From contig OX638337.1 in the NCBI GenBank assembly GCA_951812855.1, positions 960,108 through 1,024,107 on the forward strand: DNA of 64,000 nt, read 5' to 3'. The stretch comes from an uncultured Lentisphaeria bacterium (lineage in GTDB: Bacteria; Verrucomicrobiota; Lentisphaeria; JABSQK01; JAJFLO01). Position 1 is the first letter of the stretch, and each line of letters opens with the position of its first letter. The translations under genes were made by a program, and so were the position numbers. Below the pieces are notes generated by a model. It was not told where the DNA came from, did no database searches, and saw only the letters and a program-made list of their open reading frames with translations. Below are positions 1 through 64,000 of the stretch, piece after piece.

Positions 1-179
1 AACTGATCAATAAACTCAAAGCAGGCGATAAAGTAGTGACGAGCGGCGGAATTCATGGTGCTATCACTGCAGTAAAAGATGAAACTGTTCTACTGAAAGT
101 AGCTGACAATGTAAAAATTGAAGTCAATCGACTTAATGTACTCGATACTATATCAGGAGAGAAAAAGGAAACTGGTTAA
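1..179 (+). CDS. yajC: Preprotein translocase subunit YajC, C-terminal portion (gene begins upstream of window)
   Basis: Open frame from position 3 to TAA at 177-179 translating ...KAGDKVVTSGGIHGAITAVKDETVLLKVADNVKIEVNRLNVLDTIS..., typical YajC C-terminus; immediately precedes secDF as in conserved yajC-secD-secF arrangement. Confidence 0.55.
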   Translation, partial: LINKLKAGDKVVTSGGIHGAITAVKDETVLLKVADNVKIEVNRLNVLDTISGEKKETG

Positions 180-181
180 TT

Positions 182-2737
182 ATGAAAAACTCTGTACCTG
201 GAAGACTGTTTGTAATTTTTATTATACTGCTGGGATGGTGGTATTCGTTATATCCAATTAACGATCGCCCTTTTTATGATGTTCTTCGGGAAGAAATTAA
301 CCGGGACACAGACGTCAACGAAATTGAAAATATCATTAAAAAGGCACAGGAAATTGAAAAAATCAAGGCTGCAGAAGGTTTAGCGATGAGTCCGGCGAAA
401 GCTGTAAAATTAGCTGCGTCAGATTTAAAAGTAAATCTTCGTGATTTTATCAGCATCTACAACCAGCCAAAGGCATCAAATGATGTTGTAATAAATTTTG
501 TTCGCCGTAAAGCCGCAGGAAAAATTCGACTGGGATTAGATCTTAAAGGTGGAACCGAATTTATTATTGCGTTTGATGAAGAGGAATTTAAGAAAAATGA
601 ACCTGAAAAGGAAATTACCGAAGCTCAGCAAGAAATTATTGAAATATTACGAAACCGTGTTGATCAGAGTGGAATAGTCGAAGCCGAAATAAAACCAATT
701 GGGCCATCCACAATATCCTTGAAAATTCCAAGTATTGATACTGATGATATCCAAAAGAACAGAGAGCTGATTCAAAGAACAGCAAAATTGGATTTTAGAC
801 TCGTGCATGAAGACAGTGCAACATTAGTGAGTAACGAAAAAAACGAAGACTTTGTTCCTCCCGCTGCCTATGAACGTATGGAAATGGCAAACTCGTCAGA
901 CGCAGAGACACCAACGCAGATTTTGTATATTAAACGAATTCCTGAAAGCGTTGGAGGCAAGCATATTCTCCGTGCTTTTCCGAATGTAAACCAATTTGGA
1001 AGTTACTCCGTCAGTCTGGAATTTAATACTGAAGGTGCCAGGCTGTTTCATGATGTCACCAGTGCAAATACCGGCCGAAGATTGGCTGTTGTTCTGGATG
1101 GCACGGTATATAGTGCACCGAATATCAACGAACCGATTGCCGGCGGACGTGCAGAAATTTCAGGCAGTTTCAGCTCAGAAGAAGCGACAGATTTAGGTGT
1201 CGTTTTAAGATGCGGTAATTTACCCGTTGATATTAGTATCGAAGGTGAATTCAGTACGGATCCAACATTGGGAAGGGATTCCGTAGAAAGCGGCAAAAAC
1301 GCTTCGATTTGTGGATTGGTCGCTGTAATAATATTTATGGTTATTTATTATCGGACCGCAGGGATTGTTGCAACTATTGCACTGACTGCAAATATACTGC
1401 TTGTACTGGGGACTCTGACAATTGCCGGTGCAACCATAACGCTGCCGGGAATCGCAGGTATTGTCCTGACAATTGGTATGGCTGTTGATGCAAATGTTCT
1501 CATATTTGAACGGATTCGGGAAGAATTGGATAATAAAAAATCGACTCCAAATGCAATACATACTGGCTATAATCGTGCGTTTATCACAATTCTTGATGCA
1601 AACTTAACCACGTTATTCACCGCATTGATACTCTATAAATTCGGATCCGGTCCTATCCGGGGGTTTGCAGTTACATTAAGCATTGGTATACTCGCGAGTT
1701 TATTTACATCCTTATTTATGACACGGGCAATTTTTGATCTGTTTATATGGATGGATAAACTAAAAAATCTAAATCTTTCCCCATGGTTCACGGTCAAGAA
1801 TGTAAAGTTTTTGAATTTCAGAAAACTCACATCACTTGCGTCTGTTATACTGATTGTTATTTTAGCGGCACTAATGACAGGTCGCGGCAAATCGGCTCTC
1901 AGTGTAGATTTTACCGGGGGATCAGCAATAACATTTAATTATAGTAACGAAATCTCGCCTTCCAAAATTAAAGAAGTTTTGAATAAAAATGACTACAAAG
2001 ATACACGGGTTGCTTATAAGGCATCTGCTCAGCAGGAAACCCGACTATTAGAAATCGTTTTAGGTGGAGTTGTCCAAAAGGATAAAGACGTAAAAACCGA
2101 TATCCGTGATTTACTGAATAAAGACTTCCCGGCTGCAGAACTTTCAGGGGGCTCAGAAAAACGAATTGGTGCACTGGTTGGCAATCAATTTATGAAGCAG
2201 GCAATTTATGCTGCCATATGGGCTTTAGTAACAATTATTATGTATATTACCATTCGATTTGAATTCAGTTATGCTTTGGGTGCTGTTGCTGCATTGGCCC
2301 ATGATGTTGTTATCTGTACCGGTCTATTCCTCATTGCAAATCTCGGCGAACGCCAAATTTCATTACCCGTCATTGCAGCATTGTTAACGATTATGGGATA
2401 TTCACTTAATGATACTATTGTTGTGTTTGATCGTATACGAGAGAATTTTGGTCTTGTTAAAAACATGTCTGTTAAAGAACTCGTCAACCTCAGTCTCAAT
2501 CAAACATTCAGTCGTACTGTTCTTACGTCATTTACCACGTTGCTCGTGATTATTATTCTATATGTATTTGGCGGTGGTGCGATTAATGATTTTGCATTGG
2601 TTATGCTTATTGGTGTTATAATTGGTACTTATTCATCGATTTTTATCGCGACGCCTGTTATGATGTTTTTTCGTGATAGAAAAGAAAAAGGAAGTGCTGT
2701 GACATCGACAGCAAATTTAAAAAAATCAACAGCATAA
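182..2737 (+). CDS. secDF: Fused SecD-SecF protein-export membrane protein
   Basis: 851-aa ORF; periplasmic SecD-like region followed by two multi-TM export domains (…GLDLKGGTEF…, …IAGIVLTIGMAVDANVLIFERIRE…, …MLIGVIIGTYSSIFIATPV…); follows yajC. Confidence 0.9.
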   Translation: MKNSVPGRLFVIFIILLGWWYSLYPINDRPFYDVLREEINRDTDVNEIENIIKKAQEIEKIKAAEGLAMSPAKAVKLAASDLKVNLRDFISIYNQPKASNDVVINFVRRKAAGKIRLGLDLKGGTEFIIAFDEEEFKKNEPEKEITEAQQEIIEILRNRVDQSGIVEAEIKPIGPSTISLKIPSIDTDDIQKNRELIQRTAKLDFRLVHEDSATLVSNEKNEDFVPPAAYERMEMANSSDAETPTQILYIKRIPESVGGKHILRAFPNVNQFGSYSVSLEFNTEGARLFHDVTSANTGRRLAVVLDGTVYSAPNINEPIAGGRAEISGSFSSEEATDLGVVLRCGNLPVDISIEGEFSTDPTLGRDSVESGKNASICGLVAVIIFMVIYYRTAGIVATIALTANILLVLGTLTIAGATITLPGIAGIVLTIGMAVDANVLIFERIREELDNKKSTPNAIHTGYNRAFITILDANLTTLFTALILYKFGSGPIRGFAVTLSIGILASLFTSLFMTRAIFDLFIWMDKLKNLNLSPWFTVKNVKFLNFRKLTSLASVILIVILAALMTGRGKSALSVDFTGGSAITFNYSNEISPSKIKEVLNKNDYKDTRVAYKASAQQETRLLEIVLGGVVQKDKDVKTDIRDLLNKDFPAAELSGGSEKRIGALVGNQFMKQAIYAAIWALVTIIMYITIRFEFSYALGAVAALAHDVVICTGLFLIANLGERQISLPVIAALLTIMGYSLNDTIVVFDRIRENFGLVKNMSVKELVNLSLNQTFSRTVLTSFTTLLVIIILYVFGGGAINDFALVMLIGVIIGTYSSIFIATPVMMFFRDRKEKGSAVTSTANLKKSTA

Positions 2738-2934
2738 TTGTTGGTGTGATTACAGGTGTGTTCTTTTTGTGTAACGTTAAAAAGCGATTGATAATGCTTT
2801 ACGTGTAACGAGAATGCAGCCGAAACATTATAAATTATTCAGCTGACTGCCGTTTACCATCTCCAAATTGACCACCGTTTGATTTATGAACTAATCAACG
2901 GATCCCACGCTGAGTTTGCATACTGTTCTTAACA

Positions 2935-3687
2935 TTGAGACAAACCAAATTAACTATGAAATCCAGAAACGATACACCGGCGGAGAATGAACAGTCAAGA
3001 AAAAATATCTGGTCCATGTTTGATCAAATCGCCCACCGATACGATTTTTTAAATCATTCACTCTCATTAGGCCAAGATATTATTTGGCGGTCACAGGTGA
3101 GTAAATGTATCTCAGGAAAAGGTTTTTCAACGTTTCTGGACATTGCCACGGGAACCGGTGACCAACTCATTCGAATTGTTAATAAAGTGAATACAATTCA
3201 ACATGCAATTGGTCTGGACATGTCGATAAATATGTTGAATATCGGAATGAAAAAAATTGCAAATCAGAATATTCAAAACCGGACTGCACTTATCCATGGA
3301 GACGCATTGAATTTGCCTATTGATTCTGATTCAGTAGAACTTGTCACCATTTCTTTCGGTATTCGAAACGTTATTGATGTGTCAGAGGCACTGAAAGAAA
3401 TGTTCAGGGTCATGAAAACAGGTGGAATGGTAATTATATTAGAATTTTCTATCCCGAAAAATAGATTATTTAGAATTTTTTATTTATTTTATCTAAGGAA
3501 TATACTTCCCGTTATAGGATCATTAATTTCAGGTAACAAAAAAGCGTACACCTATCTTAATAAAACGATAGAGACCTTTCCCTGTGGGAATGAGTTTTGT
3601 GACATTATGAAAAAATCAGGTTTTACAAATATATCCGCCAAACCATTAACATTCGGGATCGCAACACTATATCGTGCCGGTAAATAA
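2935..3687 (+). CDS. ubiE: Demethylmenaquinone/ubiquinone C-methyltransferase (UbiE/MenG family, class I SAM-dependent)
   Basis: 250-aa ORF (track start is TTG at 2935; ATG at 2956 is an alternative start); SAM-binding motif LDIATGTGD and UbiE-like N-terminus MFDQIAHRYDFLNHSLSLG; heads men gene block. Confidence 0.8.
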   Translation: MRQTKLTMKSRNDTPAENEQSRKNIWSMFDQIAHRYDFLNHSLSLGQDIIWRSQVSKCISGKGFSTFLDIATGTGDQLIRIVNKVNTIQHAIGLDMSINMLNIGMKKIANQNIQNRTALIHGDALNLPIDSDSVELVTISFGIRNVIDVSEALKEMFRVMKTGGMVIILEFSIPKNRLFRIFYLFYLRNILPVIGSLISGNKKAYTYLNKTIETFPCGNEFCDIMKKSGFTNISAKPLTFGIATLYRAGK

Positions 3688-5105
3688 TGAATATGACAAC
3701 GTGTCCTGGTGAAGAACTCAAATCAGCGGCTGACGCTATCGACAAAGAATTTGATTCTGTTCGTAATATCAACGATTCAGAACAGGATAGTTCACGCATC
3801 ATAATCCGGCGAATAAACGTCTCTATTCCGAAAACCAATTTACTTTCCTGGCTGGACAAACAAATAATCTATCCAAAAATTTACTGGTACAGTCGGAATA
3901 TCAATCACGAAATTGTATGTACGGGCAGTATTCACACTATTATTGGCGATCACCTGAAAAACTTAAAAGATGAATTCAATGACTCAGCATTATTATCGGA
4001 TGCGGATTGTCGATATTTTGGAGGATTATCCTTTCAATCACAAATCACATCACCCGATTGGAATTCTTTTTCAGCGTATCAATTTATTTTACCTCAGTTT
4101 GAATTAGTCAATAAAAATGATGATGAAACACGCTTTATCTGTAATTTAAAAATTGATCCGACGAAAAATCTAATTAAACAAAAATCAAAAATACTTGACG
4201 ATTTATCACGGCTGGATTTTGATGAGACCTCTCCTGATTCAAAACCGTTACATATTGAATCTCGCAGTAATCTCCCGGATCAAAAAAATTGGAATATTAA
4301 AATTGACAAAATTTTAAATGAAATAAGGACCGGAATATTCAAAAAACTGGTTTTAGCACGAGAATCGATCCTTAGGTGTCGGACGAACGTAAATGCCCTT
4401 TCACTACTGGCTAACGTTGGGGATCGTACTATGAATTCTTATCGATTTTATTTTCAACCCACCCCCGAATCCGAATTTTTTGGAATAAGCCCCGAACGAT
4501 TATTTTTTAGAGACAAAAATAAAATCAGTGTTGAAGCTGTTGCGGGAACAAGTCATCGGGGAAAAACAAAACATCAGGAGATTCAAACAGGAAGAGATCT
4601 ATTAAAATCAGAAAAGGCAAATCGGGAACACCGCTATGTTGTAAAAAATTTGAGACAGGTCCTTAACACACTTAATGCTAAAATCGAACACGAGACTCAA
4701 CCTGGAATCATGAAATTACATCAGCTTCAACATTTATTTCAGGAAATCACTGCATCTCTGCGGAATAACACTGACGATATCGATATTTTGACTGCATTGC
4801 ACCCAACCCCTGCGGTGGGTGGTTATCCAGGTGAAAACGCTTTATCCTATATTGAAAATATTGAAGGATTCGATCGCGGATGGTATGCAGGCCCAATTGG
4901 ATGGATTGGTAAAGAGCAAACTGAATTTGCAGTTGCCATTCGATCCGGATTATCAACGGGTAAAACATTGCATATTTACAATGGTGCCGGCATTGTTAAA
5001 GGATCTTCAGCACATGAGGAATGGGCAGAAATTGAAATGAAATTTTCGTCAGTAATAGGTTTATTGAACATTTTCATGCCAGAATTCACTGAAGAAAATC
5101 CATGA
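3687..5105 (+). CDS. menF: Isochorismate synthase (menaquinone-specific, MenF-like)
   Basis: 472-aa ORF; chorismate-binding C-terminal domain (…EAVAGTSHRGKT…, …ALHPTPAVGGYPG…, …GWYAGPIGW…); start codon overlaps ubiE stop (ATGA). Confidence 0.8.
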   Translation: MNMTTCPGEELKSAADAIDKEFDSVRNINDSEQDSSRIIIRRINVSIPKTNLLSWLDKQIIYPKIYWYSRNINHEIVCTGSIHTIIGDHLKNLKDEFNDSALLSDADCRYFGGLSFQSQITSPDWNSFSAYQFILPQFELVNKNDDETRFICNLKIDPTKNLIKQKSKILDDLSRLDFDETSPDSKPLHIESRSNLPDQKNWNIKIDKILNEIRTGIFKKLVLARESILRCRTNVNALSLLANVGDRTMNSYRFYFQPTPESEFFGISPERLFFRDKNKISVEAVAGTSHRGKTKHQEIQTGRDLLKSEKANREHRYVVKNLRQVLNTLNAKIEHETQPGIMKLHQLQHLFQEITASLRNNTDDIDILTALHPTPAVGGYPGENALSYIENIEGFDRGWYAGPIGWIGKEQTEFAVAIRSGLSTGKTLHIYNGAGIVKGSSAHEEWAEIEMKFSSVIGLLNIFMPEFTEENP

Positions 5106-5134
5106 GCAGAATTCTAATCTGATTAATTGCACTT

Positions 5135-7021
5135 ATGAATACCTCTGTTACACCCTACTTAAACAGTTTATGGGCCACCCTGATCGTTGAAGAGTCTGTA
5201 CGATTGGGTAATTGTAACGTGTGTATCTCACCCGGATCAAGAATCACTCCGCTGGCAGCAGCTGCAGCCTTACATCCTAAAATAGAGAGTACCGTTCATT
5301 ATGATGAGCGTGGCACAGCGTTTTTTGCCTTAGGACAGGCAAAAGGATCAGGAAAAGCCAGTATCCTGTTATCAACATCAGGCTCGGCCGTTGCTAATTT
5401 TATGCCTGCGGTTGTTGAGGCAGCTATGGATAGAGTTCCATTGATAATTCTTACCGCTGATCGCCCGCCGGAACTAAGAGACACCGGAGCAAACCAAACG
5501 ATTGATCAAGTTAAATTTTTCTCTAATTACGCCGTATGGCAATTCGACCTCCCCTGTCCGACACTCGATATCCCGCCGGATACACTGTTGAGTATCATTG
5601 ATCATGCCGTGTTTAAGAGCGAAAACATCAGAAAAGGTGTAGTGCATTTAAACTGTCTGTTTCGGGAACCATTTCTACCTGACAACCAGGACCTTACAGA
5701 AAATAAAAAATCATTCTCGTTTGACCAATTTTTGCATAAATCAAATTCTATGTTGAATAAGGAATTAGAAAACACGTCTTTTTCGGAAATCAACTCTCCT
5801 ATAGGAAAAGACTTGCTGTTACGATATACAGCATCAATCAATTCGTGGATAAAAACTGCTGCACCGAAAACAGATTATCGGAGGGCGGCAGGCTACTCAC
5901 CAAAATCCACGACCCAATCCGAGTCAATACTTGCATCTATCAGCAAATCAAAAAAAGGCTTGATAATATTGGGCAATATTTCATCAAAGATTAAATCTGA
6001 TATTTTAATGGAATTTTTGAAAAAACTAAACTGGCCGGTATTTGCAGATATCAATTCTGGAATTCGTCCAGGGTTTGATTCTGACATTGTAATACACTAT
6101 TATGATCAGCTGCTATACGATTCGTGCCAATTAGATTCATTTTCACCGGATTCAATTATTCAAATCGGACATCAAATCGTATCTAAAAGATTATTGAATT
6201 TTCTTCGTAATTGTCACCCCGAAGAATATGTACTCCTGACAGATTCTAATGACCGCATTGACCCTAACCACCGTATAACGCACCAAATCGTTACTGACAT
6301 TTCCGGATATTTGGATTTGATTTCAGCTGAAATAAAGCGTTCCCCAAAATCACCCGTTCTTAAATCAATGAGTAAAAAATCAGTCCTGATTGATCAATTT
6401 TTGATTGACGAATTTGATTTAAACAAACCGTTGACAGAGCCGGGAATCGCCAGACATCTATCAGAGTGTATACCCGCAGATACAGGTATGTTTATTGGAT
6501 CAAGCATGCCTATTCGCTATATGGATATGTTTGCTGCACGGGATGGCAATACCCCTGTTATAACATCTAATCGTGGAGCCAGCGGCATAGATGGTGCAAT
6601 CGCAACCGCTGCCGGATTTGCTAAGAATATTAATAAGCCCATGACTGTTTTAATCGGTGATTTAACCTTACTTCACGACATGAACTCTCTGCCCTTGATA
6701 AAATCACAATTACATCCATTTGTGATTATAGTTCTCAACAATGATGGTGGCGGTATATTTTCCCTGCTTCCTATTTCCCGGCATTTCAAAAACAAAAACC
6801 TGGAGCAGCATTTCTCAAGTACTCATGGACTGAAATTTGACAAAACAGCATCCATGTTTGGGTTTAATTATAGCTCGCCGCCATCACTGAAATCATTTAT
6901 TTCTGAATATTCTCTGGCAATAGAAAACACAACTCCGACTATTATTGAAATATCCAGTAACCGATCTAAAAATGCTGAATGTTTGGAGAACATAAAAATT
7001 CAGATTTTGAAGATTACTTGA
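5135..7021 (+). CDS. menD: 2-succinyl-5-enolpyruvyl-6-hydroxy-3-cyclohexene-1-carboxylate synthase (TPP-dependent)
   Basis: 628-aa ORF with TPP-enzyme N- and C-terminal domains (…ILLSTSGSAVANFMPAVVEAAMDRVPLIILTADRPPELR…, …NRGASGIDGAIATAAGFA…); 30 bp downstream of menF. Confidence 0.85.
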   Translation: MNTSVTPYLNSLWATLIVEESVRLGNCNVCISPGSRITPLAAAAALHPKIESTVHYDERGTAFFALGQAKGSGKASILLSTSGSAVANFMPAVVEAAMDRVPLIILTADRPPELRDTGANQTIDQVKFFSNYAVWQFDLPCPTLDIPPDTLLSIIDHAVFKSENIRKGVVHLNCLFREPFLPDNQDLTENKKSFSFDQFLHKSNSMLNKELENTSFSEINSPIGKDLLLRYTASINSWIKTAAPKTDYRRAAGYSPKSTTQSESILASISKSKKGLIILGNISSKIKSDILMEFLKKLNWPVFADINSGIRPGFDSDIVIHYYDQLLYDSCQLDSFSPDSIIQIGHQIVSKRLLNFLRNCHPEEYVLLTDSNDRIDPNHRITHQIVTDISGYLDLISAEIKRSPKSPVLKSMSKKSVLIDQFLIDEFDLNKPLTEPGIARHLSECIPADTGMFIGSSMPIRYMDMFAARDGNTPVITSNRGASGIDGAIATAAGFAKNINKPMTVLIGDLTLLHDMNSLPLIKSQLHPFVIIVLNNDGGGIFSLLPISRHFKNKNLEQHFSSTHGLKFDKTASMFGFNYSSPPSLKSFISEYSLAIENTTPTIIEISSNRSKNAECLENIKIQILKIT

Positions 7022-7543
7022 CCTTTCTTCTTAAAACCAGCCCGTTTTGAAAGAGAGTCCTCACTGTTAAATTATAGTAATAAAGGAGAACATATAGTGA
7101 AACGGAAATCCGCCCTTTGGTAATATGATCTTTTTGATTCGTTCTCCTTTAATAACATTCACGTAAAAAAACCGCGGTAATTCTGAGATTCATTCAAGCG
7201 TACAGCAGCAAATGGATTGCTTATTTTGGCACTTTTAAAAAAGTTCCTGAGCAAAGAGATGACCTGCTGATTTACCCGTGCCTGTACTGAAATAAACGAA
7301 AGATCGCCTTTGGACAGTTTTTTTTCAGCGAATCCAGAACAATAATTGTAAAAGCATCATTAACGGTTTCAGTTTCATGACAGGCTCATTACATTTGATA
7401 AATAAAAAGAGGCGTAACTTGAAGATTTTTTGAGTTATTATATTTTCATGATGAGTTTAACCGGCTTCCTGTTCTTCAAGGAAGGCAAAGGGAAAATAAG
7501 GCTTCTATGCAAAATGAAGAGAAGTCCAAACGGAAATGACTAA

Positions 7544-10500
7544 ATGCATGACGATTCCACAATAAACGATGGGATAATTCCCCTTACCAATCCTGATCAG
7601 GCAGAGCTTGATAAACATGCGATTATCGAAGCATCGGCGGGAACGGGGAAGACCTATACGATCGAACAGCTGGTTGTTCGACTGCTCATTGGAAACCCTG
7701 ATGTAAATCCTCCGGTTTTACCTATTCCTATTGACCGGATTCTGGTTGTCACATTTACCGAAAAAGCGACCGGCGAAATGAAAGACCGGATACGTAATAC
7801 TATCGAAGCAAAACTGAACAACGCAGCACGTTCTGATACCGAATGGTTCTATCTGCATGACGCACTGGAAAATTTTGATAATGCCCAGATATCAACGATA
7901 CATGGGTTCTGTCACCGAACATTGCGGGAACATGCCTTTGAAAATGGTCGCCAGTTTGAATATGATGTCGTTGATGATCGGGATATTTACCATACACTGT
8001 TACTCCGGCAAATGCGGGAAGATTGGCCAAAACACTATGGCCGCAATCTATGCACATACCTTCTATTGGCAGATTTTCCGCATCGAGTCCAAAATGAGAG
8101 TCAGTGGATAGACACAACGATTAAACTTGCACAAAACTTCAGACCCAATGCCGGAGATCAACTCTATCCTGAACCTGATGCAACCGTTTCACCAATGAAA
8201 ACTGTGTCGGAACTGAAACAATACCTGTCTGAATTAGTAATGGTGATTGGAGGATTTCCAATTAACTCTGTTACCGATCATCCATTTTATGGTGCGTATT
8301 CCAGATTGAACTTTAATGCCGGCAGCAAAAACCTCCGCCTTAAGAACGTTATTACACCATTATTAGAACTGTTAGACCATTTCAGGGAAAAGAAGAATGA
8401 CATTCTGGATTCCGGTACAGTCGCAGCAATGATCAGATTAATCCGGGATAATAAAAAAACATCAGCGTTTGCTGAGTCCGGTTTTGCCTGCCTTATGCCG
8501 AAAAAATGGAATAAGGACAAGAACAACCTGGATACAGAATGCCCGCATTTACAATCTATAATCAACCCTCTTGAACAGATCCGGGAATTGACAACATCCT
8601 TTGCCCCTCAATTCAGGAGTCAGGTTGTTAAACAACTGCAAACCGATGTCCGCCTGTATAAGGAACAGAAAGGTTTACTGACTTACAACGATATGATCTC
8701 CATGGTTGCAGCCGCGTTATCCGGAAACCATGGCACTGAAACCCCGCCTCCATTATTATCTGCGTTACGTGATCGCTACAAGATTGCATTAATCGATGAA
8801 TTTCAAGATACGGATATCTTACAATGGTCAATTCTGAAAACCGTTTTCGTGGATAAACATGATGACAGCCCACACCGTTTAATTGTTGTTGGAGATCCCA
8901 AACAGGCAATATATGGTTTTCGCGGTGCCGATTTGAATGCCTATTATTTAGCCCGAAATCAACTTGGTAAACTCGGAAAAACGAAAACCGGATGTTACTC
9001 ACTGGATACCAATTGGCGTTCAATTCCACAGTTAATAGATGCATTCAACGCTCTATTCAAACACGATAACTGGTTTCAACGTAATGACATCCGACATCAA
9101 CCGGCCAATACTCCGACACCCGGATCAGGACGGAATCGATTATATCGTGACAACACAGGTTCTTCAGTATTAATAACGCATAGCATTAACAGTGATAAAT
9201 CAGCGAAGGCGGCTCAGGCAGAGTGGTTTAAATTTATTGCAGCAGAAATTGATCGTTTACTGAATTCATCAACTGAAATGATGATGTTTGGTGATAAAAC
9301 CTCACCGCCTCGACCGCTTCGTGCAGATGATATTTGTATCCTTTGCCAAAATAAAACAGAAGCCGGACGAATAGAGAAAGAATTAAATAACACTCACATC
9401 CCCTATTCATTTTACAAAAAACCGGGGCTATATGAATCCGATGAAGCCTTGCAGCTGCTTTACTTATTAGAGGCAATTGCGTCGCCAAATGATACGGCTG
9501 CGTTTAAGAAACTGCTGATGACATGCTTTTTTGCAATTCCGGTATTAGATGTCAAAAATTATGAAAATCTGCCTTCGGATCATTGTATTAAACGGCTTTT
9601 CCTGAAGTGGGTCAGACATGCAGCAAATCGACAGTGGGCGATTATGTTTCATTCAATCAGAAACGAAACCCGCATTCTGCTAAACACAGGAAACGACCCC
9701 GATCATGAACGGCGATTAACAAATATTGAACAGATTATCCAAGAACTCCATAATCGTGCATTGACCGAAAATATGGATATTATTGACCTTGCCAATCTTC
9801 TTGGCAACCTTTATTATAATCATATCTCAATCTCTGAGGAAGACAATTTACATCGTCGAGACACAGAACATCCCGGGGTACAAATGACCACCATCCATAA
9901 GAGTAAAGGACTTGAGTTTCCTGTTGTTTTCATTGCCGGGGGAATGACAGCACCTCCGAATACAAATCAACCCTATTACAAGATTCATAATGGGGAACAT
10001 GTCATTTATGACCTGACATCCAAATCAAAATCACAATGGGAAAATGAACAGCATGAAGAACTGCAGCGGTTATACTATGTTGCATTAACCCGGGCAATAT
10101 ATAAGCTTTATATTCCTCATTATCGAAACGAAAAACAGCTGAATGCGTCAGGAGCAGTCGCCAAAATACTATATCCCGCCATTAATGCTGCTGCAGGCGA
10201 ACTTCCCGCCGCTCCTGTTATAACTGATCGAATTGATATATCAAACTCTGAGTGGAACGAGTCGAGGATGAAGGTAATACAACTCGATCCGGCAATAGAG
10301 TTACCGCGTAACGATTTCAATCTCAGAGACCGAAACAGGTCACAGAGTATCGATTCATATTCCGGGTTAAAAAACAAAATGCTGCCACATGCTCCAGCCA
10401 AATTCCAGAATATCTCAAATCAATTCGGATATGACCAGGCGGAAGAACCTGCAGCCGATGAAAGCAGTCAAACGACGCAAACCCGGACAATGAACATTGA

Positions 10501-11218
10501 AGCTGCCGATCCAATTCAAAAAACAGGTCTGCCGCCCGGTCGACTCACCGGGAATCTATTGCATAATGTATTCGAATCATTAGACTTTCAACTTGCCGGA
10601 TCCACGGCAGGTCCAAAGGAACTCTTACAAACCGGCACAGCTGAAGTCATTAAAAAATCGATGAATCACTATCAACTGCCGGCAGAACATGATGATCAAC
10701 TCAAAACAATCTATCACCATGAAATTTCGAAAATTATCTGGACAACATTAAATGTCGAACTTCCAGGCGGAATCAAACTTCGGGATATTTCAGAATGTGA
10801 CCGCAAACACGAACTGGAGTTTTTTTTTCCGTATCCTCAGTTAAGTAATACTGACATTCCCAATATCAATCGATGTGACGGCTTTGTAAAAGGTTATATC
10901 GATTTGATATTCCGCTGCCGGAATAAGTATTATATTCTTGATTGGAAATCGGATAGTCTCGATGATTATTCACCGGATCAACTGGAGCATCATATGTGCA
11001 GTAATTACTATGATCTGCAATATAAACTCTATACGATCGCAACAGATCGCTGGCTGCAGCAATATCATCAGACAAATCAATTAGCGGGCGTATTTTATCT
11101 ATTCCTCCGTGGCTTGAAAACAGGGACACATAGCGGGATTTTCCCGGTAATATTTAAAGATCAGGTTCCCCCGACTCAGGAATATGAAAACGAACTTGAT
11201 AAATTGATACAAACGTAA
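7544..11218 (+). CDS. recB: RecB-family helicase-nuclease (exodeoxyribonuclease V beta-like)
   Basis: 1224-aa ORF; N-terminal UvrD/Rep-type Walker A (IIEASAGTGKTYTIEQL), helicase motifs (…VVGDPKQAIYGFRGAD…), C-terminal PD-(D/E)xK nuclease motif (GYIDLIFRCRNKYYILDWKSD). Confidence 0.8.
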   Translation: MHDDSTINDGIIPLTNPDQAELDKHAIIEASAGTGKTYTIEQLVVRLLIGNPDVNPPVLPIPIDRILVVTFTEKATGEMKDRIRNTIEAKLNNAARSDTEWFYLHDALENFDNAQISTIHGFCHRTLREHAFENGRQFEYDVVDDRDIYHTLLLRQMREDWPKHYGRNLCTYLLLADFPHRVQNESQWIDTTIKLAQNFRPNAGDQLYPEPDATVSPMKTVSELKQYLSELVMVIGGFPINSVTDHPFYGAYSRLNFNAGSKNLRLKNVITPLLELLDHFREKKNDILDSGTVAAMIRLIRDNKKTSAFAESGFACLMPKKWNKDKNNLDTECPHLQSIINPLEQIRELTTSFAPQFRSQVVKQLQTDVRLYKEQKGLLTYNDMISMVAAALSGNHGTETPPPLLSALRDRYKIALIDEFQDTDILQWSILKTVFVDKHDDSPHRLIVVGDPKQAIYGFRGADLNAYYLARNQLGKLGKTKTGCYSLDTNWRSIPQLIDAFNALFKHDNWFQRNDIRHQPANTPTPGSGRNRLYRDNTGSSVLITHSINSDKSAKAAQAEWFKFIAAEIDRLLNSSTEMMMFGDKTSPPRPLRADDICILCQNKTEAGRIEKELNNTHIPYSFYKKPGLYESDEALQLLYLLEAIASPNDTAAFKKLLMTCFFAIPVLDVKNYENLPSDHCIKRLFLKWVRHAANRQWAIMFHSIRNETRILLNTGNDPDHERRLTNIEQIIQELHNRALTENMDIIDLANLLGNLYYNHISISEEDNLHRRDTEHPGVQMTTIHKSKGLEFPVVFIAGGMTAPPNTNQPYYKIHNGEHVIYDLTSKSKSQWENEQHEELQRLYYVALTRAIYKLYIPHYRNEKQLNASGAVAKILYPAINAAAGELPAAPVITDRIDISNSEWNESRMKVIQLDPAIELPRNDFNLRDRNRSQSIDSYSGLKNKMLPHAPAKFQNISNQFGYDQAEEPAADESSQTTQTRTMNIEAADPIQKTGLPPGRLTGNLLHNVFESLDFQLAGSTAGPKELLQTGTAEVIKKSMNHYQLPAEHDDQLKTIYHHEISKIIWTTLNVELPGGIKLRDISECDRKHELEFFFPYPQLSNTDIPNINRCDGFVKGYIDLIFRCRNKYYILDWKSDSLDDYSPDQLEHHMCSNYYDLQYKLYTIATDRWLQQYHQTNQLAGVFYLFLRGLKTGTHSGIFPVIFKDQVPPTQEYENELDKLIQT

Positions 11219-11258
11219 TTAAAATTAACTGACCCAACATAGTCTCAACGCGAATTAA

Positions 11259-13385
11259 ATGATGAGTTTACCACTAACGATCGAAACCCTGAAACATCAC
11301 AATGTTATATCTCCGGGGAACATTGATATTGAAACGCTTTATACCAATGCACTGGACCATTTAAATCTAACCGGTGCAGACTATCTGACGATTCGGGATT
11401 TGCTGCAATTCATCAATCAACCGGAAATAGACGTTCATGCACTTTTGCTCTGCATGTTTGCATCGCTTAATGATGGAAGTGTCTGTATTCATATTAACCC
11501 GTCAAATCTTAACAGACACTTATGTCGGTTTCTAAAGAATGAAACAGTCATTGACCGACTGGTTCAGGATATAATTTCCTGCCTGAAGAATAAAAAAACA
11601 GCCCCTGTCATTGGTCAGTCAGTTAAGGAATTTAAACCCTTAATTCAGGCAAATGACAGCCTGTTATACTTTCAAAAATACTACTCTGCAGAATATAGAT
11701 TAGGCCAGTTACTCTCATCAATTATAGATAGCGACAGCACAATTACCCCGATTACAGATGGTAATCTAAATGAGATACTGATTGATAGTTTTGAGACTCA
11801 ACCAATTGGATCAGGCCACGGGCAAATTCGTTATAATGATGACCAGATTTTGGCTCTGATTGCTGTACTTTTAAAACGATTTGTCATCATTTCCGGAGGT
11901 CCGGGAACAGGGAAAACGTCTCTGATTATCGCCATTGTCCGGATGTTTATCCGAACCGGTATATTCGCTGACCGTATCAAGCTTGCTGCACCAACCGGGC
12001 GTGCCGCCCAACGATTGACAGAATCTATTCATGCTTTAAATTTCAGTCAGGGCAGCAAAAATGAGATTGATGACAGTTTGAAAAGTATGGACGCTACGAC
12101 AATCCATCATCTTCTTGGTTATAAAAAATCACGTAATTCATTCACCTGCAATGACCATAACCTCCTGCCTGCAGATGTGGTTATTGTCGATGAAGTGTCC
12201 ATGGTTGACATCGTCTTAATGACAAAACTTTTACAGGCAATCCCAAAGGAGTGTCACATTATTTTTCTTGGTGATCGCAATCAATTACCCTCAGTTGAAG
12301 TCGGCAGTGTTCTGGCAAATCTTATCCCCGTATCGTTACCGGGATATTCTATTGAATTCCGGGAAACCGTAAAATCAATCAGACCCGAAATTAATCTGCC
12401 GGCACTATCGGCACAAGACAATAATCAATTGTGTGACAAGGTCGTATTTTTGTCGAAAAATTACCGTTCTGAACCAAATATAATACAGATTACCGATACA
12501 ATAAACTCACTTTCAAATGAAAACCCGGGCATAGACACAGCATCCAGGGCGGCCGAAATAATCCATGACCTTCCACAATTGAATATAAAGCAAATGACCC
12601 ATTCCTCACAATTCCCTAAAACTGGATGTTGGCAGTTTATACCCGGCACAACTTCCGATAAATTGATATGGATAGAAATCATACAAACCTGGGGAAAATC
12701 TCAATACCTGATGCGCAGAGACAACCATGGAAACACCTATAAAGACTGTATTCAAAAAGTTCAGGGAAGAGAGATTCAGTCTGAGGTTCACAGTGATGAT
12801 AAAAACGAAACATTTGATGCGATATTTAAATTTATCAGTCAGGCACGAATACTGACACTCATCCATGCCGGATTATTGGGTACCCAGGGTATTAATGAAA
12901 TTTTAATCAATCAGCTTCACCCCGAATTCGATACCCCGGGAAGCAATGCAATATTTCACGGATCACCTATCCTGATTACCCGCAACGATAAAATAAGTGG
13001 TCTGTTTAATGGCGATATAGGCGTTATACTAACTGATGCAGAGCGTGGATTTAACGGCGTGTTCCAACGGTCAGGAAACTACATTTCAATTCCTGTCAAT
13101 GAACTCCCGCCATACGAATCATCTTTCGCCATGACTGTTCATAAAAGTCAAGGATCTGAATATGATGACGTTCTTCTTGTACTCCCCGATAATCCCAATC
13201 ACCGATTATTGACGCGTGAAATCATTTACACCGGCCTCACCCGTGCAAAAAATCTGGCTGTTATATATGGTTCAAAAGAAACACTGCAAACCGCTATAAC
13301 AATACAGATACATCGGGAATCAGGATTGGATATTTGGAATTTTCATGAAATACAGGGGGAATCTTTACACAGACAAAATGTATAG
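11259..13385 (+). CDS. recD: RecD-family SF1 5'-3' helicase (exodeoxyribonuclease V alpha-like)
   Basis: 708-aa ORF; Walker A ISGGPGTGKTS, Walker B …VIVDEVSMVD…, C-terminal …TVHKSQGSEYDDVLLVLP…; 40 bp downstream of recB. Confidence 0.8.
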   Translation: MMSLPLTIETLKHHNVISPGNIDIETLYTNALDHLNLTGADYLTIRDLLQFINQPEIDVHALLLCMFASLNDGSVCIHINPSNLNRHLCRFLKNETVIDRLVQDIISCLKNKKTAPVIGQSVKEFKPLIQANDSLLYFQKYYSAEYRLGQLLSSIIDSDSTITPITDGNLNEILIDSFETQPIGSGHGQIRYNDDQILALIAVLLKRFVIISGGPGTGKTSLIIAIVRMFIRTGIFADRIKLAAPTGRAAQRLTESIHALNFSQGSKNEIDDSLKSMDATTIHHLLGYKKSRNSFTCNDHNLLPADVVIVDEVSMVDIVLMTKLLQAIPKECHIIFLGDRNQLPSVEVGSVLANLIPVSLPGYSIEFRETVKSIRPEINLPALSAQDNNQLCDKVVFLSKNYRSEPNIIQITDTINSLSNENPGIDTASRAAEIIHDLPQLNIKQMTHSSQFPKTGCWQFIPGTTSDKLIWIEIIQTWGKSQYLMRRDNHGNTYKDCIQKVQGREIQSEVHSDDKNETFDAIFKFISQARILTLIHAGLLGTQGINEILINQLHPEFDTPGSNAIFHGSPILITRNDKISGLFNGDIGVILTDAERGFNGVFQRSGNYISIPVNELPPYESSFAMTVHKSQGSEYDDVLLVLPDNPNHRLLTREIIYTGLTRAKNLAVIYGSKETLQTAITIQIHRESGLDIWNFHEIQGESLHRQNV

Positions 13386-13470
13386 GTACATCAGCACTGA
13401 TTTAAAATTTACGGCCATGGTAACTAATAATAATCAATCTTATATTGCGTTATAAATAAATAAAAATATT

Positions 13471-14046
13471 TTGAAAGAGATACCAATTCTTATGGAATCA
13501 GACGTATATAAAACACCGGGAACAGACTTACAGAATAACAATCAGCTCAATCCTGATTACTATGTGGTCTCACCGAAAAAGTTTGTTGTCCTCTTCACCG
13601 TTACTGTTGGCGTGTATTCGGTCTATTGGTTTTATAGAAACTGGCTGCACTACAAAAAGCGCAGCGGCGAAAAAATATGGCCGGTGATGCGTGCGATTTT
13701 TTCGATATTTTATGTCCATTCATTGTTTGAAATCATTGATACCAGACTTAAAAAAATGAATAGTTATTTTATATGGTCACACCGTTCCGCGGCAACGTCT
13801 TACGTTCTGTTCACGATTATTCAGAGCGTTTGCGATCATTTATCTTCAAAAAACATTGGATATCCCATTACAGATATAGTGAGTATCGCCATACTCCCTG
13901 TAATTGGTTATTCGCTCTATATTGGACAAAAAGCAATCAATGAAGCTTGCAAGGACCCGAATGGAGAATCAAATTCCAGGTACACCGCAGCCAATATTTT
14001 CTGGATCGTCATGGGCTGCATATTATGGCTGTTTGTAATTAATTGA
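13471..14046 (+). CDS. Hypothetical multi-pass membrane protein (DUF4234-like signature VGVYSVYWFYRNW)
   Basis: 191-aa ORF with 3-4 hydrophobic segments; no catalytic motif recognised; assignment to DUF4234 is from memory of the motif only. Confidence 0.45.
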   Translation: MKEIPILMESDVYKTPGTDLQNNNQLNPDYYVVSPKKFVVLFTVTVGVYSVYWFYRNWLHYKKRSGEKIWPVMRAIFSIFYVHSLFEIIDTRLKKMNSYFIWSHRSAATSYVLFTIIQSVCDHLSSKNIGYPITDIVSIAILPVIGYSLYIGQKAINEACKDPNGESNSRYTAANIFWIVMGCILWLFVIN

Positions 14047-14212
14047 TATTATTTTGGGCATTCCCGACCCGGAATAAATCCTGGAATTAAATAACGCAGA
14101 AATTTGGCAATGTATCATTCCCGATATCGTGAATAACTGTGATTTACTTTAGTTTTAGAATCAGCATATCCTTTCTACTGACACATCGAATAGAAACAGC
14201 CAATATGCAATT

Positions 14213-14701
14213 ATGAGTACAACACATAATTTTCATTTTTCAGATTCACGTGATATTGGCACTGTTGACAATGATTCAATCGACCTGGCTGTTACCTCAC
14301 CACCCGACCCTGTGATGGAAATGTGGGATGACCTTTTTGTTACTCTTAATCCAGATATTAGCGATGTACTTTCAGATTTAAACGGCCGGTTAGCCTTTAG
14401 TAAAATGCATCATGAATTAGATAAAGTCTGGAGAGAATTGGATCGGGTCGTGAAACCAGGCGGATTTGTATGCATAAATATCGGTGACGCAACCTGAACA
14501 ATCGGTAATAATTTCAGCCTGTATTCCAACCATTCCAGCATCCTTATGTCAATGACATCACTCTCATTTTCGTTACTGCCGTTAATATTATGGAGAAAAT
14601 CGACAAATTCACCAACGAAATTTATGGGCTCGGGGCTGCTCCCGCCAGGGGCCTGTATAACACTTGAACATGGATACATATTAATCTTCAGAAAAAATTA
14701 A
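14213..14701 (+). pseudogene. DNA (N4/N6-adenine/cytosine) methyltransferase remnant with in-frame TGA and missing C-terminal SAM-binding region
   Basis: Frame continues through TGA at 14495-14497: …SIDLAVTSPPDP…VVKPGGFVCINIGDAT(TGA)TIGNNFSLYSNHSS…FMGSGLLPPGACITLEHGYILIFRKN(TAA); resembles N-terminal half of PF01555-type MTases (DPPY-like motif degraded to SPPD); no downstream FxGSG motif found. Confidence 0.5.
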
Positions 14702-15364
14702 AATATAATAGCCGGCACCATTGTTTTCCTGTTATGACACGACAGGGGCAGGAGATACTCATTAAGTACATTGAAACGATTCAGATCAGTGATAACGGCA
14801 GAATTAATGTGGACTACACACCATTTGAATTAAATAATAAGTATGCGGAAACAGAAGAATCAGTTAAACACAAATCACAAATTTTAGAGAACCGGCAATT
14901 ATCATTATTCCAGATCTATTCTCGGAGAATCTCAATAATTATTAATAAGCAGGTGTCGTCATATGTTCTGGGTCGTCGTTGCAGTATTTGGATGTATCTT
15001 TTTTATCGTAATTAATGCGTTCGTGTTTAATCCGCCGGAATCATTGCTCAAGTCTATACTTGAATGGAAAGAAAAATCAGTAGATGATGATCCTGGAACT
15101 GAAGACAGTAAAGAATAAAGTAAACAATACGTGATCTAAGAATCAAAACTTAAAACGGTAACACAGATTGATATGCCTCATGAACTCATTTTCAATCAAT
15201 CACATAAAAACCGAAATCAATGGTCGATATTTTATGAAACGATCTCTTCGGTGGACTTAAAAATTGATAATCGTAACAGGACAGTGTAAAATTAAATCTG
15301 ATAACTATTGAAAATCCGCTTTTTCAGAACAGGCTCCCGTTAAATCCTAATAATATAAAAAATT

Positions 15365-15868
15365 ATGTTTTTTAACTTATTATTACTATTTATTGTTGTA
15401 CCCATCATTGAATTATTGATTTTATTCAGAATTGGAGGACTGCTGGGTGCAATCAATACATTTACGGTGATAATTATTACCGGTGTTATTGGTGCATATC
15501 TGGCTAAACGACAGGGATTAATAATTCTTAAAAAAATTCAGACATCCATTGGAGAGGGCAAAATTCCTGCTGCCGAAGTTGTTGATGGTCTAATCATTCT
15601 CGTTGCCGGTGCAGTATTGTTAACGCCTGGATTTTTAACTGATATCACCGGCTTTTTACTCTTACTTCCTTTTGGGCGAAATCTGGTAACACTCTGGTTA
15701 ATAAAAAAGTTTACAACTATGATAAAATCGGGTAAAATTTCAGGGTCTGATTCCGGACACTTCGCGTTTAACATGACATCACATTCAGAGAAGGAAACGA
15801 TTCAGACTCACAAGAGCGATGTCATTGATGTAGAAAGCAGGCAGATTAATGACAACCTGATTGAATAA
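15365..15868 (+). CDS. fxsA: FxsA family cytoplasmic membrane protein
   Basis: 167-aa ORF; N-terminus …VPIIELLILFRIGGLLGAINTFTVIIITGVIGAYLAKRQG… matches FxsA family signature. Confidence 0.7.
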   Translation: MFFNLLLLFIVVPIIELLILFRIGGLLGAINTFTVIIITGVIGAYLAKRQGLIILKKIQTSIGEGKIPAAEVVDGLIILVAGAVLLTPGFLTDITGFLLLLPFGRNLVTLWLIKKFTTMIKSGKISGSDSGHFAFNMTSHSEKETIQTHKSDVIDVESRQINDNLIE

Positions 15869-15968
15869 TCCAAATCAGGTTTCAGGGATTCATTAACAAA
15901 GCTGCCGGATATGGTTTTCTTGCCCGGTTAGAATAATTCCAATAACGTCTTATACATGATCGTTGTGA

Positions 15969-16868
15969 TTGGTATTAAAGCACCTATTAATTTTAGTTTA
16001 TATGGCAAAGATACTTATAGCAGGATGTGGTAAAATCGGGATTAAATTGGGTTTAAAATTAGCCGAAGAAAACCATGACGTTTTTGGAGCAAGACGAAAT
16101 ATATCCGAAATTCCTGCTCCAATAATTCCTTTAACCGTTGATTTTTCAATACCGGATACACTGCCGGCCATTCCCGGGGCAATTGAATTTGTATATATTA
16201 TTTTAACCCCGGAAAAGTTTGATGATGACAGCTATAAACGAAGCTATGTTGAAGCGACGCAGAATATTTTGAAATATTTCGAAAAAAAGAAAGAGAAACC
16301 ACTTCACATCTTTTTTATATCAAGTACCAGTGTTTATGGACAGAAAAACGGCGAATGGGTTGATGAAAATTCAGAGACTGTTCCATTAGGTTTTTCAGGA
16401 ACGAGGATGCTCGAGGCAGAACAACTCATCACTCAGTCATCGATTGCGGGTGCCTCCTGTATTCGGTTTGGTGGTATTTATAGTAGTAAAAGAACAAGAC
16501 AAATCGATCGAATACAAAAAGGCATTTCAAAAAATTATCATGATTTAATAAATTATAAAAATTTAATTAATGAGGAAGATGCAGTAGGAATATTGCACCA
16601 TTTATTGGCAGAACCGAATAAGGAGACTCATTATCTGGCAGTTGATAATGAACCCGTTCAGGAATGCGATTTGTTAGAGTGGCTTCTGACAGAATTAAAG
16701 CTGTCTACAGCTCACGAATGCTCTGACCAATCTTTGTCCAGAAAGAGGAATTTAACTAATAAACGCTGTAATAATCAGAGAATTAGAAGATCAGGTTATA
16801 AATTTTCTTTCCCGACATACAAAGAAGGTTACAGGTCCATTATTGAAAAATTAGCTGCTTCAGCCTAG
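15969..16868 (+). CDS. NAD(P)-binding Rossmann-fold protein (SDR/epimerase-dehydratase family)
   Basis: 299-aa ORF; glycine-rich dinucleotide-binding motif MAKILIAGCGKIG near N-terminus (likely true start around 16002); …ISSTSVYG… typical of NAD-dependent epimerase family. Confidence 0.65.
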   Translation: MVLKHLLILVYMAKILIAGCGKIGIKLGLKLAEENHDVFGARRNISEIPAPIIPLTVDFSIPDTLPAIPGAIEFVYIILTPEKFDDDSYKRSYVEATQNILKYFEKKKEKPLHIFFISSTSVYGQKNGEWVDENSETVPLGFSGTRMLEAEQLITQSSIAGASCIRFGGIYSSKRTRQIDRIQKGISKNYHDLINYKNLINEEDAVGILHHLLAEPNKETHYLAVDNEPVQECDLLEWLLTELKLSTAHECSDQSLSRKRNLTNKRCNNQRIRRSGYKFSFPTYKEGYRSIIEKLAASA

Positions 16869-16986
16869 TTGACCGAAATGGTATTCTATTTGAAATGTTT
16901 GGTTTAATACAGCTGAGAGAGAATTAGATCTAATATTAAAAAAATAAAACGTATTAATTTTTGACTCTCAAACCAGAGAGTTGTTT

Positions 16987-17006
16987 AAAATAGCACAAAA
17001 CACTGT
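16987..17006. repeat. Copy 1 of 20-bp direct repeat AAAATAGCACAAAACACTGT in wza upstream spacer
   Basis: Seen directly; second copy at 17501-17520 differs at 2 adjacent positions (CA vs TG). Confidence 0.5.
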
Positions 17007-17105
17007 TTATATTTGGACTACTTTTGCTTTTGTTGATTTCTTAAAAAAATTCGCTTCCTGTTGATTTTATAATACGTTACAATTATTCAGGAATGTATTG
17101 GAATT

Positions 17106-17135
17106 TTAATTGCTGTAGTTTTAATTGCTGTAGTT
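17106..17135. repeat. Perfect tandem duplication of 15-mer TTAATTGCTGTAGTT
   Basis: Seen directly in sequence (two adjacent identical copies). Confidence 0.7.
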
Positions 17136-17500
17136 AGAAAAAAGCGTGCATGTCGATTGCAGCGTCTGACAGTGAGGGATATCTGGTGGTACGCATAGTC
17201 AGAACACAGGTCGGAGAGGTTTCTGAGTAACTTCCATCACCGCTGAAGGCATGGTCTGAAGAACAATAGACTGTCCTGGCGTCTCTGGGCAATGCTTCTA
17301 TTAATGAATGGCTCAATACTGTCAACATTAATTTTATGTGTATGAATGTACTTGCTCCCATTTACAAGACTAAAATTAAATCATTGGTTAGGTCATGGTA
17401 TACAAACAATAATCAGCAATTATTAAAATATAGAAAACGGGTAATAAATTCTATAACCCAAGACTGCTGACGGTGGTTAAAAATGCAGGATATTATTTTA

Positions 17501-17520
17501 AAAATAGTGCAAAACACTGT
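17501..17520. repeat. Copy 2 of 20-bp direct repeat AAAATAGTGCAAAACACTGT, ~90 bp upstream of wza start
   Basis: Seen directly; 514 bp downstream of copy 1, same orientation. Confidence 0.5.
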
Positions 17521-17607
17521 AAATTTAAATTAATCATTTGCTTTCCCTTAAATTTGATATACAGTTGTTCCTTTATTTTAATCTCCAACATGTCATCATA
17601 AATTTGT

Positions 17608-18516
17608 TTGAACAATGCAGTTCAAACGTCAACTGACCCAATATCAAAATGGGATTTTCGATTAAATATGTTACCTGTTAAATCTAAAAATTTACTTTTT
17701 ACTTTATTCACTCTATTCTCTCTATTCACTCTTCATCATTCACTTTTTGCTGAAGAGGATGATTATCAAATCGGCGGAAAAGATGTTCTCGAAGTTATAG
17801 TGTATGACGAACCGGATTTATCAAAAGAAGCGATTAGGGTATCTCTGGACGGTTATGTAAATTTCCCATTAATTGGAAAAGTTAATGTAAAAGGGTTGAC
17901 GTCCAGCCAAATTGAGGAAAAACTACAAAACCTGCTTGCTGACGGTTACATTCTTAGTCCACAAGTCTCTGTACTGGTAATGGAATACGGTAGCAGAAAG
18001 GTATTTGTTTTAGGTGCTGCAAAAAATACCGGAAGTTATGAACTTAGAGGAAAGACAACGTTATTAGAAATGATTTCAAAGGCAGGGGGCGTCGGTAAAA
18101 AAGCGGGAGATCACTTTCTTGTCCTTCGTGAAACTGAGCGTGGACCTGAGTCCATCCCGATTAACCGCAAAAAATTAATTGATGAAGGTGATTTATCACT
18201 AAATGTTATCTTAAAGAATAATGATACCGTTTATATACCCATTGCCGATGCAATTTACGTACTGGGCGAAGTTAAACGTCCTGGGACTTATGAACTTAGC
18301 GGCAATAATCGGACGGTGCTCTCTGCTATTACCCACGCTAGTGGCTTTACAAAAATAGCAGCTCCCGAAAAAACAAAAATAATTCGCGTCAACAATAAGG
18401 GTGTACAAGAAACGATCATTGTCGATCTTGAAGATGTTATGAAACGAGGTCAAAAATCCAAAGATATCAAACTCAAACCTGAAGATGTCATCATCGTTCC
18501 TCAAGGAATTTTTTAA
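17608..18516 (+). CDS. Polysaccharide export outer-membrane protein (Wza-like, short form)
   Basis: 302-aa ORF with hydrophobic N-terminus (likely start MLPVK at ~17668); polysaccharide-export/SLBB motifs (…YQIGGKDVLEVIVYDEPDLS…, …YVLGEVKRPGTYEL…). Confidence 0.8.
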   Translation: MNNAVQTSTDPISKWDFRLNMLPVKSKNLLFTLFTLFSLFTLHHSLFAEEDDYQIGGKDVLEVIVYDEPDLSKEAIRVSLDGYVNFPLIGKVNVKGLTSSQIEEKLQNLLADGYILSPQVSVLVMEYGSRKVFVLGAAKNTGSYELRGKTTLLEMISKAGGVGKKAGDHFLVLRETERGPESIPINRKKLIDEGDLSLNVILKNNDTVYIPIADAIYVLGEVKRPGTYELSGNNRTVLSAITHASGFTKIAAPEKTKIIRVNNKGVQETIIVDLEDVMKRGQKSKDIKLKPEDVIIVPQGIF

Positions 18517-18859
18517 TTTAAGCTATAAACTGTTTTAAAGTAAAATTTACGATTAAAACCCTGATAAGACTTATAACATTTATAAAATATCAGGTTTGAC
18601 TCAGTATCTCAATTATTCAATCATATATATATAGTGTATCAAATGTAGTAGGAATCATGTAAGCCAAAAGAGAATTTAATAAACTATTAAGCCATTTGTA
18701 CTGTTTACAAATGATTGCCTGATGCTCAAGTACACTTTTGTTAGTGCCAATCGATTTTAAAGTCCAAAGTCATACGTCCTACTTGCCGTATCGAAAACAT
18801 TTTTTTTTATGATTTTTCAATAAAATAAATTTAATATATAAAAAAATAAAATTCTTAAA

Positions 18860-21142
18860 ATGAGTGTAATACATCAAGAAAATTTAGAGACCTTTGAACA
18901 GAAAAAAGATATTGATCTTAAAGAATACCTCTCTGTTATCCGCAAACGCAGATGGGTTGTTTTTTTTATATCCCTGATTATAATAGTCAGTATTACGACA
19001 CACACTTTCAAAGTTCGCCCTGAATATCGGGCAGTAGTTCGCCTTCTTATAGACAAAGAGAATCCAAATATTGTTTCATTTGATGAAGTGTTGTCACTGG
19101 ACGGCAGAAGTGCTGAATATTATCAGACTCAGTTCAAGATTATTACAAGCCGAGGTGTTATTGAAAAAGTTATAACGCAATTAGATCTTGAAAAGGAATT
19201 TGATGAATTACAGGAAAGAGAGAAAGAAACTAAATCTCTCTCCAATATCCTGTCTGCACTTTCTGAGTCAGTAATTCAATTATTAACATCTATATTCAAA
19301 AAAGACCAAGACCAGTCAATTGTAGTTGACAAAACTGTTCCTTCTAGAATTGATAACCCTGCCCTTAGAAAGGAAGAATTACTCTTTCGCGAAATTATCG
19401 AACCATTAACAGTAACCCCCATAATGAACAGTCGCTTAGTTGATTTAGAATATACCGGGTACGATCCTCAAAGAATTACTGAAATTGTTAATGCAATTGC
19501 ACGGGTGTATATAGAGCAAAATTTAGAAAACAGGCTGTATGCCTCTGAAGACGCAGCTGTTTGGCTTGATGAACGATTAACTTCAATGCAGGGAAGAGTT
19601 GAAAATTCAGAACGAGCTCTACAAATTTATAGCAAAAATGCGGGAGTAACATCAATTGAAGATAAGCAGAAAACTCTGGATCAGGAATTATCAGAATTCA
19701 ATGCCGAGTTGATCAAGACTACGAAAAAAAGGGTCAAACTGGAGCAAAAATACAAAAACTCTCAGAATCCGGACCTGTCCAATTCTATTTTAGAAATTAT
19801 TAATAATGCCCTTATCCAAAATCTCAACAAGGACTTGTCTGTTTTAAGAGCCAAACAATCTGAACTGGAGGGAAAATACGGAACAAAGCATCCCAAAATG
19901 ATTCAGGTTGTTTTGAAAATAAATCAGATTAAAGAAATCATTGCCATTGAAGTAAAAAAAATACATGACAGCATTCAGAATAGATACCAGCTGGCTTTAA
20001 TCGAAGAACAATCATTAAAAGACAGATTACAAAAATTACGGGATGAATCTGAATTTCTTAATGAAAAATCAATTCGTTATGGAGTTCTCAAAAGAGAAGC
20101 GGTCAGCAACCGGCAAATGTATGAATTGTTACTAAAACGCTTAAAAGAAACGGATTTGTCCCAAGGATTACGTACAAATAATATCCGTATTATTGACAAA
20201 GCAAAACCCCCTTTAGAGCCGTTTAAACCAAATAAAAAACAAAATATACTGATCGGTATCATCTTTGGATTAATAAGTGGGCTCGGTTTGGCATTCTTGA
20301 TTGAATATTTAGACAATACCGTTAAGGAACCTGATGAAATAGCAATCAGATTCAACATTCCGTTTTTAGGATTGGTCGGCAATGACATAAACTCTGACAA
20401 GAAAACCTCAGTGGCAAATCCAGGTCTAACCTCAAAAATTAAACTAATTGCTTATAGAGATCCCGAATCAAATATTTCTGAAAGTCTGCGAACCATACGC
20501 ACTAATGTGATTTTTTCAGCTGATGGTGATAAGGATAAAGTATTTATGGTTACATCATCATTGCCTAAAGAAGGAAAAACAACAGTCGCGTCAAATCTTG
20601 CCGTTGTTATGGCATCACTTGGAGAAAGAGTACTGATTATTGATGCCGACCTTAGACGACCTTCCATTCATAAAGAATTAAATTGTATGAAATCACCCGG
20701 GCTATCATCCTATCTGATTCGTCAAAAAGAAATTGATGAAATTATAATAGATACTCAAATAAATAATTTATCAGTTGTTCCCAGCGGGCTTACACCTCCA
20801 AATCCTTCCGAATTGCTCAGTCATCCCCAAATGAAAGCACTATTAGACTATGCAAGGGAACATTACGATCGAGTTATTCTCGACACACCACCAGTTGCAT
20901 CTGTAACTGATCCTATTGTTATTAGTAGACAGGCTCACGCGGTTCTCTTTGTTATTCGTTTTGGTTTAGCACCCAGAGATGCAATATCTAAATCTATTCA
21001 ACAACTAAAACTGGTCAAAGCAAATATTATGGGTGCAGTGTTGAATGGTGTCGATTTCAGCAAGGATTCTTATTATTATCAGTATTATTATAAGCATTAC
21101 TACCATAAAGAAACTGATGGTGAAAAAGCAACCCCTTCCTGA
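18860..21142 (+). CDS. Wzc-like polysaccharide co-polymerase / BY-kinase (tyrosine autokinase)
   Basis: 760-aa ORF; N-terminal Wzz-type chain-length domain with TM segments, C-terminal P-loop ATPase (…VTSSLPKEGKTTVASNLA…, …LIIDADLRRP…), C-terminal tyrosine cluster DSYYYQYYYKHYYH. Confidence 0.85.
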   Translation: MSVIHQENLETFEQKKDIDLKEYLSVIRKRRWVVFFISLIIIVSITTHTFKVRPEYRAVVRLLIDKENPNIVSFDEVLSLDGRSAEYYQTQFKIITSRGVIEKVITQLDLEKEFDELQEREKETKSLSNILSALSESVIQLLTSIFKKDQDQSIVVDKTVPSRIDNPALRKEELLFREIIEPLTVTPIMNSRLVDLEYTGYDPQRITEIVNAIARVYIEQNLENRLYASEDAAVWLDERLTSMQGRVENSERALQIYSKNAGVTSIEDKQKTLDQELSEFNAELIKTTKKRVKLEQKYKNSQNPDLSNSILEIINNALIQNLNKDLSVLRAKQSELEGKYGTKHPKMIQVVLKINQIKEIIAIEVKKIHDSIQNRYQLALIEEQSLKDRLQKLRDESEFLNEKSIRYGVLKREAVSNRQMYELLLKRLKETDLSQGLRTNNIRIIDKAKPPLEPFKPNKKQNILIGIIFGLISGLGLAFLIEYLDNTVKEPDEIAIRFNIPFLGLVGNDINSDKKTSVANPGLTSKIKLIAYRDPESNISESLRTIRTNVIFSADGDKDKVFMVTSSLPKEGKTTVASNLAVVMASLGERVLIIDADLRRPSIHKELNCMKSPGLSSYLIRQKEIDEIIIDTQINNLSVVPSGLTPPNPSELLSHPQMKALLDYAREHYDRVILDTPPVASVTDPIVISRQAHAVLFVIRFGLAPRDAISKSIQQLKLVKANIMGAVLNGVDFSKDSYYYQYYYKHYYHKETDGEKATPS

Positions 21143-21500
21143 CTTTGACCTGCCGGGACTGCAGCTCAAGTGCTGTCCATTAAATAACTGATCTGTCATA
21201 AAATCCATCACCGAGACTTTGGCTTTGTAACTTTGTTACCCAATCCCTCAGTACAGTATAGTTGATAAATGTCCTTGTGATTGACCGCCCATGTCCGACA
21301 AATGCTTACTTGAAATATTACTCGAAGAAAATAAACCAAATCACACCTCTATTTCAGCCGCTATCCGCGATGGGATCCAGCCGAGATTAAAGCCGCACGC
21401 CCATCTCTCGATACATTCACCCCGCCCTCCTGGCAAACTGAAAAGGCAATCCTTCTGAACATTTATTCTCAACTGACGGGTGTTGTGCCGATGACAGGCA

Positions 21501-21674
21501 AGTTATAAAAACGATCTGGATTATCAACCAATATGCAGCGCTGCCCAAAGAAGGCATCCTTGGCGGTCGCACGCATCACTTGGCACACGAGTTCACTAAA
21601 ACAGGGCACCAAGTCTATGTCGTCGGTGCAAGGTGGCATCATCATCTGACAGACCGCAGCCATGCCGAGACTTA
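21501..21674 (+). pseudogene. 5' fragment of a GT4-type glycosyltransferase gene (no start codon, stop after ~57 codons) within GC-rich island
   Basis: Frame translates …VIKTIWIINQYAALPKEGILGGRTHHLAHEFTKTGHQVYVVGARWHHHLTDRSHAET(TAA); resembles conserved N-termini of GT4 glycosyltransferases (MKIxxINQYxxxPxxG…GHxVxVV…SHL); ATA where ATG expected. Confidence 0.4.
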
Positions 21675-21919
21675 ATTCTTTGTACTTGGCATTAGCGGCC
21701 GTTTGTGCTTCGTCGGCATCGGTATATTAATGTCGGAGGCTAAATACCCCCTCGGCAGTGCCCGCCCCGTCGGCCCAGTCGATTTTTGCCGCAACCGCTC
21801 GGGTCCCCCTCCAGGTCCGACACCAGGAGAAGTGAAATTACAGAAAGAAAGTTACACTCCCTGGAAAGAAGTCATTTATTTGTAAAGAATATTAAATGAA
21901 ACTGTGTACGTTTTAATTA

Positions 21920-23548
21920 TTAGCATAATGCCTTATCAACAATGTCCTGTGCTTCGTTTAACAATTGTTTTAAGTGATCATCACCAATAAAACTTTCTGC
22001 ATAAATCTTGTAAACATCCTCGGTACCGGAAGGTCGTGCCGCAAACCAGCCGTTTTCAGTGGCGACTTTAACTCCGCCGATCGGCACAGCATTGCCGGGA
22101 GCATTACTTAGTTTTTGGAGAATTTTTTCACCTGCTAATGTGTTTGCTGTTATTTGGTTCGGGGAAAGATTTTTTAGCCTGTTTTTCTGTTCAGAATTAG
22201 CTGCTGCGTCGATCCGCCGATAGACCGGATCACCAAATTTCTCTGTAAGTTCTTTATAATGTTCACCGGGGTCCTTTCCTGTTTTGGCCATAATTTCGGC
22301 TGCGAGTAAATCGAGAATAATTCCATCCTTGTCTGTTGTCCATGCGGTACCGTCAAATCGGAGGAACGATGCCCCGGCGCTTTCCTCCCCGCCAAATCCA
22401 TAGGTCCCTGTCCGGAGACCCTGGACAAACCATTTAAAGCCGACGGGTACCTCTAATAACCTCTGACCGAATGAATCGGCGACCCGGTCAATCATGCTGC
22501 TGCTGACCAGGGTCTTTCCGATTGCTGCATCAGGCTTCCATCCCGGACGATTTGTGAAAAGGTAATGAATGGCTGCTGCGAGATAGTGATTCGGATTCAT
22601 CAAACCGACACTCTTAGTCACGATTCCATGGCGATCGCTGTCAGGATCGTTGCCAAAGGCAATATCATAATTTTCTTTCATAGCAATCAGCCCGGCCATA
22701 GCGTAGGGAGAGGAACAGTCCATCCGAATTTTTCCGTCTTTGTCAACCGTCATAAATTTGAATGTTGGATCGATATCTTTGTTGACGATATCAATATTAA
22801 GACCATATCGGTCTGCGATAGGCTGCCAATACTGCAGTGATGCACCCCCCATGGGATCAACCCCTATATTTAATCCTGCGGATTTAATTGCATCCATGTC
22901 GATGACATTCTCGAGGTCGTTTACAAACGGTTTAATATAGTCGTGGGCATGGGTAGAATCCGCAGTTAAGGCCTGTTCTAAAGATAATTTACGGACATCA
23001 TGATTTGAATTATTCATCAACGAGTTTGCCCGATCTTCAATCCATCCGGTGATTGTGGTATTTGCCGGGCCGCCATCGGGTGGGTTGTATTTAAATCCAC
23101 CATCTTCAGGAGGATTATGAGATGGTGTAATAACGATACCATCCGCATCTGCTTTCTTCGCTGATTTATTATGTGTTAAAATCGCATGTGAAACAACTGG
23201 AGTTGGTGTATACCCATTATCCTTTTGTATATACACATCGACGGTGTTGGCAGCCAGCACCTCTATTGCTGTATTGAATGCCGGGGTTGAAAGTGCGTGT
23301 GTATCTTTTCCGATGTACAGCGGACCTTTAATTGCATTGGTATCGCGGTAGTCACAAATTGCCTGAGTGATCGCCTGAATATGACGTTCATTAAAACTGC
23401 CTGCATTCGACGATCCGCGATGACCCGAGGTACCAAAGGCAACAGGTTGAAGACGATCCACCTTTTCATAATAAGTATCTACTAAATGTGCGATGTCAGC
23501 GATCAATTCAGTGGGAACCGGTTTTCCGGCTAAAGGATGTAATGACAT
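21920..23548 (-). CDS. pgm: Phosphoglucomutase (alpha-D-glucose phosphate-specific)
   Basis: 542-aa ORF; phosphoserine-loop motif …[10 protein letters not shown]…, metal-binding …GVDPMGGAS…, sugar-binding …[10 protein letters not shown]…. Confidence 0.9.
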
Positions 23549-24121
23549 GGATTTTGTCTCCTGTAACGTTATTCAATGATGACTACAGTCAGGTATTGTA
23601 ATACTTGAAACAGATCTTCAGGTTCCGGGATGAGAAAATCAAACATGAATGTATACCGATTATTATTTAAATCCATTGTGTCTGTATCACAATGTTTTTA
23701 CGTACTTTCCGAGTAAAAAACCAGCATAAAATTCAGGTTAAAATGCTATAAAGTAAAATTAATGGTACCATATTTTATGAGGTGTAAAGGATACGGTGCG
23801 GGATATCCGAAATAAATCTGTATTGATAATAAGGCGTTACTGTCATGATACGGAGCTATCCCTCAAATGGCGATTTTACGTTTTTCATAATTGACAAGAA
23901 GTTGCGGTCTAAATTTCGTTTCATTTTCGAGATAATGCAGTTCCGTAATCACTCTTGTAGAACGGAATTCTTCTGGTTTACTTAAACATTCGAGAAAATG
24001 AACAGCACTGCCCCATTGTGCAACATGTTGAGGCTCTGCTGAAAGTGACACATTTTCATCCCATTTTATATCCAGCGAATAGCTGACACAGGTTGATTTC
24101 GAAATTGTTATAAGTTCTGCT

Positions 24122-24487
24122 AATACTGGTATATATAAACGAATCCCTGCCCTGGCCAACGCTGCCGGGTTCACCTTCAGCACAATGCCACGGCTTAAAT
24201 ACCTAAAAAAGAAATGCACAGTGAGGTCGCCCAGGCATTACCATAGACGATGACGTACCACTAATATGGCAGAAAACATCAATAAACAATTAAAGGAACG
24301 AACACGCATCGCATCACTTTTCCCAAACGAAGCATCACTGCTCAGATTGGCAAGTGCCATTTTGATCAAAATCAGCGACCGGCGGACGCTGGAAAACGTA
24401 CCTGAAAATGGATCATCAATGACCTGCGATTATCAAACTGCAGAAAAAAATTTGCATTACCGCCATTTTTTAATAATTGTGTACTAA
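24122..24487 (+). mobile_element. IS256 (Mutator)-family transposase 3' remnant with in-frame TGA
   Basis: Frame translates …SPRHYHRR(TGA)RTTNMAENINKQLKERTRIASLFPNEASLLRLASAILIKISD…, matching the conserved C-terminal block of IS256-family transposases (…TTNxIExxNxxLRxxxKxxxxFPNExSxxRLxxAxL…); N-terminal/catalytic part not found; 5' boundary approximate. Confidence 0.5.
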
Positions 24488-24603
24488 TTTTGCTGTTTAT
24501 AAGTGATTTACTCATGTTTGTGTGTAGTGTAAAAGCTTTCGTTTTATACACAATAAATATTTGATAATGAACAATGCGTGAGTTATATGAGGAGAACGAC
24601 TAA

Positions 24604-26079
<1,476 letters not shown>

Positions 26080-26143
26080 GCATACTTTTACACACTGATT
26101 ACAGTTGCAATTGTACTGAATAACATTTAATCACCGAGAAAAA

Positions 26144-27922
26144 ATGCATCCATTCAGAACACATACATGCGGGGAACTATGCAAAGACCATGTCGGCGAG
26201 TCCGTTCGTCTTTCCGGCTGGGTTCATCGCGTCAGAGATCATGGAGGCGTCATCTTTGTTGATCTTCGTGACCACTATGGAATTACCCAGATTGTCATTG
26301 ATCCGGAAAAGGAAATATATCAGGATTTACATCATTGGCGTGTCGAGTCAGTGGTAACGTTTACGGGTAAAATCGTCCTTCGTGATGAGAAAACGGTCAA
26401 TTCTAAAATACCAACCGGCCACATCGAGCTTGCCGCAGATGAAATGGATATGCAAAGTAAAGCCGATTTATTACCGTTTCCCGTGGCAGATGAAGCACCG
26501 TGTCCGGAGTCAACCCGATTATCCTACCGTTTTCTGGATTTACGCAGAGAAGATCTTCATCAAAATATTATTCTCCGCTCACAAATTATTGACAGTATTC
26601 GTAAACGTATGGTTAAGTCAGGCTACAATGAATTGCAAACACCGATTCTGACATCGAGTTCACCAGAAGGTGCACGTGATTTTCTTGTTCCCAGTCGGTT
26701 ACATCCCGGAAAATTTTATGCATTGCCCCAGGCACCGCAGCAGTTTAAACAGTTGCTTATGGTTTCTGGTTTCGATAAATATTTTCAAATTGCACCCTGC
26801 TTCCGAGATGAAGATTCAAGAGCCGATCGGTCTCCGGGTGAATTTTATCAACTTGATTTGGAAAGGTCATTTGCAACTCAGGATGACATTTTTGCAGATG
26901 TTGAGTCTGTGTTATCCGGCCTTTTTAACGAATTTTCAGATGACAGTATTGATGATGCACCATTTATACGTATTCCCTACAAACAGGCAATTTTAGAGTT
27001 TGGCAACGATAAGCCGGACTTAACGAACCCTTTACGACTGATTGACGTAACAGATGAATTTAGAGATTCTGAATTTAATGCATTTGCCAACGTCGTTAAA
27101 AAAGGCGGGGCGGTGCGTGCAATTAGTGTTAAAGGTATTGTTGATCAATCACGAAAATTCTTCGATGATATGATCGAATTTGCTCAGTCCGTTGGAGCAA
27201 AAGGACTTGCCTACATAGGTTGGAAAGATGGAAATGAGCGTAGTCCAATTGCCAAATTTTTAACTGAAGAAGCATTGGAAACATTAAAAGTTAAAGGAAA
27301 AATTGATGATACTGATGTCATGTTTTTTATATGTGATAAGATAGAGAAGGTATCCGATATCGGTGCTGCTGTTATAAAGGAACTGGCTGACCGTTTGGAT
27401 TTACGTGAAAAGAATGCGTATCGATTTTGCTGGATTGTTGATTATCCAATGTTTGAGCTCAATGAACAAACTCGGAAAATAGAATTCTCGCATAATCCAT
27501 TTTCAATGCCGCAAGGAGAAATGGATTCATTAAAAAACAACGATCCTCTTGATGTGTCAGCCTATCAATATGACCTCGTTTGCAATGGAGTTGAGCTATC
27601 CAGTGGTGCGATTCGAAATCACAAACCGGATATCATGTATAAAGCATTCGGTATTGCCGGATATACACGAGATGAAGTCAATGACAAATTCTCAGGTCTG
27701 ATTCGGGCATTTAAATTGGGTGCACCCCCACATGGCGGTATTGCACCGGGTATTGACCGCATTATTATGCTTCTTACAAAATCACCCAATATTCGTGAAG
27801 TTATTGCATTTCCAATGAATCAACAGGCTCAAGATCTCATGATGAATGCACCTTCATCAGTAAAACCGCGGCAACTTAAAGAACTTCACCTTGAAGTAAA
27901 ACTTCCGAAAAAGAAACAATAA
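26144..27922 (+). CDS. aspS: Aspartate--tRNA ligase
   Basis: 592-aa ORF; N-terminal OB anticodon-binding domain (…VRLSGWVHRVRDHGGVIFVDLRD…), class II motifs (…FYALPQAPQQFKQLLMVSGFDKYFQIAPCFRDED…, …GGIAPGIDRIIMLL…). Confidence 0.9.
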   Translation: MHPFRTHTCGELCKDHVGESVRLSGWVHRVRDHGGVIFVDLRDHYGITQIVIDPEKEIYQDLHHWRVESVVTFTGKIVLRDEKTVNSKIPTGHIELAADEMDMQSKADLLPFPVADEAPCPESTRLSYRFLDLRREDLHQNIILRSQIIDSIRKRMVKSGYNELQTPILTSSSPEGARDFLVPSRLHPGKFYALPQAPQQFKQLLMVSGFDKYFQIAPCFRDEDSRADRSPGEFYQLDLERSFATQDDIFADVESVLSGLFNEFSDDSIDDAPFIRIPYKQAILEFGNDKPDLTNPLRLIDVTDEFRDSEFNAFANVVKKGGAVRAISVKGIVDQSRKFFDDMIEFAQSVGAKGLAYIGWKDGNERSPIAKFLTEEALETLKVKGKIDDTDVMFFICDKIEKVSDIGAAVIKELADRLDLREKNAYRFCWIVDYPMFELNEQTRKIEFSHNPFSMPQGEMDSLKNNDPLDVSAYQYDLVCNGVELSSGAIRNHKPDIMYKAFGIAGYTRDEVNDKFSGLIRAFKLGAPPHGGIAPGIDRIIMLLTKSPNIREVIAFPMNQQAQDLMMNAPSSVKPRQLKELHLEVKLPKKKQ

Positions 27923-28014
27923 GGTTATTTGTTTTCTGGAGGTGAAATATTTTCGTTATTATTCTTAATACCCGCCTAATATGGTATATAAGAACGAATC
28001 TTTATTAATCGATT

Positions 28015-28218
28015 TTATTTATACTCGAGAATGGTTGCACCATCGGTAAATCCCCCGCCAAAACTGCAGAGACCGATATCATTGTAACCGTCCATATCTG
28101 CCATAATATCATTAAGGGCAAGTGGTATGGTATTGGATGAGGTATTTCCAGGATGCTCAATATTACAAAAAACTTTCTCATTATCAATATTTAATCCTGT
28201 TTGGGTTCCAATTGTCAT
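28015..28218 (-). pseudogene. C-terminal fragment of a FabH-like 3-oxoacyl-ACP synthase III / thiolase-fold condensing enzyme
   Basis: 67-codon frame …GLNIDNEKVFCNIEHPGNTSSNTIPLALNDIMADMDGYNDIGLCSFGGGFTDGATILEYK matches FabH C-terminus pattern (GNTSxxSIPLAL … FGGGxTWGA); in-frame TGA two codons upstream of first Met; no upstream body of gene found. Confidence 0.35.
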
Positions 28219-28697
28219 GGATTGTCACACAATTGTACACGGATTTATTAAATTAGTTTAAATATAAGGGAGTCAATATGAATACACCTCTCATCTTTGA
28301 ATGATCGCAAGAAGACTCGAATATGCTTTTTATGTTTATCAGCCAAGTTTTATTTTCCATGGTATTTGTTAGTGGGGTAAGCTTTGGTTTTCGTATCGGT
28401 TTGTTATTAAGCACATTGTATTGTCAGATTCATGGCAGCTGTTTGAATTACCGGTGTTCACAGGGCAGGTTACAGCCTTGACGTATCTGTTCACCTTAAT
28501 ATACAGGATGCACTTTCAGGAAATAGCCGGGGCAGTTTCTTTTAACTAAATGGCAGCCTTGTATTTTACCTCACTTTAATTATTTATGGTAAACTGACGG
28601 GCTGTAACACCGGGCTTAATGGCCTTGTATTCCTCTGAAAAATCAGGCGGGCGGCATATTTTTTGACATCATTTTAAAATTTATAAAGATTAACGCC

Positions 28698-30908
28698 ATG
28701 GATATTACACATTTACGTTTGGGAACTTTAGTCATCTCTGTATTTGTCGGGGTATGGCTTTTTATTGTTTCACACTATATCCGAATTCCTGCAATTGTTC
28801 TTTTACTGATTGGAGGCGTAATACTGGGGCCGGAGGGGTTGGCCATAATCGACCCTGAATCTCTTGGACAGAGTCTTCGGTTAATCATATCTCTGTGTGT
28901 TGCCATTATACTTTTTGAAGGAGGTTTATCCTTAAAGCCCGAGGGATTTAAGAAGGCACCAAGAGTTATTTGGAAGCTTTTAACAATCGGTGTCGGAATC
29001 ACCTGGCTTGGAACTGCTGCGTTAATTCATTTTCTTCTGAATTTTCCTATACCAGTCTCATTATTATGCGGCAGTCTGGTTATTGTTACGGGTCCAACAG
29101 TTATCGCGCCATTGCTTAATCGAATCAGTGTTAAGGATAAATTATATCACATCTTGCATTGGGAAGGTGTTTTAATTGATCCAATTGGTGTTTTTATTGC
29201 AATTTTGTGTTTCGAATGGTTAAGCATTGAGGGAAGTTTTATAACGCATATTGGACATTTAAGCTATCGCTTGTTAGTTGGCATTGTGATAGGTATCATT
29301 GGCGGTCTAATTTTAACGTTTTTACTGGTTAAAAAAATAATACCGGAACAACAAGTGAATATTTTGGTATTTGCCACAGCGTTATTTTTATTTGGTATCT
29401 CTGAATCAGTTGTTCACGAGGCCGGTATTCTTACCGTGGTTATAGCAGGACTTGTTATGGGCTGGACGTCTCCTCCGCAGCTTAAACATATCAAAAAATT
29501 TAAATCTGAGTTAACCGAAATTTCGATTGCACTGGTTTTCATACTTCTTGCCGCCAATCTTGAACTGCATCAATTTTCAAAATTCGGCTGGAGAGTTGTA
29601 TTGGTTATTTGTGGTGTGCTGTTTATTATTCGTCCACTTAGCATCATGCTGTGTACAAAAGGCTCTCAACTTAGGATGAATGAAAAATTGTTTCTGTCCT
29701 GGATTGCCCCAAGGGGGGTTGTCGCAGGGTCGATGGCGTCCCTCTTCGGGTTAAGGTTATCAATGCAAGGTCATCCAAACGCAATATTTTTGGAAACATT
29801 TACATTCAGTATCATCGCAACTACAATTGTTTTTCAAGGATTAACTGCTGGTATTGTGGCACACTGGTTAAAGGTTGAAGAACCCGAAAAGAAGGGATGG
29901 CTTATCATCGGTGCTCACCTTTTCTCAAGAAAAATTGCGTCGTTCATCATGGAAACGACCAATGGCGTATGTATTTTGATTGATACCAATGAAGATGCGG
30001 TCAGAGAGGCACAAAATGAGGGATTTATCGTGATCCAGGGCAATGCGTTGTCGACGGATATTCTTCCTCTTGATCAGATGTCTTCAATCGGCAATCTCCT
30101 CGCACTGACTGATAACCGGGATTTAAACCAGTTGATTTGCGAGAAATGGTCAGAGATGATTGACCGTAATCATTTATACAGGTGGTCGTCACGATCCATT
30201 CAGGATGAAAACGAAATTGGTGGAATGGGAAAGCCGTTATGGCCGATGATCCCAAAACCCTCTCAACTGTCATATGATTTAAAAAACATGAATGTCAATT
30301 GTCGGCAATTAAATGAAAACGAATCGTTTGTAAAGTCATCCGGAAATGAGAGGATGATAACCTTTACTGACAGCACACTTCATTTTTCAGACAGTGTTCC
30401 TGAAGGAGTTGAAGCACCTGATGTTTTTGTGTTGGAACGACTGTCGCTGAATTTACTTGGATTAATTAAACGTAATCAAATCTTTTTTCTTGACTATGAC
30501 GATTATGAAGAATTGTTAAATGTAATACTTAATGAAATTGAACAGATTTATCCGGATATTGTTAATGATGCACTCAAATCAAGTTTGGTGCATCGCGAAG
30601 TCAAATTTCCCTCAATACTGGCAAATAGAATTGCAGTACCGCACACCCGATCTTCCTCATTAAATGAGTCAATTTGTGTAGTTGTACAGTTAAAACAGGA
30701 GATAAATTTACCGCCGCCTAACGCCGGGACTGTCAGACTGTTATTTCTATTATTGACACCCGAAGATAAACCGGAACAACATTTAAGACTTCTTGCAGAA
30801 ATTGCCAAAATTGCATCGTCCCCGGACTTGGTTGATTCACTTATAAATGTGAATTCGATTGATGATTTAATACAAAATTTTAAGGGTATTAATGCAAAAA
30901 TCGAGTGA
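28698..30908 (+). CDS. NhaP/CPA1-type cation:proton antiporter with central RCK-like and C-terminal PTS EIIA (type 2, PtsN-like) domains
   Basis: 736-aa ORF; ~12 TM segments in first 400 aa, Rossmann-like middle region (…WLIIGAHLFSRKIASFIMETTNGVCILIDTNEDAV…), C-terminal EIIA-2 domain with AVPH active-site motif (…ILANRIAVPHTRSSSL…LLFLLLTPED…). Confidence 0.8.
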   Translation: MDITHLRLGTLVISVFVGVWLFIVSHYIRIPAIVLLLIGGVILGPEGLAIIDPESLGQSLRLIISLCVAIILFEGGLSLKPEGFKKAPRVIWKLLTIGVGITWLGTAALIHFLLNFPIPVSLLCGSLVIVTGPTVIAPLLNRISVKDKLYHILHWEGVLIDPIGVFIAILCFEWLSIEGSFITHIGHLSYRLLVGIVIGIIGGLILTFLLVKKIIPEQQVNILVFATALFLFGISESVVHEAGILTVVIAGLVMGWTSPPQLKHIKKFKSELTEISIALVFILLAANLELHQFSKFGWRVVLVICGVLFIIRPLSIMLCTKGSQLRMNEKLFLSWIAPRGVVAGSMASLFGLRLSMQGHPNAIFLETFTFSIIATTIVFQGLTAGIVAHWLKVEEPEKKGWLIIGAHLFSRKIASFIMETTNGVCILIDTNEDAVREAQNEGFIVIQGNALSTDILPLDQMSSIGNLLALTDNRDLNQLICEKWSEMIDRNHLYRWSSRSIQDENEIGGMGKPLWPMIPKPSQLSYDLKNMNVNCRQLNENESFVKSSGNERMITFTDSTLHFSDSVPEGVEAPDVFVLERLSLNLLGLIKRNQIFFLDYDDYEELLNVILNEIEQIYPDIVNDALKSSLVHREVKFPSILANRIAVPHTRSSSLNESICVVVQLKQEINLPPPNAGTVRLLFLLLTPEDKPEQHLRLLAEIAKIASSPDLVDSLINVNSIDDLIQNFKGINAKIE

Positions 30909-31151
30909 TGAATTAAAAAAAGCACATAAGGAAGAGAAATGAAGTTTGCTGCTAATGCTGCAGCGAAGCGGGCAGGTGTCAGGAGTTGTTATTGCTGTTT
31001 TTACCATACATATGAAGATTCGATTGATAAGATGGATTTTAAAAAATCAGCACGGGTGGTCGCCGGTTTAGAACATGTTATTAAGAATTTAGTCGGCATA
31101 AGGAAATGAGAAATAACGGATAATAATAAGAAAGTAAATATAGAAAATTGT

Positions 31152-32715
31152 TTAGCTTCGATTAAGCACAATTGCAGTTCGGGCTGGAAGATATACGGTG
31201 AAGAAATGCTTTTGATTTTTACCGTTATTTTTACATTCTCGGGTATGGTAACGCTGATTTTCATCCAGTCTGCCCTGGCCGTTAAAGGTTTTTGCATCAC
31301 TGTCTAATAGAAGTTTGTAAGTCCCGGGATCAGTATAAACCGGTAAATGATTAACGGGGATTAAAGTTAAAGATAAAAATAAGTTGAGCTCGTTGGAAAC
31401 AAATTAATTTATCCAGGATGTGGTTGCAGATTAAATCTCCCCTGTCATCAGGATCTAGAAGATTAAACGTGTCGGCTATTTTTATCATTTCCTTGTCAAA
31501 TTCTGCTAAATGATAATAAATCAGATTGGGATCATCACGCAGGCTCCACTGGCGTCTTGCATATTGGAACGACCAATCATTTCCTTCTCTCGGGAAATCA
31601 ATCCACTCAGGATGACCAAACTCATTTCCCATAAAATTCAAATACCCTTCACCACCGATGGCCAACGTAATCAGACGGATCATTTTATGTAAGGCGACAC
31701 CTCTTTCAACAGAGATATTGTTATGGTCAAGATGCATATTGTGGTACATATCTTCGGCAATGGTCAGGGCATCGGGTTTGAGTTTGTGAATCAGTTTATT
31801 TGCCAATGTCAGGCAGGTCAGGGCATCGTTATCCACCTGATCATTGAAATAATCATCATAAGTTGTAAATGTTTTATCAAGACCATGGTCGGTGTACAGC
31901 ATGCTGGTGACGCCATCAAAACGAAATCCATCTAAATGAAATTCATCCCGCCAATATCGACAGTTTGATAGCAGAAAATGTATCACTTCACCTTTTTGAC
32001 AGTCAAAACATCGTGAGTCCCAGGCGTCATAATAGCCGCGGCTGCCGGTATGAAAATAAAGATGATCAGTACCGTCAAAAAAGCTTAATTATTCTACTTC
32101 ATTGCGAACGACATGGGAATGAACCAGATCCATGATGACAGCAACGCCTTGACCGTGTGCGGCATCGATAAGTGCTTTTAATTCATCCGGCGTCCCGAAT
32201 CTGGAAGATGCTGTAGAAAAATTAGACACATGATAACCAAATGATCCGTAGTAAGGATGTTCCTGTATTGCCATCAATTGGATGGTATTGTAGCCGCAAT
32301 CAACGATTCTCGGGAGAATATTATTTTTGAATTCGGTGTATGATCCGACACGGGTATTCTCCAATGCCATACCAATATGTGTCTCGTAAATGATTGGTGG
32401 TTTCGTTGATCGTTTAAATCAGGTATCTGCCGGATCAATTTTAATCCTTATAGTTTCGCCTTCCGACCATATTGGGTTTTCTGAATTTTCTGGCAGGGAA
32501 AACATTTTCACCTGGAAATAGCCAACCTCCAACATTGGCAATGAAATTTTGTAATAATTTTTACGAACTGGTTTCATCGGGAAATCAAACCAGTCGTCAT
32601 TCTTTTTGGCTTCTCCGAATTCCACCTGATTAATAATATCCTGCCGGTTGTTCCTGCCGTGGCTCAGTGTACTTCTGATCCGGGCGGTCTCTTGACAGGG
32701 TTGATTTAATGTCAA
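31152..32715 (-). pseudogene. glgB: Eukaryote-type (GH13) 1,4-alpha-glucan branching enzyme gene, decayed: four in-frame stops, one frameshift, internal deletion, truncated N-terminus
   Basis: Three track ORFs (32419..32715, 32089..32370, 31351..31986) lie in the same frame, separated by in-frame TGA (32419-21) and TAA (32089-91); conserved GBE motifs present (…IYETHIGMA…, …[23 protein letters not shown]…, …LDGFRFDGVTSMLY…, …HKMIRLIT…GGEGYLNFMGNEFGHPEW…) but ~95 aa including the catalytic ESHDQ region absent between TIAED and MYHNM; C-terminal domain (…VYTDPGTYKLLLDSDAKTFNGQGRLDE…FFTVYLPARTAIVL) continues in another frame after TAA 31351-53/TGA 31330-32. Confidence 0.65.
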
Positions 32716-32818
32716 TAAAAACAGAATAATATCACCACTACAGGATATTACTTCTGATCCGGGCTTTGGTGTTGTGTCAGCATTTTCTTTAGTATCGTTA
32801 ATACGAAATGTTATAAAA

Positions 32819-33721
32819 TTATATAACCGATCCTATTGAGAAAAGAATACTGTAAAGGATCAACAATTTACCGGTGTTCGCCAGTGATTCGTTCAGTGCA
32901 GATCCGTCTGTGTGGGTAAATATCGTCTTCACTACAGGTATAGCCGGTAATAAAATCAAACTGCTCATGATACTGTATTTGCAGGGTTTGCAGGCAATAA
33001 AAATGTAGACAGGAATCAAACAGGCCAATACGATGCATACTAAAAATTCCCATTTTGCAAATGTTTTTCCAAATATCACGGCAAGGGTTCTCTTCCCAGA
33101 TAATCGATCCTCATCAACATCACGAAGGTTATTGACGGCTAACATCGCCATTGATATTAACCCCGGGCCAAAACCGATGATGATAATATTGATGTCCAAC
33201 GTTAATGTCTGGACGTAGTATGTCCCGGCCAGAGCGACAGGTCCGAAAAAAATAAGTACAAAGATATCTCCCAATCCATTGTAACCCAAAGGATACGGGC
33301 CGCCGGTATACAGTATGCCTGATGTAATTGAAATAACTGTTATGATTAATATTACCCACCCGGCACGCTTAAATAGCAGCAGACCGAGTAATCCCGTGAT
33401 TATCATTAGTAAAATATAAGAAATTTTCATTGTCTGTGGTTTAATGAGACCAGCCTGAGTAACCCGGGTCGGGCCGGTTCGTTTATCCGAGTCCGAACCA
33501 TTTATAAAATCATAATAGTCATTCGCAAAATTTGTGGCAATCTGAATTGAAATAGCAATGAACAGGCAAATCGCTGCTGATAGCCAATGATATAATCCTG
33601 TCTTGTATGCTATTGCGGTTCCGATTAACACGGGTGCAATTCCTGCAAACAATGTTTTGGGTCTGATGGCCATAAGCCATATTTCAAATTTAGATAAATT
33701 CTGGTTCTGACACTTTAACAA
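32819..33721 (-). CDS. menA: 1,4-dihydroxy-2-naphthoate polyprenyltransferase (UbiA superfamily)
   Basis: 300-aa ORF; 8-9 TM helices; UbiA-family Asp-rich motifs (…NFANDYYDFINGSDSDKRTGP…, …NLRDVDEDRLSGKRTLA…). Confidence 0.85.
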   Translation of the reverse strand: MLKCQNQNLSKFEIWLMAIRPKTLFAGIAPVLIGTAIAYKTGLYHWLSAAICLFIAISIQIATNFANDYYDFINGSDSDKRTGPTRVTQAGLIKPQTMKISYILLMIITGLLGLLLFKRAGWVILIITVISITSGILYTGGPYPLGYNGLGDIFVLIFFGPVALAGTYYVQTLTLDINIIIIGFGPGLISMAMLAVNNLRDVDEDRLSGKRTLAVIFGKTFAKWEFLVCIVLACLIPVYIFIACKPCKYSIMSSLILLPAIPVVKTIFTHTDGSALNESLANTGKLLILYSILFSIGSVI

Positions 33722-34329
33722 AATCTTAACTCCCTAATTTTTTAAAAATCCAGATACGTCTTGCAAAATTCTGTAACGATCCTTCTAAAAATCTGTCTGA
33801 CAAGATATTATAATCTATGTTGAGTTTTAAGTATAATGAGATCGATGAAAAAGTATTTTGGGTCGAACATCATACCATTTTGAAGGAATCAAATAGACTC
33901 TTTAATGATGGTGTAACGAGCAGAAAATTTAACTATGGCAGATACTCATTACAGGGGGATATGGGAAATTGGGATTTGAACTGGCAAAGGCATTTTCTAA
34001 CTCGTAAATCTTGCTTAGCGTTTAACATGAAACCCGGGTTTCAGTGCGGAGCACGGGATAGAAGTATCGATGGGATTAAGATGAATCAGCTCACACGTCC
34101 TGTATTTAAACTCTGATAACGAAATATTTTCCCGGTGACAGTCATATCACATTTTTTTAAGATACACAGATTTTAATCGATATTAGTTATTGCCAGCTAT
34201 ATTGATGACAAACAGTCTTAATTCAGCCGATAATGCTGCGGCACTGTCATAGCGTTCATCCGGATCTTTTTTTAATAATTTCTCGAGAATTAATTCTAAA
34301 TCATCTGGAAAATCAAAGTCTGATTCTGA

Positions 34330-35409
34330 TTAAAAATCGAGTAGTTCAACATCGAAGATTAACGTTGCTTTTGGGGGAATACGTGGCGGGGCTCCCCGTT
34401 CACCATAGGCAAGGCGGTGGGGAATTATTAATATGCGTTGTTCTCCCTTTTTCATATCTAAAAATGCTTCGTCCCATCCTTTGATGACACGACCAGCTCC
34501 AACATTGAATTCAAATGGTAAATTTCGATCTCGTGAACTGTCAAATGTTTTTCCATTGGCAAGAGTGCCGGTGTAGTGGGCTTTTACTTTTGTTCCTCTT
34601 TTGGGTTTATTACCTGAGCCTTCTTTTAATATAACATATCGTAATCCGGATGCAGTTTTGATTTGGTTCGGCCATTTTTTATTGATAATTGCATTGTCCT
34701 TTTCCTGTACCGCTTTTTCTTTCTCCGCCTGTTGATTTTTAGCCTTCTTCAGTCGGTTCTTAAAAGTATCATTGTCTGATTTAAACTTGTTTGCATCGTC
34801 ACCTACTCTGACAATGGTAATCGAATTTATCTTATCTTTATTCTGAATTTTATTAACGATATCCTGACCGTTTATTACTTCCCCAAAGACTGAATGTTTG
34901 TTGTCTAACCAGGGAGTTGCCTTGTGAGTGATAAAAAATTGACTGCCATTTGTATCCTGTCCGGAATTTGCCATAGACAGTATTCCCGGGCCGCTATGTC
35001 TAAGAGTTGGGTCAAACTCGTCAGAAAATTTATAACCGGGACCTCCAGTACCTCTGCTGAGTGGACAACCGCCCTGAATCATAAAATCGGGAATGACCCG
35101 ATGAAAGACTAATCCGTCATAAAACTTGGTTCCCTTTGGTTTATTCGATTCAATCGTACCCTCAGCTAATCCGATAAAATTCATGACTGTCAGTGGAACT
35201 TTGTCATAGTGTAACTTCAGCAGGATTGTTCCTTTTGAAGTATTGATCTTTGCATAGATTCCGTCACTGAGTTTTTTTGAAGACGATTCTCCAGCATAAG
35301 AAAGGAAGTTTATGGTTATTATTAGAATTAAGAGCTGAATAATATTTCTTAAATTATAACGGCATAGGATCATCTTTATTCCATCCTGTTTTGTCTGTTG
35401 CTTTTTCAA
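34330..35409 (-). CDS. Secreted dual-family peptidyl-prolyl cis-trans isomerase (cyclophilin domain fused to FKBP domain)
   Basis: 359-aa ORF; N-terminal signal/TM segment; cyclophilin motifs (…[15 protein letters not shown]…, …[18 protein letters not shown]…), C-terminal FKBP domain (…[14 protein letters not shown]…[29 protein letters not shown]…[10 protein letters not shown]). Confidence 0.8.
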
Positions 35410-35767
35410 TGCTCAAAGTTGGTGCTGATACGGTAAAAGTTTTATACGTAAAAAAACAAGGTAACTGTTATGTCTTCCTGTGGCAATGCAATGTCTAAAA
35501 TTTTGCTTTGAATTTGAATTGCTCCTTGATTTGGTGTAAGATGTTAAGTAATAAGATACGTGTGATTTGTGGATTTTTAGATTGGCGTTTTTCAATAACA
35601 TTTTGTTCCATAAATCCGAACATTTATTATTTTCTGATGTCCTGACAAATATCCGTGTGATATATCTAAACTGTTGTCTAAGCAGATGCTGTGTCGCCTA
35701 AAATTGAAATCGTTATTTGTTGGTATATGAATTTGAGCCATAACTATGAAAAAGGAGCAATGATAAT

Positions 35768-36106
35768 ATGGAGAACACAAGCTCAAGTACGGAGAAGTTA
35801 TCTGAAGCCTTAAAAATGCTTGATGATGCAGCGAAAAGCAAAAAAGCTGAGATTCAGGATTTACTGTCTTCCAAATATAAGAATATAAAAGAAACATTTA
35901 CTGGTTTCGATTCTAAAGACTCAGTTGAAGCGTTAAAGAAAAATGCAACTGAAAAGGCATCAAGAGTAGCTGAAATCAGTGAAGATAGAGTTAAAGAGAT
36001 TGCAACTGAAATCGATCAAAATGTCCATAATAATCCCTGGCCGTATATTGGTGGAGCAGCCATATGTTCATTACTCCTCGGCTATATTATGGGGCGCAAA
36101 GATTAA
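35768..36106 (+). CDS. DUF883 (YqjD/ElaB-like) C-tail-anchored membrane protein
   Basis: 112-aa ORF; coiled/charged N-terminal region and single C-terminal TM helix (…WPYIGGAAICSLLLGYIMGRKD), the ElaB/YqjD architecture. Confidence 0.65.
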   Translation: MENTSSSTEKLSEALKMLDDAAKSKKAEIQDLLSSKYKNIKETFTGFDSKDSVEALKKNATEKASRVAEISEDRVKEIATEIDQNVHNNPWPYIGGAAICSLLLGYIMGRKD

Positions 36107-36160
36107 TTTTGCATTACATTCAATCCGGAAGAGTATCAAGACAGATAGTCATAACAAACA

Positions 36161-36550
36161 ATGAATAACATATTCAGTTCGATATTTAGTCGAGTTATAA
36201 GTCCAGTTTTCAAAGCAAGTCGGCAGACGTCTCTTAAATTATTAAAAATTGAAGTGGCCCGATGTCGTATTAATATTGTAAAAAAAGTGCGTCTGGCGTT
36301 TCTTGGCGGTGCAGGAGTCCTTTTCTTATACAGTTTTTTTACAAGTGGTTTTCTAATGTTGGCGGCGACTTGCTTTATCATATTAATGGTAAAATTTGGA
36401 GTGAAAACTGCCGTAATTTTTCTATTTATATCAGGTGCTTTATGTTGTCTAATCCCAATCACCATACTGTCGATAGTCAGCTCAGAAAAAGCCTGGCTAA
36501 AACATACCGATTGTGATTCTATCCTGGACGATGTTTTTTCAGGAAAATAA
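36161..36550 (+). CDS. Small inner-membrane protein (possibly YqjE-like partner of the preceding gene)
   Basis: 129-aa ORF with two hydrophobic segments; 55 bp downstream of DUF883 gene; family assignment tentative. Confidence 0.4.
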   Translation: MNNIFSSIFSRVISPVFKASRQTSLKLLKIEVARCRINIVKKVRLAFLGGAGVLFLYSFFTSGFLMLAATCFIILMVKFGVKTAVIFLFISGALCCLIPITILSIVSSEKAWLKHTDCDSILDDVFSGK

Positions 36551-36690
36551 TATCCTGTCTTTCACGCAGTGAAAAACCAGATCCTGATGTCTTGCCCGTA
36601 TCCCTGACTCCACTAAAACATGGATATATGAAAAGCTGATATGTGGATACAGACCAGTGTTCTGTCCTCAGTATTTTATTAAAAGGATGA

Positions 36691-37449
36691 TTGAATCTGA
36701 ATCGTATGAAAAATTGGTACAAAGACGCCTTTACTGAAGATTATATTCATATTTATCAACACCGCAACCAAACAGAAGCGACAATTCTAATCGACCGGTT
36801 ATTGAAATTTTTGAATTTACCAGGCGATTCATTGTGTTTAGATTTATGCTGTGGATTTGGTCGTCATTTATCATATTTATTAGATCAGGGGATAAATACA
36901 TATGGATTAGATTTATCACAGCCACTACTGGAAAATGCGGTTGAAATAAGGCAATTATCCGGTCGTGTCATTCTTGGAGATATGAGACACATTCCCTTTA
37001 GTAAGTCATTTGATTTTGTTTTCTCCTTTTTCTCCAGTTTTGGTTATTTTCACAGGGATTCAGAAAATATACAAGTTTTACAGGAGATTAATCGAGTGTT
37101 AAAACCAAAGGGAAGATTCTTAATCGATTATCTTAATGCTGAGCATGTTAAAGATAATTTGAGAGAACATGACCTTCGTTGCTATGATAATTTTACTGTA
37201 AAGCAGAAGCGCTGGATAAATTCAGATTTAAATACGGTAGAAAAAGAGTTAATCATTGAAGATGTCAAGGGTGAACGATCTTATTTTGAGAGTGTTAAAC
37301 TCTATGATCTGGTAGATTTCAGGCAACTTTGTTCAGCCTCGAATTTGAAAATCACCCATGAATTTGGAGATGCCATTGGAAAACCGTTTGACATCGGATC
37401 AAGTCGTTTGATCATGGTGGGGGGAAAAATTGACAGTCACCTTTCATAA
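36691..37449 (+). CDS. Class I SAM-dependent methyltransferase (translationally coupled to bshC)
   Basis: 252-aa ORF; SAM-binding motif …LDLCCGFGRHLSYLL…GLDLS…; stop overlaps bshC start by 20 nt. Confidence 0.75.
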   Translation: MNLNRMKNWYKDAFTEDYIHIYQHRNQTEATILIDRLLKFLNLPGDSLCLDLCCGFGRHLSYLLDQGINTYGLDLSQPLLENAVEIRQLSGRVILGDMRHIPFSKSFDFVFSFFSSFGYFHRDSENIQVLQEINRVLKPKGRFLIDYLNAEHVKDNLREHDLRCYDNFTVKQKRWINSDLNTVEKELIIEDVKGERSYFESVKLYDLVDFRQLCSASNLKITHEFGDAIGKPFDIGSSRLIMVGGKIDSHLS

Positions 37450-38995
37450 TTTCAATTTGGTAGATGATAACCTTTATAATGCCAAAATAACGTCCGCTTT
37501 TCTGGAAACAGATCCTTATTCATCAGATTCATTGTCCAGGAATCATCAATACGCGTCATCACGGTCTGACATCGACCGCGAATTTTTGTCGGAGACTTTT
37601 TCTGAATATAATAATGTCATCGGTAATGACTCCACGGCACTTTATAATTGCAGTCGAATAAGAAATGCAGGTTCAATGGCAGTGGTTACAGGCCAGCAGG
37701 CCGGGATGCTGACCGGTCCATTATACACGATATATAAGATTATTACGGCTGTTAATTTTGCAAAGCATTGTGAACATAAGTTTAAGACACCTGTCATCCC
37801 GGTTTTTTGGAACGCAACCGAAGATCATGATTTAAGTGAAGTCGAATCATTTCATTATCCTGGCAAGAAGTGGTCTGCCACTTTTTCACAAAACGGAGTT
37901 GCAGCACAATTTTTAAACGTAAATCCGGCATGTTCGAATCTTGTTTACAATTTCCTGGATTCAATCTCAGAAATAAATCATAAAGATGAAATTACATCTA
38001 TACTGACAAATGAGTTTGAAAAATACGGAGAATTTTCATCGTCAGTGACAGCCCGGTTATTTAAGGGGACGGGTCTGGTCATTATTGAACCAAAATTATT
38101 GCGTAAAAAGTCAACTCCATTTTTTCAAAAGTGCATCAGCCATTGTCATGATATCAGAAATGGATTGGAGCAGGCCGGTGTTCTCTTACAGCAAAATAAA
38201 ATTAAGCCTGCATTTCAGGTGTCCGGGGATTCAACAGGACTTTTTTATATAACAGATGACGGGATTCGATATCAAATAAAAAATAGGAAAAATGACTTTT
38301 TTATTAATAACAAATGGGTTTCGGAATCTTCAGCGTTACAACTTATTGCCGAGTCTTCTTCAAATTTTTCTACCGGTGCATACCTGAGACCCGTTTTGCA
38401 GTCAAAAATTATTCCTGCTCTGGCATATATAGCAGGTCCAGCGGAATATAGGTATCATTTACAACTGAAAAATATATTTCACATGTTTGATGTTAAAATG
38501 CCTGTAATTCTACCCAGAAATCATGCAACCATTTTGACAAAAAAAGAATTGAAAGTTGCGAATAAACTGGGTTTGAAAATTCATGATTATTTTGAAGGTC
38601 CTCAAAAATTTTATCATCAGCACAAGTTATATAAAAAAGGAAGAGACAGTTTTAAGAATGCTGAACAGGCCTTGATAGACATCGCTGAGAATTTGGCTCA
38701 GGACATACCGGATTTAGTCAATGAGAATGTATTAAATCAGTTTAAATCAAACTTGGGTATTCAATTAGACAAACTTGAAAAACGCGTTGCGAAAGAAGTC
38801 TTGAGACGCGAGGGAATTGACAATGCCAGAATTGATCGGTTTTATAATTGTATTTTCCCGAAAAAATCTATGCAGGAACGATGGATTAATATCTTTTATT
38901 TTATTGAACAAAATGGTTTATCCATTATCAGTGATTTGTTGAAAATTATCGATCCTTTAGAACGGCGACATTATGTTGTTTATACAGACCATTAG
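37430..38995 (+). CDS. bshC: Bacillithiol biosynthesis cysteine-adding enzyme BshC
   Basis: 521-aa ORF; conserved BshC block …AVVTGQQAGMLTGPLYTIYKIITAVNFAK…PVIPVFWNATEDHDL… and …AYIAGPAEYRY…; followed by bshB and bshA. Confidence 0.8.
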   Translation: MTVTFHNFNLVDDNLYNAKITSAFLETDPYSSDSLSRNHQYASSRSDIDREFLSETFSEYNNVIGNDSTALYNCSRIRNAGSMAVVTGQQAGMLTGPLYTIYKIITAVNFAKHCEHKFKTPVIPVFWNATEDHDLSEVESFHYPGKKWSATFSQNGVAAQFLNVNPACSNLVYNFLDSISEINHKDEITSILTNEFEKYGEFSSSVTARLFKGTGLVIIEPKLLRKKSTPFFQKCISHCHDIRNGLEQAGVLLQQNKIKPAFQVSGDSTGLFYITDDGIRYQIKNRKNDFFINNKWVSESSALQLIAESSSNFSTGAYLRPVLQSKIIPALAYIAGPAEYRYHLQLKNIFHMFDVKMPVILPRNHATILTKKELKVANKLGLKIHDYFEGPQKFYHQHKLYKKGRDSFKNAEQALIDIAENLAQDIPDLVNENVLNQFKSNLGIQLDKLEKRVAKEVLRREGIDNARIDRFYNCIFPKKSMQERWINIFYFIEQNGLSIISDLLKIIDPLERRHYVVYTDH

Positions 38996-39080
38996 GTCCA
39001 TATCAGCAAATCATAGATTTAACGTTGTGAAGTCTGACTGAAATGAAGAATGTAATACAACCAGAAAGAGTTGATACATT

Positions 39081-39791
39081 ATGGAATTGGATTATTTATT
39101 CTTGGCGGCCCACCCTGATGACGCAGAGCTATATTGTGGGGGATCAATTATTAAATTCAGGGAGAATGGTTATAGAGTGGGTATCCTGGATTTTACCAGA
39201 GGTGAAGCGGCAACTTCGGGTACAGTGGAAGACCGTGATCGCGAAACATTAACATCAAATGCAGTCCTCCAGCCAGATGTCAGGCACAACCTTGGACTTG
39301 TTGACAGTGGGTTGAGGGATGACGGGAATACGAGAATTCTGGTTGTTAATTATATTCGCAAGTATAGAGTTAAAGTATTGATTGCACCTCATGGACCATG
39401 CAGACATCCTGACCATACTGCTGTATCGACGCTGGCGAAAAATGTTTTTTTCTTTTCAGGTGCGGGCAAGTTCCCGTCTGATCATGAACGCTGGCAACCG
39501 CTGCAGCTTATTTACCATATGGAATTCCAGGATGTAAGACCGTCGTTTGTCGTTGATATTTCAGAACAGTTTGAACGAAAGATAAAGACAATTGAAGCAT
39601 ATAGTACCCAGTTCTATACGGATAGTAATCAAAATGAAAAGACACTGATCGGTTCCCATCGTTTTCGAGAGTTGATGATATCTCGGTTTAAGTATTATGG
39701 AAATCTTATAAATTGTGATTATGGAGAACCCTATATTCTTGACGAAACTCTAAGAATAGATGATCCTTTAAAGAACAAATTGGAAGGATAG
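39081..39791 (+). CDS. bshB: N-acetylglucosaminyl-malate deacetylase BshB (LmbE/PIG-L family)
   Basis: 236-aa ORF; LmbE-type metal-binding motif …LFLAAHPDDAELYCGGSI… and …HPDHTAV…. Confidence 0.8.
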   Translation: MELDYLFLAAHPDDAELYCGGSIIKFRENGYRVGILDFTRGEAATSGTVEDRDRETLTSNAVLQPDVRHNLGLVDSGLRDDGNTRILVVNYIRKYRVKVLIAPHGPCRHPDHTAVSTLAKNVFFFSGAGKFPSDHERWQPLQLIYHMEFQDVRPSFVVDISEQFERKIKTIEAYSTQFYTDSNQNEKTLIGSHRFRELMISRFKYYGNLINCDYGEPYILDETLRIDDPLKNKLEG

Positions 39792-39800
39792 GGTGAACGC

Positions 39801-40916
39801 ATGAATATCGGTATTGTTTGTTATCCATCAATTGGCGGGTCGGGCCTGATTGCAACTGAACTTGGAGTTAACCTCGCGAAACTGGACCATCAAATACATT
39901 TTATTTCATACTCAGTACCGTTCAAACTGTCAGTTTTCGACCGGAATGTCAACTTTCACTCTGTTGATCCCATTAACTATCCCTTATTTAATCAAACGTT
40001 ATACACATTTTCACTGACCGCAAAAATTATTGATGTCGTCAGAGAATATAAACTCGATCTTGTCCATGCACATTATTCGATACCCCATTCGCTATGTGCA
40101 CATTTAGCCAGGGAAGTCAGCGGGTGTGATTTTAAAATTATTACAACATTGCATGGTACAGACGTAACAATTGTCGGCCAAAATAAACCCTTATTTTCTT
40201 TGAATAAATATGGGATAGAGCAAAGTGATATGGTGACAACTGTATCACAATTCCAGAAAGAACATACGAATCGGTATATTGGTATTGCCAATGAAATAGA
40301 GGTGATTTATAATTTTGTTGATGCGGATATCTTCAGACCTGTTCCAAAAGGAAAATGCAGGGAATCACTGGCCTCGCCCGATGAAAAAATAATCATGCAC
40401 ATTTCAAATTTTCGGTCGCCGAAAGATCCCGAAGGAGTCATTAATATATTTCATGAAGTTTTGAAAAAAATCGAAGCGAAACTTGTCTTGATTGGTGACG
40501 GTCCGGGAATCGGAGAAATTAAAACATTATGTAAAGAGTTTAAAATCTGTGATAATGTTTGTTTCCTGGGAAAAATCGACAATGTCGAAAATCTGATACC
40601 TATGGCTGATTGTATATTACAACCCAGTTTAAGAGAATCATTCGGAATGGGTTTATTAGAGGCAATGTCCTGTGAAGTTCCTACGGTCAGCAGTAATGTC
40701 GATGGAATTCCTGAAGTAGTCGTTGATGGAGAAACTGGACTCATGGCTAATCCGGGAGATTATAAGACATTATCTGAGCATGTTATTAAAATTTGTTCGT
40801 CGGTGGATTGGGCAAAAAAGATGGGGAAAAACGGACGTCGGGTTGCTATTGAAAGATTCAACAAAGACAAAATCATCAGTGAATACCTAAAGTGTTATGA
40901 AAATGTGTTGAGCTGA
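39801..40916 (+). CDS. bshA: N-acetyl-alpha-D-glucosaminyl L-malate synthase BshA (GT4 glycosyltransferase)
   Basis: 371-aa ORF; BshA-type N-terminus MNIGIVCYPSIGGSGLIATELGVNLAKLDHQIHFISYSVPFKL and GT4 C-terminal motif …ESFGMGLLEAMSCEVPTVSSNVDGIPEVV…. Confidence 0.85.
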   Translation: MNIGIVCYPSIGGSGLIATELGVNLAKLDHQIHFISYSVPFKLSVFDRNVNFHSVDPINYPLFNQTLYTFSLTAKIIDVVREYKLDLVHAHYSIPHSLCAHLAREVSGCDFKIITTLHGTDVTIVGQNKPLFSLNKYGIEQSDMVTTVSQFQKEHTNRYIGIANEIEVIYNFVDADIFRPVPKGKCRESLASPDEKIIMHISNFRSPKDPEGVINIFHEVLKKIEAKLVLIGDGPGIGEIKTLCKEFKICDNVCFLGKIDNVENLIPMADCILQPSLRESFGMGLLEAMSCEVPTVSSNVDGIPEVVVDGETGLMANPGDYKTLSEHVIKICSSVDWAKKMGKNGRRVAIERFNKDKIISEYLKCYENVLS

Positions 40917-41025
40917 ATATTATTTTTGATAAATTACTTGCGATTTGAATCACACAGTTCATGAATTTACTTAAACCATAATCACGAAATCGGTAACCTG
41001 AAATCAGGTTGATCCACTCGATTTT

Positions 41026-41343
41026 TCAGTTATGCCTGAACGTGAACATCGTATTATTTAGCACCTCTTTAATCGCAGATGCCGGTTTAGATAAATCAAT
41101 TGGTTTCATGACGCAGTCATATACACCCGCTTCCTTCGCTTTTTCAGGGCTGGTACTGCCACTGAAACCCGAAGCAAGTATAACGGGGATATTCGGATTA
41201 ATTTCCAGAATATGTTTGACCAGATCAGTTCCAGTCATTCCGGGCATTGTCTGGTCGGTAAAGATTAGATCAAATCGTTCTGAATTCGATTTAATTTTCC
41301 GAGAAGCAGAGATTATATTTTTATGTATTTGAGGGAATTTCCA
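41026..41343 (-). pseudogene. Response-regulator receiver domain remnant (C-terminal two-thirds only)
   Basis: Minus-strand frame reads (stop)…KIKSNSERFDLIFTDQTMPGMTGTDLVKHILEINPNIPVILASGF…AKEAGVYDCVMKPIDL…; contains phospho-acceptor Asp region and K of receiver fold but lacks the N-terminal acidic pocket and any start codon upstream. Confidence 0.5.
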
Positions 41344-41543
41344 TTATTTTTCGTCTATCAGTTCATATCTCAATCTAAATTGACAAAAAAAATTGGCTGT
41401 TGCTAATTTGAATTTAAGTATTAAAATTGGGTTATAATCAGGAGACAAATCAAAATGAGAGTTCCTGATGTCATAGTGAAACGATATAATCGGCTAAATT
41501 TTTTGCATTTTTCTGAAAAACACACAATCGATTAGGGAATATA

Positions 41544-42368
41544 ATGCCAAAACCATACATGTTAACAAATGATCAGAAAATGCAGTTTGCCGCAATTTAT
41601 GTCTTGGAATATATGATCAATAAACCGCATGAATTTCCATTATTTCTGGACAGGAATGATCAGGATCTTGAATCCATTCTTGAATGGCTTCTGATTAAAG
41701 AGATGGTCCAAATCAAAAAAAATGAATCCTATTCTCCAACTGACAAAGGGCGGGAGAGTTTGACAAAATTTATGAATCGGTACACAGAATTTTTAAATGT
41801 ATTTGATATATATTGTGCGGTTGATCTTAGCACCGGAGAATTTGCATTTGAGTCGTATTTCGATTTTGAAGACAAAGCATCCTGGGGAAAATATCTCCAT
41901 GAAGATCGATGGGAGGACCTGCGGGTTGCTGTAGCTGACTATAAGAAATTGAACCCGGTTGAAATTGTTTTTATGAGTTTTATAAGTGAAAATCGATTCG
42001 GCAGGGATAAAACCGGATGGCAATTTGATTTATTATTGGGAAGTGTATGGGATGAGATATTGGAAATTTGCAATACTGCAGTCCAATGGGATGAATTAGG
42101 GTTCGAAGATGAAGAAGGCGACGTTCCCGCTGAAGCGGTTATTGAAGATGTCATTGTCCAGGGAGCAGAACATATCCTTGCTCTCCAAAAGGAAGAGTTG
42201 AACTGTAATCCAAAATATTTTAGTGATTATGATGAAAATTTTACAACGTCATCGAATGGTGAACTGAATAAGGGTCGGGTTGTAATAAACGAATATTCCG
42301 TAGATTACTATGATCCTTATCTTGATCCGGGTTATGTCTCGCCAATATGGTTTGGATTTTGGTTTTAA
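41544..42368 (+). CDS. Hypothetical protein (possible N-terminal winged-helix region, acidic C-terminal half)
   Basis: 274-aa ORF, no recognised catalytic motif; first of three co-directional genes ending with pspA. Confidence 0.45.
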   Translation: MPKPYMLTNDQKMQFAAIYVLEYMINKPHEFPLFLDRNDQDLESILEWLLIKEMVQIKKNESYSPTDKGRESLTKFMNRYTEFLNVFDIYCAVDLSTGEFAFESYFDFEDKASWGKYLHEDRWEDLRVAVADYKKLNPVEIVFMSFISENRFGRDKTGWQFDLLLGSVWDEILEICNTAVQWDELGFEDEEGDVPAEAVIEDVIVQGAEHILALQKEELNCNPKYFSDYDENFTTSSNGELNKGRVVINEYSVDYYDPYLDPGYVSPIWFGFWF

Positions 42369-42547
42369 TCCCGCCTTGCGGGCTGTCCTGCTACACTCGG
42401 CTGCGGCGTTGATTGTAAAGACGAAGTTTCAAACAGCAGGATAATCAGTGACTGTTTTTTGTAATTTCGTTAAGAATTTCTATTTTGTTTAGATGAGACT
42501 ATATTTTTTGATCTTTTTCAAAAAATAACACTATATAAGGAGCTCTT

Positions 42548-42961
42548 ATGAGTATTAACGTTCAAATCAGGAAAGAGGAAGAACTCAGTCGATTCCTGGA
42601 GATTCATAATTTTCAGGTGGATGATTTAGACAATGGTGTCTATCGGGTTGTCAGAGAAACTGAGCTGCCGGTTTTTATAAAGGTATCGGAAGTGGCTGTT
42701 TATTTTGAGCTTGATCTGGGTAATATCACAGAACTGGCTGGTGAAGAGTTATACTTCAAATTATTAGATCTCAATACTGAAATATTGCCTGTCAGTTTTG
42801 GTATTAATAATTCAAATCCAGATGATCCCAGGCTTGTTCTCGTTGAAACTCGGGAACCATGTCACTTGAGTGACAATCAGTTACTCAGTGTATTTGATGC
42901 AATTGAATTAGCTGCAGATAAGGCTGAAAAGCTTCTCACTTCATGTATTAGTGAAGGTTAA
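42548..42961 (+). CDS. Hypothetical protein, YbjN-like (tentative)
   Basis: 137-aa ORF; size and alternating hydrophobic pattern compatible with YbjN/T3SS-chaperone-like fold; 33 bp upstream of pspA. Confidence 0.4.
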   Translation: MSINVQIRKEEELSRFLEIHNFQVDDLDNGVYRVVRETELPVFIKVSEVAVYFELDLGNITELAGEELYFKLLDLNTEILPVSFGINNSNPDDPRLVLVETREPCHLSDNQLLSVFDAIELAADKAEKLLTSCISEG

Positions 42962-42994
42962 AGTTCAATTAATTTTTAATAGAGGAGTCTGATT

Positions 42995-43684
42995 ATGAGT
43001 ATTTTTTCTCGCATTTTTAAGGTGGGACAAGCAACATTGAATAAATTGATTGATGGTCTGGAGGATCCAGAGAAAATGTTAGAACAGGCTGTCAGAGATA
43101 AAGCCCGGCAGATTCGTGAAGCAAAGAAAGCAATTCAGGAATGTATTGCAACAGAGCGACAGACCAGGGCTCAAATGGAAAAGGAAAAAACAGAAAAGTT
43201 TTCCTGGGAACAAAAAGCTGAGGCCGCATTGAAAGCAGGTCAGGAAGAACTCGCTGTAAAGGCATTGTCACGAGCCACTGAGCATGAACAAAAAGCTAAA
43301 TTGTTGGAATCCAACTGGCAGCAGCAAAAAAGCAGTGTTGACTCTCTTAAAAAAGATATCATGAAACTGGAAGATGAACTTGCTGAATTCAAGCGGAATA
43401 AAGATTTTATTGTCGCTCAAAGCAAAGCCGGGGATGTTAAAAAACAAATTTATGAAGCCAAAGCAAAAATCAGCAGTAAAGATACATCGGATGATCTTAT
43501 GGCTCGATTAAAGGCAAAGGCAGAGAGAACAACCCATGAAGCTGATGCTGCAGAGGAACTCGCTGAAACACTTGACGGCGGAGACAGTTTGGAGAAAGAG
43601 TTCAAAGATATTGGTGCTGCCGGTGTTGATGTTGACGTTCAGAATAAACTCAATGCTATGAAAGCAAAATTAGGGAATGCGTAA
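42995..43684 (+). CDS. pspA: PspA/IM30 (phage-shock protein A / Vipp1) family protein
   Basis: 229-aa ORF; PspA N-terminal signature MSIFSRIFKV…LIDGLEDPEKMLEQAVRD… and long coiled-coil. Confidence 0.85.
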   Translation: MSIFSRIFKVGQATLNKLIDGLEDPEKMLEQAVRDKARQIREAKKAIQECIATERQTRAQMEKEKTEKFSWEQKAEAALKAGQEELAVKALSRATEHEQKAKLLESNWQQQKSSVDSLKKDIMKLEDELAEFKRNKDFIVAQSKAGDVKKQIYEAKAKISSKDTSDDLMARLKAKAERTTHEADAAEELAETLDGGDSLEKEFKDIGAAGVDVDVQNKLNAMKAKLGNA

Positions 43685-43923
43685 CGGGCAGGAAGCTCAG
43701 TATTTTCACCGATTATATATACTCAAAGCCTTGCCGGCATAAAATAGGGTTACTTCATTATATAATGTGTGCAAAAATGGGACTGGAGCGATGAGTTCCA
43801 ATAAAACACTTTAATTTTGAGCAGTATTTAATGTGACTCCGCTGACCCCTGAACCCAAAGAACCCAGACGCTGTGAAGGGGGACACTCATTGATAATCGC
43901 AGCGTATTTGTTATCTAATTGGT

Positions 43924-44322
43924 ATGAATGATTCTATAGACTTAACTTCTCAAAATCCAACTTGCCCTTTAGGAAGACAGATACTGGTAGATTTATATGA
44001 TTGTGATACAGACTGTCTTAATCATGTCGAGGTAATAAAAACAATACTGATTGAGGTTGCTGATTCAATAAATACAAATGTTATTGATTCATCATTTCAT
44101 GAATTTTCACCCTGTGGTGTAAGTGGCGTACTTATTATTTCTGAAAGCCATATTGCTATTCATACATGGCCGGAACTCGGCTTTGCAGCGGTTGATGTAT
44201 TTACATGTGGAGATAGACTCAACCCTGATTTAATTCAATCTGAATTCGGTCGTCGGTTTGGAGCGAAGCGTTCCGAAAAGCAGATAATTTATCGTGGAAA
44301 TGAACGAATGAAACAGTCATAA
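43924..44322 (+). CDS. speH: S-adenosylmethionine decarboxylase proenzyme (small pyruvoyl-dependent class)
   Basis: 132-aa ORF; self-cleavage/pyruvoyl site motif …LIISESHIAIHTWPE…. Confidence 0.8.
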   Translation: MNDSIDLTSQNPTCPLGRQILVDLYDCDTDCLNHVEVIKTILIEVADSINTNVIDSSFHEFSPCGVSGVLIISESHIAIHTWPELGFAAVDVFTCGDRLNPDLIQSEFGRRFGAKRSEKQIIYRGNERMKQS

Positions 44323-44370
44323 ACTCTTCCCTGTGTTGTAGTGTGAATTTAATAATTTTCTGATATTACA

Positions 44371-45726
44371 ATGGTTAACGTCGATAAAATAACTAAATAT
44401 TGTTTAGGAAATTTCAGTAATTTAAAAAATCAGATGATTTCTCAGGATCATGCATCAGATTTTGAAATTGATTTTGAAATTACGTACATATTATTCCTGG
44501 CATCACATATTGATGGAGATCTTACGTATAGGGAAAATCAGTTTTCCGAAAGCGTTGGGGACTGTCTTGGCTGGTCTGAATTCTATGCGTCACTGCTGAC
44601 TTCCAGGGTACTTAAACAGCCATCATACCAAATAGAGCATTTAAAAATTGCTCATAAGCATAAGAAATTTGGTTATACGCTGTTTCATCTCGCCTATTGC
44701 ATGGTGCTTATTGACGGTGATTTAAATGTAGACGAGCGGGCGTTTATCGGCAACTTAAGAGATTCTCTTTTTGGAGATTCCAAAGAAATCTGTGAAGAAA
44801 TAGAACTGAATATCAATGATGTATTTGAGGGGAAAATGAACAGAGTTCCAACCGAATTTGATCTAAATGATTTCAGTGGTATTACAAACAGTGTTGATGA
44901 TGAAACGGTCAGTTTGAAAGAATGTATGGAGGAACTTGACAGTCTGGTTGGATTAGATCATGTCAAAGATGAAATAAAAAAATTAATCAGCTATTTGAAT
45001 ATTCAAAAAAAACGGCGTGAATTGGACTTGTCATGTACAAATTTATCGTTACACATGGTATTTACCGGAAACCCGGGCACAGGAAAAACAACCGTCGCAC
45101 GATTAATCGCTAAAATTTATAATGCATTGGGTTTTTTAGATAAAGGGCATTTAGTAGAAACTGATCGGAGCGGGCTTGTTGGGCAGTATGTTGGCCATAC
45201 TGAAATTAAGACATCTGAAGTGATAAACAAAGCACTTGACGGGATCCTGTTCATTGATGAAGCATACAGTTTGCATAAAGATTCAGAAAGTGATTTTGGT
45301 GAAGAGGCAATAGACACTCTGGTTAAAAGGTTGGAAGATCATCGTGACCGTTTAGTTGTCATTGCAGCTGGATATGAGGGGGAAATGCATGAGTTTATTG
45401 ACTCTAATCCAGGTATGCGGTCACGCTTTAACACCTATATAAATTTTTCAAATTATTCCTCAAAAGAATTGTTTGAGATATTCGAATTAATGAGTAAAGA
45501 AAATGATTATCTTCTTGATAAGAGTGCTGCCTCAAAGTTGTTACAAGTCTTTGAATCCAAAGTTGAAAATGCTGGAACAGGATTTGGTAATGGTCGATTC
45601 GCACGCAATTTATTTGAACAAATTCTGCGAAATCAGGCCCTTCGGCTGAGCGAAGTCAATAACCTTGCCAAAGAGGACTTGATTACAATTAAAGCCCAGG
45701 ATATACAATCTGCAGTTTTAGATTAA
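44371..45726 (+). CDS. AAA+ ATPase (CbbX/SpoVK-like) with N-terminal TerB-like tandem motifs
   Basis: 451-aa ORF; Walker A FTGNPGTGKTTVARLIA, Walker B ILFIDEAYSL; N-terminal repeats …HIDGDLTYRENQF… and …LIDGDLNVDERAFI… resembling TerB/DjlA-N type motifs. Confidence 0.75.
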   Translation: MVNVDKITKYCLGNFSNLKNQMISQDHASDFEIDFEITYILFLASHIDGDLTYRENQFSESVGDCLGWSEFYASLLTSRVLKQPSYQIEHLKIAHKHKKFGYTLFHLAYCMVLIDGDLNVDERAFIGNLRDSLFGDSKEICEEIELNINDVFEGKMNRVPTEFDLNDFSGITNSVDDETVSLKECMEELDSLVGLDHVKDEIKKLISYLNIQKKRRELDLSCTNLSLHMVFTGNPGTGKTTVARLIAKIYNALGFLDKGHLVETDRSGLVGQYVGHTEIKTSEVINKALDGILFIDEAYSLHKDSESDFGEEAIDTLVKRLEDHRDRLVVIAAGYEGEMHEFIDSNPGMRSRFNTYINFSNYSSKELFEIFELMSKENDYLLDKSAASKLLQVFESKVENAGTGFGNGRFARNLFEQILRNQALRLSEVNNLAKEDLITIKAQDIQSAVLD

Positions 45727-45815
45727 AAAGTACTTCCTTTAAACCCGTTGTGAGTCGTGATTTAGATAATACCATTCGTAACGGGTTAGATAAAGATTGA
45801 CAGTTTGAGGTTGAG

Positions 45816-47078
45816 TCAGAAAAAGCCTCTGACAGCATTGGCAAACCCTTCAATTTCCTGTTTCGTATGAACTGCTGATACAAAACATACTTCGAATTGC
45901 GAGGGTGGAATGTAATACCCTGCTGACAGCATGTAATGAAAGAATCTTGAATATTTCTCTGTATCACATTGTTTTGCGTCCTCTAAATCGGAAATTGAAT
46001 TTTCGTTGAAAAATAGTGTAAAGACACCATCTAAATGGGCCAGTGTACATAATCCATTTTTAAATTGTTCGGTACCCTCCAACCCCTCAAGGATTTGTGC
46101 ATTTTGTTTTATTCTGTCATATACGTTATGAGATTTGAGAATCTTTAATGTTGTTATACCGGCAGTAACAGCGATTGGATTGCCGCTCAGGGTTCCGGCT
46201 TGATAGACATTTCCTAACGGCGATAATTTGTCCATTATCTTACGTTGCCCACCCAATGCTCCTATTGGCAGCCCCCCGCCGATAATCTTGCCAAGACAGG
46301 TAATGTCTGGAGTTACATTACAAATCGTTCCGTATGTTGTTGGTCCAAATCGAAAACCTGTAATCACTTCATCAAAAATTAAAAGTGCACCATACTCTTC
46401 TGTTATTCGTCGTAATCCGGCTAAAAAGCCGTCTTCTGGTTTTACCAGTCCCATATTGCCGGCTACCGGCTCAATGATGATTGCGGCGATCTCGGAACCC
46501 CGGTTCTTAAAAATAGATTCAATGGCTTCGAGGTTATTGTAAGGTGCAGCAAAAGTATCTTTTATAATATTTTCAGAAATTCCCTCAGATAAATGGATTG
46601 CTCCGGTTAGTAAACCGCTTCCTCCTGATACAAGCAGTGAATCTGAATGGCCGTGGTAACATCCATCAAATTTAACTATTTTTGATCGATTTGTATATCC
46701 TTTAGCTAAGCGCAGTGCTGTCATTGTTGCTTCTGTCCCCGAATTTACTAAACGAACTTTTTCAAAATAAGGAATTTGCCGGCAAAGGAATTCGGCTAAT
46801 TCTATTTCTAATTCAGTGGTGGCTCCAAACGTCAGCCCGTTGTCGGCGGCAACTTTAACTGCATTGATTACTTCAGGGTGGGCATGTCCCAGAATCAGCG
46901 GGCCCCAGGATCCGCAGTAATCTGTTAACGTTTGGCCATCTGCAGTAATTAATTTGCTGCCGGACCCGCGTTCGATGTGAATGGGGATACCGCCGACTGC
47001 ATTCCACGCACGTACTGGACTGTTTACCCCTCCGGGAATTACTCTATTTGCCCGAATTGAAAGATTTTTTGATGTCAT
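45816..47078 (-). CDS. hemL: Glutamate-1-semialdehyde 2,1-aminomutase
   Basis: 420-aa ORF; class III aminotransferase motifs (…RVIPGGVNSPVRAW…, …LIFDEVITGFR…) and HemL-specific N-terminus. Confidence 0.9.
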   Translation of the reverse strand: MTSKNLSIRANRVIPGGVNSPVRAWNAVGGIPIHIERGSGSKLITADGQTLTDYCGSWGPLILGHAHPEVINAVKVAADNGLTFGATTELEIELAEFLCRQIPYFEKVRLVNSGTEATMTALRLAKGYTNRSKIVKFDGCYHGHSDSLLVSGGSGLLTGAIHLSEGISENIIKDTFAAPYNNLEAIESIFKNRGSEIAAIIIEPVAGNMGLVKPEDGFLAGLRRITEEYGALLIFDEVITGFRFGPTTYGTICNVTPDITCLGKIIGGGLPIGALGGQRKIMDKLSPLGNVYQAGTLSGNPIAVTAGITTLKILKSHNVYDRIKQNAQILEGLEGTEQFKNGLCTLAHLDGVFTLFFNENSISDLEDAKQCDTEKYSRFFHYMLSAGYYIPPSQFEVCFVSAVHTKQEIEGFANAVRGFF

Positions 47079-47204
47079 TAAGTTATTATATCGAGTTTAC
47101 TATTCTGTAAACTGGTATTCTGATTGATTGATTAAACAAGTTTTTTGCAAATGATAAATAATGCGGACATCAAGTGTCATGCTTCCAGTAAACCTGTAAG
47201 CACA

Positions 47205-47801
47205 TTATTTCCATTTCCGGGTATCAAATAAATTTTTTGAACATGCATTATGGATTGCACAAGTCCGATGACTAATCGAATTTTTTATAGATTTATCCAA
47301 TTCGCCGAATGTTTTTTGATAACCGTCCGGAATAAATATTGGATCATATCCGAATCCATTTTTCCCTGCGGGTTCACGTGCAATACTTCCCCTGACTTCC
47401 CCCTCGGTTGTGTCAATAATACCATGGGGTGTTGCGAATGCCAAAACACAAACATATCGAGCACTGCGGTTAGGATTTTTACCCAGTTTTTTGAGGATTA
47501 AGTCATTTTTGTCAACATCACTTAAATTTTCTCCGCCATATCGTGCGGAATAAATTCCAGGCTCTGCATTGAGTGAAAACACTTCTAAACCAGAATCTTC
47601 TGCAAAAATATTCCGGCCAGTGTAAGCAGCAATCTCTAAAGCCTTTTTTTGGGCGTTATCTTCGAATGTCTTTCCATCTTCTATAACTTCAGGGAGCTTC
47701 CAAATATGGCTCGCATTTTCTACAGACAAACCAAGTTCTGATAAAACATCATTGAACTCTTTAATCTTATTATTATTGGATGTGGCTGCATACAGGGTCA
47801 T
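47205..47801 (-). CDS. rdgB: Non-canonical purine NTP pyrophosphatase (RdgB/Ham1 family)
   Basis: 198-aa ORF; Ham1 motifs …ATSNNNKIKEF… and …GFGYDPIFIPDGY…SHR…. Confidence 0.85.
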   Translation of the reverse strand: MTLYAATSNNNKIKEFNDVLSELGLSVENASHIWKLPEVIEDGKTFEDNAQKKALEIAAYTGRNIFAEDSGLEVFSLNAEPGIYSARYGGENLSDVDKNDLILKKLGKNPNRSARYVCVLAFATPHGIIDTTEGEVRGSIAREPAGKNGFGYDPIFIPDGYQKTFGELDKSIKNSISHRTCAIHNACSKNLFDTRKWK

Positions 47802-47823
47802 CTTTTTTCAATCTTAACCCATT

Positions 47824-48153
47824 TTAATCTTTGACAAGTTCTTTCGATTTTTCTTTTCTGCGTATGTGTTTATCTCTTAATTTACTGAGGAATTTTCCCA
47901 ATTGTTTATCCGCCTTTTCAAGGGCATTATCGATTGATTGGCGTTGGGTAAGTTCTTTTGATTTTGCCTCGATGGAAATATTCTTGCCATGGAGAATAAC
48001 TTCCGTATAAAACAAGTTCTTCTGATGATCCAGTACAACCCTGGCAGAGGTGAGTTTGTTATACTCAGCTTCGATTTTGTCCAGTGCATTGTAGATATAC
48101 CGTTTTAAGTTTTCATCTAAATTCTGATGTCTTCCAGCAATAATTTTTTCCAT
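47824..48153 (-). CDS. hpf: Ribosome hibernation promoting factor (short HPF/RaiA family)
   Basis: 109-aa ORF; HPF-like pattern …IIAGRHQNLDENLKRYI…VVLDHQKN…; 13 bp downstream of lptB. Confidence 0.7.
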   Translation of the reverse strand: MEKIIAGRHQNLDENLKRYIYNALDKIEAEYNKLTSARVVLDHQKNLFYTEVILHGKNISIEAKSKELTQRQSIDNALEKADKQLGKFLSKLRDKHIRRKEKSKELVKD

Positions 48154-48166
48154 AATGTAATCCGTT

Positions 48167-48895
48167 CTATTCTGAAAATTGTGGGCCTAAGTAAACGTCT
48201 TTTGCTTTTTCATCATTTATTAAATATTCCCGATCTCCTTCACATATTATTTTCCCTTCATAAATCAAGTATGCACGATCAACTATGGCTAATGTCTCTC
48301 TCACATTATGATCTGTAATGAGGATTCCTAATCCACGATCTTTTAAGTTTTCAATTAGTTTTTGAACATCATGAACTGCCAATGGATCCACCCCGCTAAA
48401 TGGCTCATCCAACATGATAAAACTTGGATTTGTTACGAGTGCACGGGTTATTTCTAATCGTCTTCGCTCACCTCCACTCAATGTATACGCTTTCTGTTTT
48501 GCTAAAACGGTTAGTCCTAATCCATCGAGGAGATGGTTTAACCGTTCCTGTCTTTTTTCCTTAGAGATATCCAGGGTTTCCAGGATGCTCATAATATTAT
48601 CTTCTACTGTCATTTTTCTGAAGACAGACGGTTCCTGTGATAAATAACCAAGCCCTAATCGTGCTCGTTTGTACATGGGAAGATTTGAAACGTCCCTGTC
48701 ATTAAATATGATGCTCCCTGAGTCTGGTTTGACGAGACCGACGATCAGATAGAAGCTGGTTGTTTTACCTGCACCATTGGGGCCTAAAAGCCCAACGATT
48801 TCACCATGACCTATCGTAACATTTATACCGTTGATAATCTGTTTGCTGCGATAGGACTTTTTCAATCCGTTTACGGATAAAAGATGCTCACTCAC
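48167..48895 (-). CDS. lptB: LPS export ABC transporter ATP-binding protein LptB
   Basis: ABC ATPase motifs (…GLLGPNGAGKTTSFY…, …LSGGERRRLEITRAL…, …FIMLDEPFSGVDP…); track ORF extends to 48949 but overlaps lptA, so a GTG start at 48895 adjoining the lptA stop is more likely. Confidence 0.85.
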   Translation of the reverse strand: MSEHLLSVNGLKKSYRSKQIINGINVTIGHGEIVGLLGPNGAGKTTSFYLIVGLVKPDSGSIIFNDRDVSNLPMYKRARLGLGYLSQEPSVFRKMTVEDNIMSILETLDISKEKRQERLNHLLDGLGLTVLAKQKAYTLSGGERRRLEITRALVTNPSFIMLDEPFSGVDPLAVHDVQKLIENLKDRGLGILITDHNVRETLAIVDRAYLIYEGKIICEGDREYLINDEKAKDVYLGPQFSE

Positions 48896-49460
48896 GTTTA
48901 CCGTCTTTTGATTTAGGGTTTGTAAACAAATTGTTGAGGGGATGATCATCGCTTTCAGATTTTTTGATGACTAAATGTACTTTCCCTCCCTCTGTTTTGA
49001 ATTTCCCTTTATCTCTTGAGTAAATAATTTTTTCTGCACCCTCAATCTGATTATAGCCTTTGATCAAAACAGGTTTATTTGAAAGAATAACATTACCTTT
49101 GGCAAAATCATAAACCGCGTTGCCGCCAACAGCCTCATTATTGTCAGAAATGATTTTTACATTACCGTCTGCTTCTATTTTTCTTAAATCATCATTCTCA
49201 TCAAATTCTACAGTTAATTTATCGGCATTCATTGTCAGTTTTTCATCCTCAATTGTAACATTCCCGACAAAAACAGCCTGTTTTTTATTAATGTCGAAAT
49301 CAAGGGTATCCGATGTAATATCTGTAAATAATGATACAATTTCCTTTATAACCTCGGTTGTTGTGTCTTTTTCATTTTCAGCTGTTGAAAGCTGGGAAAT
49401 AAAAAGAAAACCTGAGAAAATTGAAATAATAAGATATAAAATGTGTCTGGTACAATTCAT
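48888..49460 (-). CDS. lptA: Periplasmic LPS transport protein LptA (OstA-like N-terminal domain)
   Basis: 190-aa ORF with signal peptide; OstA-like beta-jellyroll repeats (…AVFVGNVTIEDEKLTMNADKLTV…ADGNVKIISDNNEAVGGNAVYD…). Confidence 0.7.
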   Translation of the reverse strand: MNCTRHILYLIISIFSGFLFISQLSTAENEKDTTTEVIKEIVSLFTDITSDTLDFDINKKQAVFVGNVTIEDEKLTMNADKLTVEFDENDDLRKIEADGNVKIISDNNEAVGGNAVYDFAKGNVILSNKPVLIKGYNQIEGAEKIIYSRDKGKFKTEGGKVHLVIKKSESDDHPLNNLFTNPKSKDGKRE

Positions 49461-49465
49461 TTCAA

Positions 49466-49882
49466 TTATTGACCAAGCAGATTAACATTTTTATTAAAAA
49501 TCCTCATTTTCACGTTATGCCTGATGAAAAGATGTTGCTTTTCAAACAATAAGTCAAAACCAATTCCATCAACGGTGAATGACTGACTGCGGAAGTGAAC
49601 CCGGCGATCACTGCTGCATACCTTTTCGATTTGGTTTAAGGTACACTCCGGACTAAATAAGCGCATATCCCCAGCACTTTTATTGAACAGTACGTGGACA
49701 TTACTCAACTTACCGATATTGCCTGAGAATACTGCTTTTTTTCCGCTGATAATATAACTAAGGCCACCAAGCTTAAAATTATCTATTGCGACTCTCTCAT
49801 TAAAAAAGTCACCCTCAGCAAGCGATGGCAGAATGATCAGGAATACTGTGCTGATAATTAATGATGCTCTATAATTTTTCAT
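49466..49882 (-). CDS. LptC-like membrane-anchored periplasmic protein (tentative)
   Basis: 138-aa ORF; N-terminal TM anchor then beta-rich region; position between kdsC and lptA matches the conserved kdsC-lptC-lptA-lptB order. Confidence 0.45.
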   Translation of the reverse strand: MKNYRASLIISTVFLIILPSLAEGDFFNERVAIDNFKLGGLSYIISGKKAVFSGNIGKLSNVHVLFNKSAGDMRLFSPECTLNQIEKVCSSDRRVHFRSQSFTVDGIGFDLLFEKQHLFIRHNVKMRIFNKNVNLLGQ

Positions 49883-50408
49883 TTTCTTCTTCAGTCAAAT
49901 AGGGCTGCATAGCATTTTCCCATTGACCCTTTTCATTTAAGAGTCTAACAATTATTTCTCTGACGGCTCCCTTGCCTCCGGCTAACGTTGACTGCCAATC
50001 GGAACATTTTTTAACCTCATCTACAGCATCGGCAACACATGCGCCAATCCCGGCTTTTCTTAAAACCGGTATGTCGATGACATCGTCACCGATATATAAG
50101 CATTCTTTAGCAGTTAAATTGTTGTCTGTTAATATTTGTTCAAATGCAATTGCTTTATTAATTTTTCCTTCATATAAGAAGCTTAAATTAAGTTCTTCAG
50201 CCCGCTTTCGGGTTGCGTTATCTGATCTCCCCGTTAGAATCCCAACCTTATATCCGGCATTCAGTGCTGTTTTTATTGCATGACCATCTTTGGTATTAAA
50301 GAATTTAATCACCTCATTGCCATTATATCCCAAAATGCCGTCGGTCAGGACTCCGTCAACATCAAGTATTATAGTATTTACAGAGTTAATTTTTTCGGAA
50401 TAGGTCAT
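49869..50408 (-). CDS. kdsC: 3-deoxy-D-manno-octulosonate 8-phosphate phosphatase (HAD family)
   Basis: 179-aa ORF; HAD motif I …IILDVDGVLTDG… and KdsC-like C-terminus. Confidence 0.8.
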   Translation of the reverse strand: MTYSEKINSVNTIILDVDGVLTDGILGYNGNEVIKFFNTKDGHAIKTALNAGYKVGILTGRSDNATRKRAEELNLSFLYEGKINKAIAFEQILTDNNLTAKECLYIGDDVIDIPVLRKAGIGACVADAVDEVKKCSDWQSTLAGGKGAVREIIVRLLNEKGQWENAMQPYLTEEENEKL

Positions 50409-51216
50409 GGATTTTTACTGCTTGAAGCAGGGATTGTTTAATTTTAGACAGTGGAATTGAATTGGGTCCATCTGATTTTGCTTCCTCTGGATTCGGATGT
50501 GTTTCAAGAAAAAGACCATCTATACCCACGGCTGCTGCTGCACGCACTAAAGGAAGAATAAATTCTCGTTGACCGCCACTGGATTTTCCCTGTCCTCCAG
50601 GTAACTGGACAGAATGGGTCGCATCAAATATAACCGGAACATTTAAGGACCGCATGATAACCAATGAGCGCATATCTACAACAAGATTTTTATAACCAAA
50701 GGTAGTTCCTCTTTCTGTTACCAACACATTTTTATTTCCGGTAGATAGAACCTTTTCAACTGCAGATTGCATATCCCGGGGTGCCATGAATTGTCCTTTT
50801 TTGATATTAATGGTGCGTTTGCTATTTCCAGCTTCTATTAATAAATCTGTTTGCCGACATAAAAATGCAGGTATTTGCAGGATATCCGCGACGTGGCTGA
50901 CGGGTTCAATTTGACTGATTTCATGGATATCAGTCACGATGGGAATAGAGAGTGAGTCTTTTATGTGTTTAAGTATTTCTAATCCTTTTTCAAGTCCCGG
51001 ACCACGAAAAGAATCAATACTCGTGCGATTTGCTTTATCAAATGAGGCCTTGAAAATATAGGATATACCCAATTCATGACATACATTTTTGAGTGTTGTG
51101 GCTATTTCAATGCACATAGTTTCGTTTTCAATAACACATGGACCGGAAATAACCAAAAGCGGATGTGCCGTCCCGATAATCATCGAATCTGTAATTTTTA
51201 CTTCCATATTATTCAT
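50386..51216 (-). CDS. kdsA: 2-dehydro-3-deoxyphosphooctonate aldolase (Kdo8P synthase)
   Basis: 276-aa ORF; conserved KdsA blocks (…VIFDATHSVQLPGGQGKSSGGQREF…, …GLFLETHPNPEEAKSDGPN…). Confidence 0.9.
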   Translation of the reverse strand: MNNMEVKITDSMIIGTAHPLLVISGPCVIENETMCIEIATTLKNVCHELGISYIFKASFDKANRTSIDSFRGPGLEKGLEILKHIKDSLSIPIVTDIHEISQIEPVSHVADILQIPAFLCRQTDLLIEAGNSKRTINIKKGQFMAPRDMQSAVEKVLSTGNKNVLVTERGTTFGYKNLVVDMRSLVIMRSLNVPVIFDATHSVQLPGGQGKSSGGQREFILPLVRAAAAVGIDGLFLETHPNPEEAKSDGPNSIPLSKIKQSLLQAVKIHDLFRKN

Positions 51217-51231
51217 TTGGCCGAATAAATT

Positions 51232-51984
51232 TTATATTTTAGAAAGGCGTAATTTTTGTTCTACTCTTTTGATATCCTCAGGGACATCCACACCTATGGT
51301 ATCGTTATCTGTTATAATGACTGAAATTTTAACTCCATGTTCGAGTGCACGAAGTTGTTCCAGTTTTTCAGCACGTTCTAAATTACTCCGGGGCCATTTT
51401 ACAAATTGTTTTAAGAAACGTGTTTTATACGCATAAATCCCCCAATGTTTTAACGGTTGTGCTGCATTATCAGTATTATCCCTGAAATAAGGTATTGCTG
51501 CTCTGCTGAAATATAGTGCAAACTTATCTTTGTCTATGACAACTTTAACGGTATTCGGATCATGGCAGTCATTATTGTCTGGACAGAATGGAACCGCAAT
51601 TGTTCCCATTTCAACGTGTTCCTGCTGTTTCATTACAGTAATTAATTCATTAATCACTGATATTGACACTAATGGTTCATCTGCCTGTACATTTACAATA
51701 ATATCAGTATCTATATCTTCGATAACCTCAGCGATCCTGTCACTTCCTGTAGTGTGGTCAGGTGATGTCATTACAGCGGTTCCGCCGAATGATTTGACAC
51801 ATTGTAAAATTCGATCGTCATCGGTTGCAACAATTGTCTGGAGAACATCTGCAGAGGATGTTTGTTCATAAACCCGCTGAATCATGGGTTTGCCCGCGAT
51901 TTCAGCTAATGGCTTTCCTGGAAATCGTTCACTGGCGTAGCGGGCAGGTATAATTGCAATGACACGTTTATTTTTACGATCCAT
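51232..51984 (-). CDS. kdsB: 3-deoxy-manno-octulosonate cytidylyltransferase (CMP-Kdo synthetase)
   Basis: 250-aa ORF; N-terminus …VIAIIPARYASERFPGKPLAEIAGKPMIQRVYE… diagnostic for KdsB. Confidence 0.9.
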   Translation of the reverse strand: MDRKNKRVIAIIPARYASERFPGKPLAEIAGKPMIQRVYEQTSSADVLQTIVATDDDRILQCVKSFGGTAVMTSPDHTTGSDRIAEVIEDIDTDIIVNVQADEPLVSISVINELITVMKQQEHVEMGTIAVPFCPDNNDCHDPNTVKVVIDKDKFALYFSRAAIPYFRDNTDNAAQPLKHWGIYAYKTRFLKQFVKWPRSNLERAEKLEQLRALEHGVKISVIITDNDTIGVDVPEDIKRVEQKLRLSKI

Positions 51985-52010
51985 CTATACAACGGGTTAG
52001 GGTTATATTA

Positions 52011-53096
52011 TTAAAATTCAATAGAGTATGGAGCCGGATCTATAATTGGTAAACGATTTAGAATTATATCGGCTAATAATCTTGCAGATGCGGGAGCTAA
52101 CAGAATTCCATTGCGGTAGTGCCCTGTATTGACGTATAGATTCTGAATATTAGGTATTTTTCCTATTAATGGCAATCCAGATTCTGAAAACGGTCGTAAT
52201 CCGGACCAATGTCGAATCGTTTTACAGTTAGACAACTCAGGGACTAATTCTATTGCGAACTTTTTTAGTGCTTTCAAACCATCCTCAGTAATATTTTTAT
52301 TAAATCCTGCATTTTCTACAGTGCTGCCGGATAAAACCAAGCCATCCGTTCTGGGAATCAAATATAGCTCATTTTTTAATATAATCTGCGAAAATAGATT
52401 CTTATTACATTTAAATGAAATCATTTGGCCGCGAACCGGAGAAATTTTTAGATTGCAACGATTTGATTTCACCAAGTTTCCACTCCAGGCACCACTCGCA
52501 ATAATGATGTTGTCAGAAAGATAATTGCTGTTGTTTAGTTTAAATCCTAAACACCTTTGATTTTCAATTAGCAGGTTTTCAATACAGGATTGTTCTAAAA
52601 TAGAAACTCCCTGTTGTAATAAATAGACTTTTAGTGCTTCCAATAATAATGGATTTCGAATCTGGTATATGTCAGGTAAAAATAATGCAGAATGATATTT
52701 CTTATTCAAATTAGGAGCCAATCTGGCTAATTCATTTTTACTCAACCTATCTGTATTGATATCTTGTTTTTCTGCCCATGAAAAACATTGATCCATATCA
52801 TGCGAGCCGATGATCATCATTCCACTCTTTGTGAGTTCTGGATTGATTTGTGTTGAATTTATCAACTCTTCAACTAAGCTTTGGTAATTGTTTTGTGACC
52901 ACTGTGCCAGATCAGATATAGCCCGGGGTACTTTCCAGGGAGAGAGGGCTGAAAGGATACCGCCTCCTGCCCATGATGATTCATTTCCAGTAGTGCCTGA
53001 ATCTACTAACAGAACGGACATTTCAGATTTAATAAGTTCTTTTGCGGTCAATAGCCCGATAATGCCGCCACCGATTATGATGCTGTCATATTTCAT
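52011..53096 (-). CDS. FAD-dependent oxidoreductase (glycine/D-amino-acid oxidase family)
   Basis: 361-aa ORF; N-terminal FAD-binding fingerprint …YDSIIIGGGIIGLLTAKEL…; substrate not assignable from sequence alone. Confidence 0.7.
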   Translation of the reverse strand: MKYDSIIIGGGIIGLLTAKELIKSEMSVLLVDSGTTGNESSWAGGGILSALSPWKVPRAISDLAQWSQNNYQSLVEELINSTQINPELTKSGMMIIGSHDMDQCFSWAEKQDINTDRLSKNELARLAPNLNKKYHSALFLPDIYQIRNPLLLEALKVYLLQQGVSILEQSCIENLLIENQRCLGFKLNNSNYLSDNIIIASGAWSGNLVKSNRCNLKISPVRGQMISFKCNKNLFSQIILKNELYLIPRTDGLVLSGSTVENAGFNKNITEDGLKALKKFAIELVPELSNCKTIRHWSGLRPFSESGLPLIGKIPNIQNLYVNTGHYRNGILLAPASARLLADIILNRLPIIDPAPYSIEF

Positions 53097-53121
53097 AGAT
53101 TCTGAATTCAGATGATTTAAT

Positions 53122-53862
53122 TTGATAAATAAACAATTTTATGAGGGTCATTATATTACTATGATTTATTACGGTATAAATCCGGTCTTTGAATCTTTGA
53201 ATTCAAACAATTTGCCGGACACAATTTACACTGCTGCATCAAAGGACAGTTCAACGATTAATTCCATAATTCGTATAGCAGAAAAGAAAAATATACCTGT
53301 CATTCGAAAACTGGATCTGAAAAAACTCTGTCAGTCGGATAATCATCAGGGAGTGTGTGCACATATTGCAAGCTTAAATGAGCATAATTTATTTCAAACT
53401 GAAATTTCAACAAATAGATTTATTATGTTTGATGGTATACAGGATCCGCATAATTTTGGTGCTGCATTGAGAGTGTGTGAGGTATTTGGTTTCAAGCATG
53501 TAATTTTTCATAAAGGCAATTCCAGTGGACTTACTTCGACCGCAATCAAGGTATCTTCTGGTGCCGCATTTCACCTTAATCTGTATCAGACAAACCTGAA
53601 TTCAGCGATAAAGAGACTAAAACATCTTAATTTCCAAATTTGTATTTTAGACAACAACAGTGAGCAAAGCATATATGAAATAACGTTTCCGAAAAAGATT
53701 TGTTTTGTAATTGGCTCAGAAAATAAAGGAGTTCGTTTTTCGATTAAACGAAAATCAGATATTACAATGAAAATTCCGCTTTTGGGTAAGGTTGATTCAC
53801 TGAATGTTTCGTGTGCACTGTCAGCTGTATTGTCAGTATATACAGGCTTTGCGTCAGAGTGA
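53122..53862 (+). CDS. SpoU/TrmH-family RNA 2'-O-methyltransferase (RlmB-like, with N-terminal substrate-binding domain)
   Basis: 246-aa ORF; SPOUT motifs (…FDGIQDPHNFGAALRVCEVFG…, …IGSENKGV…, …LNVSCALSAVLS…). Confidence 0.75.
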   Translation: MINKQFYEGHYITMIYYGINPVFESLNSNNLPDTIYTAASKDSSTINSIIRIAEKKNIPVIRKLDLKKLCQSDNHQGVCAHIASLNEHNLFQTEISTNRFIMFDGIQDPHNFGAALRVCEVFGFKHVIFHKGNSSGLTSTAIKVSSGAAFHLNLYQTNLNSAIKRLKHLNFQICILDNNSEQSIYEITFPKKICFVIGSENKGVRFSIKRKSDITMKIPLLGKVDSLNVSCALSAVLSVYTGFASE

Positions 53863-53966
53863 AGATGAGATATCTTCTCAGAAATATGAATTGCCGGTCT
53901 TTTTATGAAAACATCAGACCTAATCGAATACAACAAATTGAACGAGAATCACAAAGTTTGGAAAAA

Positions 53967-54380
53967 TCACTTCAAACTTAAAGAATAATCACCCTTCCTT
54001 TTTTCCCATACAAATTTAGGATCGATAACAGGATCATAATTTCCCGGTGCAGAAGAAATAAAAAACGCAGTATCATAAACGCCTGCACCTGTGCGTGCTG
54101 CGACCATAACAAGCCCATTAAAAAGTCCAACAGTGGGTGTTGCCAGGAGTCCATCGTTTTTAAACGTTAACCAAAGCTGCCTGGGTAATTCTATCCAACC
54201 CGTTGCAATGTTAACGATACCTCGAAAGAATTTTTTATTCATTGGATCAAAAACTGATTCAAATGGAATCCCGTCAAAATTTTTAGATGGAGAGTCTGTC
54301 TCCTGTGCTCTTAGATGTGAAACATTTACCAGCGACAAAATAATAACGAAAATATACAAAGTACTTAGATAATTTTTCAT
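53967..54380 (-). CDS. Small secreted protein with signal peptide (possibly exosortase-system-associated family; tentative)
   Basis: 137-aa ORF; N-terminal signal peptide (…IFVIILSLVNVSHLRAQ); motif …RGIVNIATGWIELPRQ…AARTGAGVYD… recalled as typical of a small exosortase-associated protein family; not verified. Confidence 0.45.
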   Translation of the reverse strand: MKNYLSTLYIFVIILSLVNVSHLRAQETDSPSKNFDGIPFESVFDPMNKKFFRGIVNIATGWIELPRQLWLTFKNDGLLATPTVGLFNGLVMVAARTGAGVYDTAFFISSAPGNYDPVIDPKFVWEKRKGDYSLSLK

Positions 54381-54681
54381 GCGTTTATTCCTGTCGGTAA
54401 TTACGTTTTGGATTTAGATATAGAACTGTTTAGTGGCTGTCATAAATATTATCATCAATTAAATGATTGCAAATCACTTTGACATAGATGCCCTGCTTCT
54501 TCAATGAGAGACAATCCTGTTTTATATAAATTCATCCATAAAATGATCAATTTTAGTGTTTTTTACACTTCACTAAATTCAATTAAGCATACGGTGTCCC
54601 AGGTGAATTATTCGCAGGTAAAATTTATACGTGAACAGGGGTTCTGGAAGTTTGAGCAGGAAGTTGCCGGTACAGGAATTA

Positions 54682-54822
54682 ATATTTTTTCTCTTCCTTG
54701 AATTCAACTTCACTCTGTTGTATGCCAAAGTGTTTGCAAGTGTATTGAATAAATTCCTGTTCATCTGAATTTAACTCACCGTCAATCATAGATACTTCAA
54801 TAATGTTTACCAATTTGTTTTG
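54682..54822 (-). pseudogene. TerB-like domain fragment (paralog-like remnant of the N-terminus of the 44371..45726 ATPase)
   Basis: Stop-to-stop minus-strand frame QNKLVNIIEVSMIDGELNSDEQEFIQYTCKHFGIQQSEVEFKEEKKY; the …MIDGELNSDEQEFI… block parallels …VLIDGDLNVDERAFI… in the TerB-AAA protein; only ~45 codons. Confidence 0.3.
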
Positions 54823-55165
54823 TTACGAAAATTATTTAGGATAGAAACGGGAATGTCCATGGTTGTTTATATTCCGGATGTCGTTTTTGTTTTCTTTATA
54901 AATTTATAAAGTTTGTACAAGTAAGCCGTCGTTCTGTTTATTTTATTTTCATTTGACTTACCTTAATTTAATAGAGATAAATGGGTAATAAGAATAATTT
55001 GAAATCTTTACAAGAATTAGCAGAGTACTTAATATTAATTTTCTTAAAATCTATTCGACAGCTCATGATTTCGTATGAGAGCTGACGGTGTTGAACACGA
55101 TTAATGACTGAATACTCCATGACATATTTGGGCATGTATTTTTATTTACACAGCAGCTTTTTTAC

Positions 55166-55912
55166 TTGATTGATCTGACTGCAGAAATTTTAACCTTAAA
55201 GGAAACTCAAATGTATTGTGTCAGTGACTGGTATTTATCTTTAGGGCTTTATACATTTCCAACTCTATTTATTCAGTTGAATAATGATGAGATTGAATTA
55301 ATCAGAAATGTTGAAGATTGTTCTAATTCTTCCAGAAATATTATCAGAAAAATTGACAGTGCCGTAACCAGTTTCCCCGGAAGCAGTTTTATACATGTAG
55401 ACTATTGTGCCCCAACCGATTCTTCGTTATTTCAGAAGGGAAAAGGAGCGATTAATTCTGGTAAAACCGGCTGGAATATCCTGTCTCAAAGTGAAAAAGT
55501 AAAAAAGGCATTCGCCGAAGATAAAACAAAAAGGATTTGTGTTCATCCGTACAGAAGAATAGATCATGCCCGCGAATTCAGAGTTTTCACTAAAGCAGGT
55601 ACGGTTGTGGGAGTGTCTCAAAAAGATGTCGCTAAACATCATCCTAAACTTCATAAACGTCGGGACTTTATCCAAAGGAAAATTTACAAGTTTATGAAAC
55701 ATATCAATAGTCAATTGGAAACCGAAGACATCATTGTAGACGTTTATCTTACTTCTCAGGATGAATTAATGATTCTGGATACCCACTCATGGGGCGGGGC
55801 AACAAATCCGTTATTATTTCGCGACTGGGATCGTGACTGGAGTAAAAATTCTGGATTAGTTTTAGTTGAAAAACCCGAAAAGTTAGGGGGGAACGTCTCT
55901 GTTTCGTTTTAG
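55166..55912 (+). CDS. Cdc123/D123-family ATP-grasp protein (eukaryote-type)
   Basis: 248-aa ORF; three blocks closely parallel eukaryotic CDC123 as recalled: …GSSFIHVDYCAPTDSS… (cf. SVFPKLNWSAPRDA), …REFRVFTKAGTVVGVSQKD… (cf. AEFRCFVKENKLIGISQRD), …IIVDVYLTSQDELMILDTHSWGGATNPLLFRDWD… (cf. FVFDIYRDSRGKVWLIDFNPFGEVTDSLLFTWEE). Confidence 0.7.
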   Translation: MIDLTAEILTLKETQMYCVSDWYLSLGLYTFPTLFIQLNNDEIELIRNVEDCSNSSRNIIRKIDSAVTSFPGSSFIHVDYCAPTDSSLFQKGKGAINSGKTGWNILSQSEKVKKAFAEDKTKRICVHPYRRIDHAREFRVFTKAGTVVGVSQKDVAKHHPKLHKRRDFIQRKIYKFMKHINSQLETEDIIVDVYLTSQDELMILDTHSWGGATNPLLFRDWDRDWSKNSGLVLVEKPEKLGGNVSVSF

Positions 55913-55950
55913 TTAGAAGTAATCTGATACAGCAAACCAGAAACTGAACT

Positions 55951-57138
55951 TTATTCAAGACTGGTGTTGTGGGAGAAGCAGATTCGTGAAATACATTCAT
56001 TAAAGTTTTCATGCCCACTTAAAATATCGATTTCTACACGCATATGGACAATTTGTAAATCTCTTCTATCCATCATTGGAAATCGAACAGAATCCTTTTC
56101 AGTTGTGACTATAAGGTCAGCATTACGTTTCAATGCAGCATTAATAAAATTAATGATTTCTTGCTGTGTATATCGATGATGGTCGGCAAATCGTTCCTTA
56201 TAAACGAGGTCGCCGCCAAAACTGGAAAGAAATTTTTCAAAGCCTGCCGGAGCTGCAATGCCTGAAATAGATGCGATTTTCTTTCCATTTAAATAGTCCG
56301 GATCAAATTTCTGTTTTGAGTATATGTCTTCCAGATATTGAGGCTTATGGGTACATTCAATAATTTCCGCACGGTGATTATGCTTTTTCAGGAAACGCTT
56401 GAAGTGATGCAGGTGTTTTCCGCCTGAAGATTTGGTCAGGAATATATAATCGGCTCTTTGAATATTTTTAATTGGTTCTCTGAGTAATCCTCTGGGGAGT
56501 AAATGGTGATTATCAAAAGGGTTAGTCGAATCGATTAACAAGATGTTCAATTTGGGTTTTAAAGGGAGGTATTGAAAACCATCATCAAGTATCAGAGTAT
56601 CTGAATTGAATTCATTTATAGCATAACGTCCACTTTTGACACGATCTTTATCAACCAATATAACAACATCTTTTAAATTGGTTGCCAACATATACGGTTC
56701 ATCACCGGCCATTTCTGAATTTAACAATAAACTCTTTCCATCAGATACAATTCTCGGGGGAATATCCTGGTTGCGTTTGAAGATGAAGTCCGCAATTTTT
56801 TCGAAAAATGGTTTTCCTTTATTTCGGTAGCCCCGGCTAAGAATTGCAACTTTTCTTCCTTTCGCTGCAAGCGTTTTTGAAAAAACTTCGACAACGGGTG
56901 TTTTTCCGGTTCCACCGACGGTAAGATTTCCTATGCTGACAACCAGACAGCCGAGAGTATGGTCGCGAAAAATACGATCTCGGTATATAGTCAGACGAAG
57001 CTGTACTAAAGAGCGAAACATTCTGGACAACACAAAAAGCAATGATTTGGCACAGATATCAACTGGAGAATGCCGTTTTTCCTTGATAATATCAGTTACA
57101 TAGGTTTCGGCCTTCTCGATTATGATTTGGAAATTCAT
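55951..57138 (-). CDS. lpxK: Tetraacyldisaccharide 4'-kinase
   Basis: 395-aa ORF; P-loop …VSIGNLTVGGTGKTPVV… and …AILSRGYRNKG… characteristic of LpxK. Confidence 0.9.
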   Translation of the reverse strand: MNFQIIIEKAETYVTDIIKEKRHSPVDICAKSLLFVLSRMFRSLVQLRLTIYRDRIFRDHTLGCLVVSIGNLTVGGTGKTPVVEVFSKTLAAKGRKVAILSRGYRNKGKPFFEKIADFIFKRNQDIPPRIVSDGKSLLLNSEMAGDEPYMLATNLKDVVILVDKDRVKSGRYAINEFNSDTLILDDGFQYLPLKPKLNILLIDSTNPFDNHHLLPRGLLREPIKNIQRADYIFLTKSSGGKHLHHFKRFLKKHNHRAEIIECTHKPQYLEDIYSKQKFDPDYLNGKKIASISGIAAPAGFEKFLSSFGGDLVYKERFADHHRYTQQEIINFINAALKRNADLIVTTEKDSVRFPMMDRRDLQIVHMRVEIDILSGHENFNECISRICFSHNTSLE

Positions 57139-57623
57139 AAACCATGAAATGCATCATCTGCCATAGAATAATCACTGATTTCATTTGGTGAAAACCAAAT
57201 ATTGATTTCATTTTCTGCTTCTTCAATGGTAGCAGATGCATGGATTAAATTCATTAGCGGCGGCGGCATTTCATCCCCGGGAGTTTCAGTTCTTTGCTGA
57301 TGTGCAAAATCACCTCGAATGGTTCCAGGCAATGCTTTTCCCGGCATTGTATCTCCGGCCATTAACCTTATTTTGTCGATTGCGTAACATCCACCAAGTA
57401 TAAAAATGATGACTGAATTTGATGTTACATATTTTTCCAATGATTTATAGAAAGGTTTATCGATATGTTCTGCATAATGCTGTCTGAATTTTTTGGTTGA
57501 CATAATTCCAAACTTCATTGCATGGATTTTCAATCCGGCGTTCTCAAATCGCCCGATTATTTTGCCAACGAACCGGCGTTGTATCGCATCAGGTTTTAAT
57601 ATAATCAATGATTTTTGATACAT
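57135..57623 (-). CDS. ndk: Nucleoside diphosphate kinase
   Basis: 162-aa ORF; …LIILKPDAIQRRFVGKIIGRFENAGLKIHAMKF… and active-site His region …NLIHAS…; stop overlaps lpxK start. Confidence 0.85.
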   Translation of the reverse strand: MYQKSLIILKPDAIQRRFVGKIIGRFENAGLKIHAMKFGIMSTKKFRQHYAEHIDKPFYKSLEKYVTSNSVIIFILGGCYAIDKIRLMAGDTMPGKALPGTIRGDFAHQQRTETPGDEMPPPLMNLIHASATIEEAENEINIWFSPNEISDYSMADDAFHGL

Positions 57624-57696
57624 TTTTAATATTTTCTTTCTCTTTTATTAAGAATACGTGCCGGATAATAGATTACGGGAAACTACAAATAATATT

Positions 57697-59415
57697 CTAA
57701 ATCGTGGAAACAGGGAACTGATCCGTCAAGGATTTTACCTGGTCACGGACCTGTGTAAATATTGATTCATCATCAATATTTTTTACAACCTTATATATCC
57801 AATCTGCAATTAATTTCATTTCAGGTTCTTTCATACCCCGTGTCGTTACTGCTGGAGTACCTATTCTTAGTCCACTTGTCATAAACGGTTTTTCAGGATC
57901 AAACGGAATTAAATTCTTATTCACGGTAATTCCGGCTTTATCCAGGGCTGATGCCGCGATTTTCCCTGTTGTATTTAAAGGACGTAAATCGACCAGCATC
58001 AAATGATTGTCTGTTCCTCCAGATACAATACGGAACCCATGTTTGGATAATTCCTCAGCCATAACCTTTGCATTTTTTACAATTTGCATCTGATAATGTC
58101 TAAATTCATCGGTCAGAGCTTCTTTAAAACAAATTGCTTTTGCTGCGATGACATGCATTAACGGACCTCCTTGAATTCCCGGGAAAATTTGAGAATTTAT
58201 TTTCTTCAAATATTGCTCTCTGCAAAGGATGAAACCTCCTCTGGGGCCACGTAATGTCTTGTGTGTGGTAGATGTGACGACATCGGCATAGGGTACCGGG
58301 CCGGGGTGAATCCCTGCCGCCACCAGGCCGGCAAAATGTGCCATATCGACCATAAAAAGAGCATTTACTTTGTCCGCAATTTCTTTCAATCTCGGGAAAT
58401 TAATAATTCTGGGATATGCACTCGCACCGGCAAGGATCATCCTGGGCCTATTTTCTAATGCCAATGATTCGATGTTGTCATAATCTAAGTGTTCCGTTTC
58501 TTTATTAACTCCATAGCCAATAAAATCATAATATCTGCCGCTGAAATTAATCTTATGTCCATGTGTAAGATGTCCTCCGTGTGCAAGATCCATTGCAAGG
58601 ACCTTATCTCCAGGATCAAGTAAGGCAAAATAAACCGCCATATTTGCCTGGCTGCCAGAATGGGGTTGGACATTTGCACATTCTGCACCAAAGATTTTTT
58701 TTACGCGTTCAATTGCTGTATGTTCAACGTCATCGACGAAATCACATCCATCATAATAGCGCTTGCCTGGATACCCTTCTGCATACTTATTTGTCAGACT
58801 TGATCCCTGTGCAGCCCGGACTGCGGGAGAAACGATATTTTCAGAAGCGATAAGTTCTAATATTTCACTCTGCCTCCGGGTTTCCTTTTTTATATATCCC
58901 GCTATTTCAGGATCAACATCTTCAATTGCAGTTATATTATTATTCGGGCCTGTTTCAATTTTGTTAATGCGTCGTTTATGCCTGGCTTCGTTACTGAATG
59001 GGGTGTTTAACCACAATTCAATTAAGTCCAGTATTTCTTTGTCGGATTTGTTGCTGCTTCCAATAACAAGCACATTTGAATTATTATGTTCCCTGCTCAT
59101 TGCTGCAGACAGCTCTGATGTGACAAGTGCAGCCCGGACGTATCGATATCGATTTGCATTTATACACATACCGATACCTGATTTACAAATCAGTATACCA
59201 CAATCAGCCTTGCCAGTCGATATTTTAGCAGCGAGTATATTTGCGTAATCTGGATAATCATCTTTTTCATCGAAATCTGATGGACCTACATCTTCTACAT
59301 TCAACTTTTTGTCGTTAAAGTGTGCATATATTCTATTTTTTAACTCCCAGCCCCCATGGTCTGATCCAATAAGTATTTTGCATGGGGTTTTGGTAAAGTC
59401 GATTATGTCTCTCAT
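57697..59415 (-). CDS. glyA: Fusion protein: RpiB/LacAB-family sugar-phosphate isomerase domain + serine hydroxymethyltransferase
   Basis: 572-aa ORF; residues ~10-150 are RpiB-like (…[14 protein letters not shown]…[17 protein letters not shown]…NVLVIGS…); remainder is full SHMT (…[36 protein letters not shown]…, PLP-lysine region …[16 protein letters not shown]…); no internal start codon at the junction. Confidence 0.85.
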
Positions 59416-59418
59416 TAA

Positions 59419-59901
59419 TTAAGATTCCTTAAACTTGTCAATTATTTTCTGCAAGAACGCATCCAGTGCGGGTTGCATTTTATTAAAACATTCCTCATAA
59501 TCAGCCAGACCGCCACCGTAGGGGTCTTCTATATCTTCTTGTAAACCGACATGGCTCATTAGAGTTGACGTTTTTCTGCTTGAATTAACGAACAACAGTT
59601 TTATTTGTTCGTAATGTATCCTTGACATCGCGATAATGAAATCAGCAGATTTAACTGTATCTGCGGTTAAAGGTGAACTTGTTTGTCCGTCCCACAAAAT
59701 ATTTTTTTTGTTTAAGACTTCCTGTGCAAATACACTGGGTGGATGCCCGTGGGTTGCATATATACCTGCTGATGTAATTTCAAAATTTGTTAAACCGTCT
59801 ATTTCGCACCGATGTTTAATATAAGCCTCGGCCATTGGGCTTCTACATATATTACCGGTGCAGACAAATACAATTTTAATTTTGGTGTCAATTGATTTCA
59901 T
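59419..59901 (-). CDS. Low-molecular-weight protein-tyrosine phosphatase
   Basis: 160-aa ORF; CX5R P-loop …VFVCTGNICRSPMAEA… and DPYGG loop; 3 bp upstream of the rpiB-glyA fusion gene. Confidence 0.85.
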   Translation of the reverse strand: MKSIDTKIKIVFVCTGNICRSPMAEAYIKHRCEIDGLTNFEITSAGIYATHGHPPSVFAQEVLNKKNILWDGQTSSPLTADTVKSADFIIAMSRIHYEQIKLLFVNSSRKTSTLMSHVGLQEDIEDPYGGGLADYEECFNKMQPALDAFLQKIIDKFKES

Positions 59902-60124
59902 AAAATAAGTCTACGATCATCTGCAGGTTCTTATTGTCAGACTCACAAACAATGAAAAATATGCAAAAAATAATTTTTGTCTTACCGGTTTCCCCAGGCG
60001 ATATGGTTTATTGCATCGTGAAACATACACTCTTGTGGGCAGGTTGAGAAAAAATACATAATAATGGTGGAGAGAATAAAAAAATCAATGGTAAATTGGC
60101 GATAAATAATAGAATCAATTTAGT

Positions 60125-60148
60125 AAATTACAGCCTGGGCTGTAATTT
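60125..60148. promoter_or_regulatory. Perfect palindrome AAATTACAGC-CTGG-GCTGTAATTT in divergent promoter region (candidate operator or RNA hairpin)
   Basis: Seen directly: 10-bp arms with 4-nt spacer, ~150 bp upstream of aroB and ~225 bp upstream of the divergent LMW-PTP gene. Confidence 0.3.
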
Positions 60149-60297
60149 CGAGTGATTTCACCTTTTTAGAAGGTAAACTAAGCCATACTGTAGATAACGA
60201 ATGCAAACAAATAATACTGCATCACCAATATCAGTGAATTACAATTTAGCAGTAAAAGATCCGAATGTGTTGTTAATGATAATAAAAACAAACATGT

Positions 60298-61404
60298 ATG
60301 AGTATTTATAGTTTAAACGTTCCATTAGATGATCGATCATATGAAATTGTAATTGGCAAAGATTTTTTTAGCCAATGGCAGGATGTTCCTTCGATTCAAC
60401 CGGTGTTGGAAAACCGTACCTGTTTTGTAATAACAGATGAAAACGTTCAAAAATTATATCTAAAATCGGTTGAACAATGTTTGACAAATCTCGGTGTGCG
60501 TTACCTGGGAGACTACGCATTTTTACCAGGAGAAAAATCAAAGAGTCTCAGTACAGTCAAATCATTATATGAGAAAATGATTTCAGCTGGATTAGATCGA
60601 AAATCAATCATCGTGGCCCTGGGGGGCGGGGTTGTCGGCGATACCGCCGGATTTGCTGCTGCGACCTATATGCGAGGCATAGACTATGTACAAATCCCAA
60701 CATCATTGGTGGCACAGGTTGACAGTAGCGTTGGCGGTAAAACCGGTATAGATTTGGATCAGGGAAAGAATTTAATCGGAGCATTCTGTCAACCAAAATT
60801 AGTTGTCGTTGACACAATGGTATTACAGACCCTGCCGATTCGGGAGTTAGTATGCGGGTTGGCTGAAGTTGTTAAATACGGGGTTATTCTGGATGAAGTT
60901 TTTTTTTCATTTTTAGAAGATAATGTCTCTTCTATTTTAAATATTGATCAAACTGTGTTCCAGACAATCGTTCGAAAATGCTGCTCTTTAAAGGCAGATG
61001 TTGTTACAGGTGATGAATTAGATCAGGGAGGCAGAGCAATATTAAATTATGGACACACATTTGGTCATGCTCTGGAGAAATTAACATCATATACAGGCCT
61101 TACACATGGTGAAGCCATTGCAATCGGTATGGGGATGGCTGCAGACCTGGCTGTAATGAGGTATGGCGGATCAGAATTACTAAATTTAGTTAAACGACAG
61201 GATGATTTGTTTCAGGCATTTGGACTTCCTGTAAAATTTAATAAATTTTCCCCGGAAGAAATCCTTTTAGCTATGGCCGCGGATAAGAAATGTATTGATG
61301 GAAATATAAATTTTGTTTTGCCTGAGAAAATTGGTAAAGTTGTGATTGATTCAGGAATTGAAGAAGATTTGATTAAGCAAGCTATCGGAGCACGTATTGA
61401 CTAG
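60298..61404 (+). CDS. aroB: 3-dehydroquinate synthase
   Basis: 368-aa ORF; …VALGGGVVGDTAGFAAATYMRGIDYVQIPTSLVAQVDSSVGGKTGI… and metal-binding His region …NYGHTFGHALE…. Confidence 0.9.
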   Translation: MSIYSLNVPLDDRSYEIVIGKDFFSQWQDVPSIQPVLENRTCFVITDENVQKLYLKSVEQCLTNLGVRYLGDYAFLPGEKSKSLSTVKSLYEKMISAGLDRKSIIVALGGGVVGDTAGFAAATYMRGIDYVQIPTSLVAQVDSSVGGKTGIDLDQGKNLIGAFCQPKLVVVDTMVLQTLPIRELVCGLAEVVKYGVILDEVFFSFLEDNVSSILNIDQTVFQTIVRKCCSLKADVVTGDELDQGGRAILNYGHTFGHALEKLTSYTGLTHGEAIAIGMGMAADLAVMRYGGSELLNLVKRQDDLFQAFGLPVKFNKFSPEEILLAMAADKKCIDGNINFVLPEKIGKVVIDSGIEEDLIKQAIGARID

Positions 61405-62515
61405 TCGTGAAGCCTACATAATTTTAAATTTACTTTCAGGTGTTGGTCCAGTTAGAGTTAAGCATTTGCTTGCTAATTTTTCATGTCCTGAGCAATTACT
61501 CTCCGAGACAACATCGTCATTAGCAAAAATTAAAGGTATCGGTCCTAAAACAGCCGGTATTATTGGTGACTGGAAAAAAACTGCCGATCTGGATACTGAA
61601 CTCAGTCAAACAGAAAAAGCCGGTGTATCAATTATTACCCTGGCCGATCCCGATTATCCTGATATTTTAAGGGAAATATATGACCCTCCGTTATGTTTGT
61701 ATGCCCGTGGCCAATTATCTTCTTTATGCAGGCAGCAGTCTCTTGCAGTTGTTGGATCCCGGAGAAATTCGAATTATGGAATTTCAATCTCAGAGAAACT
61801 GGTCTGTTCTTTGGTCAGCTCTGGTTGGAGTATTGTTTCAGGGCTTGCACGGGGTATTGATACTGCAGCTCATAATTCTGTTCTGAAATCTAATGGTTGT
61901 ACAATCGCAGTATTGGGTGGAGGACTTGGATCGATATATCCTCCGGAAAACATATCTTTAGCAAATAAAATTTGTGAAAATGGACTTTTATTAAGTGAAC
62001 AACCAATGCAGCTCAGACCTGATCGTCGATCGTTTCCTATGAGAAATAGAATTATTTCCGGATTGTCTCTGGGAACAGTAGTGATTGAAGCCGGTGCTAA
62101 AAGTGGTGCGTTAATTACTGCTCAGGTTGGTTTGGATCAGGGGCGGCTGGTTTTTGCTGTTCCCGGTCGAATAGACAATCCTCTGTCCAAAGGGTGTCAT
62201 AATTTAATAAAACAAGGTGCAAAACTTGTTGATTCTATTGTTGATATAAATGAAGAATTTGAATTTTTCAGAGGGATTCTGAGTTCAGAGAACGATATCT
62301 ACAAAACAGATATCCTGCCACAAAATAATTTAAAGCTTACCGAGGCAGAGACAGGATTGTTGCAACTATTAAGATATGGTGAATGTTCAATTGATGAATT
62401 AAATAAGGATCTTGAAATTCCAATGCATATTTTGTTATCTTCATTAATGAAACTGGAAATGAAACATATAATCAAACAGTTACCGGGCAAGAGATTCACT
62501 TTGACCCAGATTTGA
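61397..62515 (+). CDS. dprA: DNA-processing protein DprA (Smf)
   Basis: 372-aa ORF; Rossmann-like DprA core …LAVVGSRRNSNYG…GLARGIDTAAH…GGGLGSIYPPEN…; start overlaps aroB stop. Confidence 0.85.
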   Translation: MTSREAYIILNLLSGVGPVRVKHLLANFSCPEQLLSETTSSLAKIKGIGPKTAGIIGDWKKTADLDTELSQTEKAGVSIITLADPDYPDILREIYDPPLCLYARGQLSSLCRQQSLAVVGSRRNSNYGISISEKLVCSLVSSGWSIVSGLARGIDTAAHNSVLKSNGCTIAVLGGGLGSIYPPENISLANKICENGLLLSEQPMQLRPDRRSFPMRNRIISGLSLGTVVIEAGAKSGALITAQVGLDQGRLVFAVPGRIDNPLSKGCHNLIKQGAKLVDSIVDINEEFEFFRGILSSENDIYKTDILPQNNLKLTEAETGLLQLLRYGECSIDELNKDLEIPMHILLSSLMKLEMKHIIKQLPGKRFTLTQI

Positions 62516-62678
62516 GATTGATTCCCTTGTGAGAATCATTATCAGTAGAAACTTTTTTTATTTTTTTCGCATTTTAAATGTCTGAAGTTATTTCCGATAT
62601 TTTTTTAAGATTATTAAGTTTTATATGAAATTGCATAGAACACATTATATAAAATTGACATGATTACAGAGGTAAAAC

Positions 62679-64000
62679 ATGAGTGACGGATTAGTAATAG
62701 TGGAATCACCGGCAAAGGCCAGGACGATTAATCGAATTTTGGACAGCTCTTTTTCTGTTCAATCTTCAATGGGACATATTCGTGATCTTCCAGAGAAGAG
62801 TTTTGGAGTTGATTTGGAGAATGAATTCACTCCTGCTTACCGGGTTAACACCAGTAGAAAGAACGTAATCAGTTCTTTGAATAAGGCTGTTAAGAAGGCA
62901 AAAAATGTGTATCTGGCTACTGACCCGGATCGGGAAGGTGAAGCTATTGCATGGCATTTATTTGAATTACTCAAAAAGAAAAGTAGATCTGCAGAATTTC
63001 ACAGGGTAACATTTCATGAAATAACTAAACAGGCAGTTTTGAGTGCATTTAAGCATCCAGAAAAATTGGATATGGATCGGGTAAATGCCCAGCAGGCAAG
63101 ACGAATTCTTGATCGTATTGTGGGATATCAGGTAAGTCCTCTGCTTTGGAAGCGAATTGACAGGAGTGCAAGAAGTGCTGGTCGTGTCCAGTCTGTAGCG
63201 TTACGTTTAATTTGTGAACGTGAAGTAAAAATTCGGGGTTTTGTGCCTGTTGAGTATTGGGTTTTTACGGCTTTATTTTACAAATCAGAACATAAGAACG
63301 ATACTTTTTCTGCAAAACTGCAGGCTGTCGATGGCTCTAAAGTCGAAATAAACAACGAAAAAGATGCTTTGTTTATTTATAATGATGCATTAAAAGGAGA
63401 GTATCAGGTTGCCGGAGCAGCTCAAAAACCAAAAACAAAACGGCCCGGCCCTCCCTTTATCACGAGTACCCTTCAACAGGCAGCAGGGTCGAATTTACGA
63501 TTCGGTGCAAATCGTACCATGGTTATTGCTCAGCAGTTATATGAAGGTATTGATATCGGTAATGGTCCTGTTGGACTCATAACGTATATGAGGACTGATT
63601 CAGTCAACATTGCTGAAGAGGCAAAGAAAAATGCCGGAGAGTTTATAATAAACGCATTCGGGAAAAAATTTGTTCCGGCAAAACCGAACGTTTACAAGTC
63701 AAAACAATCAGCACAGGAAGCACATGAGGCGATTCGACCAACAGACGTCTCTTTAACTCCCGATCTGGCAGCTAAATTTTTAGATCACCACCAGCTCAGG
63801 CTCTATCGGTTAATTTGGAATCGATTTATTGCAAGTCAAATGTCGCCTGCAAAGCTGATTCAGCATACAATAGATATCGAAAATAAACCGGGTTCATGTT
63901 CGAAAAAATATTTATTTAGAGCTGCCGCAATCATTACAACATTCCCCGGTTTTATGTGCGTTTACAATCTTGAAGATATTAGAGTTGAAAAAGAAGAATC
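62679..64000 (+). CDS. topA: DNA topoisomerase I, N-terminal part (gene continues beyond window end)
   Basis: ATG at 62679; frame open to window end; TOPRIM N-terminus MSDGLVIVESPAKARTINRIL…ATDPDREGEAIAWHL… and …IVGYQVSPLLW…; not in ORF track because no stop within window. Confidence 0.9.
   Translation, partial: MSDGLVIVESPAKARTINRILDSSFSVQSSMGHIRDLPEKSFGVDLENEFTPAYRVNTSRKNVISSLNKAVKKAKNVYLATDPDREGEAIAWHLFELLKKKSRSAEFHRVTFHEITKQAVLSAFKHPEKLDMDRVNAQQARRILDRIVGYQVSPLLWKRIDRSARSAGRVQSVALRLICEREVKIRGFVPVEYWVFTALFYKSEHKNDTFSAKLQAVDGSKVEINNEKDALFIYNDALKGEYQVAGAAQKPKTKRPGPPFITSTLQQAAGSNLRFGANRTMVIAQQLYEGIDIGNGPVGLITYMRTDSVNIAEEAKKNAGEFIINAFGKKFVPAKPNVYKSKQSAQEAHEAIRPTDVSLTPDLAAKFLDHHQLRLYRLIWNRFIASQMSPAKLIQHTIDIENKPGSCSKKYLFRAAAIITTFPGFMCVYNLEDIRVEKEE

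Follow-up and report, generated by a model that had tools for sequence, protein, structure and literature searches.

A predicted nmbA-bshC-bshB-bshA operon for N-methyl-bacillithiol synthesis in an uncultured, probably Lentisphaerota bacterium

Introduction

The function of NmbA was established by knockout in Chlorobaculum tepidum, an organism in which N-methyl-cysteine was never detected (Hiras 2018, PMC6282198). A biochemical study followed in 2025 with a crystal structure of the C. tepidum enzyme (CtNmbA, encoded by CT1040), whose cap domain has a narrow 'molecular basket' topology, and the activity of CtNmbA and of the P. polymyxa enzyme (PpNmbA) was shown in vitro (Hammerstad 2025, PMC12719100). 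Both enzymes have the same activity despite being distant from each other, and both are selective in that glycine, GSH and BSSB are not methylated; a secondary amine can also be methylated by CtNmbA in vitro (PMC12719100). Of the Paenibacillaceae/Thermoactinomycetaceae orthologues, the one from P. polymyxa has been biochemically validated (PMC12719100). Other N-methyltransferases with a four-beta-strand cap, i.e. CypM, CcbJ, DesVI/TylM1, 3D2L and 1WZN, have peptide or dTDP-sugar substrates.

A RefSeq survey from 2025 reported neither the BSH nor the N-Me-BSH pathway in Lentisphaerota or Chloroflexota, and for neighbouring PVC phyla such as Verrucomicrobia and Planctomycetes there was no documented or predicted thiol according to the 2018 paper (PMC6282198). 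Here we describe a locus on a 64,000-nt stretch of DNA (the window) from an uncultured bacterium, probably a member of the Lentisphaerota, which very probably represents a four-gene operon, nmbA-bshC-bshB-bshA, for the production of N-methyl-bacillithiol. The assignment to the Lentisphaerota is based on hits for AspRS and on a single methyltransferase homologue with the label Lentisphaeria.

Results and Discussion

Gene content of the locus

An ORF check of the window showed four ORFs on one strand between positions 36691 and 40916, with the following features:

36706..37449, + strand: nmbA, predicted bacillithiol N-methyltransferase orthologue, 247 aa (best PDB sequence match 9RI2; signature residues)
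37430..37449, + strand: overlap of nmbA and bshC, 20 nt, preceded by the G-rich stretch GGTGGGGGG (read off the sequence)
37447-37449, + strand: nmbA stop codon TAA, within the overlap with the 5' end of bshC (TTG 37430)
37430..38995, + strand: bshC, bacillithiol biosynthesis cysteine-adding enzyme, 521 aa (TIGR03998, PF10079, PF24850)
38996..39080, no strand assigned: bshC-bshB spacer, 85 nt, + strand without a terminator-like site
39081..39791, + strand: bshB, GlcNAc-malate deacetylase BshB1, 236 aa (TIGR04001, PF02585 PIG-L)
39801..40916, + strand: bshA, N-acetyl-alpha-D-glucosaminyl L-malate synthase, 371 aa (TIGR03999, GT4 domains)

The clustering of bshC, bshB and bshA that had been claimed in the original prediction of this locus was borne out, as all three genes matched their NCBIfam models over the full length and above the equivalog cut-offs (BshC 347 bits against 265.8 for TIGR03998, BshB1 207 against 182.5 for TIGR04001, BshA 461 against 273.7 for TIGR03999). 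The complete bshA-bshB-bshC pathway co-occurs with the methyltransferase and lies directly downstream of it, with a gap of 9 nt between bshB and bshA. Going by family assignment, BshA would join UDP-GlcNAc and L-malate, BshB would remove the acetyl group and BshC would attach cysteine to give bacillithiol. The SAM-dependent NmbA (247 aa) would then methylate the cysteine amino nitrogen of reduced bacillithiol, as suggested by its orthology to CtNmbA and PpNmbA.

Among window ORFs of at least 150 aa we identified no genes for bacilliredoxin, Bdr/YpdA or BSH-transferase. Elsewhere the window encodes a SpoU rRNA methylase and, adjoining menF and menD, a UbiE/MenG (2935-3687; PF01209, 209 bits).

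Identity of the methyltransferase

The methyltransferase carries class I SAM domains (Methyltransf_25/11/31/23/12 in Pfam). Class I SAM enzymes were recognized by motif I, (V/I/L)(L/V)(D/E)(V/I)xxGxG, together with acidic motif II and III residues, for which the window protein has CLDLCCGFG, D74 and D97. An AF2 model (pLDDT 91) showed a 7-strand Rossmann fold with a beta cap. Matches in Pfam and NCBIfam were only generic or sub-threshold, with no NmbA model among them, and we therefore turned to PDB sequence and profile searches. The top PDB sequence match was 9RI2, the CtNmbA crystal structure (phmmer, 95 bits, E 3.8e-26, full length), followed by a match of 64 bits. A profile of the family gave 217.5 bits for 9RI2 and 92.2 bits for the next structure, so that CtNmbA led all other solved methyltransferases by 125 bits. 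The capped N-methyltransferases CypM, CcbJ, DesVI/TylM1, 3D2L and 1WZN reached at most 92 bits on this profile and have no equivalents of the family-specific residues R58, K185, R174 and R239. For a second, bsh-linked profile, only 39 homologues linked to bsh genes were used and the window protein was left out; on it the window protein scored 258 bits, CtNmbA 231, Paenibacillaceae homologues 245-280 and the nearest non-NmbA structure 73. By sequence and by profile, no other characterised or solved methyltransferase is thus as close to the window protein as characterised NmbA.

Published criteria for orthologues of CT1040 are an E value of at most 1e-20, similar length, coverage above 80% and identity above 25% (PMC12719100). 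The window protein aligned with CtNmbA by BLASTP over 247 columns at about 96% coverage (E 8e-33; 247 vs 266 aa), and the identity of 28% to this crystallised enzyme is just above the 25% threshold. The alignment spans the full length including the N-terminal and the inserted cap segments, and both proteins share motif I xLDxxCGxGRH, DMR and SSFGYF. The closest named relatives are NmbA orthologues of Paenibacillaceae and Thermoactinomycetaceae (36-43% identity, full length); the published NmbA list includes the homologue of Baia soyae (40% identity).

At family-signature positions (conserved in at least 90%) the window protein matched 38 of 39 residues, compared with 16-23 in the outgroups. 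Among the CtNmbA pocket residues W16, W20, H31, R70, Y134, F135 and K198, five are kept (W9, R58, Y119, F120 and K185 in the window protein), and we rated the pocket as retained; W20 and H31 are replaced by A13 and Q23. These two positions, which were adjusted in the authors' docking of CtNmbA, lack conservation in the family as a whole, too.

In a neighbour-joining (NJ) tree with 200 bootstraps, in which the four PDB outgroups were partial sequences from HMMER alignments, the clade of the window protein formed a separate branch (81% bootstrap). Judged against the validated members, which are from Chlorobiota, Paenibacillus and Flavobacteriia, it fell within their most recent common ancestor (MRCA) in 72% of bootstraps and outside the smallest validated clade in 28%; when bshC-linked basal lineages were added to the validated ones, it fell within their MRCA in 98%. 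With these partial outgroups the split between ingroup and outgroup had a support of 38-47% only, and a single attachment point of the outgroup was poorly supported. We regard the tree as weak evidence for the placement; like the fold searches it is consistent with NmbA and not discriminating.

The separate clade, the low identity to CtNmbA and the differences at the docking-adjusted W20 and H31 could also be expected of an NmbA-family paralogue that acts in bacillithiol metabolism with another acceptor or to another extent, e.g. on the GlcN-malate amine, on free cysteine ahead of its ligation or on a BSH conjugate, or by dimethylation; the in vitro methylation of a secondary amine by CtNmbA would also fit such a paralogue. 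We consider such a paralogue quite unlikely given that the signature including the pocket residues is retained almost completely, that CtNmbA and PpNmbA share one selective activity despite their distance and that N-methyl-cysteine was never found in C. tepidum. Furthermore, the window protein and the Paenibacillaceae homologues reached equally high scores with the bsh-linked profile. The top match to 9RI2, the agreement with the published orthologue thresholds and the 38 signature residues support membership of the methyltransferase in the NmbA family, in line with the original prediction, which had proposed it as a candidate NmbA. That prediction had described NmbA correctly as a SAM-dependent bacillithiol N-methyltransferase (PMC6282198), although it gave too little weight to how thoroughly the enzyme is already characterised, and the comparison with characterised NmbA that it called for was positive in both searches (95 vs 64 bits by sequence, 217 vs 92 by profile).

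Genomic context of nmbA-like genes

We screened 80 species-representative loci of methyltransferase homologues for synteny. The homologue was located immediately upstream of bshC in 38 of these 80 genomes, which belong to about eight phyla. In 39 of the 80 loci, from other phyla than that of the window, a bsh gene of any kind lay directly downstream: 18 loci had the order methyltransferase-bshC-bshB-bshA, 3 methyltransferase-bshC-bshB, 17 methyltransferase-bshC and 1 methyltransferase-bshA. Bsh-linked loci came from Acidobacteriota, Chloroflexota, Hydrogenedentota, Planctomycetota, Gemmatimonadota and Latescibacterota. With a bsh gene directly downstream at this frequency, the linkage is far beyond chance. 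Uncultured Acidobacteriota (Thermoanaerobaculia) and five other phyla encode predicted nmbA-like-bshC(-bshB-bshA) arrays in the order and strand of the window, with methyltransferases that share 31-40% identity with the window protein and sit on different branches of the family tree. In the Paenibacillaceae, by contrast, no bsh gene was found within 6 kb of the methyltransferase at any examined locus, whereas in the window it adjoins bshC. The genome of C. tepidum has bshA, bshB and bshC like the window, but its four genes are scattered by locus tag (CT0548, CT1419, CT1558, CT1040), in contrast to the compact array with overlapping nmbA and bshC described here; the hosts also differ, CtNmbA being from the Chlorobiota and the window NmbA from a probable member of the Lentisphaerota. 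The recurrent adjacency of nmbA and bshC is independent genome-context support for the role of NmbA. We found no mention of this adjacency or of a coupling of the two genes in the NmbA papers that we consulted.

Start codons and coupling of nmbA and bshC

The methyltransferase had been described as a 252-aa protein starting at TTG 36691, which did not hold. The start is most likely ATG 36706, giving a product of 247 aa that is five codons shorter and that is also found in two public gene calls. The family alignment of homologues opens at this methionine, and an 82%-identical relative shows no change around ATG 36706, in contrast to the upstream TTG region with its indel and substitutions.

The overlap of 20 nt between the methyltransferase gene and bshC stood up to inspection, provided that bshC starts at TTG 37430. 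An alternative start at TTG 37457, used in one public gene call, would give a product of 512 aa and a gap of 7 nt. The overlap is the better-supported reading, since the 82% relative keeps TTG 37430 as well as the stop codon of the methyltransferase and has CTG at position 37457. An identical 20-nt overlap is present in the gene call of this relative, and overlaps of 4 nt occur in three further members of the clade (L085, L087, L089). Overall, bshC came next after the methyltransferase in each of the six members that we examined from the clade of the window protein, with an overlap of 4 or 20 nt in five of them. The upstream stop thus overlaps the downstream start in an arrangement conserved in relatives, and this overlap together with the short spacers after it suggests putative translational coupling of nmbA and bshC as well as co-transcription of all four genes.

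Scans for promoters and terminators showed no excess over shuffled expectation, so that the operon boundaries are drawn by gene spacing only. Neither an Rfam search at gathering thresholds nor a tRNA scan gave any hit in the whole window; we therefore see no riboswitch or leader RNA upstream of the operon. Alternatively, NmbA and BshCBA might not form one coupled unit, with bshC starting at TTG 37457 without overlap and the genes being expressed independently from internal promoters. Sigma-70-like matches within nmbA (37159-37188 and 37388-37415) and the alternative gene call would fit this arrangement, as would the repeat-filled spacers of 694 nt and 468 nt that the 82% relative tolerates between bshC, bshB and bshA. 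However, promoter-like matches numbered 27 against 24.3 expected in shuffled sequence, and the conservation of TTG 37430 and of the stop/start overlaps within the clade makes independent expression very improbable.

We give hardly any credence to the methyltransferase being an unrelated housekeeping enzyme for menaquinone/ubiquinone, rRNA or another small molecule that neighbours bshC by chance, as might be read from the generic domain matches, the weak matches below threshold to models such as UbiE/MenG and BioC and the label 'UbiE' on homologues in some public sources: all named NCBIfam matches are far below cut-off (e.g. UbiE 36 bits vs 216), the window has its own UbiE/MenG and SpoU rRNA methylase, bshC adjacency recurs in about half of the 80 genomes across many phyla, and the 125-bit profile gap sets CtNmbA apart. 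The clustering with ubiquinone or rRNA methyltransferases that the original prediction had named as counter-evidence was not seen. With UbiE/MenG models at no more than 36 bits against cut-offs of at least 158, and with the synteny described above, an identity as ubiquinone or rRNA methyltransferase is effectively refuted.

Conclusions

The bacillithiol pathway and the function of NmbA were known before (Hiras 2018; Hammerstad 2025), and our knowledge of the NmbA enzyme itself is unchanged by this locus. Novelty is further lowered by the biochemistry and structure already published in 2025 (PMC12719100). Modestly new are the probable Lentisphaerota host and the putative nmbA-bshC coupling; the compact form of the operon is notable as well.

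If nmbA and bshC are indeed co-transcribed and coupled, production of the last enzyme on the way to bacillithiol would always be accompanied by that of the methyltransferase, and the cell would have the methylated form as its main low-molecular-weight thiol. It is conceivable, though unlikely, that NmbA and BshC are functional or physical partners, by fixed stoichiometry or by hand-off of the product, which would make N-methyl-bacillithiol obligatory in these lineages and the first predicted low-molecular-weight thiol of the Lentisphaerota. Such a partnership could underlie the overlap recurring in five of six clade members and the adjacency that was seen in six or more other phyla.

The locus allows a gene that is publicly labelled just 'class I SAM-dependent methyltransferase', or 'UbiE', which is wrong, to be named with confidence by its function, and the recurrent nmbA-bshC adjacency could be used for building a curated NmbA family model. 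Together with the loci collected from metagenome-assembled genomes it widens the predicted distribution of the bacillithiol/N-methyl-bacillithiol pathway. For the uncultured, probably Lentisphaerota bacterium itself, it leads to the prediction that N-methyl-bacillithiol is used as a redox buffer.

Gene arrangement

In the window we found four open reading frames in succession on the plus strand, encoding a methyltransferase and the enzymes of bacillithiol (BSH) biosynthesis.

Genes of the array, with NCBIfam equivalog scores and cut-offs
36691-37449, +, class I SAM-dependent methyltransferase, open reading frame as first read
37430-38995, +, bshC (BshC; TIGR03998, 347 bits vs 265.8, full length)
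39081-39791, +, bshB (BshB1; TIGR04001, 207 bits vs 182.5, full length)
39801-40916, +, bshA (BshA; TIGR03999, 461 bits vs 273.7, full length)

The original prediction had recognized a cluster of all three bacillithiol genes, and each product indeed passed its equivalog cut-off over the full length, with Pfam giving the same identities for BshC, BshB1 and BshA. Spacers are 85 nt between bshC and bshB and 9 nt between bshB and bshA. Promoter and terminator scans gave results at chance level, and Rfam and tRNA searches of the whole window gave no hits. Immediately past bshA, a truncated receiver remnant of a response regulator lies on the other strand (41026-41300, -); its frame encodes the C-terminal two-thirds of the domain (…FDLIFTDQTMPGMTGTDLVKHI…); an in-frame stop precedes the receiver part, the N-terminal acidic pocket is absent and the longest ATG open reading frame has 73 aa.

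The methyltransferase gene, here termed nmbA, had been started at TTG 36691 (252 aa). Two public gene calls instead begin at ATG 36706 (247 aa), the Met of the first column in the family alignment, and a relative with 82% identity (GCA_021772675.1) keeps the context of this ATG invariant and carries an indel and substitutions in the TTG region. We therefore place nmbA at 36706-37449. For bshC, public gene calls on identical DNA in two assembly records disagree, one starting at TTG 37430 (521 aa, 20-nt overlap with nmbA) and the other at TTG 37457 (512 aa, 7-nt gap). As the relative keeps both TTG 37430 and the nmbA stop, and has CTG at the equivalent of 37457, the originally described 20-nt overlap, which needs the start at 37430, is the better-supported reading; the relative's own gene call has this overlap as well.

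Identity of the methyltransferase

Pfam and NCBIfam matches of the methyltransferase were to generic models or far below threshold. In a search of PDB sequences the best match was 9RI2 chain A (95 bits, E 3.8e-26; query residues 6-243, chain residues 13-257; runner-up 64 bits), the crystal structure of Chlorobaculum tepidum NmbA (CtNmbA) (PMC12719100). When 24 diverse homologues were combined with the window protein in a family profile, this scored 217.5 bits (E 1.5e-63) with 9RI2 and 92.2 bits with the second PDB structure. Published criteria for NmbA orthologues are E <= 1e-20, coverage > 80%, identity > 25% and similar length (PMC12719100), and the window protein lies within them against CtNmbA (E 8e-33, 28% identity over 247 columns, an identity near the lower limit). 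Its nearest named relatives (36-43% identity) belong to Paenibacillaceae and Thermoactinomycetaceae, the NmbA-bearing families in Bacillota, and the P. polymyxa NmbA methylates BSH in vitro (PMC12719100). A 40% match from Baia soyae is on the published NmbA list (2025).

Signature columns (n=39) were those conserved at >= 90% over 96 family members, with the window protein and the two relatives nearest to it omitted. The window protein matched 38 of them, its sole mismatch being an S for T that CtNmbA shares, and CtNmbA matched 35; four outgroup methyltransferases matched 16-23, mainly at generic SAM-binding positions. Among the columns specific to the family are the counterparts of CtNmbA W16, R70, R189, K198 and R254. 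Comparison with this characterized enzyme thus favoured the proposal that the bshC-coupled methyltransferase is a candidate NmbA.

The grouping with ubiquinone or rRNA methyltransferases that the original prediction had set against this proposal was not seen: the protein scored 36 bits as UbiE/MenG against an NCBIfam cut-off of >= 158, and the window encodes a separate UbiE/MenG (2935-3687, PF01209 209 bits) adjoining menF and menD, as well as a separate SpoU rRNA methylase (53122-53862). The menaquinone genes menG/ubiE, menF and menD follow one another at 2935-7021 (+), and 3 kb ahead of the thiol operon is a gene for a MenA/UbiA prenyltransferase (32819-33721, -). Elsewhere the window encodes a 572-aa single-frame fusion of ribose-5-phosphate isomerase B (LacAB_rpiB, residues 14-153) to serine hydroxymethyltransferase (164-540) at 57697-59415 (-), a 736-aa fusion of Na+/H+ exchanger, TrkA_N and PTS EIIA-2 domains at 28698-30908 (+), and a 248-aa bacterial member of the D123/Cdc123 family (55166-55912, +; PF07065, 79 bits), which is known best from eukaryotes.

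Linkage across phyla

A species-level scan (one genome per species) yielded 80 loci with methyltransferase homologues of 29-40% identity, whose neighbours were typed by tblastn with the window BshC, BshB and BshA. With MT for the methyltransferase gene, the order MT-bshC-bshB-bshA occurred at 18 loci, MT-bshC-bshB at 3, MT-bshC at 17 and MT-bshA at 1; at 41 MT stood alone, three of these on contigs with < 1 kb downstream. Linked loci came from Acidobacteriota (Thermoanaerobaculia), Chloroflexota, Hydrogenedentota, Planctomycetota, Gemmatimonadota and Latescibacterota, and the loci of Paenibacillaceae, Bacteroidota and Ignavibacteria were unlinked. This linkage is evidence for the identity of the methyltransferase independent of the sequence match.

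A profile made from the 39 linked homologues alone, with the window protein left out, scored 258 bits with the window protein, 231 with CtNmbA, 245-280 with Paenibacillaceae and ~194 with Flavobacterium proteins; the nearest non-NmbA structure was PH0226 (partial sequence, 73 bits). These scores place the methyltransferases linked to bsh genes and the NmbAs validated by experiment in one sequence family, of which the window protein is a typical member. In a neighbour-joining tree this protein grouped with its 42-82% relatives and a 'Lentisphaeria'-labelled protein (81% bootstrap). The ingroup/outgroup split was supported at only 38-47%. This window clade was nested in the minimal clade of validated lineages in 72% of replicates; for the clade of validated plus bshC-linked basal lineages the figure was 98%.

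Variation within the window clade

In all six clade members examined bshC directly follows the methyltransferase gene, and in five stop and start overlap by 4 or 20 nt; bshB and bshA are variably present. The cluster of a 54% relative (GCA_021772615.1, locus L087, 5001-8433) is nmbA-bshC-bshA, lacking bshB, each gene overlapping the next by 4 nt; other members have only nmbA-bshC or nmbA-bshC-bshB. In the 82% relative (locus L083; regions 5115-6000, 8291-8983, 9695-10161 and 11278-12178) nmbA is preceded by a spacer of 886 nt, and the bshC-bshB and bshB-bshA spacers measure 693 and 467 nt; the corresponding lengths in the window are 155, 85 and 9 nt. These long spacers contain MITE-like inverted-repeat segments that recur from one spacer to another, and they match nothing in the window.

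Directly upstream of nmbA, the window and three clade members carry a gene pair for a DUF883/ElaB-YqjD-like protein (112 aa, 35768-36106, +) and a putative membrane protein (129 aa, 36161-36550, +); the pair lies at 4159-5114 in L083, 3908-4818 in L087 and 2649-3293 in L085, the locus of another member. A Lentisphaeria-labelled MAG has the same order of DUF883, small membrane protein, methyltransferase and bshC, and there the membrane protein gene extends 11 nt into nmbA. This stress-protein pair may share a transcript with the thiol operon. The window also encodes a dual peptidyl-prolyl isomerase that looks secreted and has cyclophilin and FKBP domains (34330-35409, -); it is kept upstream of the operon in L083 and L087.

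Pathway and host

BshA forms GlcNAc-malate, BshB deacetylates it, BshC adds cysteine to give BSH, and NmbA uses SAM to methylate BSH on the nitrogen of its cysteine, accepting the reduced thiol but not the disulfide (PMC6282198; PMC12719100). The gene order nmbA-bshC-bshB-bshA is the reverse of this pathway, with nmbA overlapping bshC. Such an arrangement suggests that nmbA and the bsh genes would be co-transcribed and that nmbA and bshC would be translationally coupled, whereby the methyltransferase would be made along with the last BSH-forming enzyme. The locus is very probably a functional nmbA-bshCBA unit.

The exact methyltransferase sequence occurs on a metagenomic contig of 1.94 Mb (ENA ERZ18545485). 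Nearly all named relatives of the window AspRS (66-71% identity) are from Lentisphaerota, and LPS-pathway genes of the window are consistent with a diderm organism. A 2025 RefSeq survey listed Lentisphaerota and Chloroflexota among phyla without a complete BSH or N-methyl-bacillithiol pathway. The literature searched contained no mention of bacillithiol together with Lentisphaer*, and the NmbA literature checked none of operon linkage of nmbA. The NmbA enzyme and the bacillithiol pathway are already known; new are the phylum-level widening of their predicted distribution and the recurrent coupling of nmbA to bshC.

Follow-up and report, generated by a model that had tools for sequence, protein, structure and literature searches.

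A conserved acidic winged-helix protein encoded with a CesT/Tir-PspA gene pair, SpeD and an AAA+ ATPase in an uncultured Lentisphaeria bacterium

Gene content of the locus

The locus lies on a stretch of 64,000 nucleotides from an uncultured Lentisphaeria bacterium (contig OX638337.1 of assembly GCA_951812855.1), the whole of which is called the window here. Three intact open reading frames (ORFs) of the plus strand, comprising pspA and the two genes upstream of it, were recovered in the single orientation and at the coordinates proposed by the first-pass annotation. Together with two genes downstream they make up a reduced five-gene form of an operon (X274, CesT-like, PspA, SpeD, AAA+), where X274 denotes the first protein, of 274 aa. 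The features are as follows:

41544..42368, plus strand: X274, acidic winged-helix protein of 274 aa (ORF; model and homologs)
42369..42547, no strand: spacer of 179 bp between X274 and the CesT-like gene, the site of a channel gene in most relatives
[quoted passage not shown]
42995..43684, plus strand: PspA/IM30 of 229 aa, predicted bacterial ESCRT-III-type membrane-remodelling protein (PF04012)
43924..44322, plus strand: SpeD, predicted class 1b pyruvoyl S-adenosylmethionine decarboxylase homolog (PF02675, TIGR03330)
44371..45726, plus strand: AAA+ ATPase of 451 aa, predicted CbbX/SpoVK/EccA type (AAA and AAA_lid_6)

Homologs at E <= 1e-3 numbered 602 for X274 and 622 for the CesT-like protein, with 50-88% identity and an origin in many phyla, which indicates that both are real genes and not chance ORFs. 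The X274 start at 41544 is favoured over the later one of the 269-aa database version because the MPKPY sequence and the ATG context are kept in two relatives. The CesT-like gene and pspA are separated by 33 bp, and pspA and speD by 239 bp. No significant RNA structure (z -1.0), terminator-like site or Rfam match was found in the 179-bp spacer, the gaps folded no better than shuffled sequences (z -1.0, -0.4, -0.1), and an Rfam search of 40800-46000 at E <= 1 detected no riboswitch or leader RNA. A promoter and terminator consensus scan, the consensus being uninformative for a verrucomicrobial genome, returned fewer promoter-like sites than in shuffles and zero terminators in the gaps. The gaps between X274 and the CesT-like gene (179 bp) and between pspA and speD (239 bp) could house separate promoters in the window. 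An origin from a defence system or phage was also considered and rejected, with PADLOC matches at chance level and no PHROG matches.

The CesT-like protein reached 26.9 bits (E 5.2e-6) with the CesT_Tir_1 model (PF22550), a borderline score given the cut-off of 27.0, with an alignment spanning profile positions 6-119 of 131, and it also matched Pfam CesT (E 7e-4). CesT_Tir_1 was found in 39 of 39 aligned homologs (E <= 0.01) and CesT in 34 of them, many homologs carry a precomputed PF22550 annotation, and their database names include "CesT family type III secretion system chaperone" and "YjfI (DUF2170 family)". The 137-aa protein is accordingly classified, by profile similarity, as a member of the CesT/Tir chaperone superfamily of the CesT_Tir_1 type. 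YbjN and CesT belong to one shared clan, and the earlier description of this protein as YbjN-like holds at the superfamily level; it does not hold for the YbjN family (PF10722), which matched neither the window protein (E <= 0.1) nor its 39 homologs (E <= 0.01), CesT_Tir_1 being found instead. One homolog bears the UniRef name "Sensory transduction regulator", which we take to be the description of the YbjN family. Orthology with YjfI was rejected, as DUF2170 (PF09938) was weak and present in only 3 of the 39 homologs (best E 0.0019) and hhalign of the family profile with E. coli YjfI gave a probability of 0.3%. A role as a type III secretion chaperone was not supported by the context, which is PspA, with no T3SS genes detected in the window at 28.7-49.9 kb or among the conserved genes of the loci. 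Among solved structure chains, none was matched by the protein or by its family profile.

The PspA protein matched PF04012 with 140 bits (cut-off 33.9, E 1.1e-40) over profile positions 1-217 of 220, and solved Vipp1/PspA chains matched its residues 1-225 at E 5e-20. Its scores lie below the equivalog cut-offs of both TIGR02977 (79.7 vs 242.95) and LiaH (67.2 vs 380), and it is predicted to be a PspA-family member that is an ortholog of neither E. coli-type PspA nor LiaH. The SpeD protein matched PF02675 (E 4e-35) and TIGR03330 (128 bits against a cut-off of 75.65), so that 43924-44322 holds as a predicted S-adenosylmethionine decarboxylase homolog; SpeD homologs can be neofunctionalised (PMC10407285). 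In the AAA+ protein, residues ~180-447 comprise AAA (E 2.3e-19) and AAA_lid_6 (E 2.4e-18) domains in Pfam, and the CbbX structures 3zuh/3syk matched at E 2e-61. The spore_V_K, EccA and CbbX models all scored below their equivalog cut-offs (313.7 vs 422.95, 275.7 vs 466.65 and 256.1 vs 459.25, respectively), which places the protein, as far as its sequence can tell, in the CbbX/SpoVK/EccA clade as an ortholog of none of the three. Its N-terminal 190 residues had no Pfam match, and the first 175 or so remain without assignment.

Linkage across genomes and the usual operon

The association of both upstream genes with pspA was found in both directions. In informative genome loci seeded with X274, a gene for PspA lay downstream in the same orientation, at most 5 kb away, in 55 of 57, and one for the CesT-like protein in 54 of 57. 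A separate set of loci, collected with the CesT-like protein as seed, had PspA downstream at a distance of up to 1.5 kb in 56 of 57, and X274 lay upstream in 17 of the 20 CesT-like-seeded metagenome loci. The first-pass annotation had proposed this co-occurrence as a check and a lack of conserved linkage to pspA as counter-evidence; the linkage was clearly present. The five-gene same-strand arrangement is kept on contigs with more than 10 phylum-level labels. Verrucomicrobiota, Calditrichota and Thermodesulfobacteriota, sampled from the sea and from sediments, make up most of these labels, many of which come from MAG bins. Two loci differ: in L046, X274 occurs without a nearby PspA, and in L027 it occurs with membrane-protein genes only.

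The module exceeds the genes first noted, as SpeD and the AAA+ ATPase belong to it (37 and 34 of 49 informative loci downstream of PspA, respectively), and so do four membrane-protein genes in relatives. The upstream part of the operon includes a lipoprotein (53 of 55 loci), DUF350 (47 of 55) and a 7TM-SpdSyn protein (47 of 55), and a K+ channel gene follows X274 in 50 of 68 loci. The usual order is 7TM-spermidine-synthase-like, lipoprotein, 2xDUF350, X274, K+ channel/RCK, CesT, PspA, SpeD and AAA+, and in most relatives only 3-73 nt lie between X274 and the adjoining genes. Two marks of polyamine-type operons were compared: an AdoMet decarboxylase linked to the CesT-PspA dyad is present in the window, and the 7TM/MFS-SpdSyn fusion with DUF350 and lipoprotein is present in relatives and absent from the 64-kb window. 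No remnant of the channel and membrane-protein operon genes, searched by tblastn with five sets, was detected in these 64 kb. Nucleotide synteny between the window and its closest relative (L001) stops at the X274 stop codon, with the channel gene next in the latter, and since most relatives carry the channel gene in the position of the spacer, it appears to have been lost or relocated in the window.

It is scarcely credible that X274 and the CesT-like gene merely happen to adjoin pspA, each with its own function and its own promoter. The gaps of 179 and 239 bp in the window and the orphan X274 of L046 would fit such an arrangement, but the reciprocal same-strand linkage at more than 50 loci under many phylum-level labels, and the short gaps of most relatives, argue against it. 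Both genes very probably belong to one module with pspA, and from PspA we infer a membrane-stress role for this module.

Structure, conservation and proposed role of X274

In the predicted structure, residues ~9-91 of X274 form a MarR/PadR-like winged helix with MarR, PadR and DtxR as the best structural matches, bearing out the possible winged-helix N-terminus of the first-pass annotation. The wing is followed by a long helix similar to the dimerisation helix of PadR/MarR, such that the model contains a winged-helix fold with a C-terminal dimerisation helix. Residues ~92-220 form a C-terminal alpha/beta domain without known structural relative, followed by a disordered acidic linker (residues 222-242) and a Tyr/Trp-rich tail. 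The protein is cytoplasmic and very acidic, with a net charge of about -30. The C-terminal domain had no match among solved PDB structures, and no enzyme or binding-protein fold was found to be alike by structure or sequence. Against Pfam, X274 had no match at E <= 0.1 and no DNA-binding family above threshold; sub-threshold HTH_45 matches occurred in 14 of 72 homologs (E <= 1), PadR/MarR matches in none, and some homologs carry the JGI label "PadR family". Invariant residues include D88, D94, R127, K134, E140, E149 and R151, as well as W159, Q160, F161, D162, W169 and C176. Three proteins are the best conserved of the module, namely PspA (62%, the median identity to orthologs of the loci across phyla), CesT (56%) and X274 (52%), with SpeD and AAA+ at 43-45%. 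X274 is apparently an undescribed, highly conserved component with no family assignment, and no mention of it was found in the papers cited here on the CesT/Tir-PspA and bac systems. Two further candidates were rejected: homology with YjfK/DUF2491 (hhalign of the X274 profile with E. coli YjfK, probability 0.2%) and a Tyr-Ser-Pro-Trp motif common to the X274 tail and the operon lipoprotein, found in only 3 of 47 lipoproteins.

As no other regulator gene of the operon is present in the window, the ordinary expectation would be autoregulation by X274, as a one-component MarR/PadR-type dimer that represses or activates the operon and whose C-terminal domain binds polyamine, dcSAM or another metabolite. 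This is judged unlikely, although every top structural match of the N-terminal domain is a DNA-binding regulator, and the dimerisation-like helix, the weak HTH_45 matches and the JGI names point the same way. In addition, related operon types have a dedicated regulator, such as RHH in the Shewanella type, and PadR-like wHTH proteins are recurrent partners of PSP systems (PMC11237479). However, in the helix before the wing (residues 37-51), four positions (D39, D41, E43 and E47) hold an acidic residue in at least 93% of 72 homologs, and the net charge of helix and wing, as placed by a predicted model, ranges from -9 to -2 in 72 of 72 homologs (median -5), with a median of -4 for residues 1-91. 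Residues 27-36, where the first HTH helix would be expected, contain no helix by DSSP in the predicted model. The acidic character of the presumed recognition helix, the negative charge of helix and wing and the lack of a predicted first HTH helix argue against DNA reading by X274. Conservation of ~52% across phyla, above that of the operon enzymes, was also judged atypical for one-component regulators.

Neither an operator nor a DNA-binding family above threshold was found to support such a regulator. Gibbs sampling of 40 dereplicated, heterogeneous upstream regions gave information contents of 6.9 and 7.5, where shuffles reached 5.6-6.8 (5.6-6.3 in the comparison for 6.9). The sites were scattered and no conserved palindrome emerged upstream of the operon, in a weak search that a short or non-palindromic site could escape. 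In a three-way footprint of the window with L001 and L083, conservation was confined to the RBS and the start, and the sigma-54 motif TGGC-N8-TGC was absent upstream of the first operon gene (62 loci) and from 40900-46000 of the window. Enriched upstream k-mers were traced to closely related loci.

A regulatory sensor or adaptor subunit is favoured over a classical repressor. The chances are about even that the region is the cytoplasmic core of a PspA membrane-maintenance module of the CesT/Tir-PspA and polyamine/aminopropyl class, with X274 as its sensor/adaptor; the adaptor mechanism itself is put forward tentatively, at somewhat less than even chances. That X274 is a subunit of a complex is suggested by its conservation, which together with that of CesT and PspA is the highest in the module and exceeds that of the enzymes SpeD and AAA+, and by its retention with the cytoplasmic genes in a window of 64 kb from which the four membrane-protein genes are absent. 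By analogy with type III chaperones and their clients, a dimer of the CesT-like protein may bind PspA and keep it assembly-competent or in check, and the CbbX-type AAA+ could remodel PspA polymers in a Vps4-like role. [quoted passage not shown]

Alternatively, the C-terminal domain could itself act in aminopropyl/polyamine chemistry as an enzyme, a carrier, an acceptor (e.g., through the invariant K134) or a polycation buffer. The invariant charged and aromatic residues, the very high conservation, the strong negative charge and an operon built on SpeD and a spermidine-synthase-like enzyme are consistent with such a role, and so is the fact that the membrane SpdSyn-like fusion reportedly had no established natural acceptor in the work of Li et al. 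2019. Nevertheless, the proposal is quite improbable, as X274 resembles no enzyme or binding-protein fold, is kept in the window without a nearby SpdSyn-like enzyme and is unlike YjfK/DUF2491, the "predicted enzymatic" partner of the E. coli-type operon.

The trigger and reversal of PspA/Vipp1 assembly are known mainly from the PspF/B/C circuit of E. coli, which to our knowledge is missing in most bacteria. In the operon type described here, PspA is joined by a chaperone-like protein, an AAA+ ATPase, an AdoMet decarboxylase and a membrane aminopropyltransferase-like enzyme. Its CesT/Tir-PspA dyad class was already known; X274, without structural relative over two thirds of its length, is apparently new. 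Since X274 stays with CesT, PspA, SpeD and AAA+ where the membrane-protein genes are gone, it appears to be part of the cytoplasmic core, and the window offers a minimal five-gene set for reconstitution. Should X274 prove to be a sensor/adaptor, it would open a practical way into the connection that has been proposed between membrane repair and polyamine chemistry, whereas a mere operon repressor would mainly improve the annotation. In ESCRT systems the subunits of ESCRT-II have a winged-helix fold and bind ESCRT-III, and it is conceivable by analogy, if a long shot, that X274 is a bacterial counterpart of ESCRT winged-helix adaptors (ESCRT-II/CdvA-like). As an acidic winged-helix protein that does not bind DNA, it would use its so far unseen domain to perceive a cationic signal from the membrane or from polyamines and would then nucleate or gate PspA assembly; the CesT-like protein would serve as holdase and the AAA+ as Vps4-like disassembly motor. 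If so, bacteria would possess a complete, self-contained ESCRT-like machine.

Comparison with known systems

The likeness to ESCRT-III/Vps4/ESCRT-II/CdvA is an analogy only, in that the gene for a polymer-forming ESCRT-III-family protein (PspA) is accompanied by genes for an AAA+ and for a winged-helix protein that is not basic; the AAA+ of the window is of the CbbX/SpoVK type and not of the Vps4/MIT type. Compared with MarR/PadR regulators, including the HAAS-PadR-like pairs of PSP systems, X274 has no sequence-family membership, the equivalent of the recognition helix is acidic, the first HTH helix is not predicted, and the fold is fused to a domain of ~130 residues without structural relative. 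The PspF-PspABCDE system of E. coli shares the PspA/IM30 effector with the window, but the PspB, PspC and PspF models were unmatched by the module proteins and the immediate neighbours scanned, the sigma-54 motif is absent from 40900-46000, and the window PspA falls far below the E. coli PspA equivalog (79.7 vs 242.95 bits). Neither upstream protein matched Psp partner models in Pfam or NCBIfam, in agreement with the earlier remark that they do not resemble the E. coli partners. The suggestion of an alternative module thus stands as regards pspABCDE; as a kind it is not new, because the dyad has already been published.

The CesT/Tir-PspA dyad was described by Ravi et al. 2024 in mSystems (PMC11237479), and in the window the CesT-like gene directly precedes pspA in the same orientation, an arrangement that is conserved. 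The 137-aa protein and PspA are this dyad, whose E. coli counterpart is yjfI-yjfJ and not pspBCDE. In the bac cluster of P. aeruginosa, which encodes BacA (DUF2170/CesT-like), a small dimeric CesT/Tir-fold protein proposed as chaperone or regulator, and BacB (PspA) (PMC10948618), a small CesT/Tir-fold gene is also found directly 5' of the PspA homolog; however, BacA belongs to DUF2170, and the cluster has other operon partners and lacks X274, SpeD and AAA+. The closest resemblance in gene content is to the dyad and polyamine operon types, Shewanella SO_3765 and Alteromonas AVL56_13815 / E. coli yjfIJKLMC, whose associates are 7TM-Spermine_synth, YjfL/DUF350, the Ctha_1186 lipoprotein, a K+ channel and AdoMetDC (PMC11237479). 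These operons share with the window a CesT/Tir-superfamily gene immediately 5' of pspA, and with its relatives a 7TM+Spermine_synth fusion, an 8TM DUF350 (YjfL) protein, a lipoprotein with a low-complexity tail, an RCK-domain K+ channel and an AdoMet decarboxylase. The text of Ravi et al. (PMC11237479) does not contain the terms winged, SpoVK, CbbX, TerB or Verrucomicrobia for this operon. Unlike these operons, the window carries no membrane-protein genes of the operon within its 64 kb, its chaperone is of the CesT_Tir_1 type and not DUF2170/YjfI, and its PspA is only 20% identical to E. coli YjfJ. DUF4178, RHH, DUF2491, DUF1190 and the ATP-grasp ligase of those operons were not detected among the scanned conserved cluster genes, and in their place the cluster of the window has X274 and a CbbX-type AAA+.

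Genes of the module and their surroundings

The three plus-strand ORFs reported by the first-pass annotation (X274, a 274-aa acidic protein; a 137-aa CesT-like protein; and PspA) were confirmed, and two further genes of the module lie downstream of pspA.

Genes of the module and its surroundings (window coordinates, strand, product)
28698-30908, +, 736-aa fusion: Na+/H+ exchanger transmembrane domain, TrkA_N and PTS EIIA-2
37430-40916, +, bshC, bshB and bshA, upstream of X274
41544-42368, +, X274, ORF of 274 aa
42548-42961, +, CesT-like protein, ORF of 137 aa
42995-43684, +, PspA, ORF of 229 aa; PspA_IM30, E 1.1e-40
43924-44322, +, SpeD, downstream of pspA; TIGR03330 above cut-off
44371-45726, +, AAA+ protein, 451 aa, downstream of pspA, after SpeD

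Over the region of the three ORFs, the window is identical to a 1.94-Mb metagenome-assembled contig in ENA; its nearest relative among the collected genomes is L001, a Verrucomicrobia MAG with an X274 that is 81% identical. Solved Vipp1/PspA chains align with PspA over its whole length (E 5e-20), and the ATPase half of the AAA+ protein is CbbX/SpoVK/EccA-like. The first ~175 residues of the AAA+ protein (44371-44900), with no Pfam match, carry two similar 'h-IDGDL-x3-E' segments, ASHIDGDLTYRE and MVLIDGDLNVDE, which may resemble TerB-like domains.

The 137-aa protein scores 26.9 bits (E 5.2e-6) with Pfam CesT_Tir_1, whose cut-off is 27, and also matches CesT (E 7e-4); these families are hit by 39/39 and 34/39 of its aligned homologs, respectively. 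Judged by sequence, it is a CesT/Tir superfamily member of the CesT_Tir_1 type; the earlier label 'YbjN-like' holds at superfamily level only, as it is not a Pfam YbjN protein. DUF2170 is matched by 3/39 homologs, weakly, so the protein is not a Pfam DUF2170 member, and comparing its family profile with E. coli YjfI gave a negative result.

The bshC-bshB-bshA genes directly upstream form a complete set for bacillithiol biosynthesis, with a methyltransferase ORF (36691-37449) overlapping the bshC start by 20 nt. Housekeeping genes lie farther out (hemL, Ham1, lptB/A/C, UbiA, PPIase and the Na+/H+ exchanger fusion).

Conserved linkage and the reduced form in the window

Database searches (E <= 1e-3) returned 602 homologs of X274 and 622 of the 137-aa protein, typically 50-65% identical, from many phyla, many of them on shared contigs. 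Scanning the X274 alignment against one genome per species gave 80 loci, mostly MAG bins, with labels including Verrucomicrobiota, Calditrichota, KSB1, Thermodesulfobacteriota, Myxococcota, Nitrospinia, Planctomycetes, Spirochaetota, Acidobacteriota, Gemmatimonadota, Bacteroidota, Chitinivibrionales and Cloacimonadota. When all ORFs of these loci were clustered, four more conserved genes emerged (7TM-SpdSyn, lipoprotein, DUF350 and K+ channel). The consensus operon order is 7TM-SpdSyn, lipoprotein, DUF350, X274, K+ channel, CesT, PspA, SpeD, AAA+, with gaps of 3-73 nt flanking X274.

Genes conserved around X274 (position, loci with the gene / informative loci)
7TM + Spermine_synth fusion, upstream, 47/55
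Lipoprotein, upstream, 53/55
2xDUF350 8TM protein, upstream, 47/55
K+ channel with RCK domains, directly after X274, 50/68
CesT-like gene, downstream, 54/57
PspA, same strand, <=5 kb downstream, 55/57
SpeD, downstream, 37/49
AAA+, downstream, 34/49

A reverse test used 80 metagenome loci, collected independently with the CesT-like protein as seed. PspA directly followed the CesT-like gene in 56/57, and X274 stood upstream in 17/20 of those whose flank was long enough. The linkage to pspA in relatives, a check proposed with the original claim, is thus conserved both ways (PspA after X274 in 55/57, X274 before the CesT-like gene in 17/20); that X274 and the CesT-like protein are unrelated neighbours of pspA is considered extremely improbable. 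Distant metagenomic dyads, in which a CesT-like gene stands directly upstream of PspA (L163-L165; ~30% identity), occur without X274, which fits the dyad as a putative ancient core and X274 as a clade-specific addition. Conservation relative to the window proteins is higher for PspA (62%), CesT (56%) and X274 (52%) than for AAA+ (45%) and SpeD (43.5%). The same bacterial-type operon occurs in contigs binned as 'Promethearchaeota archaeon' (L041) and 'Actinomycetota bacterium' (L002), with X274 of 54-62% identity, and could reflect mis-binning or horizontal transfer.

None of the four membrane-protein genes was found anywhere in the 64-kb window, and nucleotide synteny with L001 breaks off right at the stop codon of X274; therefore, X274 stayed with the cytoplasmic genes. 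After this codon L001 has the K+ channel gene (8826-10028), whereas the window has 179 bp (42369-42547) before the CesT-like gene. Between bshA and X274 lies a 207-bp remnant (41086-41292, minus strand; ORF 41026-41247) with 78% nucleotide and 80% amino-acid identity over 74 aa to L001. It is what is left of the receiver domain at the C-terminus of a HisKA-HATPase-REC hybrid kinase of 539 aa, whose gene is intact in L001; ~1.95 kb was deleted in the window lineage. A 107-aa plus-strand ORF (41009-41332) overlapping the remnant on the opposite strand is probably spurious. The spacer in place of the channel gene, taken with the kinase remnant, suggests that this 1.94-Mb genome is still losing genes.

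The X274 family and its candidate role

X274 has no family in Pfam or NCBIfam. Its acidic C-terminal half (net charge -21 over residues 92-220; pI 4.29) and Tyr-rich segments are as originally described, and the suggested N-terminal winged helix is seen in an AlphaFold2 model built from 72 sequences (pLDDT 86.7, pTM 0.85), a confident prediction with disorder limited to residues 222-242. Foldseek with this model gave no match at E < 0.1, nor did a profile search of PDB sequences. Against 1.84 billion representative proteins the profile found 303 clusters; the 150 listed are all 95-335 aa, none with an additional domain. X274 represents a widespread, highly conserved, uncharacterised two-domain family, the larger domain being without a known structural relative. 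Short X274 versions of ~210-220 aa (L041, L042, L059, P0260, P0289, P0294, P0298), found in lineages with the label Thermodesulfobacteriota or, for L041, Promethearchaeota, have neither the acidic linker nor the Tyr/Trp-rich tail, which puts the conserved core at residues 1-215. Database entry P0001 (269 aa) begins at Met6 (41559 instead of 41544); relatives conserve the start context ATGCCAAAACCATA, the residues MPKPY and the near-invariant Tyr5, which favours the 274-aa start.

The winged helix is unusual. In the model, helix 37-51, preceding the wing, would occupy the position of the DNA-reading helix, and four of its positions are acidic in >=93% of homologs. The net charge of helix plus wing lies between -2 and -9 in all homologs, the median charge of residues 1-91 is -4, and no helix is predicted at the expected place of the first HTH helix.

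By analogy with PspA/ESCRT-III, type III chaperones and AAA+ remodelers, PspA may polymerise on damaged membrane, a CesT-like dimer would hold or deliver it, and the AAA+ protein could remodel the polymer; SpeD, a putative AdoMet decarboxylase, might provide the membrane aminopropyltransferase-like enzyme with decarboxylated SAM. X274 is tentatively favoured as a sensor or adaptor working through protein contacts, because its winged helix is acidic, its conservation is on par with PspA and CesT, it was retained with the cytoplasmic core, and no conserved operator was found for the operon. A serious rival, although itself doubtful, is a classical MarR/PadR-type autoregulator, since the fold matches regulators only and no other gene of the operon encodes a regulator. 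Action of the C-terminal domain in aminopropyl chemistry is improbable, and what probability these three readings leave falls to unrelated neighbours or some role outside those considered.

Comparison with known CesT/Tir-PspA systems

A class of conserved neighbourhoods is defined by the CesT/Tir-PspA dyad at its core, and variants of it carry an AdoMet decarboxylase (Ravi et al. 2024, PMC11237479). In the Shewanella SO_3765 group the dyad is accompanied by 7TM-spermine-synthase-like, YjfL/DUF350, Ctha_1186 lipoprotein, DUF4178 and RHH proteins, and in the Alteromonas / E. coli yjfIJKLMC group by K+ channel, DUF2491, DUF350, DUF1190 and ATP-grasp ligase proteins (PMC11237479). The BacA/BacB pair of P. 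aeruginosa is a further example of the dyad. The present operon mixes elements of both groups. Its chaperone is of the CesT_Tir_1 type, and it also includes X274 and an AAA+ of the CbbX type, for which no description in this operon was found in the text or supplement of Ravi et al. 2024 (PMC11237479). X274 was unrelated to E. coli YjfK by comparison. The alternative module first proposed is borne out in part, as a real PspA module, but it extends past 41544-43684 and its class was already published. Since Ravi et al. 2024 described that class, the kind of system is already known, while this operon variant and the X274 family appear new within the limits of the accessible literature.

Follow-up and report, generated by a model that had tools for sequence, protein, structure and literature searches.

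The gene considered here closes, in 8 of 11 informative loci, an operon of CesT-like, PspA and AdoMet decarboxylase genes; its product in the window, by which we mean the whole stretch of 64,000 nucleotides analysed, is a soluble AAA+ remodeller of proteins with a single AAA module. We tentatively favour the explanation that this ATPase is the ATP-driven, energy-consuming partner of the PspA envelope-stress module, with a TerB-like N-terminal domain serving as adaptor or sensor. PspA, Vipp1 and ESCRT-III are now viewed as one superfamily of membrane-remodelling polymers, and in archaea and eukaryotes, recycling of the polymer falls to Vps4, an AAA+ ATPase; for most PspA systems of bacteria, we know of no comparable motor. 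The ATPase is a concrete candidate for this missing PspA motor in one lineage, and the poorly understood TerB fold would be given a definite partner in the AAA+ ring and a definite setting in the PspA/polyamine envelope-stress module. Should the linkage to the operon prove incidental, the protein would simply add to the list of uncharacterised AAA+ domain architectures.

Protein layout and the AAA+ core

The gene, its parts and the motifs of its AAA+ module are as follows.

44371..45726, + strand: TerB-like/AAA+ ATPase gene from the ORF list, 451 aa, stop codon included in the coordinates
44371..44826, + strand: all-helical N-terminal domain, predicted to be a divergent TerB-superfamily member (aa 1-152)
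44827..44910, + strand: variable linker (aa 153-180)
44911..45723, + strand: AAA+ module of the CbbX/SpoVK/EccA clade (aa 181-451), from Pfam, NCBIfam and the 3zuh alignment
45067..45090, + strand: Walker A, GNPGTGKT (aa 233-240); G233, G236, T237, G238, K239 and T240 invariant in 21 family members
45175..45201, + strand: LVGQYVGHT segment (aa 269-277), aligned to 'LVGQYIGHT' of CbbX 3zuh
45244..45261, + strand: Walker B, ILFIDE (aa 292-297); L293, F294, D296 and E297 invariant in 21 members
45406..45429, + strand: arginine-finger region, NPGMRSRF (aa 346-353), aligned to 'NPGFRSRI' of CbbX
45523..45705, + strand: AAA_lid_6 (PF17866; aa 385-445; E 2.4e-18, 66.4 bits, cut-off 24.3)

The ATG at 44371 is the earliest start of a stop-to-stop frame that opens at 44356, and five orthologues, with full-length identities of 61-80%, align with the ATPase from M1. 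A protein identical to it, P0001, is encoded on a 1.94 Mb contig. No transmembrane segment was found in the ATPase (maximum KD19 1.13). The linker is 0-39% identical to that of relatives, versus 51-86% for the AAA part, differs in length between them and has low pLDDT in both AlphaFold models. The full-length model, built from five sequences, reached a pLDDT of 48, and the arrangement of the domains is not readable from such a model.

The earlier note on this DNA had placed an AAA+ core of the CbbX/SpoVK type behind a TerB-like module. The core is confirmed by Pfam AAA at aa 229-360 (E 2.3e-19, 70.6 bits, cut-off 21.2), the AAA_lid_6 match, and the alignment of PDB CbbX 3zuh to aa 179-447 (E 2e-61). 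The label is also correct as the name of a clade, to which NCBIfam assigns the protein with E-values of 7e-94 (SpoVK), 7e-82 (EccA) and 4e-76 (CbbX), with no equivalog cut-off reached. Judged by its residues, the core keeps all catalytic motifs. Besides the invariant Walker positions, N346, P347, G348, S351, R352 and F353 of the arginine-finger region are invariant in the 21 family members, and so are F405-R409, R412 and N413 of a sensor-2-type motif, FGNGRFARN (aa 405-413), inside AAA_lid_6. In the LVGQYVGHT segment, whose CbbX counterpart we take to be the pore-loop region of that enzyme, L269, G275 and T277 never vary, and 20 of 21 members have Q272.

Orthology with the named members of the clade was rejected in each case. 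TIGR02880 (CbbX) gave 256.1 bits, below its equivalog cut-off of 459.25, and no Rubisco genes stand beside the ATPase gene in the window, where the neighbours are AdoMet_dc, PspA, CesT-like and hemL genes, or in the related loci. TIGR02881 (SpoVK) gave 313.7 bits, below 422.95, and the relatives belong to the Verrucomicrobiota rather than to endospore-forming groups. Membership of the Vps4/CdvC group was likewise rejected, with no MIT match and an NCBIfam CdvC match of E 2.8e-4 (19.9 bits versus a cut-off of 650).

EccA deserves separate mention, since the ATPase might be conceived as an EccA-like secretion chaperone that prepares export substrates together with the CesT-like chaperone. Such a role would fit the NCBIfam EccA match, the PDB match to EccA1 (9lur, E 4e-54) and the presence of a CesT/Tir-family chaperone gene in the operon. 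We nevertheless regard it as very improbable, because the EccA equivalog cut-off is missed widely (275.7 versus 466.65 bits), so that orthology was rejected here too, and only the C-terminal AAA half aligns (profile positions 262-552 of 557), with the TerB-like domain standing where EccA has its own N-terminal part. Moreover, secretion-system genes were seen in none of the loci, and PMC11237479 describes the CesT-like proteins of such operons as partners of PspA and does not assign them to a T3SS.

The N-terminal domain and its relation to TerB

Two acidic motifs mark the N-terminal domain. In the alignments below, P0149 is a bona fide TerB/DUF533 protein, which scores above cut-off with both models (TerB 45.5 bits, DUF533 54.7 bits).

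44506..44535, + strand: acidic motif 1, HIDGDLTYRE (aa 46-55), aligned to 'HADREVNRDE' of P0149
44707..44736, + strand: acidic motif 2, LIDGDLNVDE (aa 113-122), aligned to 'WSDGELHEDE' of P0149 and 'SDGNFDDDE' of TerB 2jxu

Acidic motifs of this kind are taken as TerB-defining. The two DGDL-xxx-E cores, DGDLTYRE (aa 48-55) and DGDLNVDE (aa 115-122), are present as the earlier note had described them; its reading of them as repeats did not stand in the sense of two domains, for both motifs sit within one TerB-domain alignment with P0149, and we therefore rejected two tandem TerB domains in favour of one domain of TerB type. The five close orthologues all share D48, G49, E55, D115, G116, D121 and E122, and D48/G49 are kept in 19 of the 21 full-length family members used for residue conservation. 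Across the ATPase family, motif 2 is conserved less than motif 1, which makes binding of a ligand or metal by the domain uncertain, and the most conserved residues of the domain are F31, E36, W68 and P84, not the acidic motifs.

The assignment to TerB depends on the level at which it is made. For the window protein itself, aa 1-184 gave no Pfam match of any kind up to E<=10 and the whole protein none to Pfam TerB up to E<=1. Read to the letter, this is the outcome that the earlier note had named as refuting its TerB-like N-terminus; it is among the 27 relatives used for the family-level tests that the claim was borne out. Pfam TerB matches 8 of these 27 (best 3.7e-5), while DUF533 and the NCBIfam co-chaperone DjlA match 5 each (best for DjlA 2.9e-5), and in one relative the alignment runs from position 7 to position 109 of the 118 in the TerB profile, at 23.4 bits. 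Aligned by hhalign, the family and P0149 match with 95.3% probability (E 2e-8) over 106 columns that cover both motifs. The family profile found TerB 2jxu as its best match among PDB sequences, at E 0.072, and a search for homologues of P0149's second TerB domain gave no matches.

Predicted structure points the same way. The AlphaFold2 model of the domain, from 27 sequences, has nine helices, a pLDDT of 92.6 and a pTM of 0.88, and the top two Foldseek matches in the PDB, both TerB-like structures, are 2h5n (probability 0.94, TM 0.49/0.63) and 2ou3 (0.75, TM 0.51/0.53), with weak E-values of about 0.8-0.9; unrelated matches all have probabilities <=0.11. We consider the domain a probable divergent member of the TerB superfamily, by remote homology and by a modelled fold that it would share with the DjlA N-domain. 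The architecture of a TerB-like domain followed by an AAA+ module holds, though at the family level only.

This fusion is rare. The N-domain is matched by 29 clusters among 1.84e9 representatives, and most of the 29 have 430-477 aa and the layout of the window ATPase. The profile search with the five-sequence alignment of ATPase orthologues led to 2 genomes only.

About 9 kb downstream lies a further frame, which the earlier note had called a decayed paralogous TerB fragment.

54679..54822, - strand: short TerB motif-2-like frame (44-aa ORF at 54679..54813; stop-to-stop frame at 54682..54822)

The stop-to-stop frame, which contains 'MIDGELNSDEQEFI', lies in a gene-free stretch of 31% GC. Its match to TerB is real: it reaches E 0.0015 and 19.2 bits with PF05099 (below the cut-off of 24.4), and 9 of 14 residues are identical to aa 113-126 of the ATPase. 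When the family N-domain profile was run against 1818 six-frame segments of the window, the fragment gave E 0.0014 and the next best segment 0.29, and it is the sole window frame besides the ATPase gene that matches this profile, so the match is more than chance. Paralogy is not established. The match spans about 25 residues only, over which a paralogue of the ATPase gene and what is left of some unrelated canonical TerB gene would look alike, and the remainder of a TerB domain was not found upstream, where all frames contain stops.

The PspA operon across related loci

Upstream of the ATPase gene, four genes on the same strand make up the rest of the operon in the window.

41544..42368, + strand: conserved 274-aa operon protein, no Pfam match
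42548..42961, + strand: CesT/Tir-like chaperone, 137 aa (CesT_Tir_1 E 5e-6, CesT E 7e-4)
42995..43684, + strand: PspA/IM30 family protein, 229 aa (Pfam PspA_IM30 E 1e-40)
43924..44322, + strand: AdoMet decarboxylase of SpeD/SpeH type, 132 aa (Pfam AdoMet_dc E 4e-35), 48 bp before the ATPase gene

The comparison of genomic context across relatives, which the earlier note had suggested, brought out the link to PspA. It covered 11 informative loci, namely the window and 10 related loci from Verrucomicrobiota and metagenomes; L007, on too short a contig, was left out. In eight of them (the window, L001, L003, L004, L005, L008, L009 and L011), PspA stands directly upstream of the ATPase gene or with only AdoMet_dc between. 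AdoMet_dc is the immediate upstream neighbour in the window, L003, L004, L005, L008, L009 and L011, with 4-bp gene overlaps in L005, L009 and L011 that point to co-translation in one operon; L001 has lost AdoMet_dc and retains PspA followed by the AAA gene. The CesT-like and PspA genes are adjacent on one strand, 33 bp apart in the window, and this dyad is kept in L001, L003, L004, L008 and L011. The 274-aa protein is 58% identical to a 269-aa protein in L004, 62% to a 275-aa protein in L001 and 51% to its counterpart in L011. The full order of the operon reads SpeE-like, DUF350/YjfL, 274-aa protein, K+ channel, CesT/Tir-like, PspA, AdoMet decarboxylase, TerB/AAA. None of the SpeE-like, DUF350 and K+ channel genes occurs in the 64 kb window of this reduced genome, where AdoMet_dc is the sole polyamine gene; they occur variously in L001, L004, L008 and L011, the SpeE-like gene being present in the last three and missing from L001.

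This order is kept although the ATPases share only 43-50% identity overall and 22-37% in the N-domain. The closest AAA relatives that lack the N-domain show no linkage to PspA, so the N-domain tracks the operon. Linkage of the whole AAA clade to PspA was rejected, since the double-AAA protein P0033 is encoded between glycoside-hydrolase and R-M/nSTAND genes. The operon loci probably come mostly from related organisms of the PVC group, and the linkage may partly reflect shared descent.

By comparison with its CbbX relatives, the ATPase would be expected to form a hexameric ring. As the energy-consuming partner of PspA, it would use the acidic motifs of its TerB-like domain to capture, beneath the membrane, a target or a ligand, which might be a partner protein or a cation (metal or polyamine). 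Passage through the pore of the AAA ring would then unfold the client or take it apart. As the likeliest client we infer PspA assemblies or CesT-bound PspA. The layout would parallel, by analogy, that of Vps4, in which an N-terminal helical adaptor, a linker and an AAA ring act on ESCRT-III, the relative of PspA. Against this stand the three of 11 loci in unrelated contexts and the fact that the tightest neighbour of the ATPase gene is usually AdoMet decarboxylase, not PspA; with these weighed in, we hold the PspA partnership as a tentative preference, at somewhat less than even chances.

The same three loci could suggest that the protein is a general cytosolic AAA+ chaperone, whose position at the operon end is an accident of the lineage and implies no dedicated role with PspA. 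The neighbours there are unrelated housekeeping genes: ThiF in L006, kdsB-pyrG/Lon in L010 and a PfkB kinase in L012. In addition, the operon functions without any AAA+ gene in most bacteria described in PMC11237479, and promoter and terminator scans of the window at 40.9-45.9 kb gave nothing above chance, judged by shuffled expectation; an Rfam scan of the same interval, including the 239-bp gap between PspA and speD, found no RNA element. Such an accident would not account for an order that persists at the identities given above, for stop and start codons that overlap in L005, L009 and L011, or for the lack of PspA linkage among the AAA relatives without the N-domain, and we judge it improbable.

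The proximity of AdoMet_dc raises another explanation, in which the ATPase is an activase or chaperone for the polyamine branch, with either the pyruvoyl-dependent AdoMet decarboxylase or the membrane-fused SpeE-like aminopropyltransferase as its client and the acidic TerB-like domain as a sensor of polyamines or cations. CbbX remodels inhibited Rubisco, and this Rubisco activase is the closest solved relative of the ATPase (E 2e-61). AdoMet_dc lies immediately upstream in the window and six loci, three of them (L005, L009, L011) with the 4-bp overlaps, and SpeE-like genes accompany the ATPase gene in L004, L008 and L011. However, L001 has PspA followed by the AAA gene with neither AdoMet_dc nor a SpeE-like gene, the 64 kb window has no SpeE-like gene, and L006, L010 and L012 have no polyamine genes. 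We know of no AdoMet decarboxylase that needs an activase, which also counts against this role. We think it unlikely, though it is the alternative to which we would give most room.

The name TerB calls for a last alternative, a Ter-type or anti-phage defence ATPase in which the TerB sensor triggers the AAA+ effector upon attack by phage or xenobiotics. In the Ter stress and phage-exclusion system, TerB domains serve to bind ligands (PMC7824862), and according to the summary in PMC12054061, a TerC-TerB complex is reported to connect with ATPase/chaperone activity and with the stress response of the inner membrane. Another protein of the same AAA clade, P0109, bears a TerD domain, and PADLOC gave weak matches to IetA (E 3e-11) and TRIP13. 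The matches in PADLOC-DB v2 are, however, confined to the generic AAA core (IetA, at 41 bits, and TRIP13), with no meaningful match for the N-domain or the four operon partners, and NCBIfam IteA reached 28.6 bits versus a cut-off of 510. No TerD-like sequence was found within the window; TerC, TerD/TerZ/TerE and TelA were not found among the genes flanking the ATPase gene in the window or the 10 related loci, whose neighbours are housekeeping or envelope-stress genes; and no relative of the N-domain appeared among 2.9 million viral contigs in a search with the five-sequence alignment. With defence matches limited to the generic AAA core, no viral relatives and no Ter context, we rejected the defence or Ter explanation, whose chances we consider very slight. 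The earlier suggestion of a stress or phage-response pathway is hence retained for its stress half, through the PspA operon, and dropped for its phage half.

Comparison with known systems

The operon type itself is already published: a CesT/Tir, PspA (YjfI/YjfJ-type), polyamine, K+ channel and DUF350 operon is reported by Ravi et al. 2024 (PMC11237479), who also describe the CesT/Tir and PspA dyad. The genes found here resemble it in kind and in order, with SpeE-like, DUF350, K+ channel with RCK domain, CesT-like, PspA and AdoMet decarboxylase genes, and L008 in addition carries the DUF4178 gene of the published type. For a remodelling of membranes in the manner of ESCRT, the same paper proposes AAA+ partners, which are Vps4-like, double-AAA with an inactive first domain, or AAA+ proteins with coiled-coil and beta-propeller parts, and states that how AAA-less PspA homologues regulate their assembly is unknown. 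The operons here contain a TerB-like or SpoVK/CbbX-type ATPase, for which the main text of PMC11237479 has no mention in the published ones: the terms TerB, SpoVK, CbbX and tellurite occur 0 times in it, the supplement aside.

With CbbX (3zuh/3syl), SpoVK and the C-terminal domain of EccA, the ATPase shares about 270 aa of ATPase and lid that align end to end. Common to it and CbbX are Walker A and B, NPGxRSR, the GNGR/ANAR sensor-2 motif, LVGQY(V/I)GHT and a single AAA module. Unlike CbbX and SpoVK, it has an N-domain of about 150 aa that resembles TerB, together with a linker, in the place of the N-terminal part of EccA, and unlike the genes of all three, its gene adjoins no Rubisco, sporulation or ESX genes. 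The N-domain is all-helical and similar in size to the domains of the TerB superfamily (PF05099, DUF533, the DjlA N-domain), and has two (D/S)DG-x4-5-(D)E motifs as they do. It differs from them in its fusion to an AAA+ ATPase, where they stand alone or are joined to a J-domain, and it lacks the transmembrane anchor of DjlA.

A narrower form of the PspA partnership, which we regard as possible but doubtful, is that the ATPase is a dedicated motor for the disassembly of PspA polymers, an analogue of Vps4 with an origin of its own in a CbbX/SpoVK-type ATPase, in which the TerB fold replaces the MIT adaptor; its activity might be gated by polyamines or cations that the operon produces or imports. 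The ATPase differs from Vps4/CdvC in having no MIT domain and in an AAA core of CbbX/SpoVK type, not of Vps4 type. The likeness is one of functional analogy only, and consists in a helical adaptor, a flexible linker and one AAA module of the classic clade, in a protein encoded beside PspA, a member of the ESCRT-III superfamily.

A soluble, active-looking CbbX/SpoVK-type AAA+ protein

The ATPase gene begins at the first ATG past the upstream stop, in a frame that opens at 44356 (stop-to-stop frames of the window), and residue 1 coincides with the alignment start in five orthologues.

ATPase gene and its AAA+ module
44371..45726, + strand: TerB/AAA ATPase gene, ORF of 451 aa
aa 229-360 of the ATPase: Pfam AAA, E 2.3e-19
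aa 385-445 of the ATPase: Pfam AAA_lid_6, E 2.4e-18

The CbbX/SpoVK-type AAA+ core proposed in the earlier note was borne out by both Pfam matches, by NCBIfam SpoVK (7e-94), EccA (7e-82) and CbbX (4e-76), each under its equivalog cut-off, and by the closest solved relative, the Rubisco activase CbbX (3zuh, E 2e-61, aa 179-447), with EccA1 next in the PDB. An EccA-like secretion role is very unlikely, as the EccA match stays below equivalog level. The AAA+ module downstream of the N-terminal motifs is complete. Because Walker A (G233...K239 T240), Walker B (D296 E297), the arginine-finger region NPGxRSRF (R352), the sensor-2 region FGNGR..RN (R409, R412) and the CbbX-like segment LVGQYVGHT vary little or not at all across 21 full-length family members, i.e. 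proteins sharing the N-domain, the ATPase should be active as judged from sequence. It has no transmembrane segment and is soluble.

A probable TerB-fold N-domain and its flexible linker

Two DGDL motifs had been noticed previously, and we read them at aa 46-55 (motif 1, HIDGDLTYRE) and 113-122 (motif 2, LIDGDLNVDE). D48, G49, E55, D115, G116, D121 and E122 are invariant among the five close orthologues. Across the family, conservation of the N-domain is highest at F31, E36, W68 and P84; motif 1 retains D48/G49 in 19 of 21 members and motif 2 varies more. A linker of ~28 aa with weak conservation and low model confidence follows the domain. When the N-termini of the five orthologues were used as a profile against 1.84 billion representative proteins (E<=0.001), only 29 matches were found, most of them 430-477 aa long with the same architecture and the remainder short or truncated, which by sequence marks the TerB-like/AAA+ fusion as a discrete, rare family.

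The TerB-like assignment made by the earlier note holds at the level of the family, but not as a direct Pfam match: the ATPase, whole or as aa 1-184, matched nothing in Pfam beyond its AAA part even at E<=10. Among the 27 family N-termini of alignment A4, 8 matched Pfam TerB (best 3.7e-5), 5 DUF533 and 5 the NCBIfam co-chaperone DjlA (best 2.9e-5), the N-domain of which is of TerB type; one member scored 23.4 bits, slightly below the 24.4 cut-off, over positions 7-109 of the 118-position TerB profile. The lowest-scoring match of the N-domain profile, P0149, is a tandem canonical TerB/DUF533 protein above both Pfam cut-offs (TerB 45.5 bits, DUF533 54.7 bits), and hhalign placed A4 on it with 95.3% probability (E 2e-8) in a 106-column alignment that brings the two acidic motifs into register. 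Against PDB sequences, the top match of the family profile was TerB 2jxu, at motif 2 (E 0.072). Moreover, the AlphaFold model of the N-domain made with A4 was confident (pLDDT 92.6, pTM 0.88, nine helices), and its best Foldseek PDB matches were 2h5n (PG1108; probability 0.94, TM 0.49/0.63) and 2ou3 ('tellurite resistance protein of COG3793'; probability 0.75), both with E-values of only ~0.8-0.9, while unrelated matches all had probability <=0.11. From alignments and model we conclude that aa ~25-135 probably form a single divergent TerB-superfamily domain holding both motifs. Two separate repeat domains were rejected, since one domain spans both.

A short TerB-like frame elsewhere in the window had been taken for a decayed paralogue.

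54682..54822, - strand: stop-to-stop frame with a 44-aa ORF (54679..54813), reading ...VSMIDGELNSDEQEFIQY...

The likeness to TerB is real: it matched Pfam TerB under the cut-off (E 0.0015, 19.2 bits, profile positions 81-114 of 118), was, apart from the ATPase gene itself, the best of 1818 six-frame window segments against the family profile (E 0.0014; runner-up 0.29) and has 9 of 14 residues in common with motif 2. Its surroundings are gene-free, with 31% GC versus a window mean of 38%, and stops break every upstream frame. A decayed TerB-domain gene plausibly left this frame as its tail, but with only ~25 aligned residues a paralogue of the ATPase is not distinguishable from the remnant of an ordinary TerB gene. 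The gene-free stretch of ~790 bp that includes it (54380-55170), with stops in all frames, looks like decayed coding sequence.

Conserved operon membership

Five genes run on the same strand here, with the ATPase gene at the end and convergent with hemL; bacillithiol genes lie upstream of the operon. This PspA/polyamine envelope-stress operon is the chief addition to the earlier note, which had overlooked it.

Genes preceding the ATPase gene
41544-42368, + strand: 274-aa protein without Pfam match, first of the five
42548-42961, + strand: CesT/Tir-like chaperone
42995-43684, + strand: PspA
43924-44322, + strand: AdoMet decarboxylase, directly before the ATPase gene

Relatives came from a Verrucomicrobia MAG (L003), Puniceicoccaceae bacterium K14 (L004; Verrucomicrobiota, Opitutia) and metagenomic contigs.

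Gene order at related loci
L004: tight ten-gene array of SpeE-like (574 aa), 294 aa, DUF350, 269 aa, K+ channel with RCK, CesT-like, PspA, AdoMet_dc, TerB/AAA, ABC_ATPase
L008: DUF4178, DUF350, SpeE-like, K+ channel, CesT-like, PspA, AdoMet_dc, TerB/AAA
L011: same core, with overlapping stop/start codons
L005, L009: short contigs with PspA C-terminus, AdoMet_dc, TerB/AAA; 4-bp overlaps
L001: DUF350, 275 aa, K+ channel, CesT-like, PspA, TerB/AAA; AdoMet_dc absent

By these gene orders, the TerB/AAA gene stands at the operon 3' end in 8 of 11 informative loci, the exceptions being L006 (ThiF, 169-aa protein), L010 (kdsB-pyrG upstream, Lon downstream) and L012 (PfkB kinase). That the operon position is incidental is possible, though improbable. 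The window operon is a reduced version of that in L004, L008 and L011; homologues of SpeE-like, DUF350/YjfL, K+ channel and ABC_ATPase genes were absent from the entire 64 kb. The contig carrying the window operon measures 1.94 Mb. In sequence, the AAA relatives that come closest are double-AAA proteins of ~620-700 aa from Lentisphaeria and Kiritimatiellia that have no N-domain, and PspA linkage was not found at P0033, the sole such relative whose context was examined. The N-domain goes with the operon.

An activase of CbbX style, acting on the adjacent AdoMet decarboxylase or on the SpeE-like enzyme, is the main alternative and rather unlikely: the decarboxylase gene is tightly adjacent, but in L001 the AAA gene follows PspA with polyamine genes absent.

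Several further observations concern these loci. The window decarboxylase retains the sequence 'SESH', which we take to be its self-processing site, with no aminopropyltransferase nearby. The 244-275-aa protein without Pfam match (51-62% identity) keeps a fixed slot between DUF350 and the K+ channel, and is also found at L001 4537-5364, L004 6447-7256 and L011 6614-7348. Directly upstream of the PspA operon, at 37430-40916, the bacillithiol biosynthesis cluster, in an apparently Verrucomicrobiota genome, comprises bshC (Rossmann-like_BshC + CC_BshC), a PIG-L deacetylase (bshB-like) and a GT4 glycosyltransferase (bshA-like). In Puniceicoccaceae K14 (L004 11366-13102), an MRB1590-like ABC-class ATPase (PF09818, PF20446, PF21117) lies 27 bp 3' of the TerB/AAA gene, so this operon ends with two ATPases. 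L011 has a second PSP-type cluster directly 3' of the TerB/AAA gene (11508-21359): Phage_CP76, two PspA paralogues, three unknown proteins and a >1700-aa protein (DUF3686/DUF7902, weak AAA matches). P0033 (Kiritimatiellia; L013/L014 8001-17275) adjoins a DNA methylase, a SacI-like restriction enzyme, RadC and a 1298-aa nSTAND NTPase, a setting that may be a defence island and that differs from the surroundings of the ATPase gene. P0109 (785 aa) belongs to this SpoVK/CbbX-type AAA clade too; with a Pfam TerD (PF02342) annotation at its N-terminus, it is a second, distinct Ter-domain/AAA+ fusion.

Candidate function and published systems

Such an operon was described by Ravi et al. 2024 as a YjfI/YjfJ-like CesT/Tir-PspA dyad, partnered by a 7TM-fused spermine-synthase-like gene, YjfL/DUF350, DUF4178 and a ligand-gated K+ channel, with AdoMet decarboxylase linkage (PMC11237479). 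The authors argued from PspA's AAA+ partners for ESCRT-like, ATP-dependent membrane remodelling, and stated that how assembly is regulated by PspA homologues without an AAA ATPase is unknown; the main text mentions TerB, tellurite, SpoVK and CbbX nowhere (PMC11237479). Within the Ter system, TerB has been described as a component that binds ligands (PMC7824862), and a TerC-TerB complex has, according to the summary in PMC12054061, been linked to inner-membrane stress response and ATPase/chaperone activity. AAA clade, TerB fold and operon are each already known, and the fusion and its operon place appear undescribed in the literature searched.

A Ter or anti-phage role is highly improbable, and the phage response suggested previously found no support: PADLOC matches of the ATPase were generic AAA, its N-domain and operon partners gave no meaningful PADLOC match, the viral contigs searched held no N-domain relative and TerD was not found in the window.

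We suppose that the ATPase forms a ring that would thread or remodel a client, which may be a member of the PspA module, and that the TerB-like domain would bring the ring to this client or sense a cationic ligand. As a whole, this combination of CbbX/SpoVK-type AAA+ ring, TerB-like adaptor or sensor and client in the PspA module is credible, if somewhat short of an even chance; identity and context are highly probable, and the PspA client is tentative and rather doubtful. The layout is like that of Vps4 acting on ESCRT-III, with a helical adaptor, a linker and an AAA module.

What the first reader, a model, noticed from the sequence alone, without database searches (positions are those of the whole stretch)
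55166..55912. Eukaryote-type Cdc123/D123 ATP-grasp protein encoded in a bacterial chromosome
The 248-aa product has three blocks that track eukaryotic CDC123 closely (SAPxD-like block, EFRxFxK…GISQxD block, and the C-terminal FxxDxY…WLIDFNPF…LLFxW block, here IIVDVYL…MILDTHSW…LLFRDW). Cdc123 is a eukaryotic eIF2-assembly factor; bacterial members of this ATP-grasp clade are, to my recollection, sporadic and have been discussed as horizontally acquired, possibly host-directed or conflict-related proteins. Here it sits alone, preceded by a 785-bp AT-rich spacer carrying a decayed gene fragment and convergent with lpxK, which fits an acquired accessory gene.
Basis: partly seen in the sequence, partly recalled or inferred. 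Interest (0 to 1): 0.7.

Follow-up and report, generated by a model that had tools for sequence, protein, structure and literature searches.

The report
Lentisphaerota housekeeping Cdc123-like ATP-grasp gene
The ORF is a real bacterial relative of the eukaryotic eIF2-assembly factor Cdc123, but it is an old, vertically inherited core gene of the Lentisphaerota rather than a recently acquired host-directed weapon, and the existence of bacterial Cdc123 homologues has been known since 2015.

Summary

The "acquired accessory/conflict gene" reading is not supported:
- Orthologues occur in 49 species genomes, 44 of them labelled Lentisphaerota, including all the cultured lineages seen.
- The D123→←lpxK-ndk-rpiB/glyA arrangement persists down to 51% identity.
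- dN/dS is about 0.1, and GC and GC3 are native.
- There is no signal peptide, no T6SS, T4SS or immunity context, and no phage or plasmid copies.

The subfamily is a tight clade (NJ bootstrap 0.94). By profile comparison it is the outlier within D123, not especially "eukaryote-type".

It keeps the ExR motif and the acidic metal ligands, but it lacks both basic residues that define the R2K clade (human K104 and R111). It has its own invariant Arg-Arg at the hinge. In other lineages the gene sits right after ffh (map-ffh-D123) or after def.

Best reading: a cytoplasmic, nucleotide-dependent factor that acts on a protein and has a housekeeping role. Burroughs et al. 2015 already listed a Lentisphaera member. 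Interest is modest.

The parts
55211..55912 (+). CDS of the 233-aa Cdc123/D123-family ATP-grasp protein (stop codon included)
55166..55210 (+). In-frame 45-nt extension from TTG that is not part of the gene; it holds the Shine-Dalgarno AAGGA at 55199-55203
   Evidence: Homologues and the gene call start at the ATG or GTG equivalent to 55211. Ribosome-binding site context.
55406..55420 (+). C66-A-P-T69-D70 loop, equivalent to human S108-A109-P-R111-D112. T69 replaces the ATP-contacting R111. H62 (55394-55396) replaces the strand-2 lysine K104.
   Evidence: Alignments. Column counts. Role of A109 and R111 from PMC12860950. K104 from PMC4431377.
55547..55558 (+). P113-Y-R115-R116 hinge motif specific to this subfamily
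   Evidence: R115 in 71/72 and R116 in 63/72 family sequences. These positions are not conserved in the 110 other D123 representatives.
55574..55582 (+). E122-F-R124, the ExR motif of the first strand of the kinase-like domain
   Evidence: Invariant in 72/72. Aligned to human EFR. Definition in PMC4431377.
55739..55786 (+). D177 (human D233) and D190-T-H192 (human D246-x-N248), the metal-ligand positions. N192 is His in this protein.
   Evidence: D177 72/72, D190 71/72, N192 65/72 with H in 3. Mapping to human residues with the 20-residue tag offset.
55895..55909 (+). Conserved free C-terminus V-S-V-S-F
   Evidence: G227 72/72, V231 69/72, S232 70/72, F233 68/72. Low pLDDT (55-70) in the model.
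54381..55210 (.). AT-rich intergenic spacer (GC 0.313) upstream of the gene
   Evidence: Promoter-like hexamers are no more frequent than in shuffles.
54726..54866 (-). Relic of a TerB-domain gene: the N-terminal 17 codons then a stop, plus about 36 C-terminal codons in another frame
   Evidence: blastn and tblastx to L057 1465-2271(-). Translations. TerB Pfam hit on the intact copy, E 1.3e-7.
55951..57138 (-). lpxK, convergent neighbour and first gene of the conserved lpxK-ndk-rpiB/glyA-LMWPc block (context, not part of the feature)

Best explanation
The gene encodes a soluble, cytoplasmic, minimal (233 aa) member of the CDC123/D123 branch of ATP-grasp proteins. It is a vertically inherited, single-locus housekeeping gene of the Lentisphaerota. 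It was not acquired from a eukaryote and it is not an effector.

Shown:
- Family and fold membership.
- Lineage-wide conservation under purifying selection.
- Native base composition.
- Housekeeping gene contexts.
- Retention of the ExR arginine and the three acidic or amide metal-ligand positions.

Inferred:
- It still binds a Mg-nucleotide.
- The two lysine/arginine residues that other CDC123/R2K proteins use for the phosphates have been replaced functionally by subfamily-specific arginines (R115/R116, possibly R121).
- It uses nucleotide binding or hydrolysis to act on a protein substrate of the core cell machinery. It would act either as an assembly chaperone, like eukaryotic Cdc123, or as a peptide-type ligase.
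- The most likely field of action is translation or nascent-chain handling, because in other lineages the gene is co-transcribed with ffh (map-ffh-D123) or follows def.

For: Vertical, core gene: 49 genome loci, 44 labelled Lentisphaerota, including Victivallis vadensis DSM 14823, Lentisphaera araneosa and the complete genome CP071032. All ORFs are intact at 231-248 aa. The gene tree groups by context and taxon. The D123/lpxK/ndk/glyA synteny holds at 76%, 54% and 51% identity, with D123 diverging within the range of its neighbours: 76 vs 93/81/84/69% and 51 vs 71/56/66/37%. dN/dS is 0.09-0.10. GC z is -0.4 and GC3 z is 0.05.

Active-site constraint: E122, R124, Q137 and D177 are 72/72, D190 is 71/72 and N192 is 65/72.

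Translation-linked contexts: def-DUF1189-like-D123 in 22 loci with gaps of -8 to +30 nt in many. map-ffh-D123 in 5 loci. ffh overlaps D123 by 4 nt in the deep-branching P0040 lineage.

Cytoplasmic: no hydrophobic segment (maximum KD19 1.05) and the N-terminus is part of the fold.

Precedent from the literature: human and rat CDC123 bind and hydrolyse ATP and chaperone eIF2 assembly (PMC12860950, PMC8844851).
Against: - No biochemical activity was tested.
- The two basic residues that define the R2K clade and contact ATP in CDC123 are absent in all core members. Position 62 is never K or R except in P0040. Position 69 is T in 64/72 sequences and K/R in none of those 72; among the cluster representatives, one (P0036) has K there. 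So nucleotide binding is an inference.
- In this window's clade the metal-ligand Asn is His.
- Gene order is not conserved across the phylum. In this window the gene is monocistronic next to LPS and C1-metabolism genes, and other lineages have AMP-binding ligase or DAHP synthase downstream. The ffh/def/map association may therefore be phylogenetic inertia within two orders.
- The fraction of Lentisphaerota genomes that carry the gene was not measured, because only one peptide pattern was scanned.
Confidence: 0.6

Rival explanations
1. Pseudo-enzyme. Having lost both phosphate-binding basic residues, the protein no longer uses ATP. It serves only as a binding or scaffold protein for a conserved partner.
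For: Position 62 (human K104) is H/G/S/F/N/Y and position 69 (human R111) is T across the family. All 110 other D123 representatives keep K/R at the first position, and most keep it at the second. N192 is H in the window protein.
Against: The metal ligands and the ExR arginine are invariant or nearly so: D177 72/72, D190 71/72, N192 65/72, R124 72/72. That would not be expected without catalysis or nucleotide binding. New invariant arginines appear next to the site, at R115, R116 and R121. P0040 carries both the old Lys and the new Arg-Arg, which is the order expected for compensation.
Confidence: 0.18
2. Small-molecule ligase. This would be an ATP-grasp enzyme making an amide or ester bond in a metabolite, lipid or cell-envelope precursor. 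It might work with the AMP-binding ligase or DAHP synthase often found downstream, or with the LPS genes nearby in this window.
Against: No neighbour is conserved across the phylum. lpxK is convergent, not co-transcribed. The only characterised relatives act on proteins. The protein lacks the extra substrate-binding domains of metabolite ligases, since its 233 aa align along their whole length with Cdc123 domains 1-2.
Confidence: 0.14
3. One reading: a horizontally acquired, eukaryote-type accessory gene used in conflict, either as a secreted effector against a eukaryotic host or as part of a toxin or defence system.
For: Other bacterial CDC123 homologues are reported in T6SS polymorphic-toxin loci and as putative Legionella T4SS effectors (PMC4431377). 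A K-type bacterial D123 (P0062) does sit among small mobile-element-like genes. The region upstream of the gene is variable: a TerB relic here, and DruA plus a transposase fragment in L057.
Against: The gene is found widely across the Lentisphaerota with conserved synteny and dN/dS about 0.1. Its composition is native. It has no signal peptide, no terminal extensions and no disordered C-terminus. No VgrG, Hcp, PAAR, SUKH or T4SS genes occur in any of about 55 loci. There are no PADLOC or PHROG hits, no phage match and one remote plasmid match. The clade is the most divergent D123 branch, not nested among eukaryotes.
Confidence: 0.05

Closest known systems
Eukaryotic CDC123 (Pfam D123, PF07065; R2K.1 family; structures 4ZGN-4ZGQ, 8PHD)
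   Different: It is 233 aa rather than about 336, with no low-complexity inserts and no C-terminal extension. It lacks K104 and R111. It has its own RR hinge motif, WDRDW, and a conserved ...VSF C-terminus. Its host has no eIF2, so the target must be different. Identity is 17-19% in the structure-based alignments.
Lentisphaera araneosa CDC123 homologue gi 494490064, used as a search seed by Burroughs, Zhang & Aravind 2015 (PMC4431377)
   Same: It is an orthologue in the same subfamily, with the same motifs (VVGLDSCMPTDS, RPYRRMD, GGDIKVSF) as seen in the paper's supplement. The corresponding locus here is L035.
   Different: It is the only member of this subfamily in that study. The paper does not discuss its missing lysines, its phylum-wide conservation or its gene context, and it describes the strand-2 lysine as absolutely conserved.
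T6SS/polymorphic-toxin-associated and Legionella-type bacterial CDC123 homologues (PMC4431377), and the ExN-type D123 proteins found here (e.g. P0052, P0062, P0068 from Brevibacillus)
   Same: They are in the same Pfam family and share the ATP-grasp core, at 100% hhalign probability over 224 columns.
   Different: Those proteins keep K/R at both R2K positions and have ExN instead of DxN. They occur sporadically in conflict or mobile contexts. The present subfamily is a lineage core gene in housekeeping contexts.
RimK / LysX-ArgX / Ddl-type ATP-grasp peptide ligases
   Different: There is no significant sequence match. The protein lacks the canonical linker lysine, the strand-2 lysine and the glycine-rich loop.

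Membership tests
Pfam D123 (PF07065) / CDC123 family | Profile match above the curated gathering score | tested here: met
   79.3 bits against a cut-off of 24, E 3.6e-22. All 27 database homologues carry PF07065.
Pfam D123 (PF07065) / CDC123 family | Cdc123-type ATP-grasp fold (domains 1 and 2) | tested here: met
ATP-grasp peptide-ligase assemblage (Burroughs 2015) | [quoted passage not shown] | tested here: met
   E122-F-R124 is invariant in 72/72 and aligns to human EFR.
ATP-grasp superfamily | Acidic residue in strand 4 plus an E/DxN motif in the last strand (human D233, D246xN248) | tested here: inconclusive
   For the subfamily: D177 72/72, D190 71/72, N192 65/72. In the window protein the third position is His (D-T-H), as in its two closest relatives. 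The metal-binding competence of His at this position is not known.
R2K clade (RAGNYA domain with two lysines) | [quoted passage not shown] | tested here: not met
   The position is H62 here. Across 72 family sequences it is H20/G19/S16/F9 and others, never K or R. All 110 non-family D123 representatives have K or R. The deep member P0040 keeps K.
R2K clade (RAGNYA domain with two lysines) | Second Lys/Arg in the loop after strand 2 (human R111, which contacts the beta and gamma phosphates) | tested here: not met
   The position is T69 here. T occurs in 64/72 of the alignment, with no K or R among those 72. One cluster representative, P0036, has K there. The role of R111 is from PMC12860950.
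Eukaryotic CDC123 (functional orthologue) | Binds eIF2-gamma domain III and promotes eIF2 alpha-gamma assembly | not testable with these tools
   From established knowledge, bacteria have no eIF2. The protein lacks the eukaryotic C-terminal extension: it is 233 aa and aligns with the C-terminally truncated 4zgo.
T6SS / polymorphic-toxin-associated bacterial CDC123 | Neighbourhood with VgrG, Hcp, PAAR and SUKH immunity genes | tested here: not met
   None was found in the window or in about 55 related loci. The neighbours are lpxK, ndk, glyA, rlmB-like, def, gltX, map, ffh, AMP-binding ligase and DAHP synthase.
Legionella-type T4SS effector CDC123 | N- and C-terminal extensions with a disordered C-terminal secretion signal | tested here: not met
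   The whole 233 aa is the ATP-grasp core. The C-terminus is a short, highly conserved ...G-x-V-x-V-S-F.
Known anti-phage defence systems / phage protein families | Match to a PADLOC or PHROG model, or presence on phages or plasmids | tested here: not met
   No PADLOC hit and no PHROG hit. No phage match. One 25.7%-identity plasmid match.

The most novel reading that the evidence does not exclude
The Lentisphaerota subfamily may be a housekeeping bacterial CDC123 that works on the co-translational machinery, as its operon links to ffh, map and def suggest. It would use a rebuilt nucleotide site in which Arg-Arg at the hinge replaces the two R2K lysines. If so, it would preserve or parallel the pre-eukaryotic, translation-linked role of CDC123. 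It would also offer a culturable bacterial system (Victivallis, Lentisphaera) in which the long-unresolved chemistry of CDC123 (chaperone ATPase or peptide ligase, possibly acting on its own invariant C-terminal Phe) could be worked out.
Probability: 0.15. Interest if true: 0.7.

Novelty: new member of a known kind. Interest (0 to 1): 0.35.

Why it matters
CDC123 is essential in eukaryotes, yet its chemistry is still debated. ATPase activity was reported only in 2025, and a predicted ligase activity has never been shown. Bacterial homologues have so far been discussed only as toxins or effectors.

This analysis shows that one bacterial branch behaves differently. It is a conserved, single-locus, cytoplasmic core gene across the Lentisphaerota. 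Its active site has been remodelled. Its operon links point to ffh, map and def.

That modestly widens the picture of what CDC123-like proteins do in bacteria. It also names tractable organisms for experiments. For genome annotation, it means a D123 hit in the Lentisphaerota should not be read as evidence of horizontal transfer from eukaryotes or of host interaction.

Tried and rejected
- NCBIfam, PADLOC and PHROG scans of the protein gave nothing.
- Rfam found no RNA family anywhere in the window.
- The promoter and terminator scan of the spacer and the convergent gap was no better than shuffles, so no regulatory element is claimed.
- The afdb50 fold library was not available. Taxon names for the structural neighbours could therefore not be obtained.
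The placement of the window organism rests on synteny and similarity with L006 (a Lentisphaeria MAG) and on the distribution seen.
- A first NJ bootstrap was spoiled by saturated distances and a chimeric fragment (P0119). It was redone with capped distances.
- I considered whether the family is the closest bacterial relative of eukaryotic CDC123, because it shares DxN, D-x-Y and APxD with it. I rejected this: profile-profile scores make the family the outlier.
- I considered the longer 248-aa ORF. I rejected it on homologue N-termini and the Shine-Dalgarno site.
- I considered a recent pseudogene or unexpressed ORF. I rejected it on dN/dS and on the intact ORFs in all loci.
- I could not inspect model coordinates, so the proposed Arg-for-Lys compensation is untested.

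Full report
**1. What is in the sequence**

An ORF runs from 55166 to 55912 on the + strand, 248 aa from a TTG. The functional start is 45 nt downstream, at ATG 55211. Four lines of evidence place it there:
- The identical database protein P0001 is 233 aa.
- The ENA gene call on the source contig begins there. That contig is ERZ18545485 ptg000035c, 1.94 Mb.
- All homologues begin with M/V-x-x-[VI]-S-x-W-Y at that point, and the closest relatives use GTG at the same codon.
- An AAGGA Shine-Dalgarno lies 7 nt upstream.

**2. Family and fold**

- Pfam D123 (PF07065) matches with E 3.6e-22 and 79.3 bits, against a gathering score of 24.
- A profile of 26 homologues hits human CDC123 (8phd) at E 7.9e-21 and S. 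pombe Cdc123 at about 3e-12.
- The AlphaFold2 model built on that alignment is confident: mean pLDDT 90.5 and pTM 0.84.
- Foldseek ranks all Cdc123 chains first, at E about 1e-13 and TM 0.74-0.79. Ddl, RimK and PurK-type ATP-grasp enzymes follow at E about 1e-5.

The protein is a Cdc123-type ATP-grasp protein. It is a minimal version that covers Cdc123 domains 1-2 without the eukaryotic inserts or the C-terminal extension.

**3. Who has it**

A scan of one genome per species (GTDB) with a single family peptide pattern returned 49 loci. Of these, 44 are labelled Lentisphaerota (Lentisphaeria, Lentisphaerales, Victivallales and similar). They include Victivallis vadensis DSM 14823, Lentisphaera araneosa and the complete genome CP071032.

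The other five are labelled Verrucomicrobiota (2), Kiritimatiellota (1), 'uncultured bacterium' (1) and Paceibacterota (1, probably a binning error). From my own knowledge, GTDB treats Lentisphaeria as a class of Verrucomicrobiota. One of the two loci labelled Verrucomicrobiota has the Lentisphaera-type N-terminus.

Every locus has an intact ORF of 231-248 aa.

An exhaustive HMMER search of 1.84 billion cluster representatives found 2751 D123-like proteins at E up to 1e-3. Only 22 reach 1e-30. The score drops sharply from 187 bits (P0040) to 108 bits (P0050). The subfamily is therefore small and tight. It is monophyletic in an NJ tree with 94% bootstrap support.

By profile-profile comparison it is the outlier of the three D123 branches. 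The family scores 283 against the classical eukaryotic DxN type and 312 against the ExN type. Those two types score 392 against each other. 'Eukaryote-type' is therefore not an apt label.

**4. Acquired or inherited**

Everything tested points to vertical inheritance.
- The arrangement D123 (+) convergent with lpxK-ndk-rpiB/glyA-LMWPc (-) is kept in relatives whose D123 is 76%, 76%, 54% and 51% identical.
- D123 diverges within the range of its neighbours. Against L055 the identities are D123 76%, LpxK 93%, Ndk 81%, GlyA 84% and LMWPc 69%. Against L006 they are 51%, 71%, 56%, 66% and 37%.
- dN/dS is 0.09-0.10.
- GC is 0.375 and GC3 is 0.333. These lie at z = -0.4 and 0.05 of the 40 other genes in the window.
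- The D123 gene tree sorts by taxon and by gene context.
- There are no phage matches and only one remote plasmid match, at 25.7% identity.
- PADLOC and PHROGs give nothing.
- The rest of the window is an ordinary chromosome: secDF, addA/recD-type helicases, aspS, ilvC, menD, pgm, and the kdsA/B/C and lptC/D genes.

What varies is the stretch upstream of the gene. In the window it is an 830-bp spacer with GC 0.313. The spacer holds the relic of a TerB-domain gene at 54726-54866 on the minus strand. The relic consists of 17 N-terminal codons followed by a stop, plus about 36 C-terminal codons in another frame, with about 570 bp deleted. Relative L057 has the intact TerB gene together with a DruA gene and a transposase fragment.

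**5. Active-site anatomy**

I mapped the human residues named in the literature onto the alignment. The residues are K104, D233 and D246xN248 (PMC4431377) and A109 and R111, with R111 contacting the beta and gamma phosphates (PMC12860950). Chain 8phd_A carries a 20-residue tag, and with that offset the numbering matches exactly.

| Human residue | Position here | Conservation in 72 family sequences |
|---|---|---|
| ExR motif | E122, R124 | 72/72 |
| SQ glutamine | Q137 | 72/72 |
| D233 | D177 | 72/72 |
| D246 | D190 | 71/72 |
| N248 | N192 | 65/72; His in the window protein and its two closest relatives |
| K104 (strand 2) | position 62 | H/G/S/F/N/Y; never K or R |
| R111 | position 69 | T in 64/72; no K or R in this alignment |

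Among the cluster representatives compared, one family member, P0036, does have K at position 69.

In the 110 non-family D123 representatives aligned with it, the first position is K or R without exception and the second is K/R in most. The hhalign alignment shows the same register. The subfamily has its own invariant basic residues: R115 (71/72) and R116 (63/72) in a P-[YF]-R-R-M hinge motif, and R121 (70/72). P0040, a divergent member, has both the old Lys and the Arg-Arg.

My inference is that the phosphate-binding function moved from the two 'R2K' residues to the hinge arginines. I could not test this, because the tools do not expose model coordinates. The strict conservation of the metal ligands argues against a dead enzyme.

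The protein also ends in a nearly invariant free C-terminus, P-x-x-[LM]-x-G-[DEN]-V-x-V-S-F. This is unexplained.

**6. Context in other lineages**

No neighbour is conserved across the phylum, but the contexts are all housekeeping.
- In 22 Victivallales-type loci the order is OEP-(gltX)-def-DUF1189-like membrane protein-D123. The gaps before D123 are -8 to +30 nt in many of them.
- In five Lentisphaerales loci it is map-ffh-D123, with a gap of 2-3 nt in two loci and 111-151 nt in three.
- In the deep-branching P0040 lineage, ffh overlaps D123 by 4 nt and rseP follows.
- Seven loci have an AMP-binding ligase downstream and eight have DAHP synthase downstream.
- No locus has VgrG, Hcp, PAAR, SUKH or T4SS genes.
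- By contrast, the K-type bacterial D123 P0062 sits among small hypothetical and mobile-element-like genes. That is the kind of context described by Burroughs et al.

Def, Map and Ffh all act on nascent chains at the ribosome exit, and they recur in two different arrangements. This is suggestive of a translation-linked role. It may also be inertia within two orders, so I treat it as a lead only.

**7. Mechanism**

Most likely (confidence about 0.6 for the overall statement, and lower for the last step): a cytoplasmic, Mg-nucleotide-dependent factor that acts on a protein and has a housekeeping role. It would be either a Cdc123-like assembly chaperone or a peptide-type ligase, possibly acting on the translation or nascent-chain machinery.

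Rivals:
- A nucleotide-independent pseudo-enzyme (0.18).
- A small-molecule ligase (0.14).

**8. Comparison with what is known, and novelty**

Burroughs, Zhang and Aravind (2015, PMC4431377) already showed that CDC123 has bacterial homologues. They list lentisphaerae among the taxa and used the L. araneosa protein as a search seed. Their supplement contains exactly one member of this subfamily, and its sequence shows the same G/T substitutions and the RPYRRMD motif. The text, however, calls the strand-2 lysine absolutely conserved. It discusses only T6SS-linked and Legionella-type bacterial members.

I found no later paper on the Lentisphaerota proteins in the library.

The gene is therefore a new member of a known kind. 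The additions made here are its phylum-wide vertical conservation, its housekeeping context and its lysine-less active site. I rate interest at 0.35.

Noticed in passing
window 57697..59415 (-): A 572-aa fusion of ribose-5-phosphate isomerase B (LacAB_rpiB, residues 13-152) to serine hydroxymethyltransferase (SHMT, 163-539). It is conserved in relatives L006, L055 and L057.
   Followed up: partly
window 54726..54866 (-): Relic of a TerB-domain gene. It reads MDIPVSILNNFRNKTNW then a stop, followed by about 36 C-terminal codons in another frame. An intact 268-aa copy is present in relative L057 at 1465-2271 (-).
   Followed up: yes
L057 104..1367 (-): In a close relative, the stretch upstream of D123 carries a DruA (Druantia) homologue and a transposase DNA-binding fragment next to the TerB gene. 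This looks like a variable or defence-island-like spot that has been emptied in the window genome.
   Followed up: partly
window 53967..54380 (-): A 137-aa ORF with a signal-peptide-like N-terminus (MKNYLSTLYIFVIILSLVNVSHLRAQE...) and no Pfam match. It lies between the SpoU/RlmB-like methyltransferase gene and the spacer.
   Followed up: no
L060 4526..8221 (+): A deep-branching member of the subfamily (P0040, 224 aa) still has the strand-2 lysine. It lies in ffh-D123-rseP with overlapping stop and start codons on both sides.
   Followed up: partly
window 55880..55909 (+); all family loci: The protein ends in an almost invariant free C-terminus ...P-x-x-[LM]-x-G-[DEN]-V-x-V-S-F (F in 68 of 72). 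Model confidence is low there. It could be a docking tail or a self-substrate; this is unexplained.
   Followed up: no
window 28698..30908 (+): A 736-aa protein that combines a Na+/H+ exchanger membrane domain, a TrkA_N domain and a PTS EIIA_2 domain.
   Followed up: no
window 37430..38995 (+): A BshC-like (bacillithiol biosynthesis) protein, E 2e-77, in what appears to be a Lentisphaerota genome.
   Followed up: no
L061/L062 6001..6768 (+): A different, lysine-bearing bacterial D123 protein (P0062, 255 aa). It sits in a run of small hypothetical genes with a resolvase, RecX and an ISL3 zinc ribbon, which is the mobile or conflict-type context. It was seen on 17 contigs.
   Followed up: no
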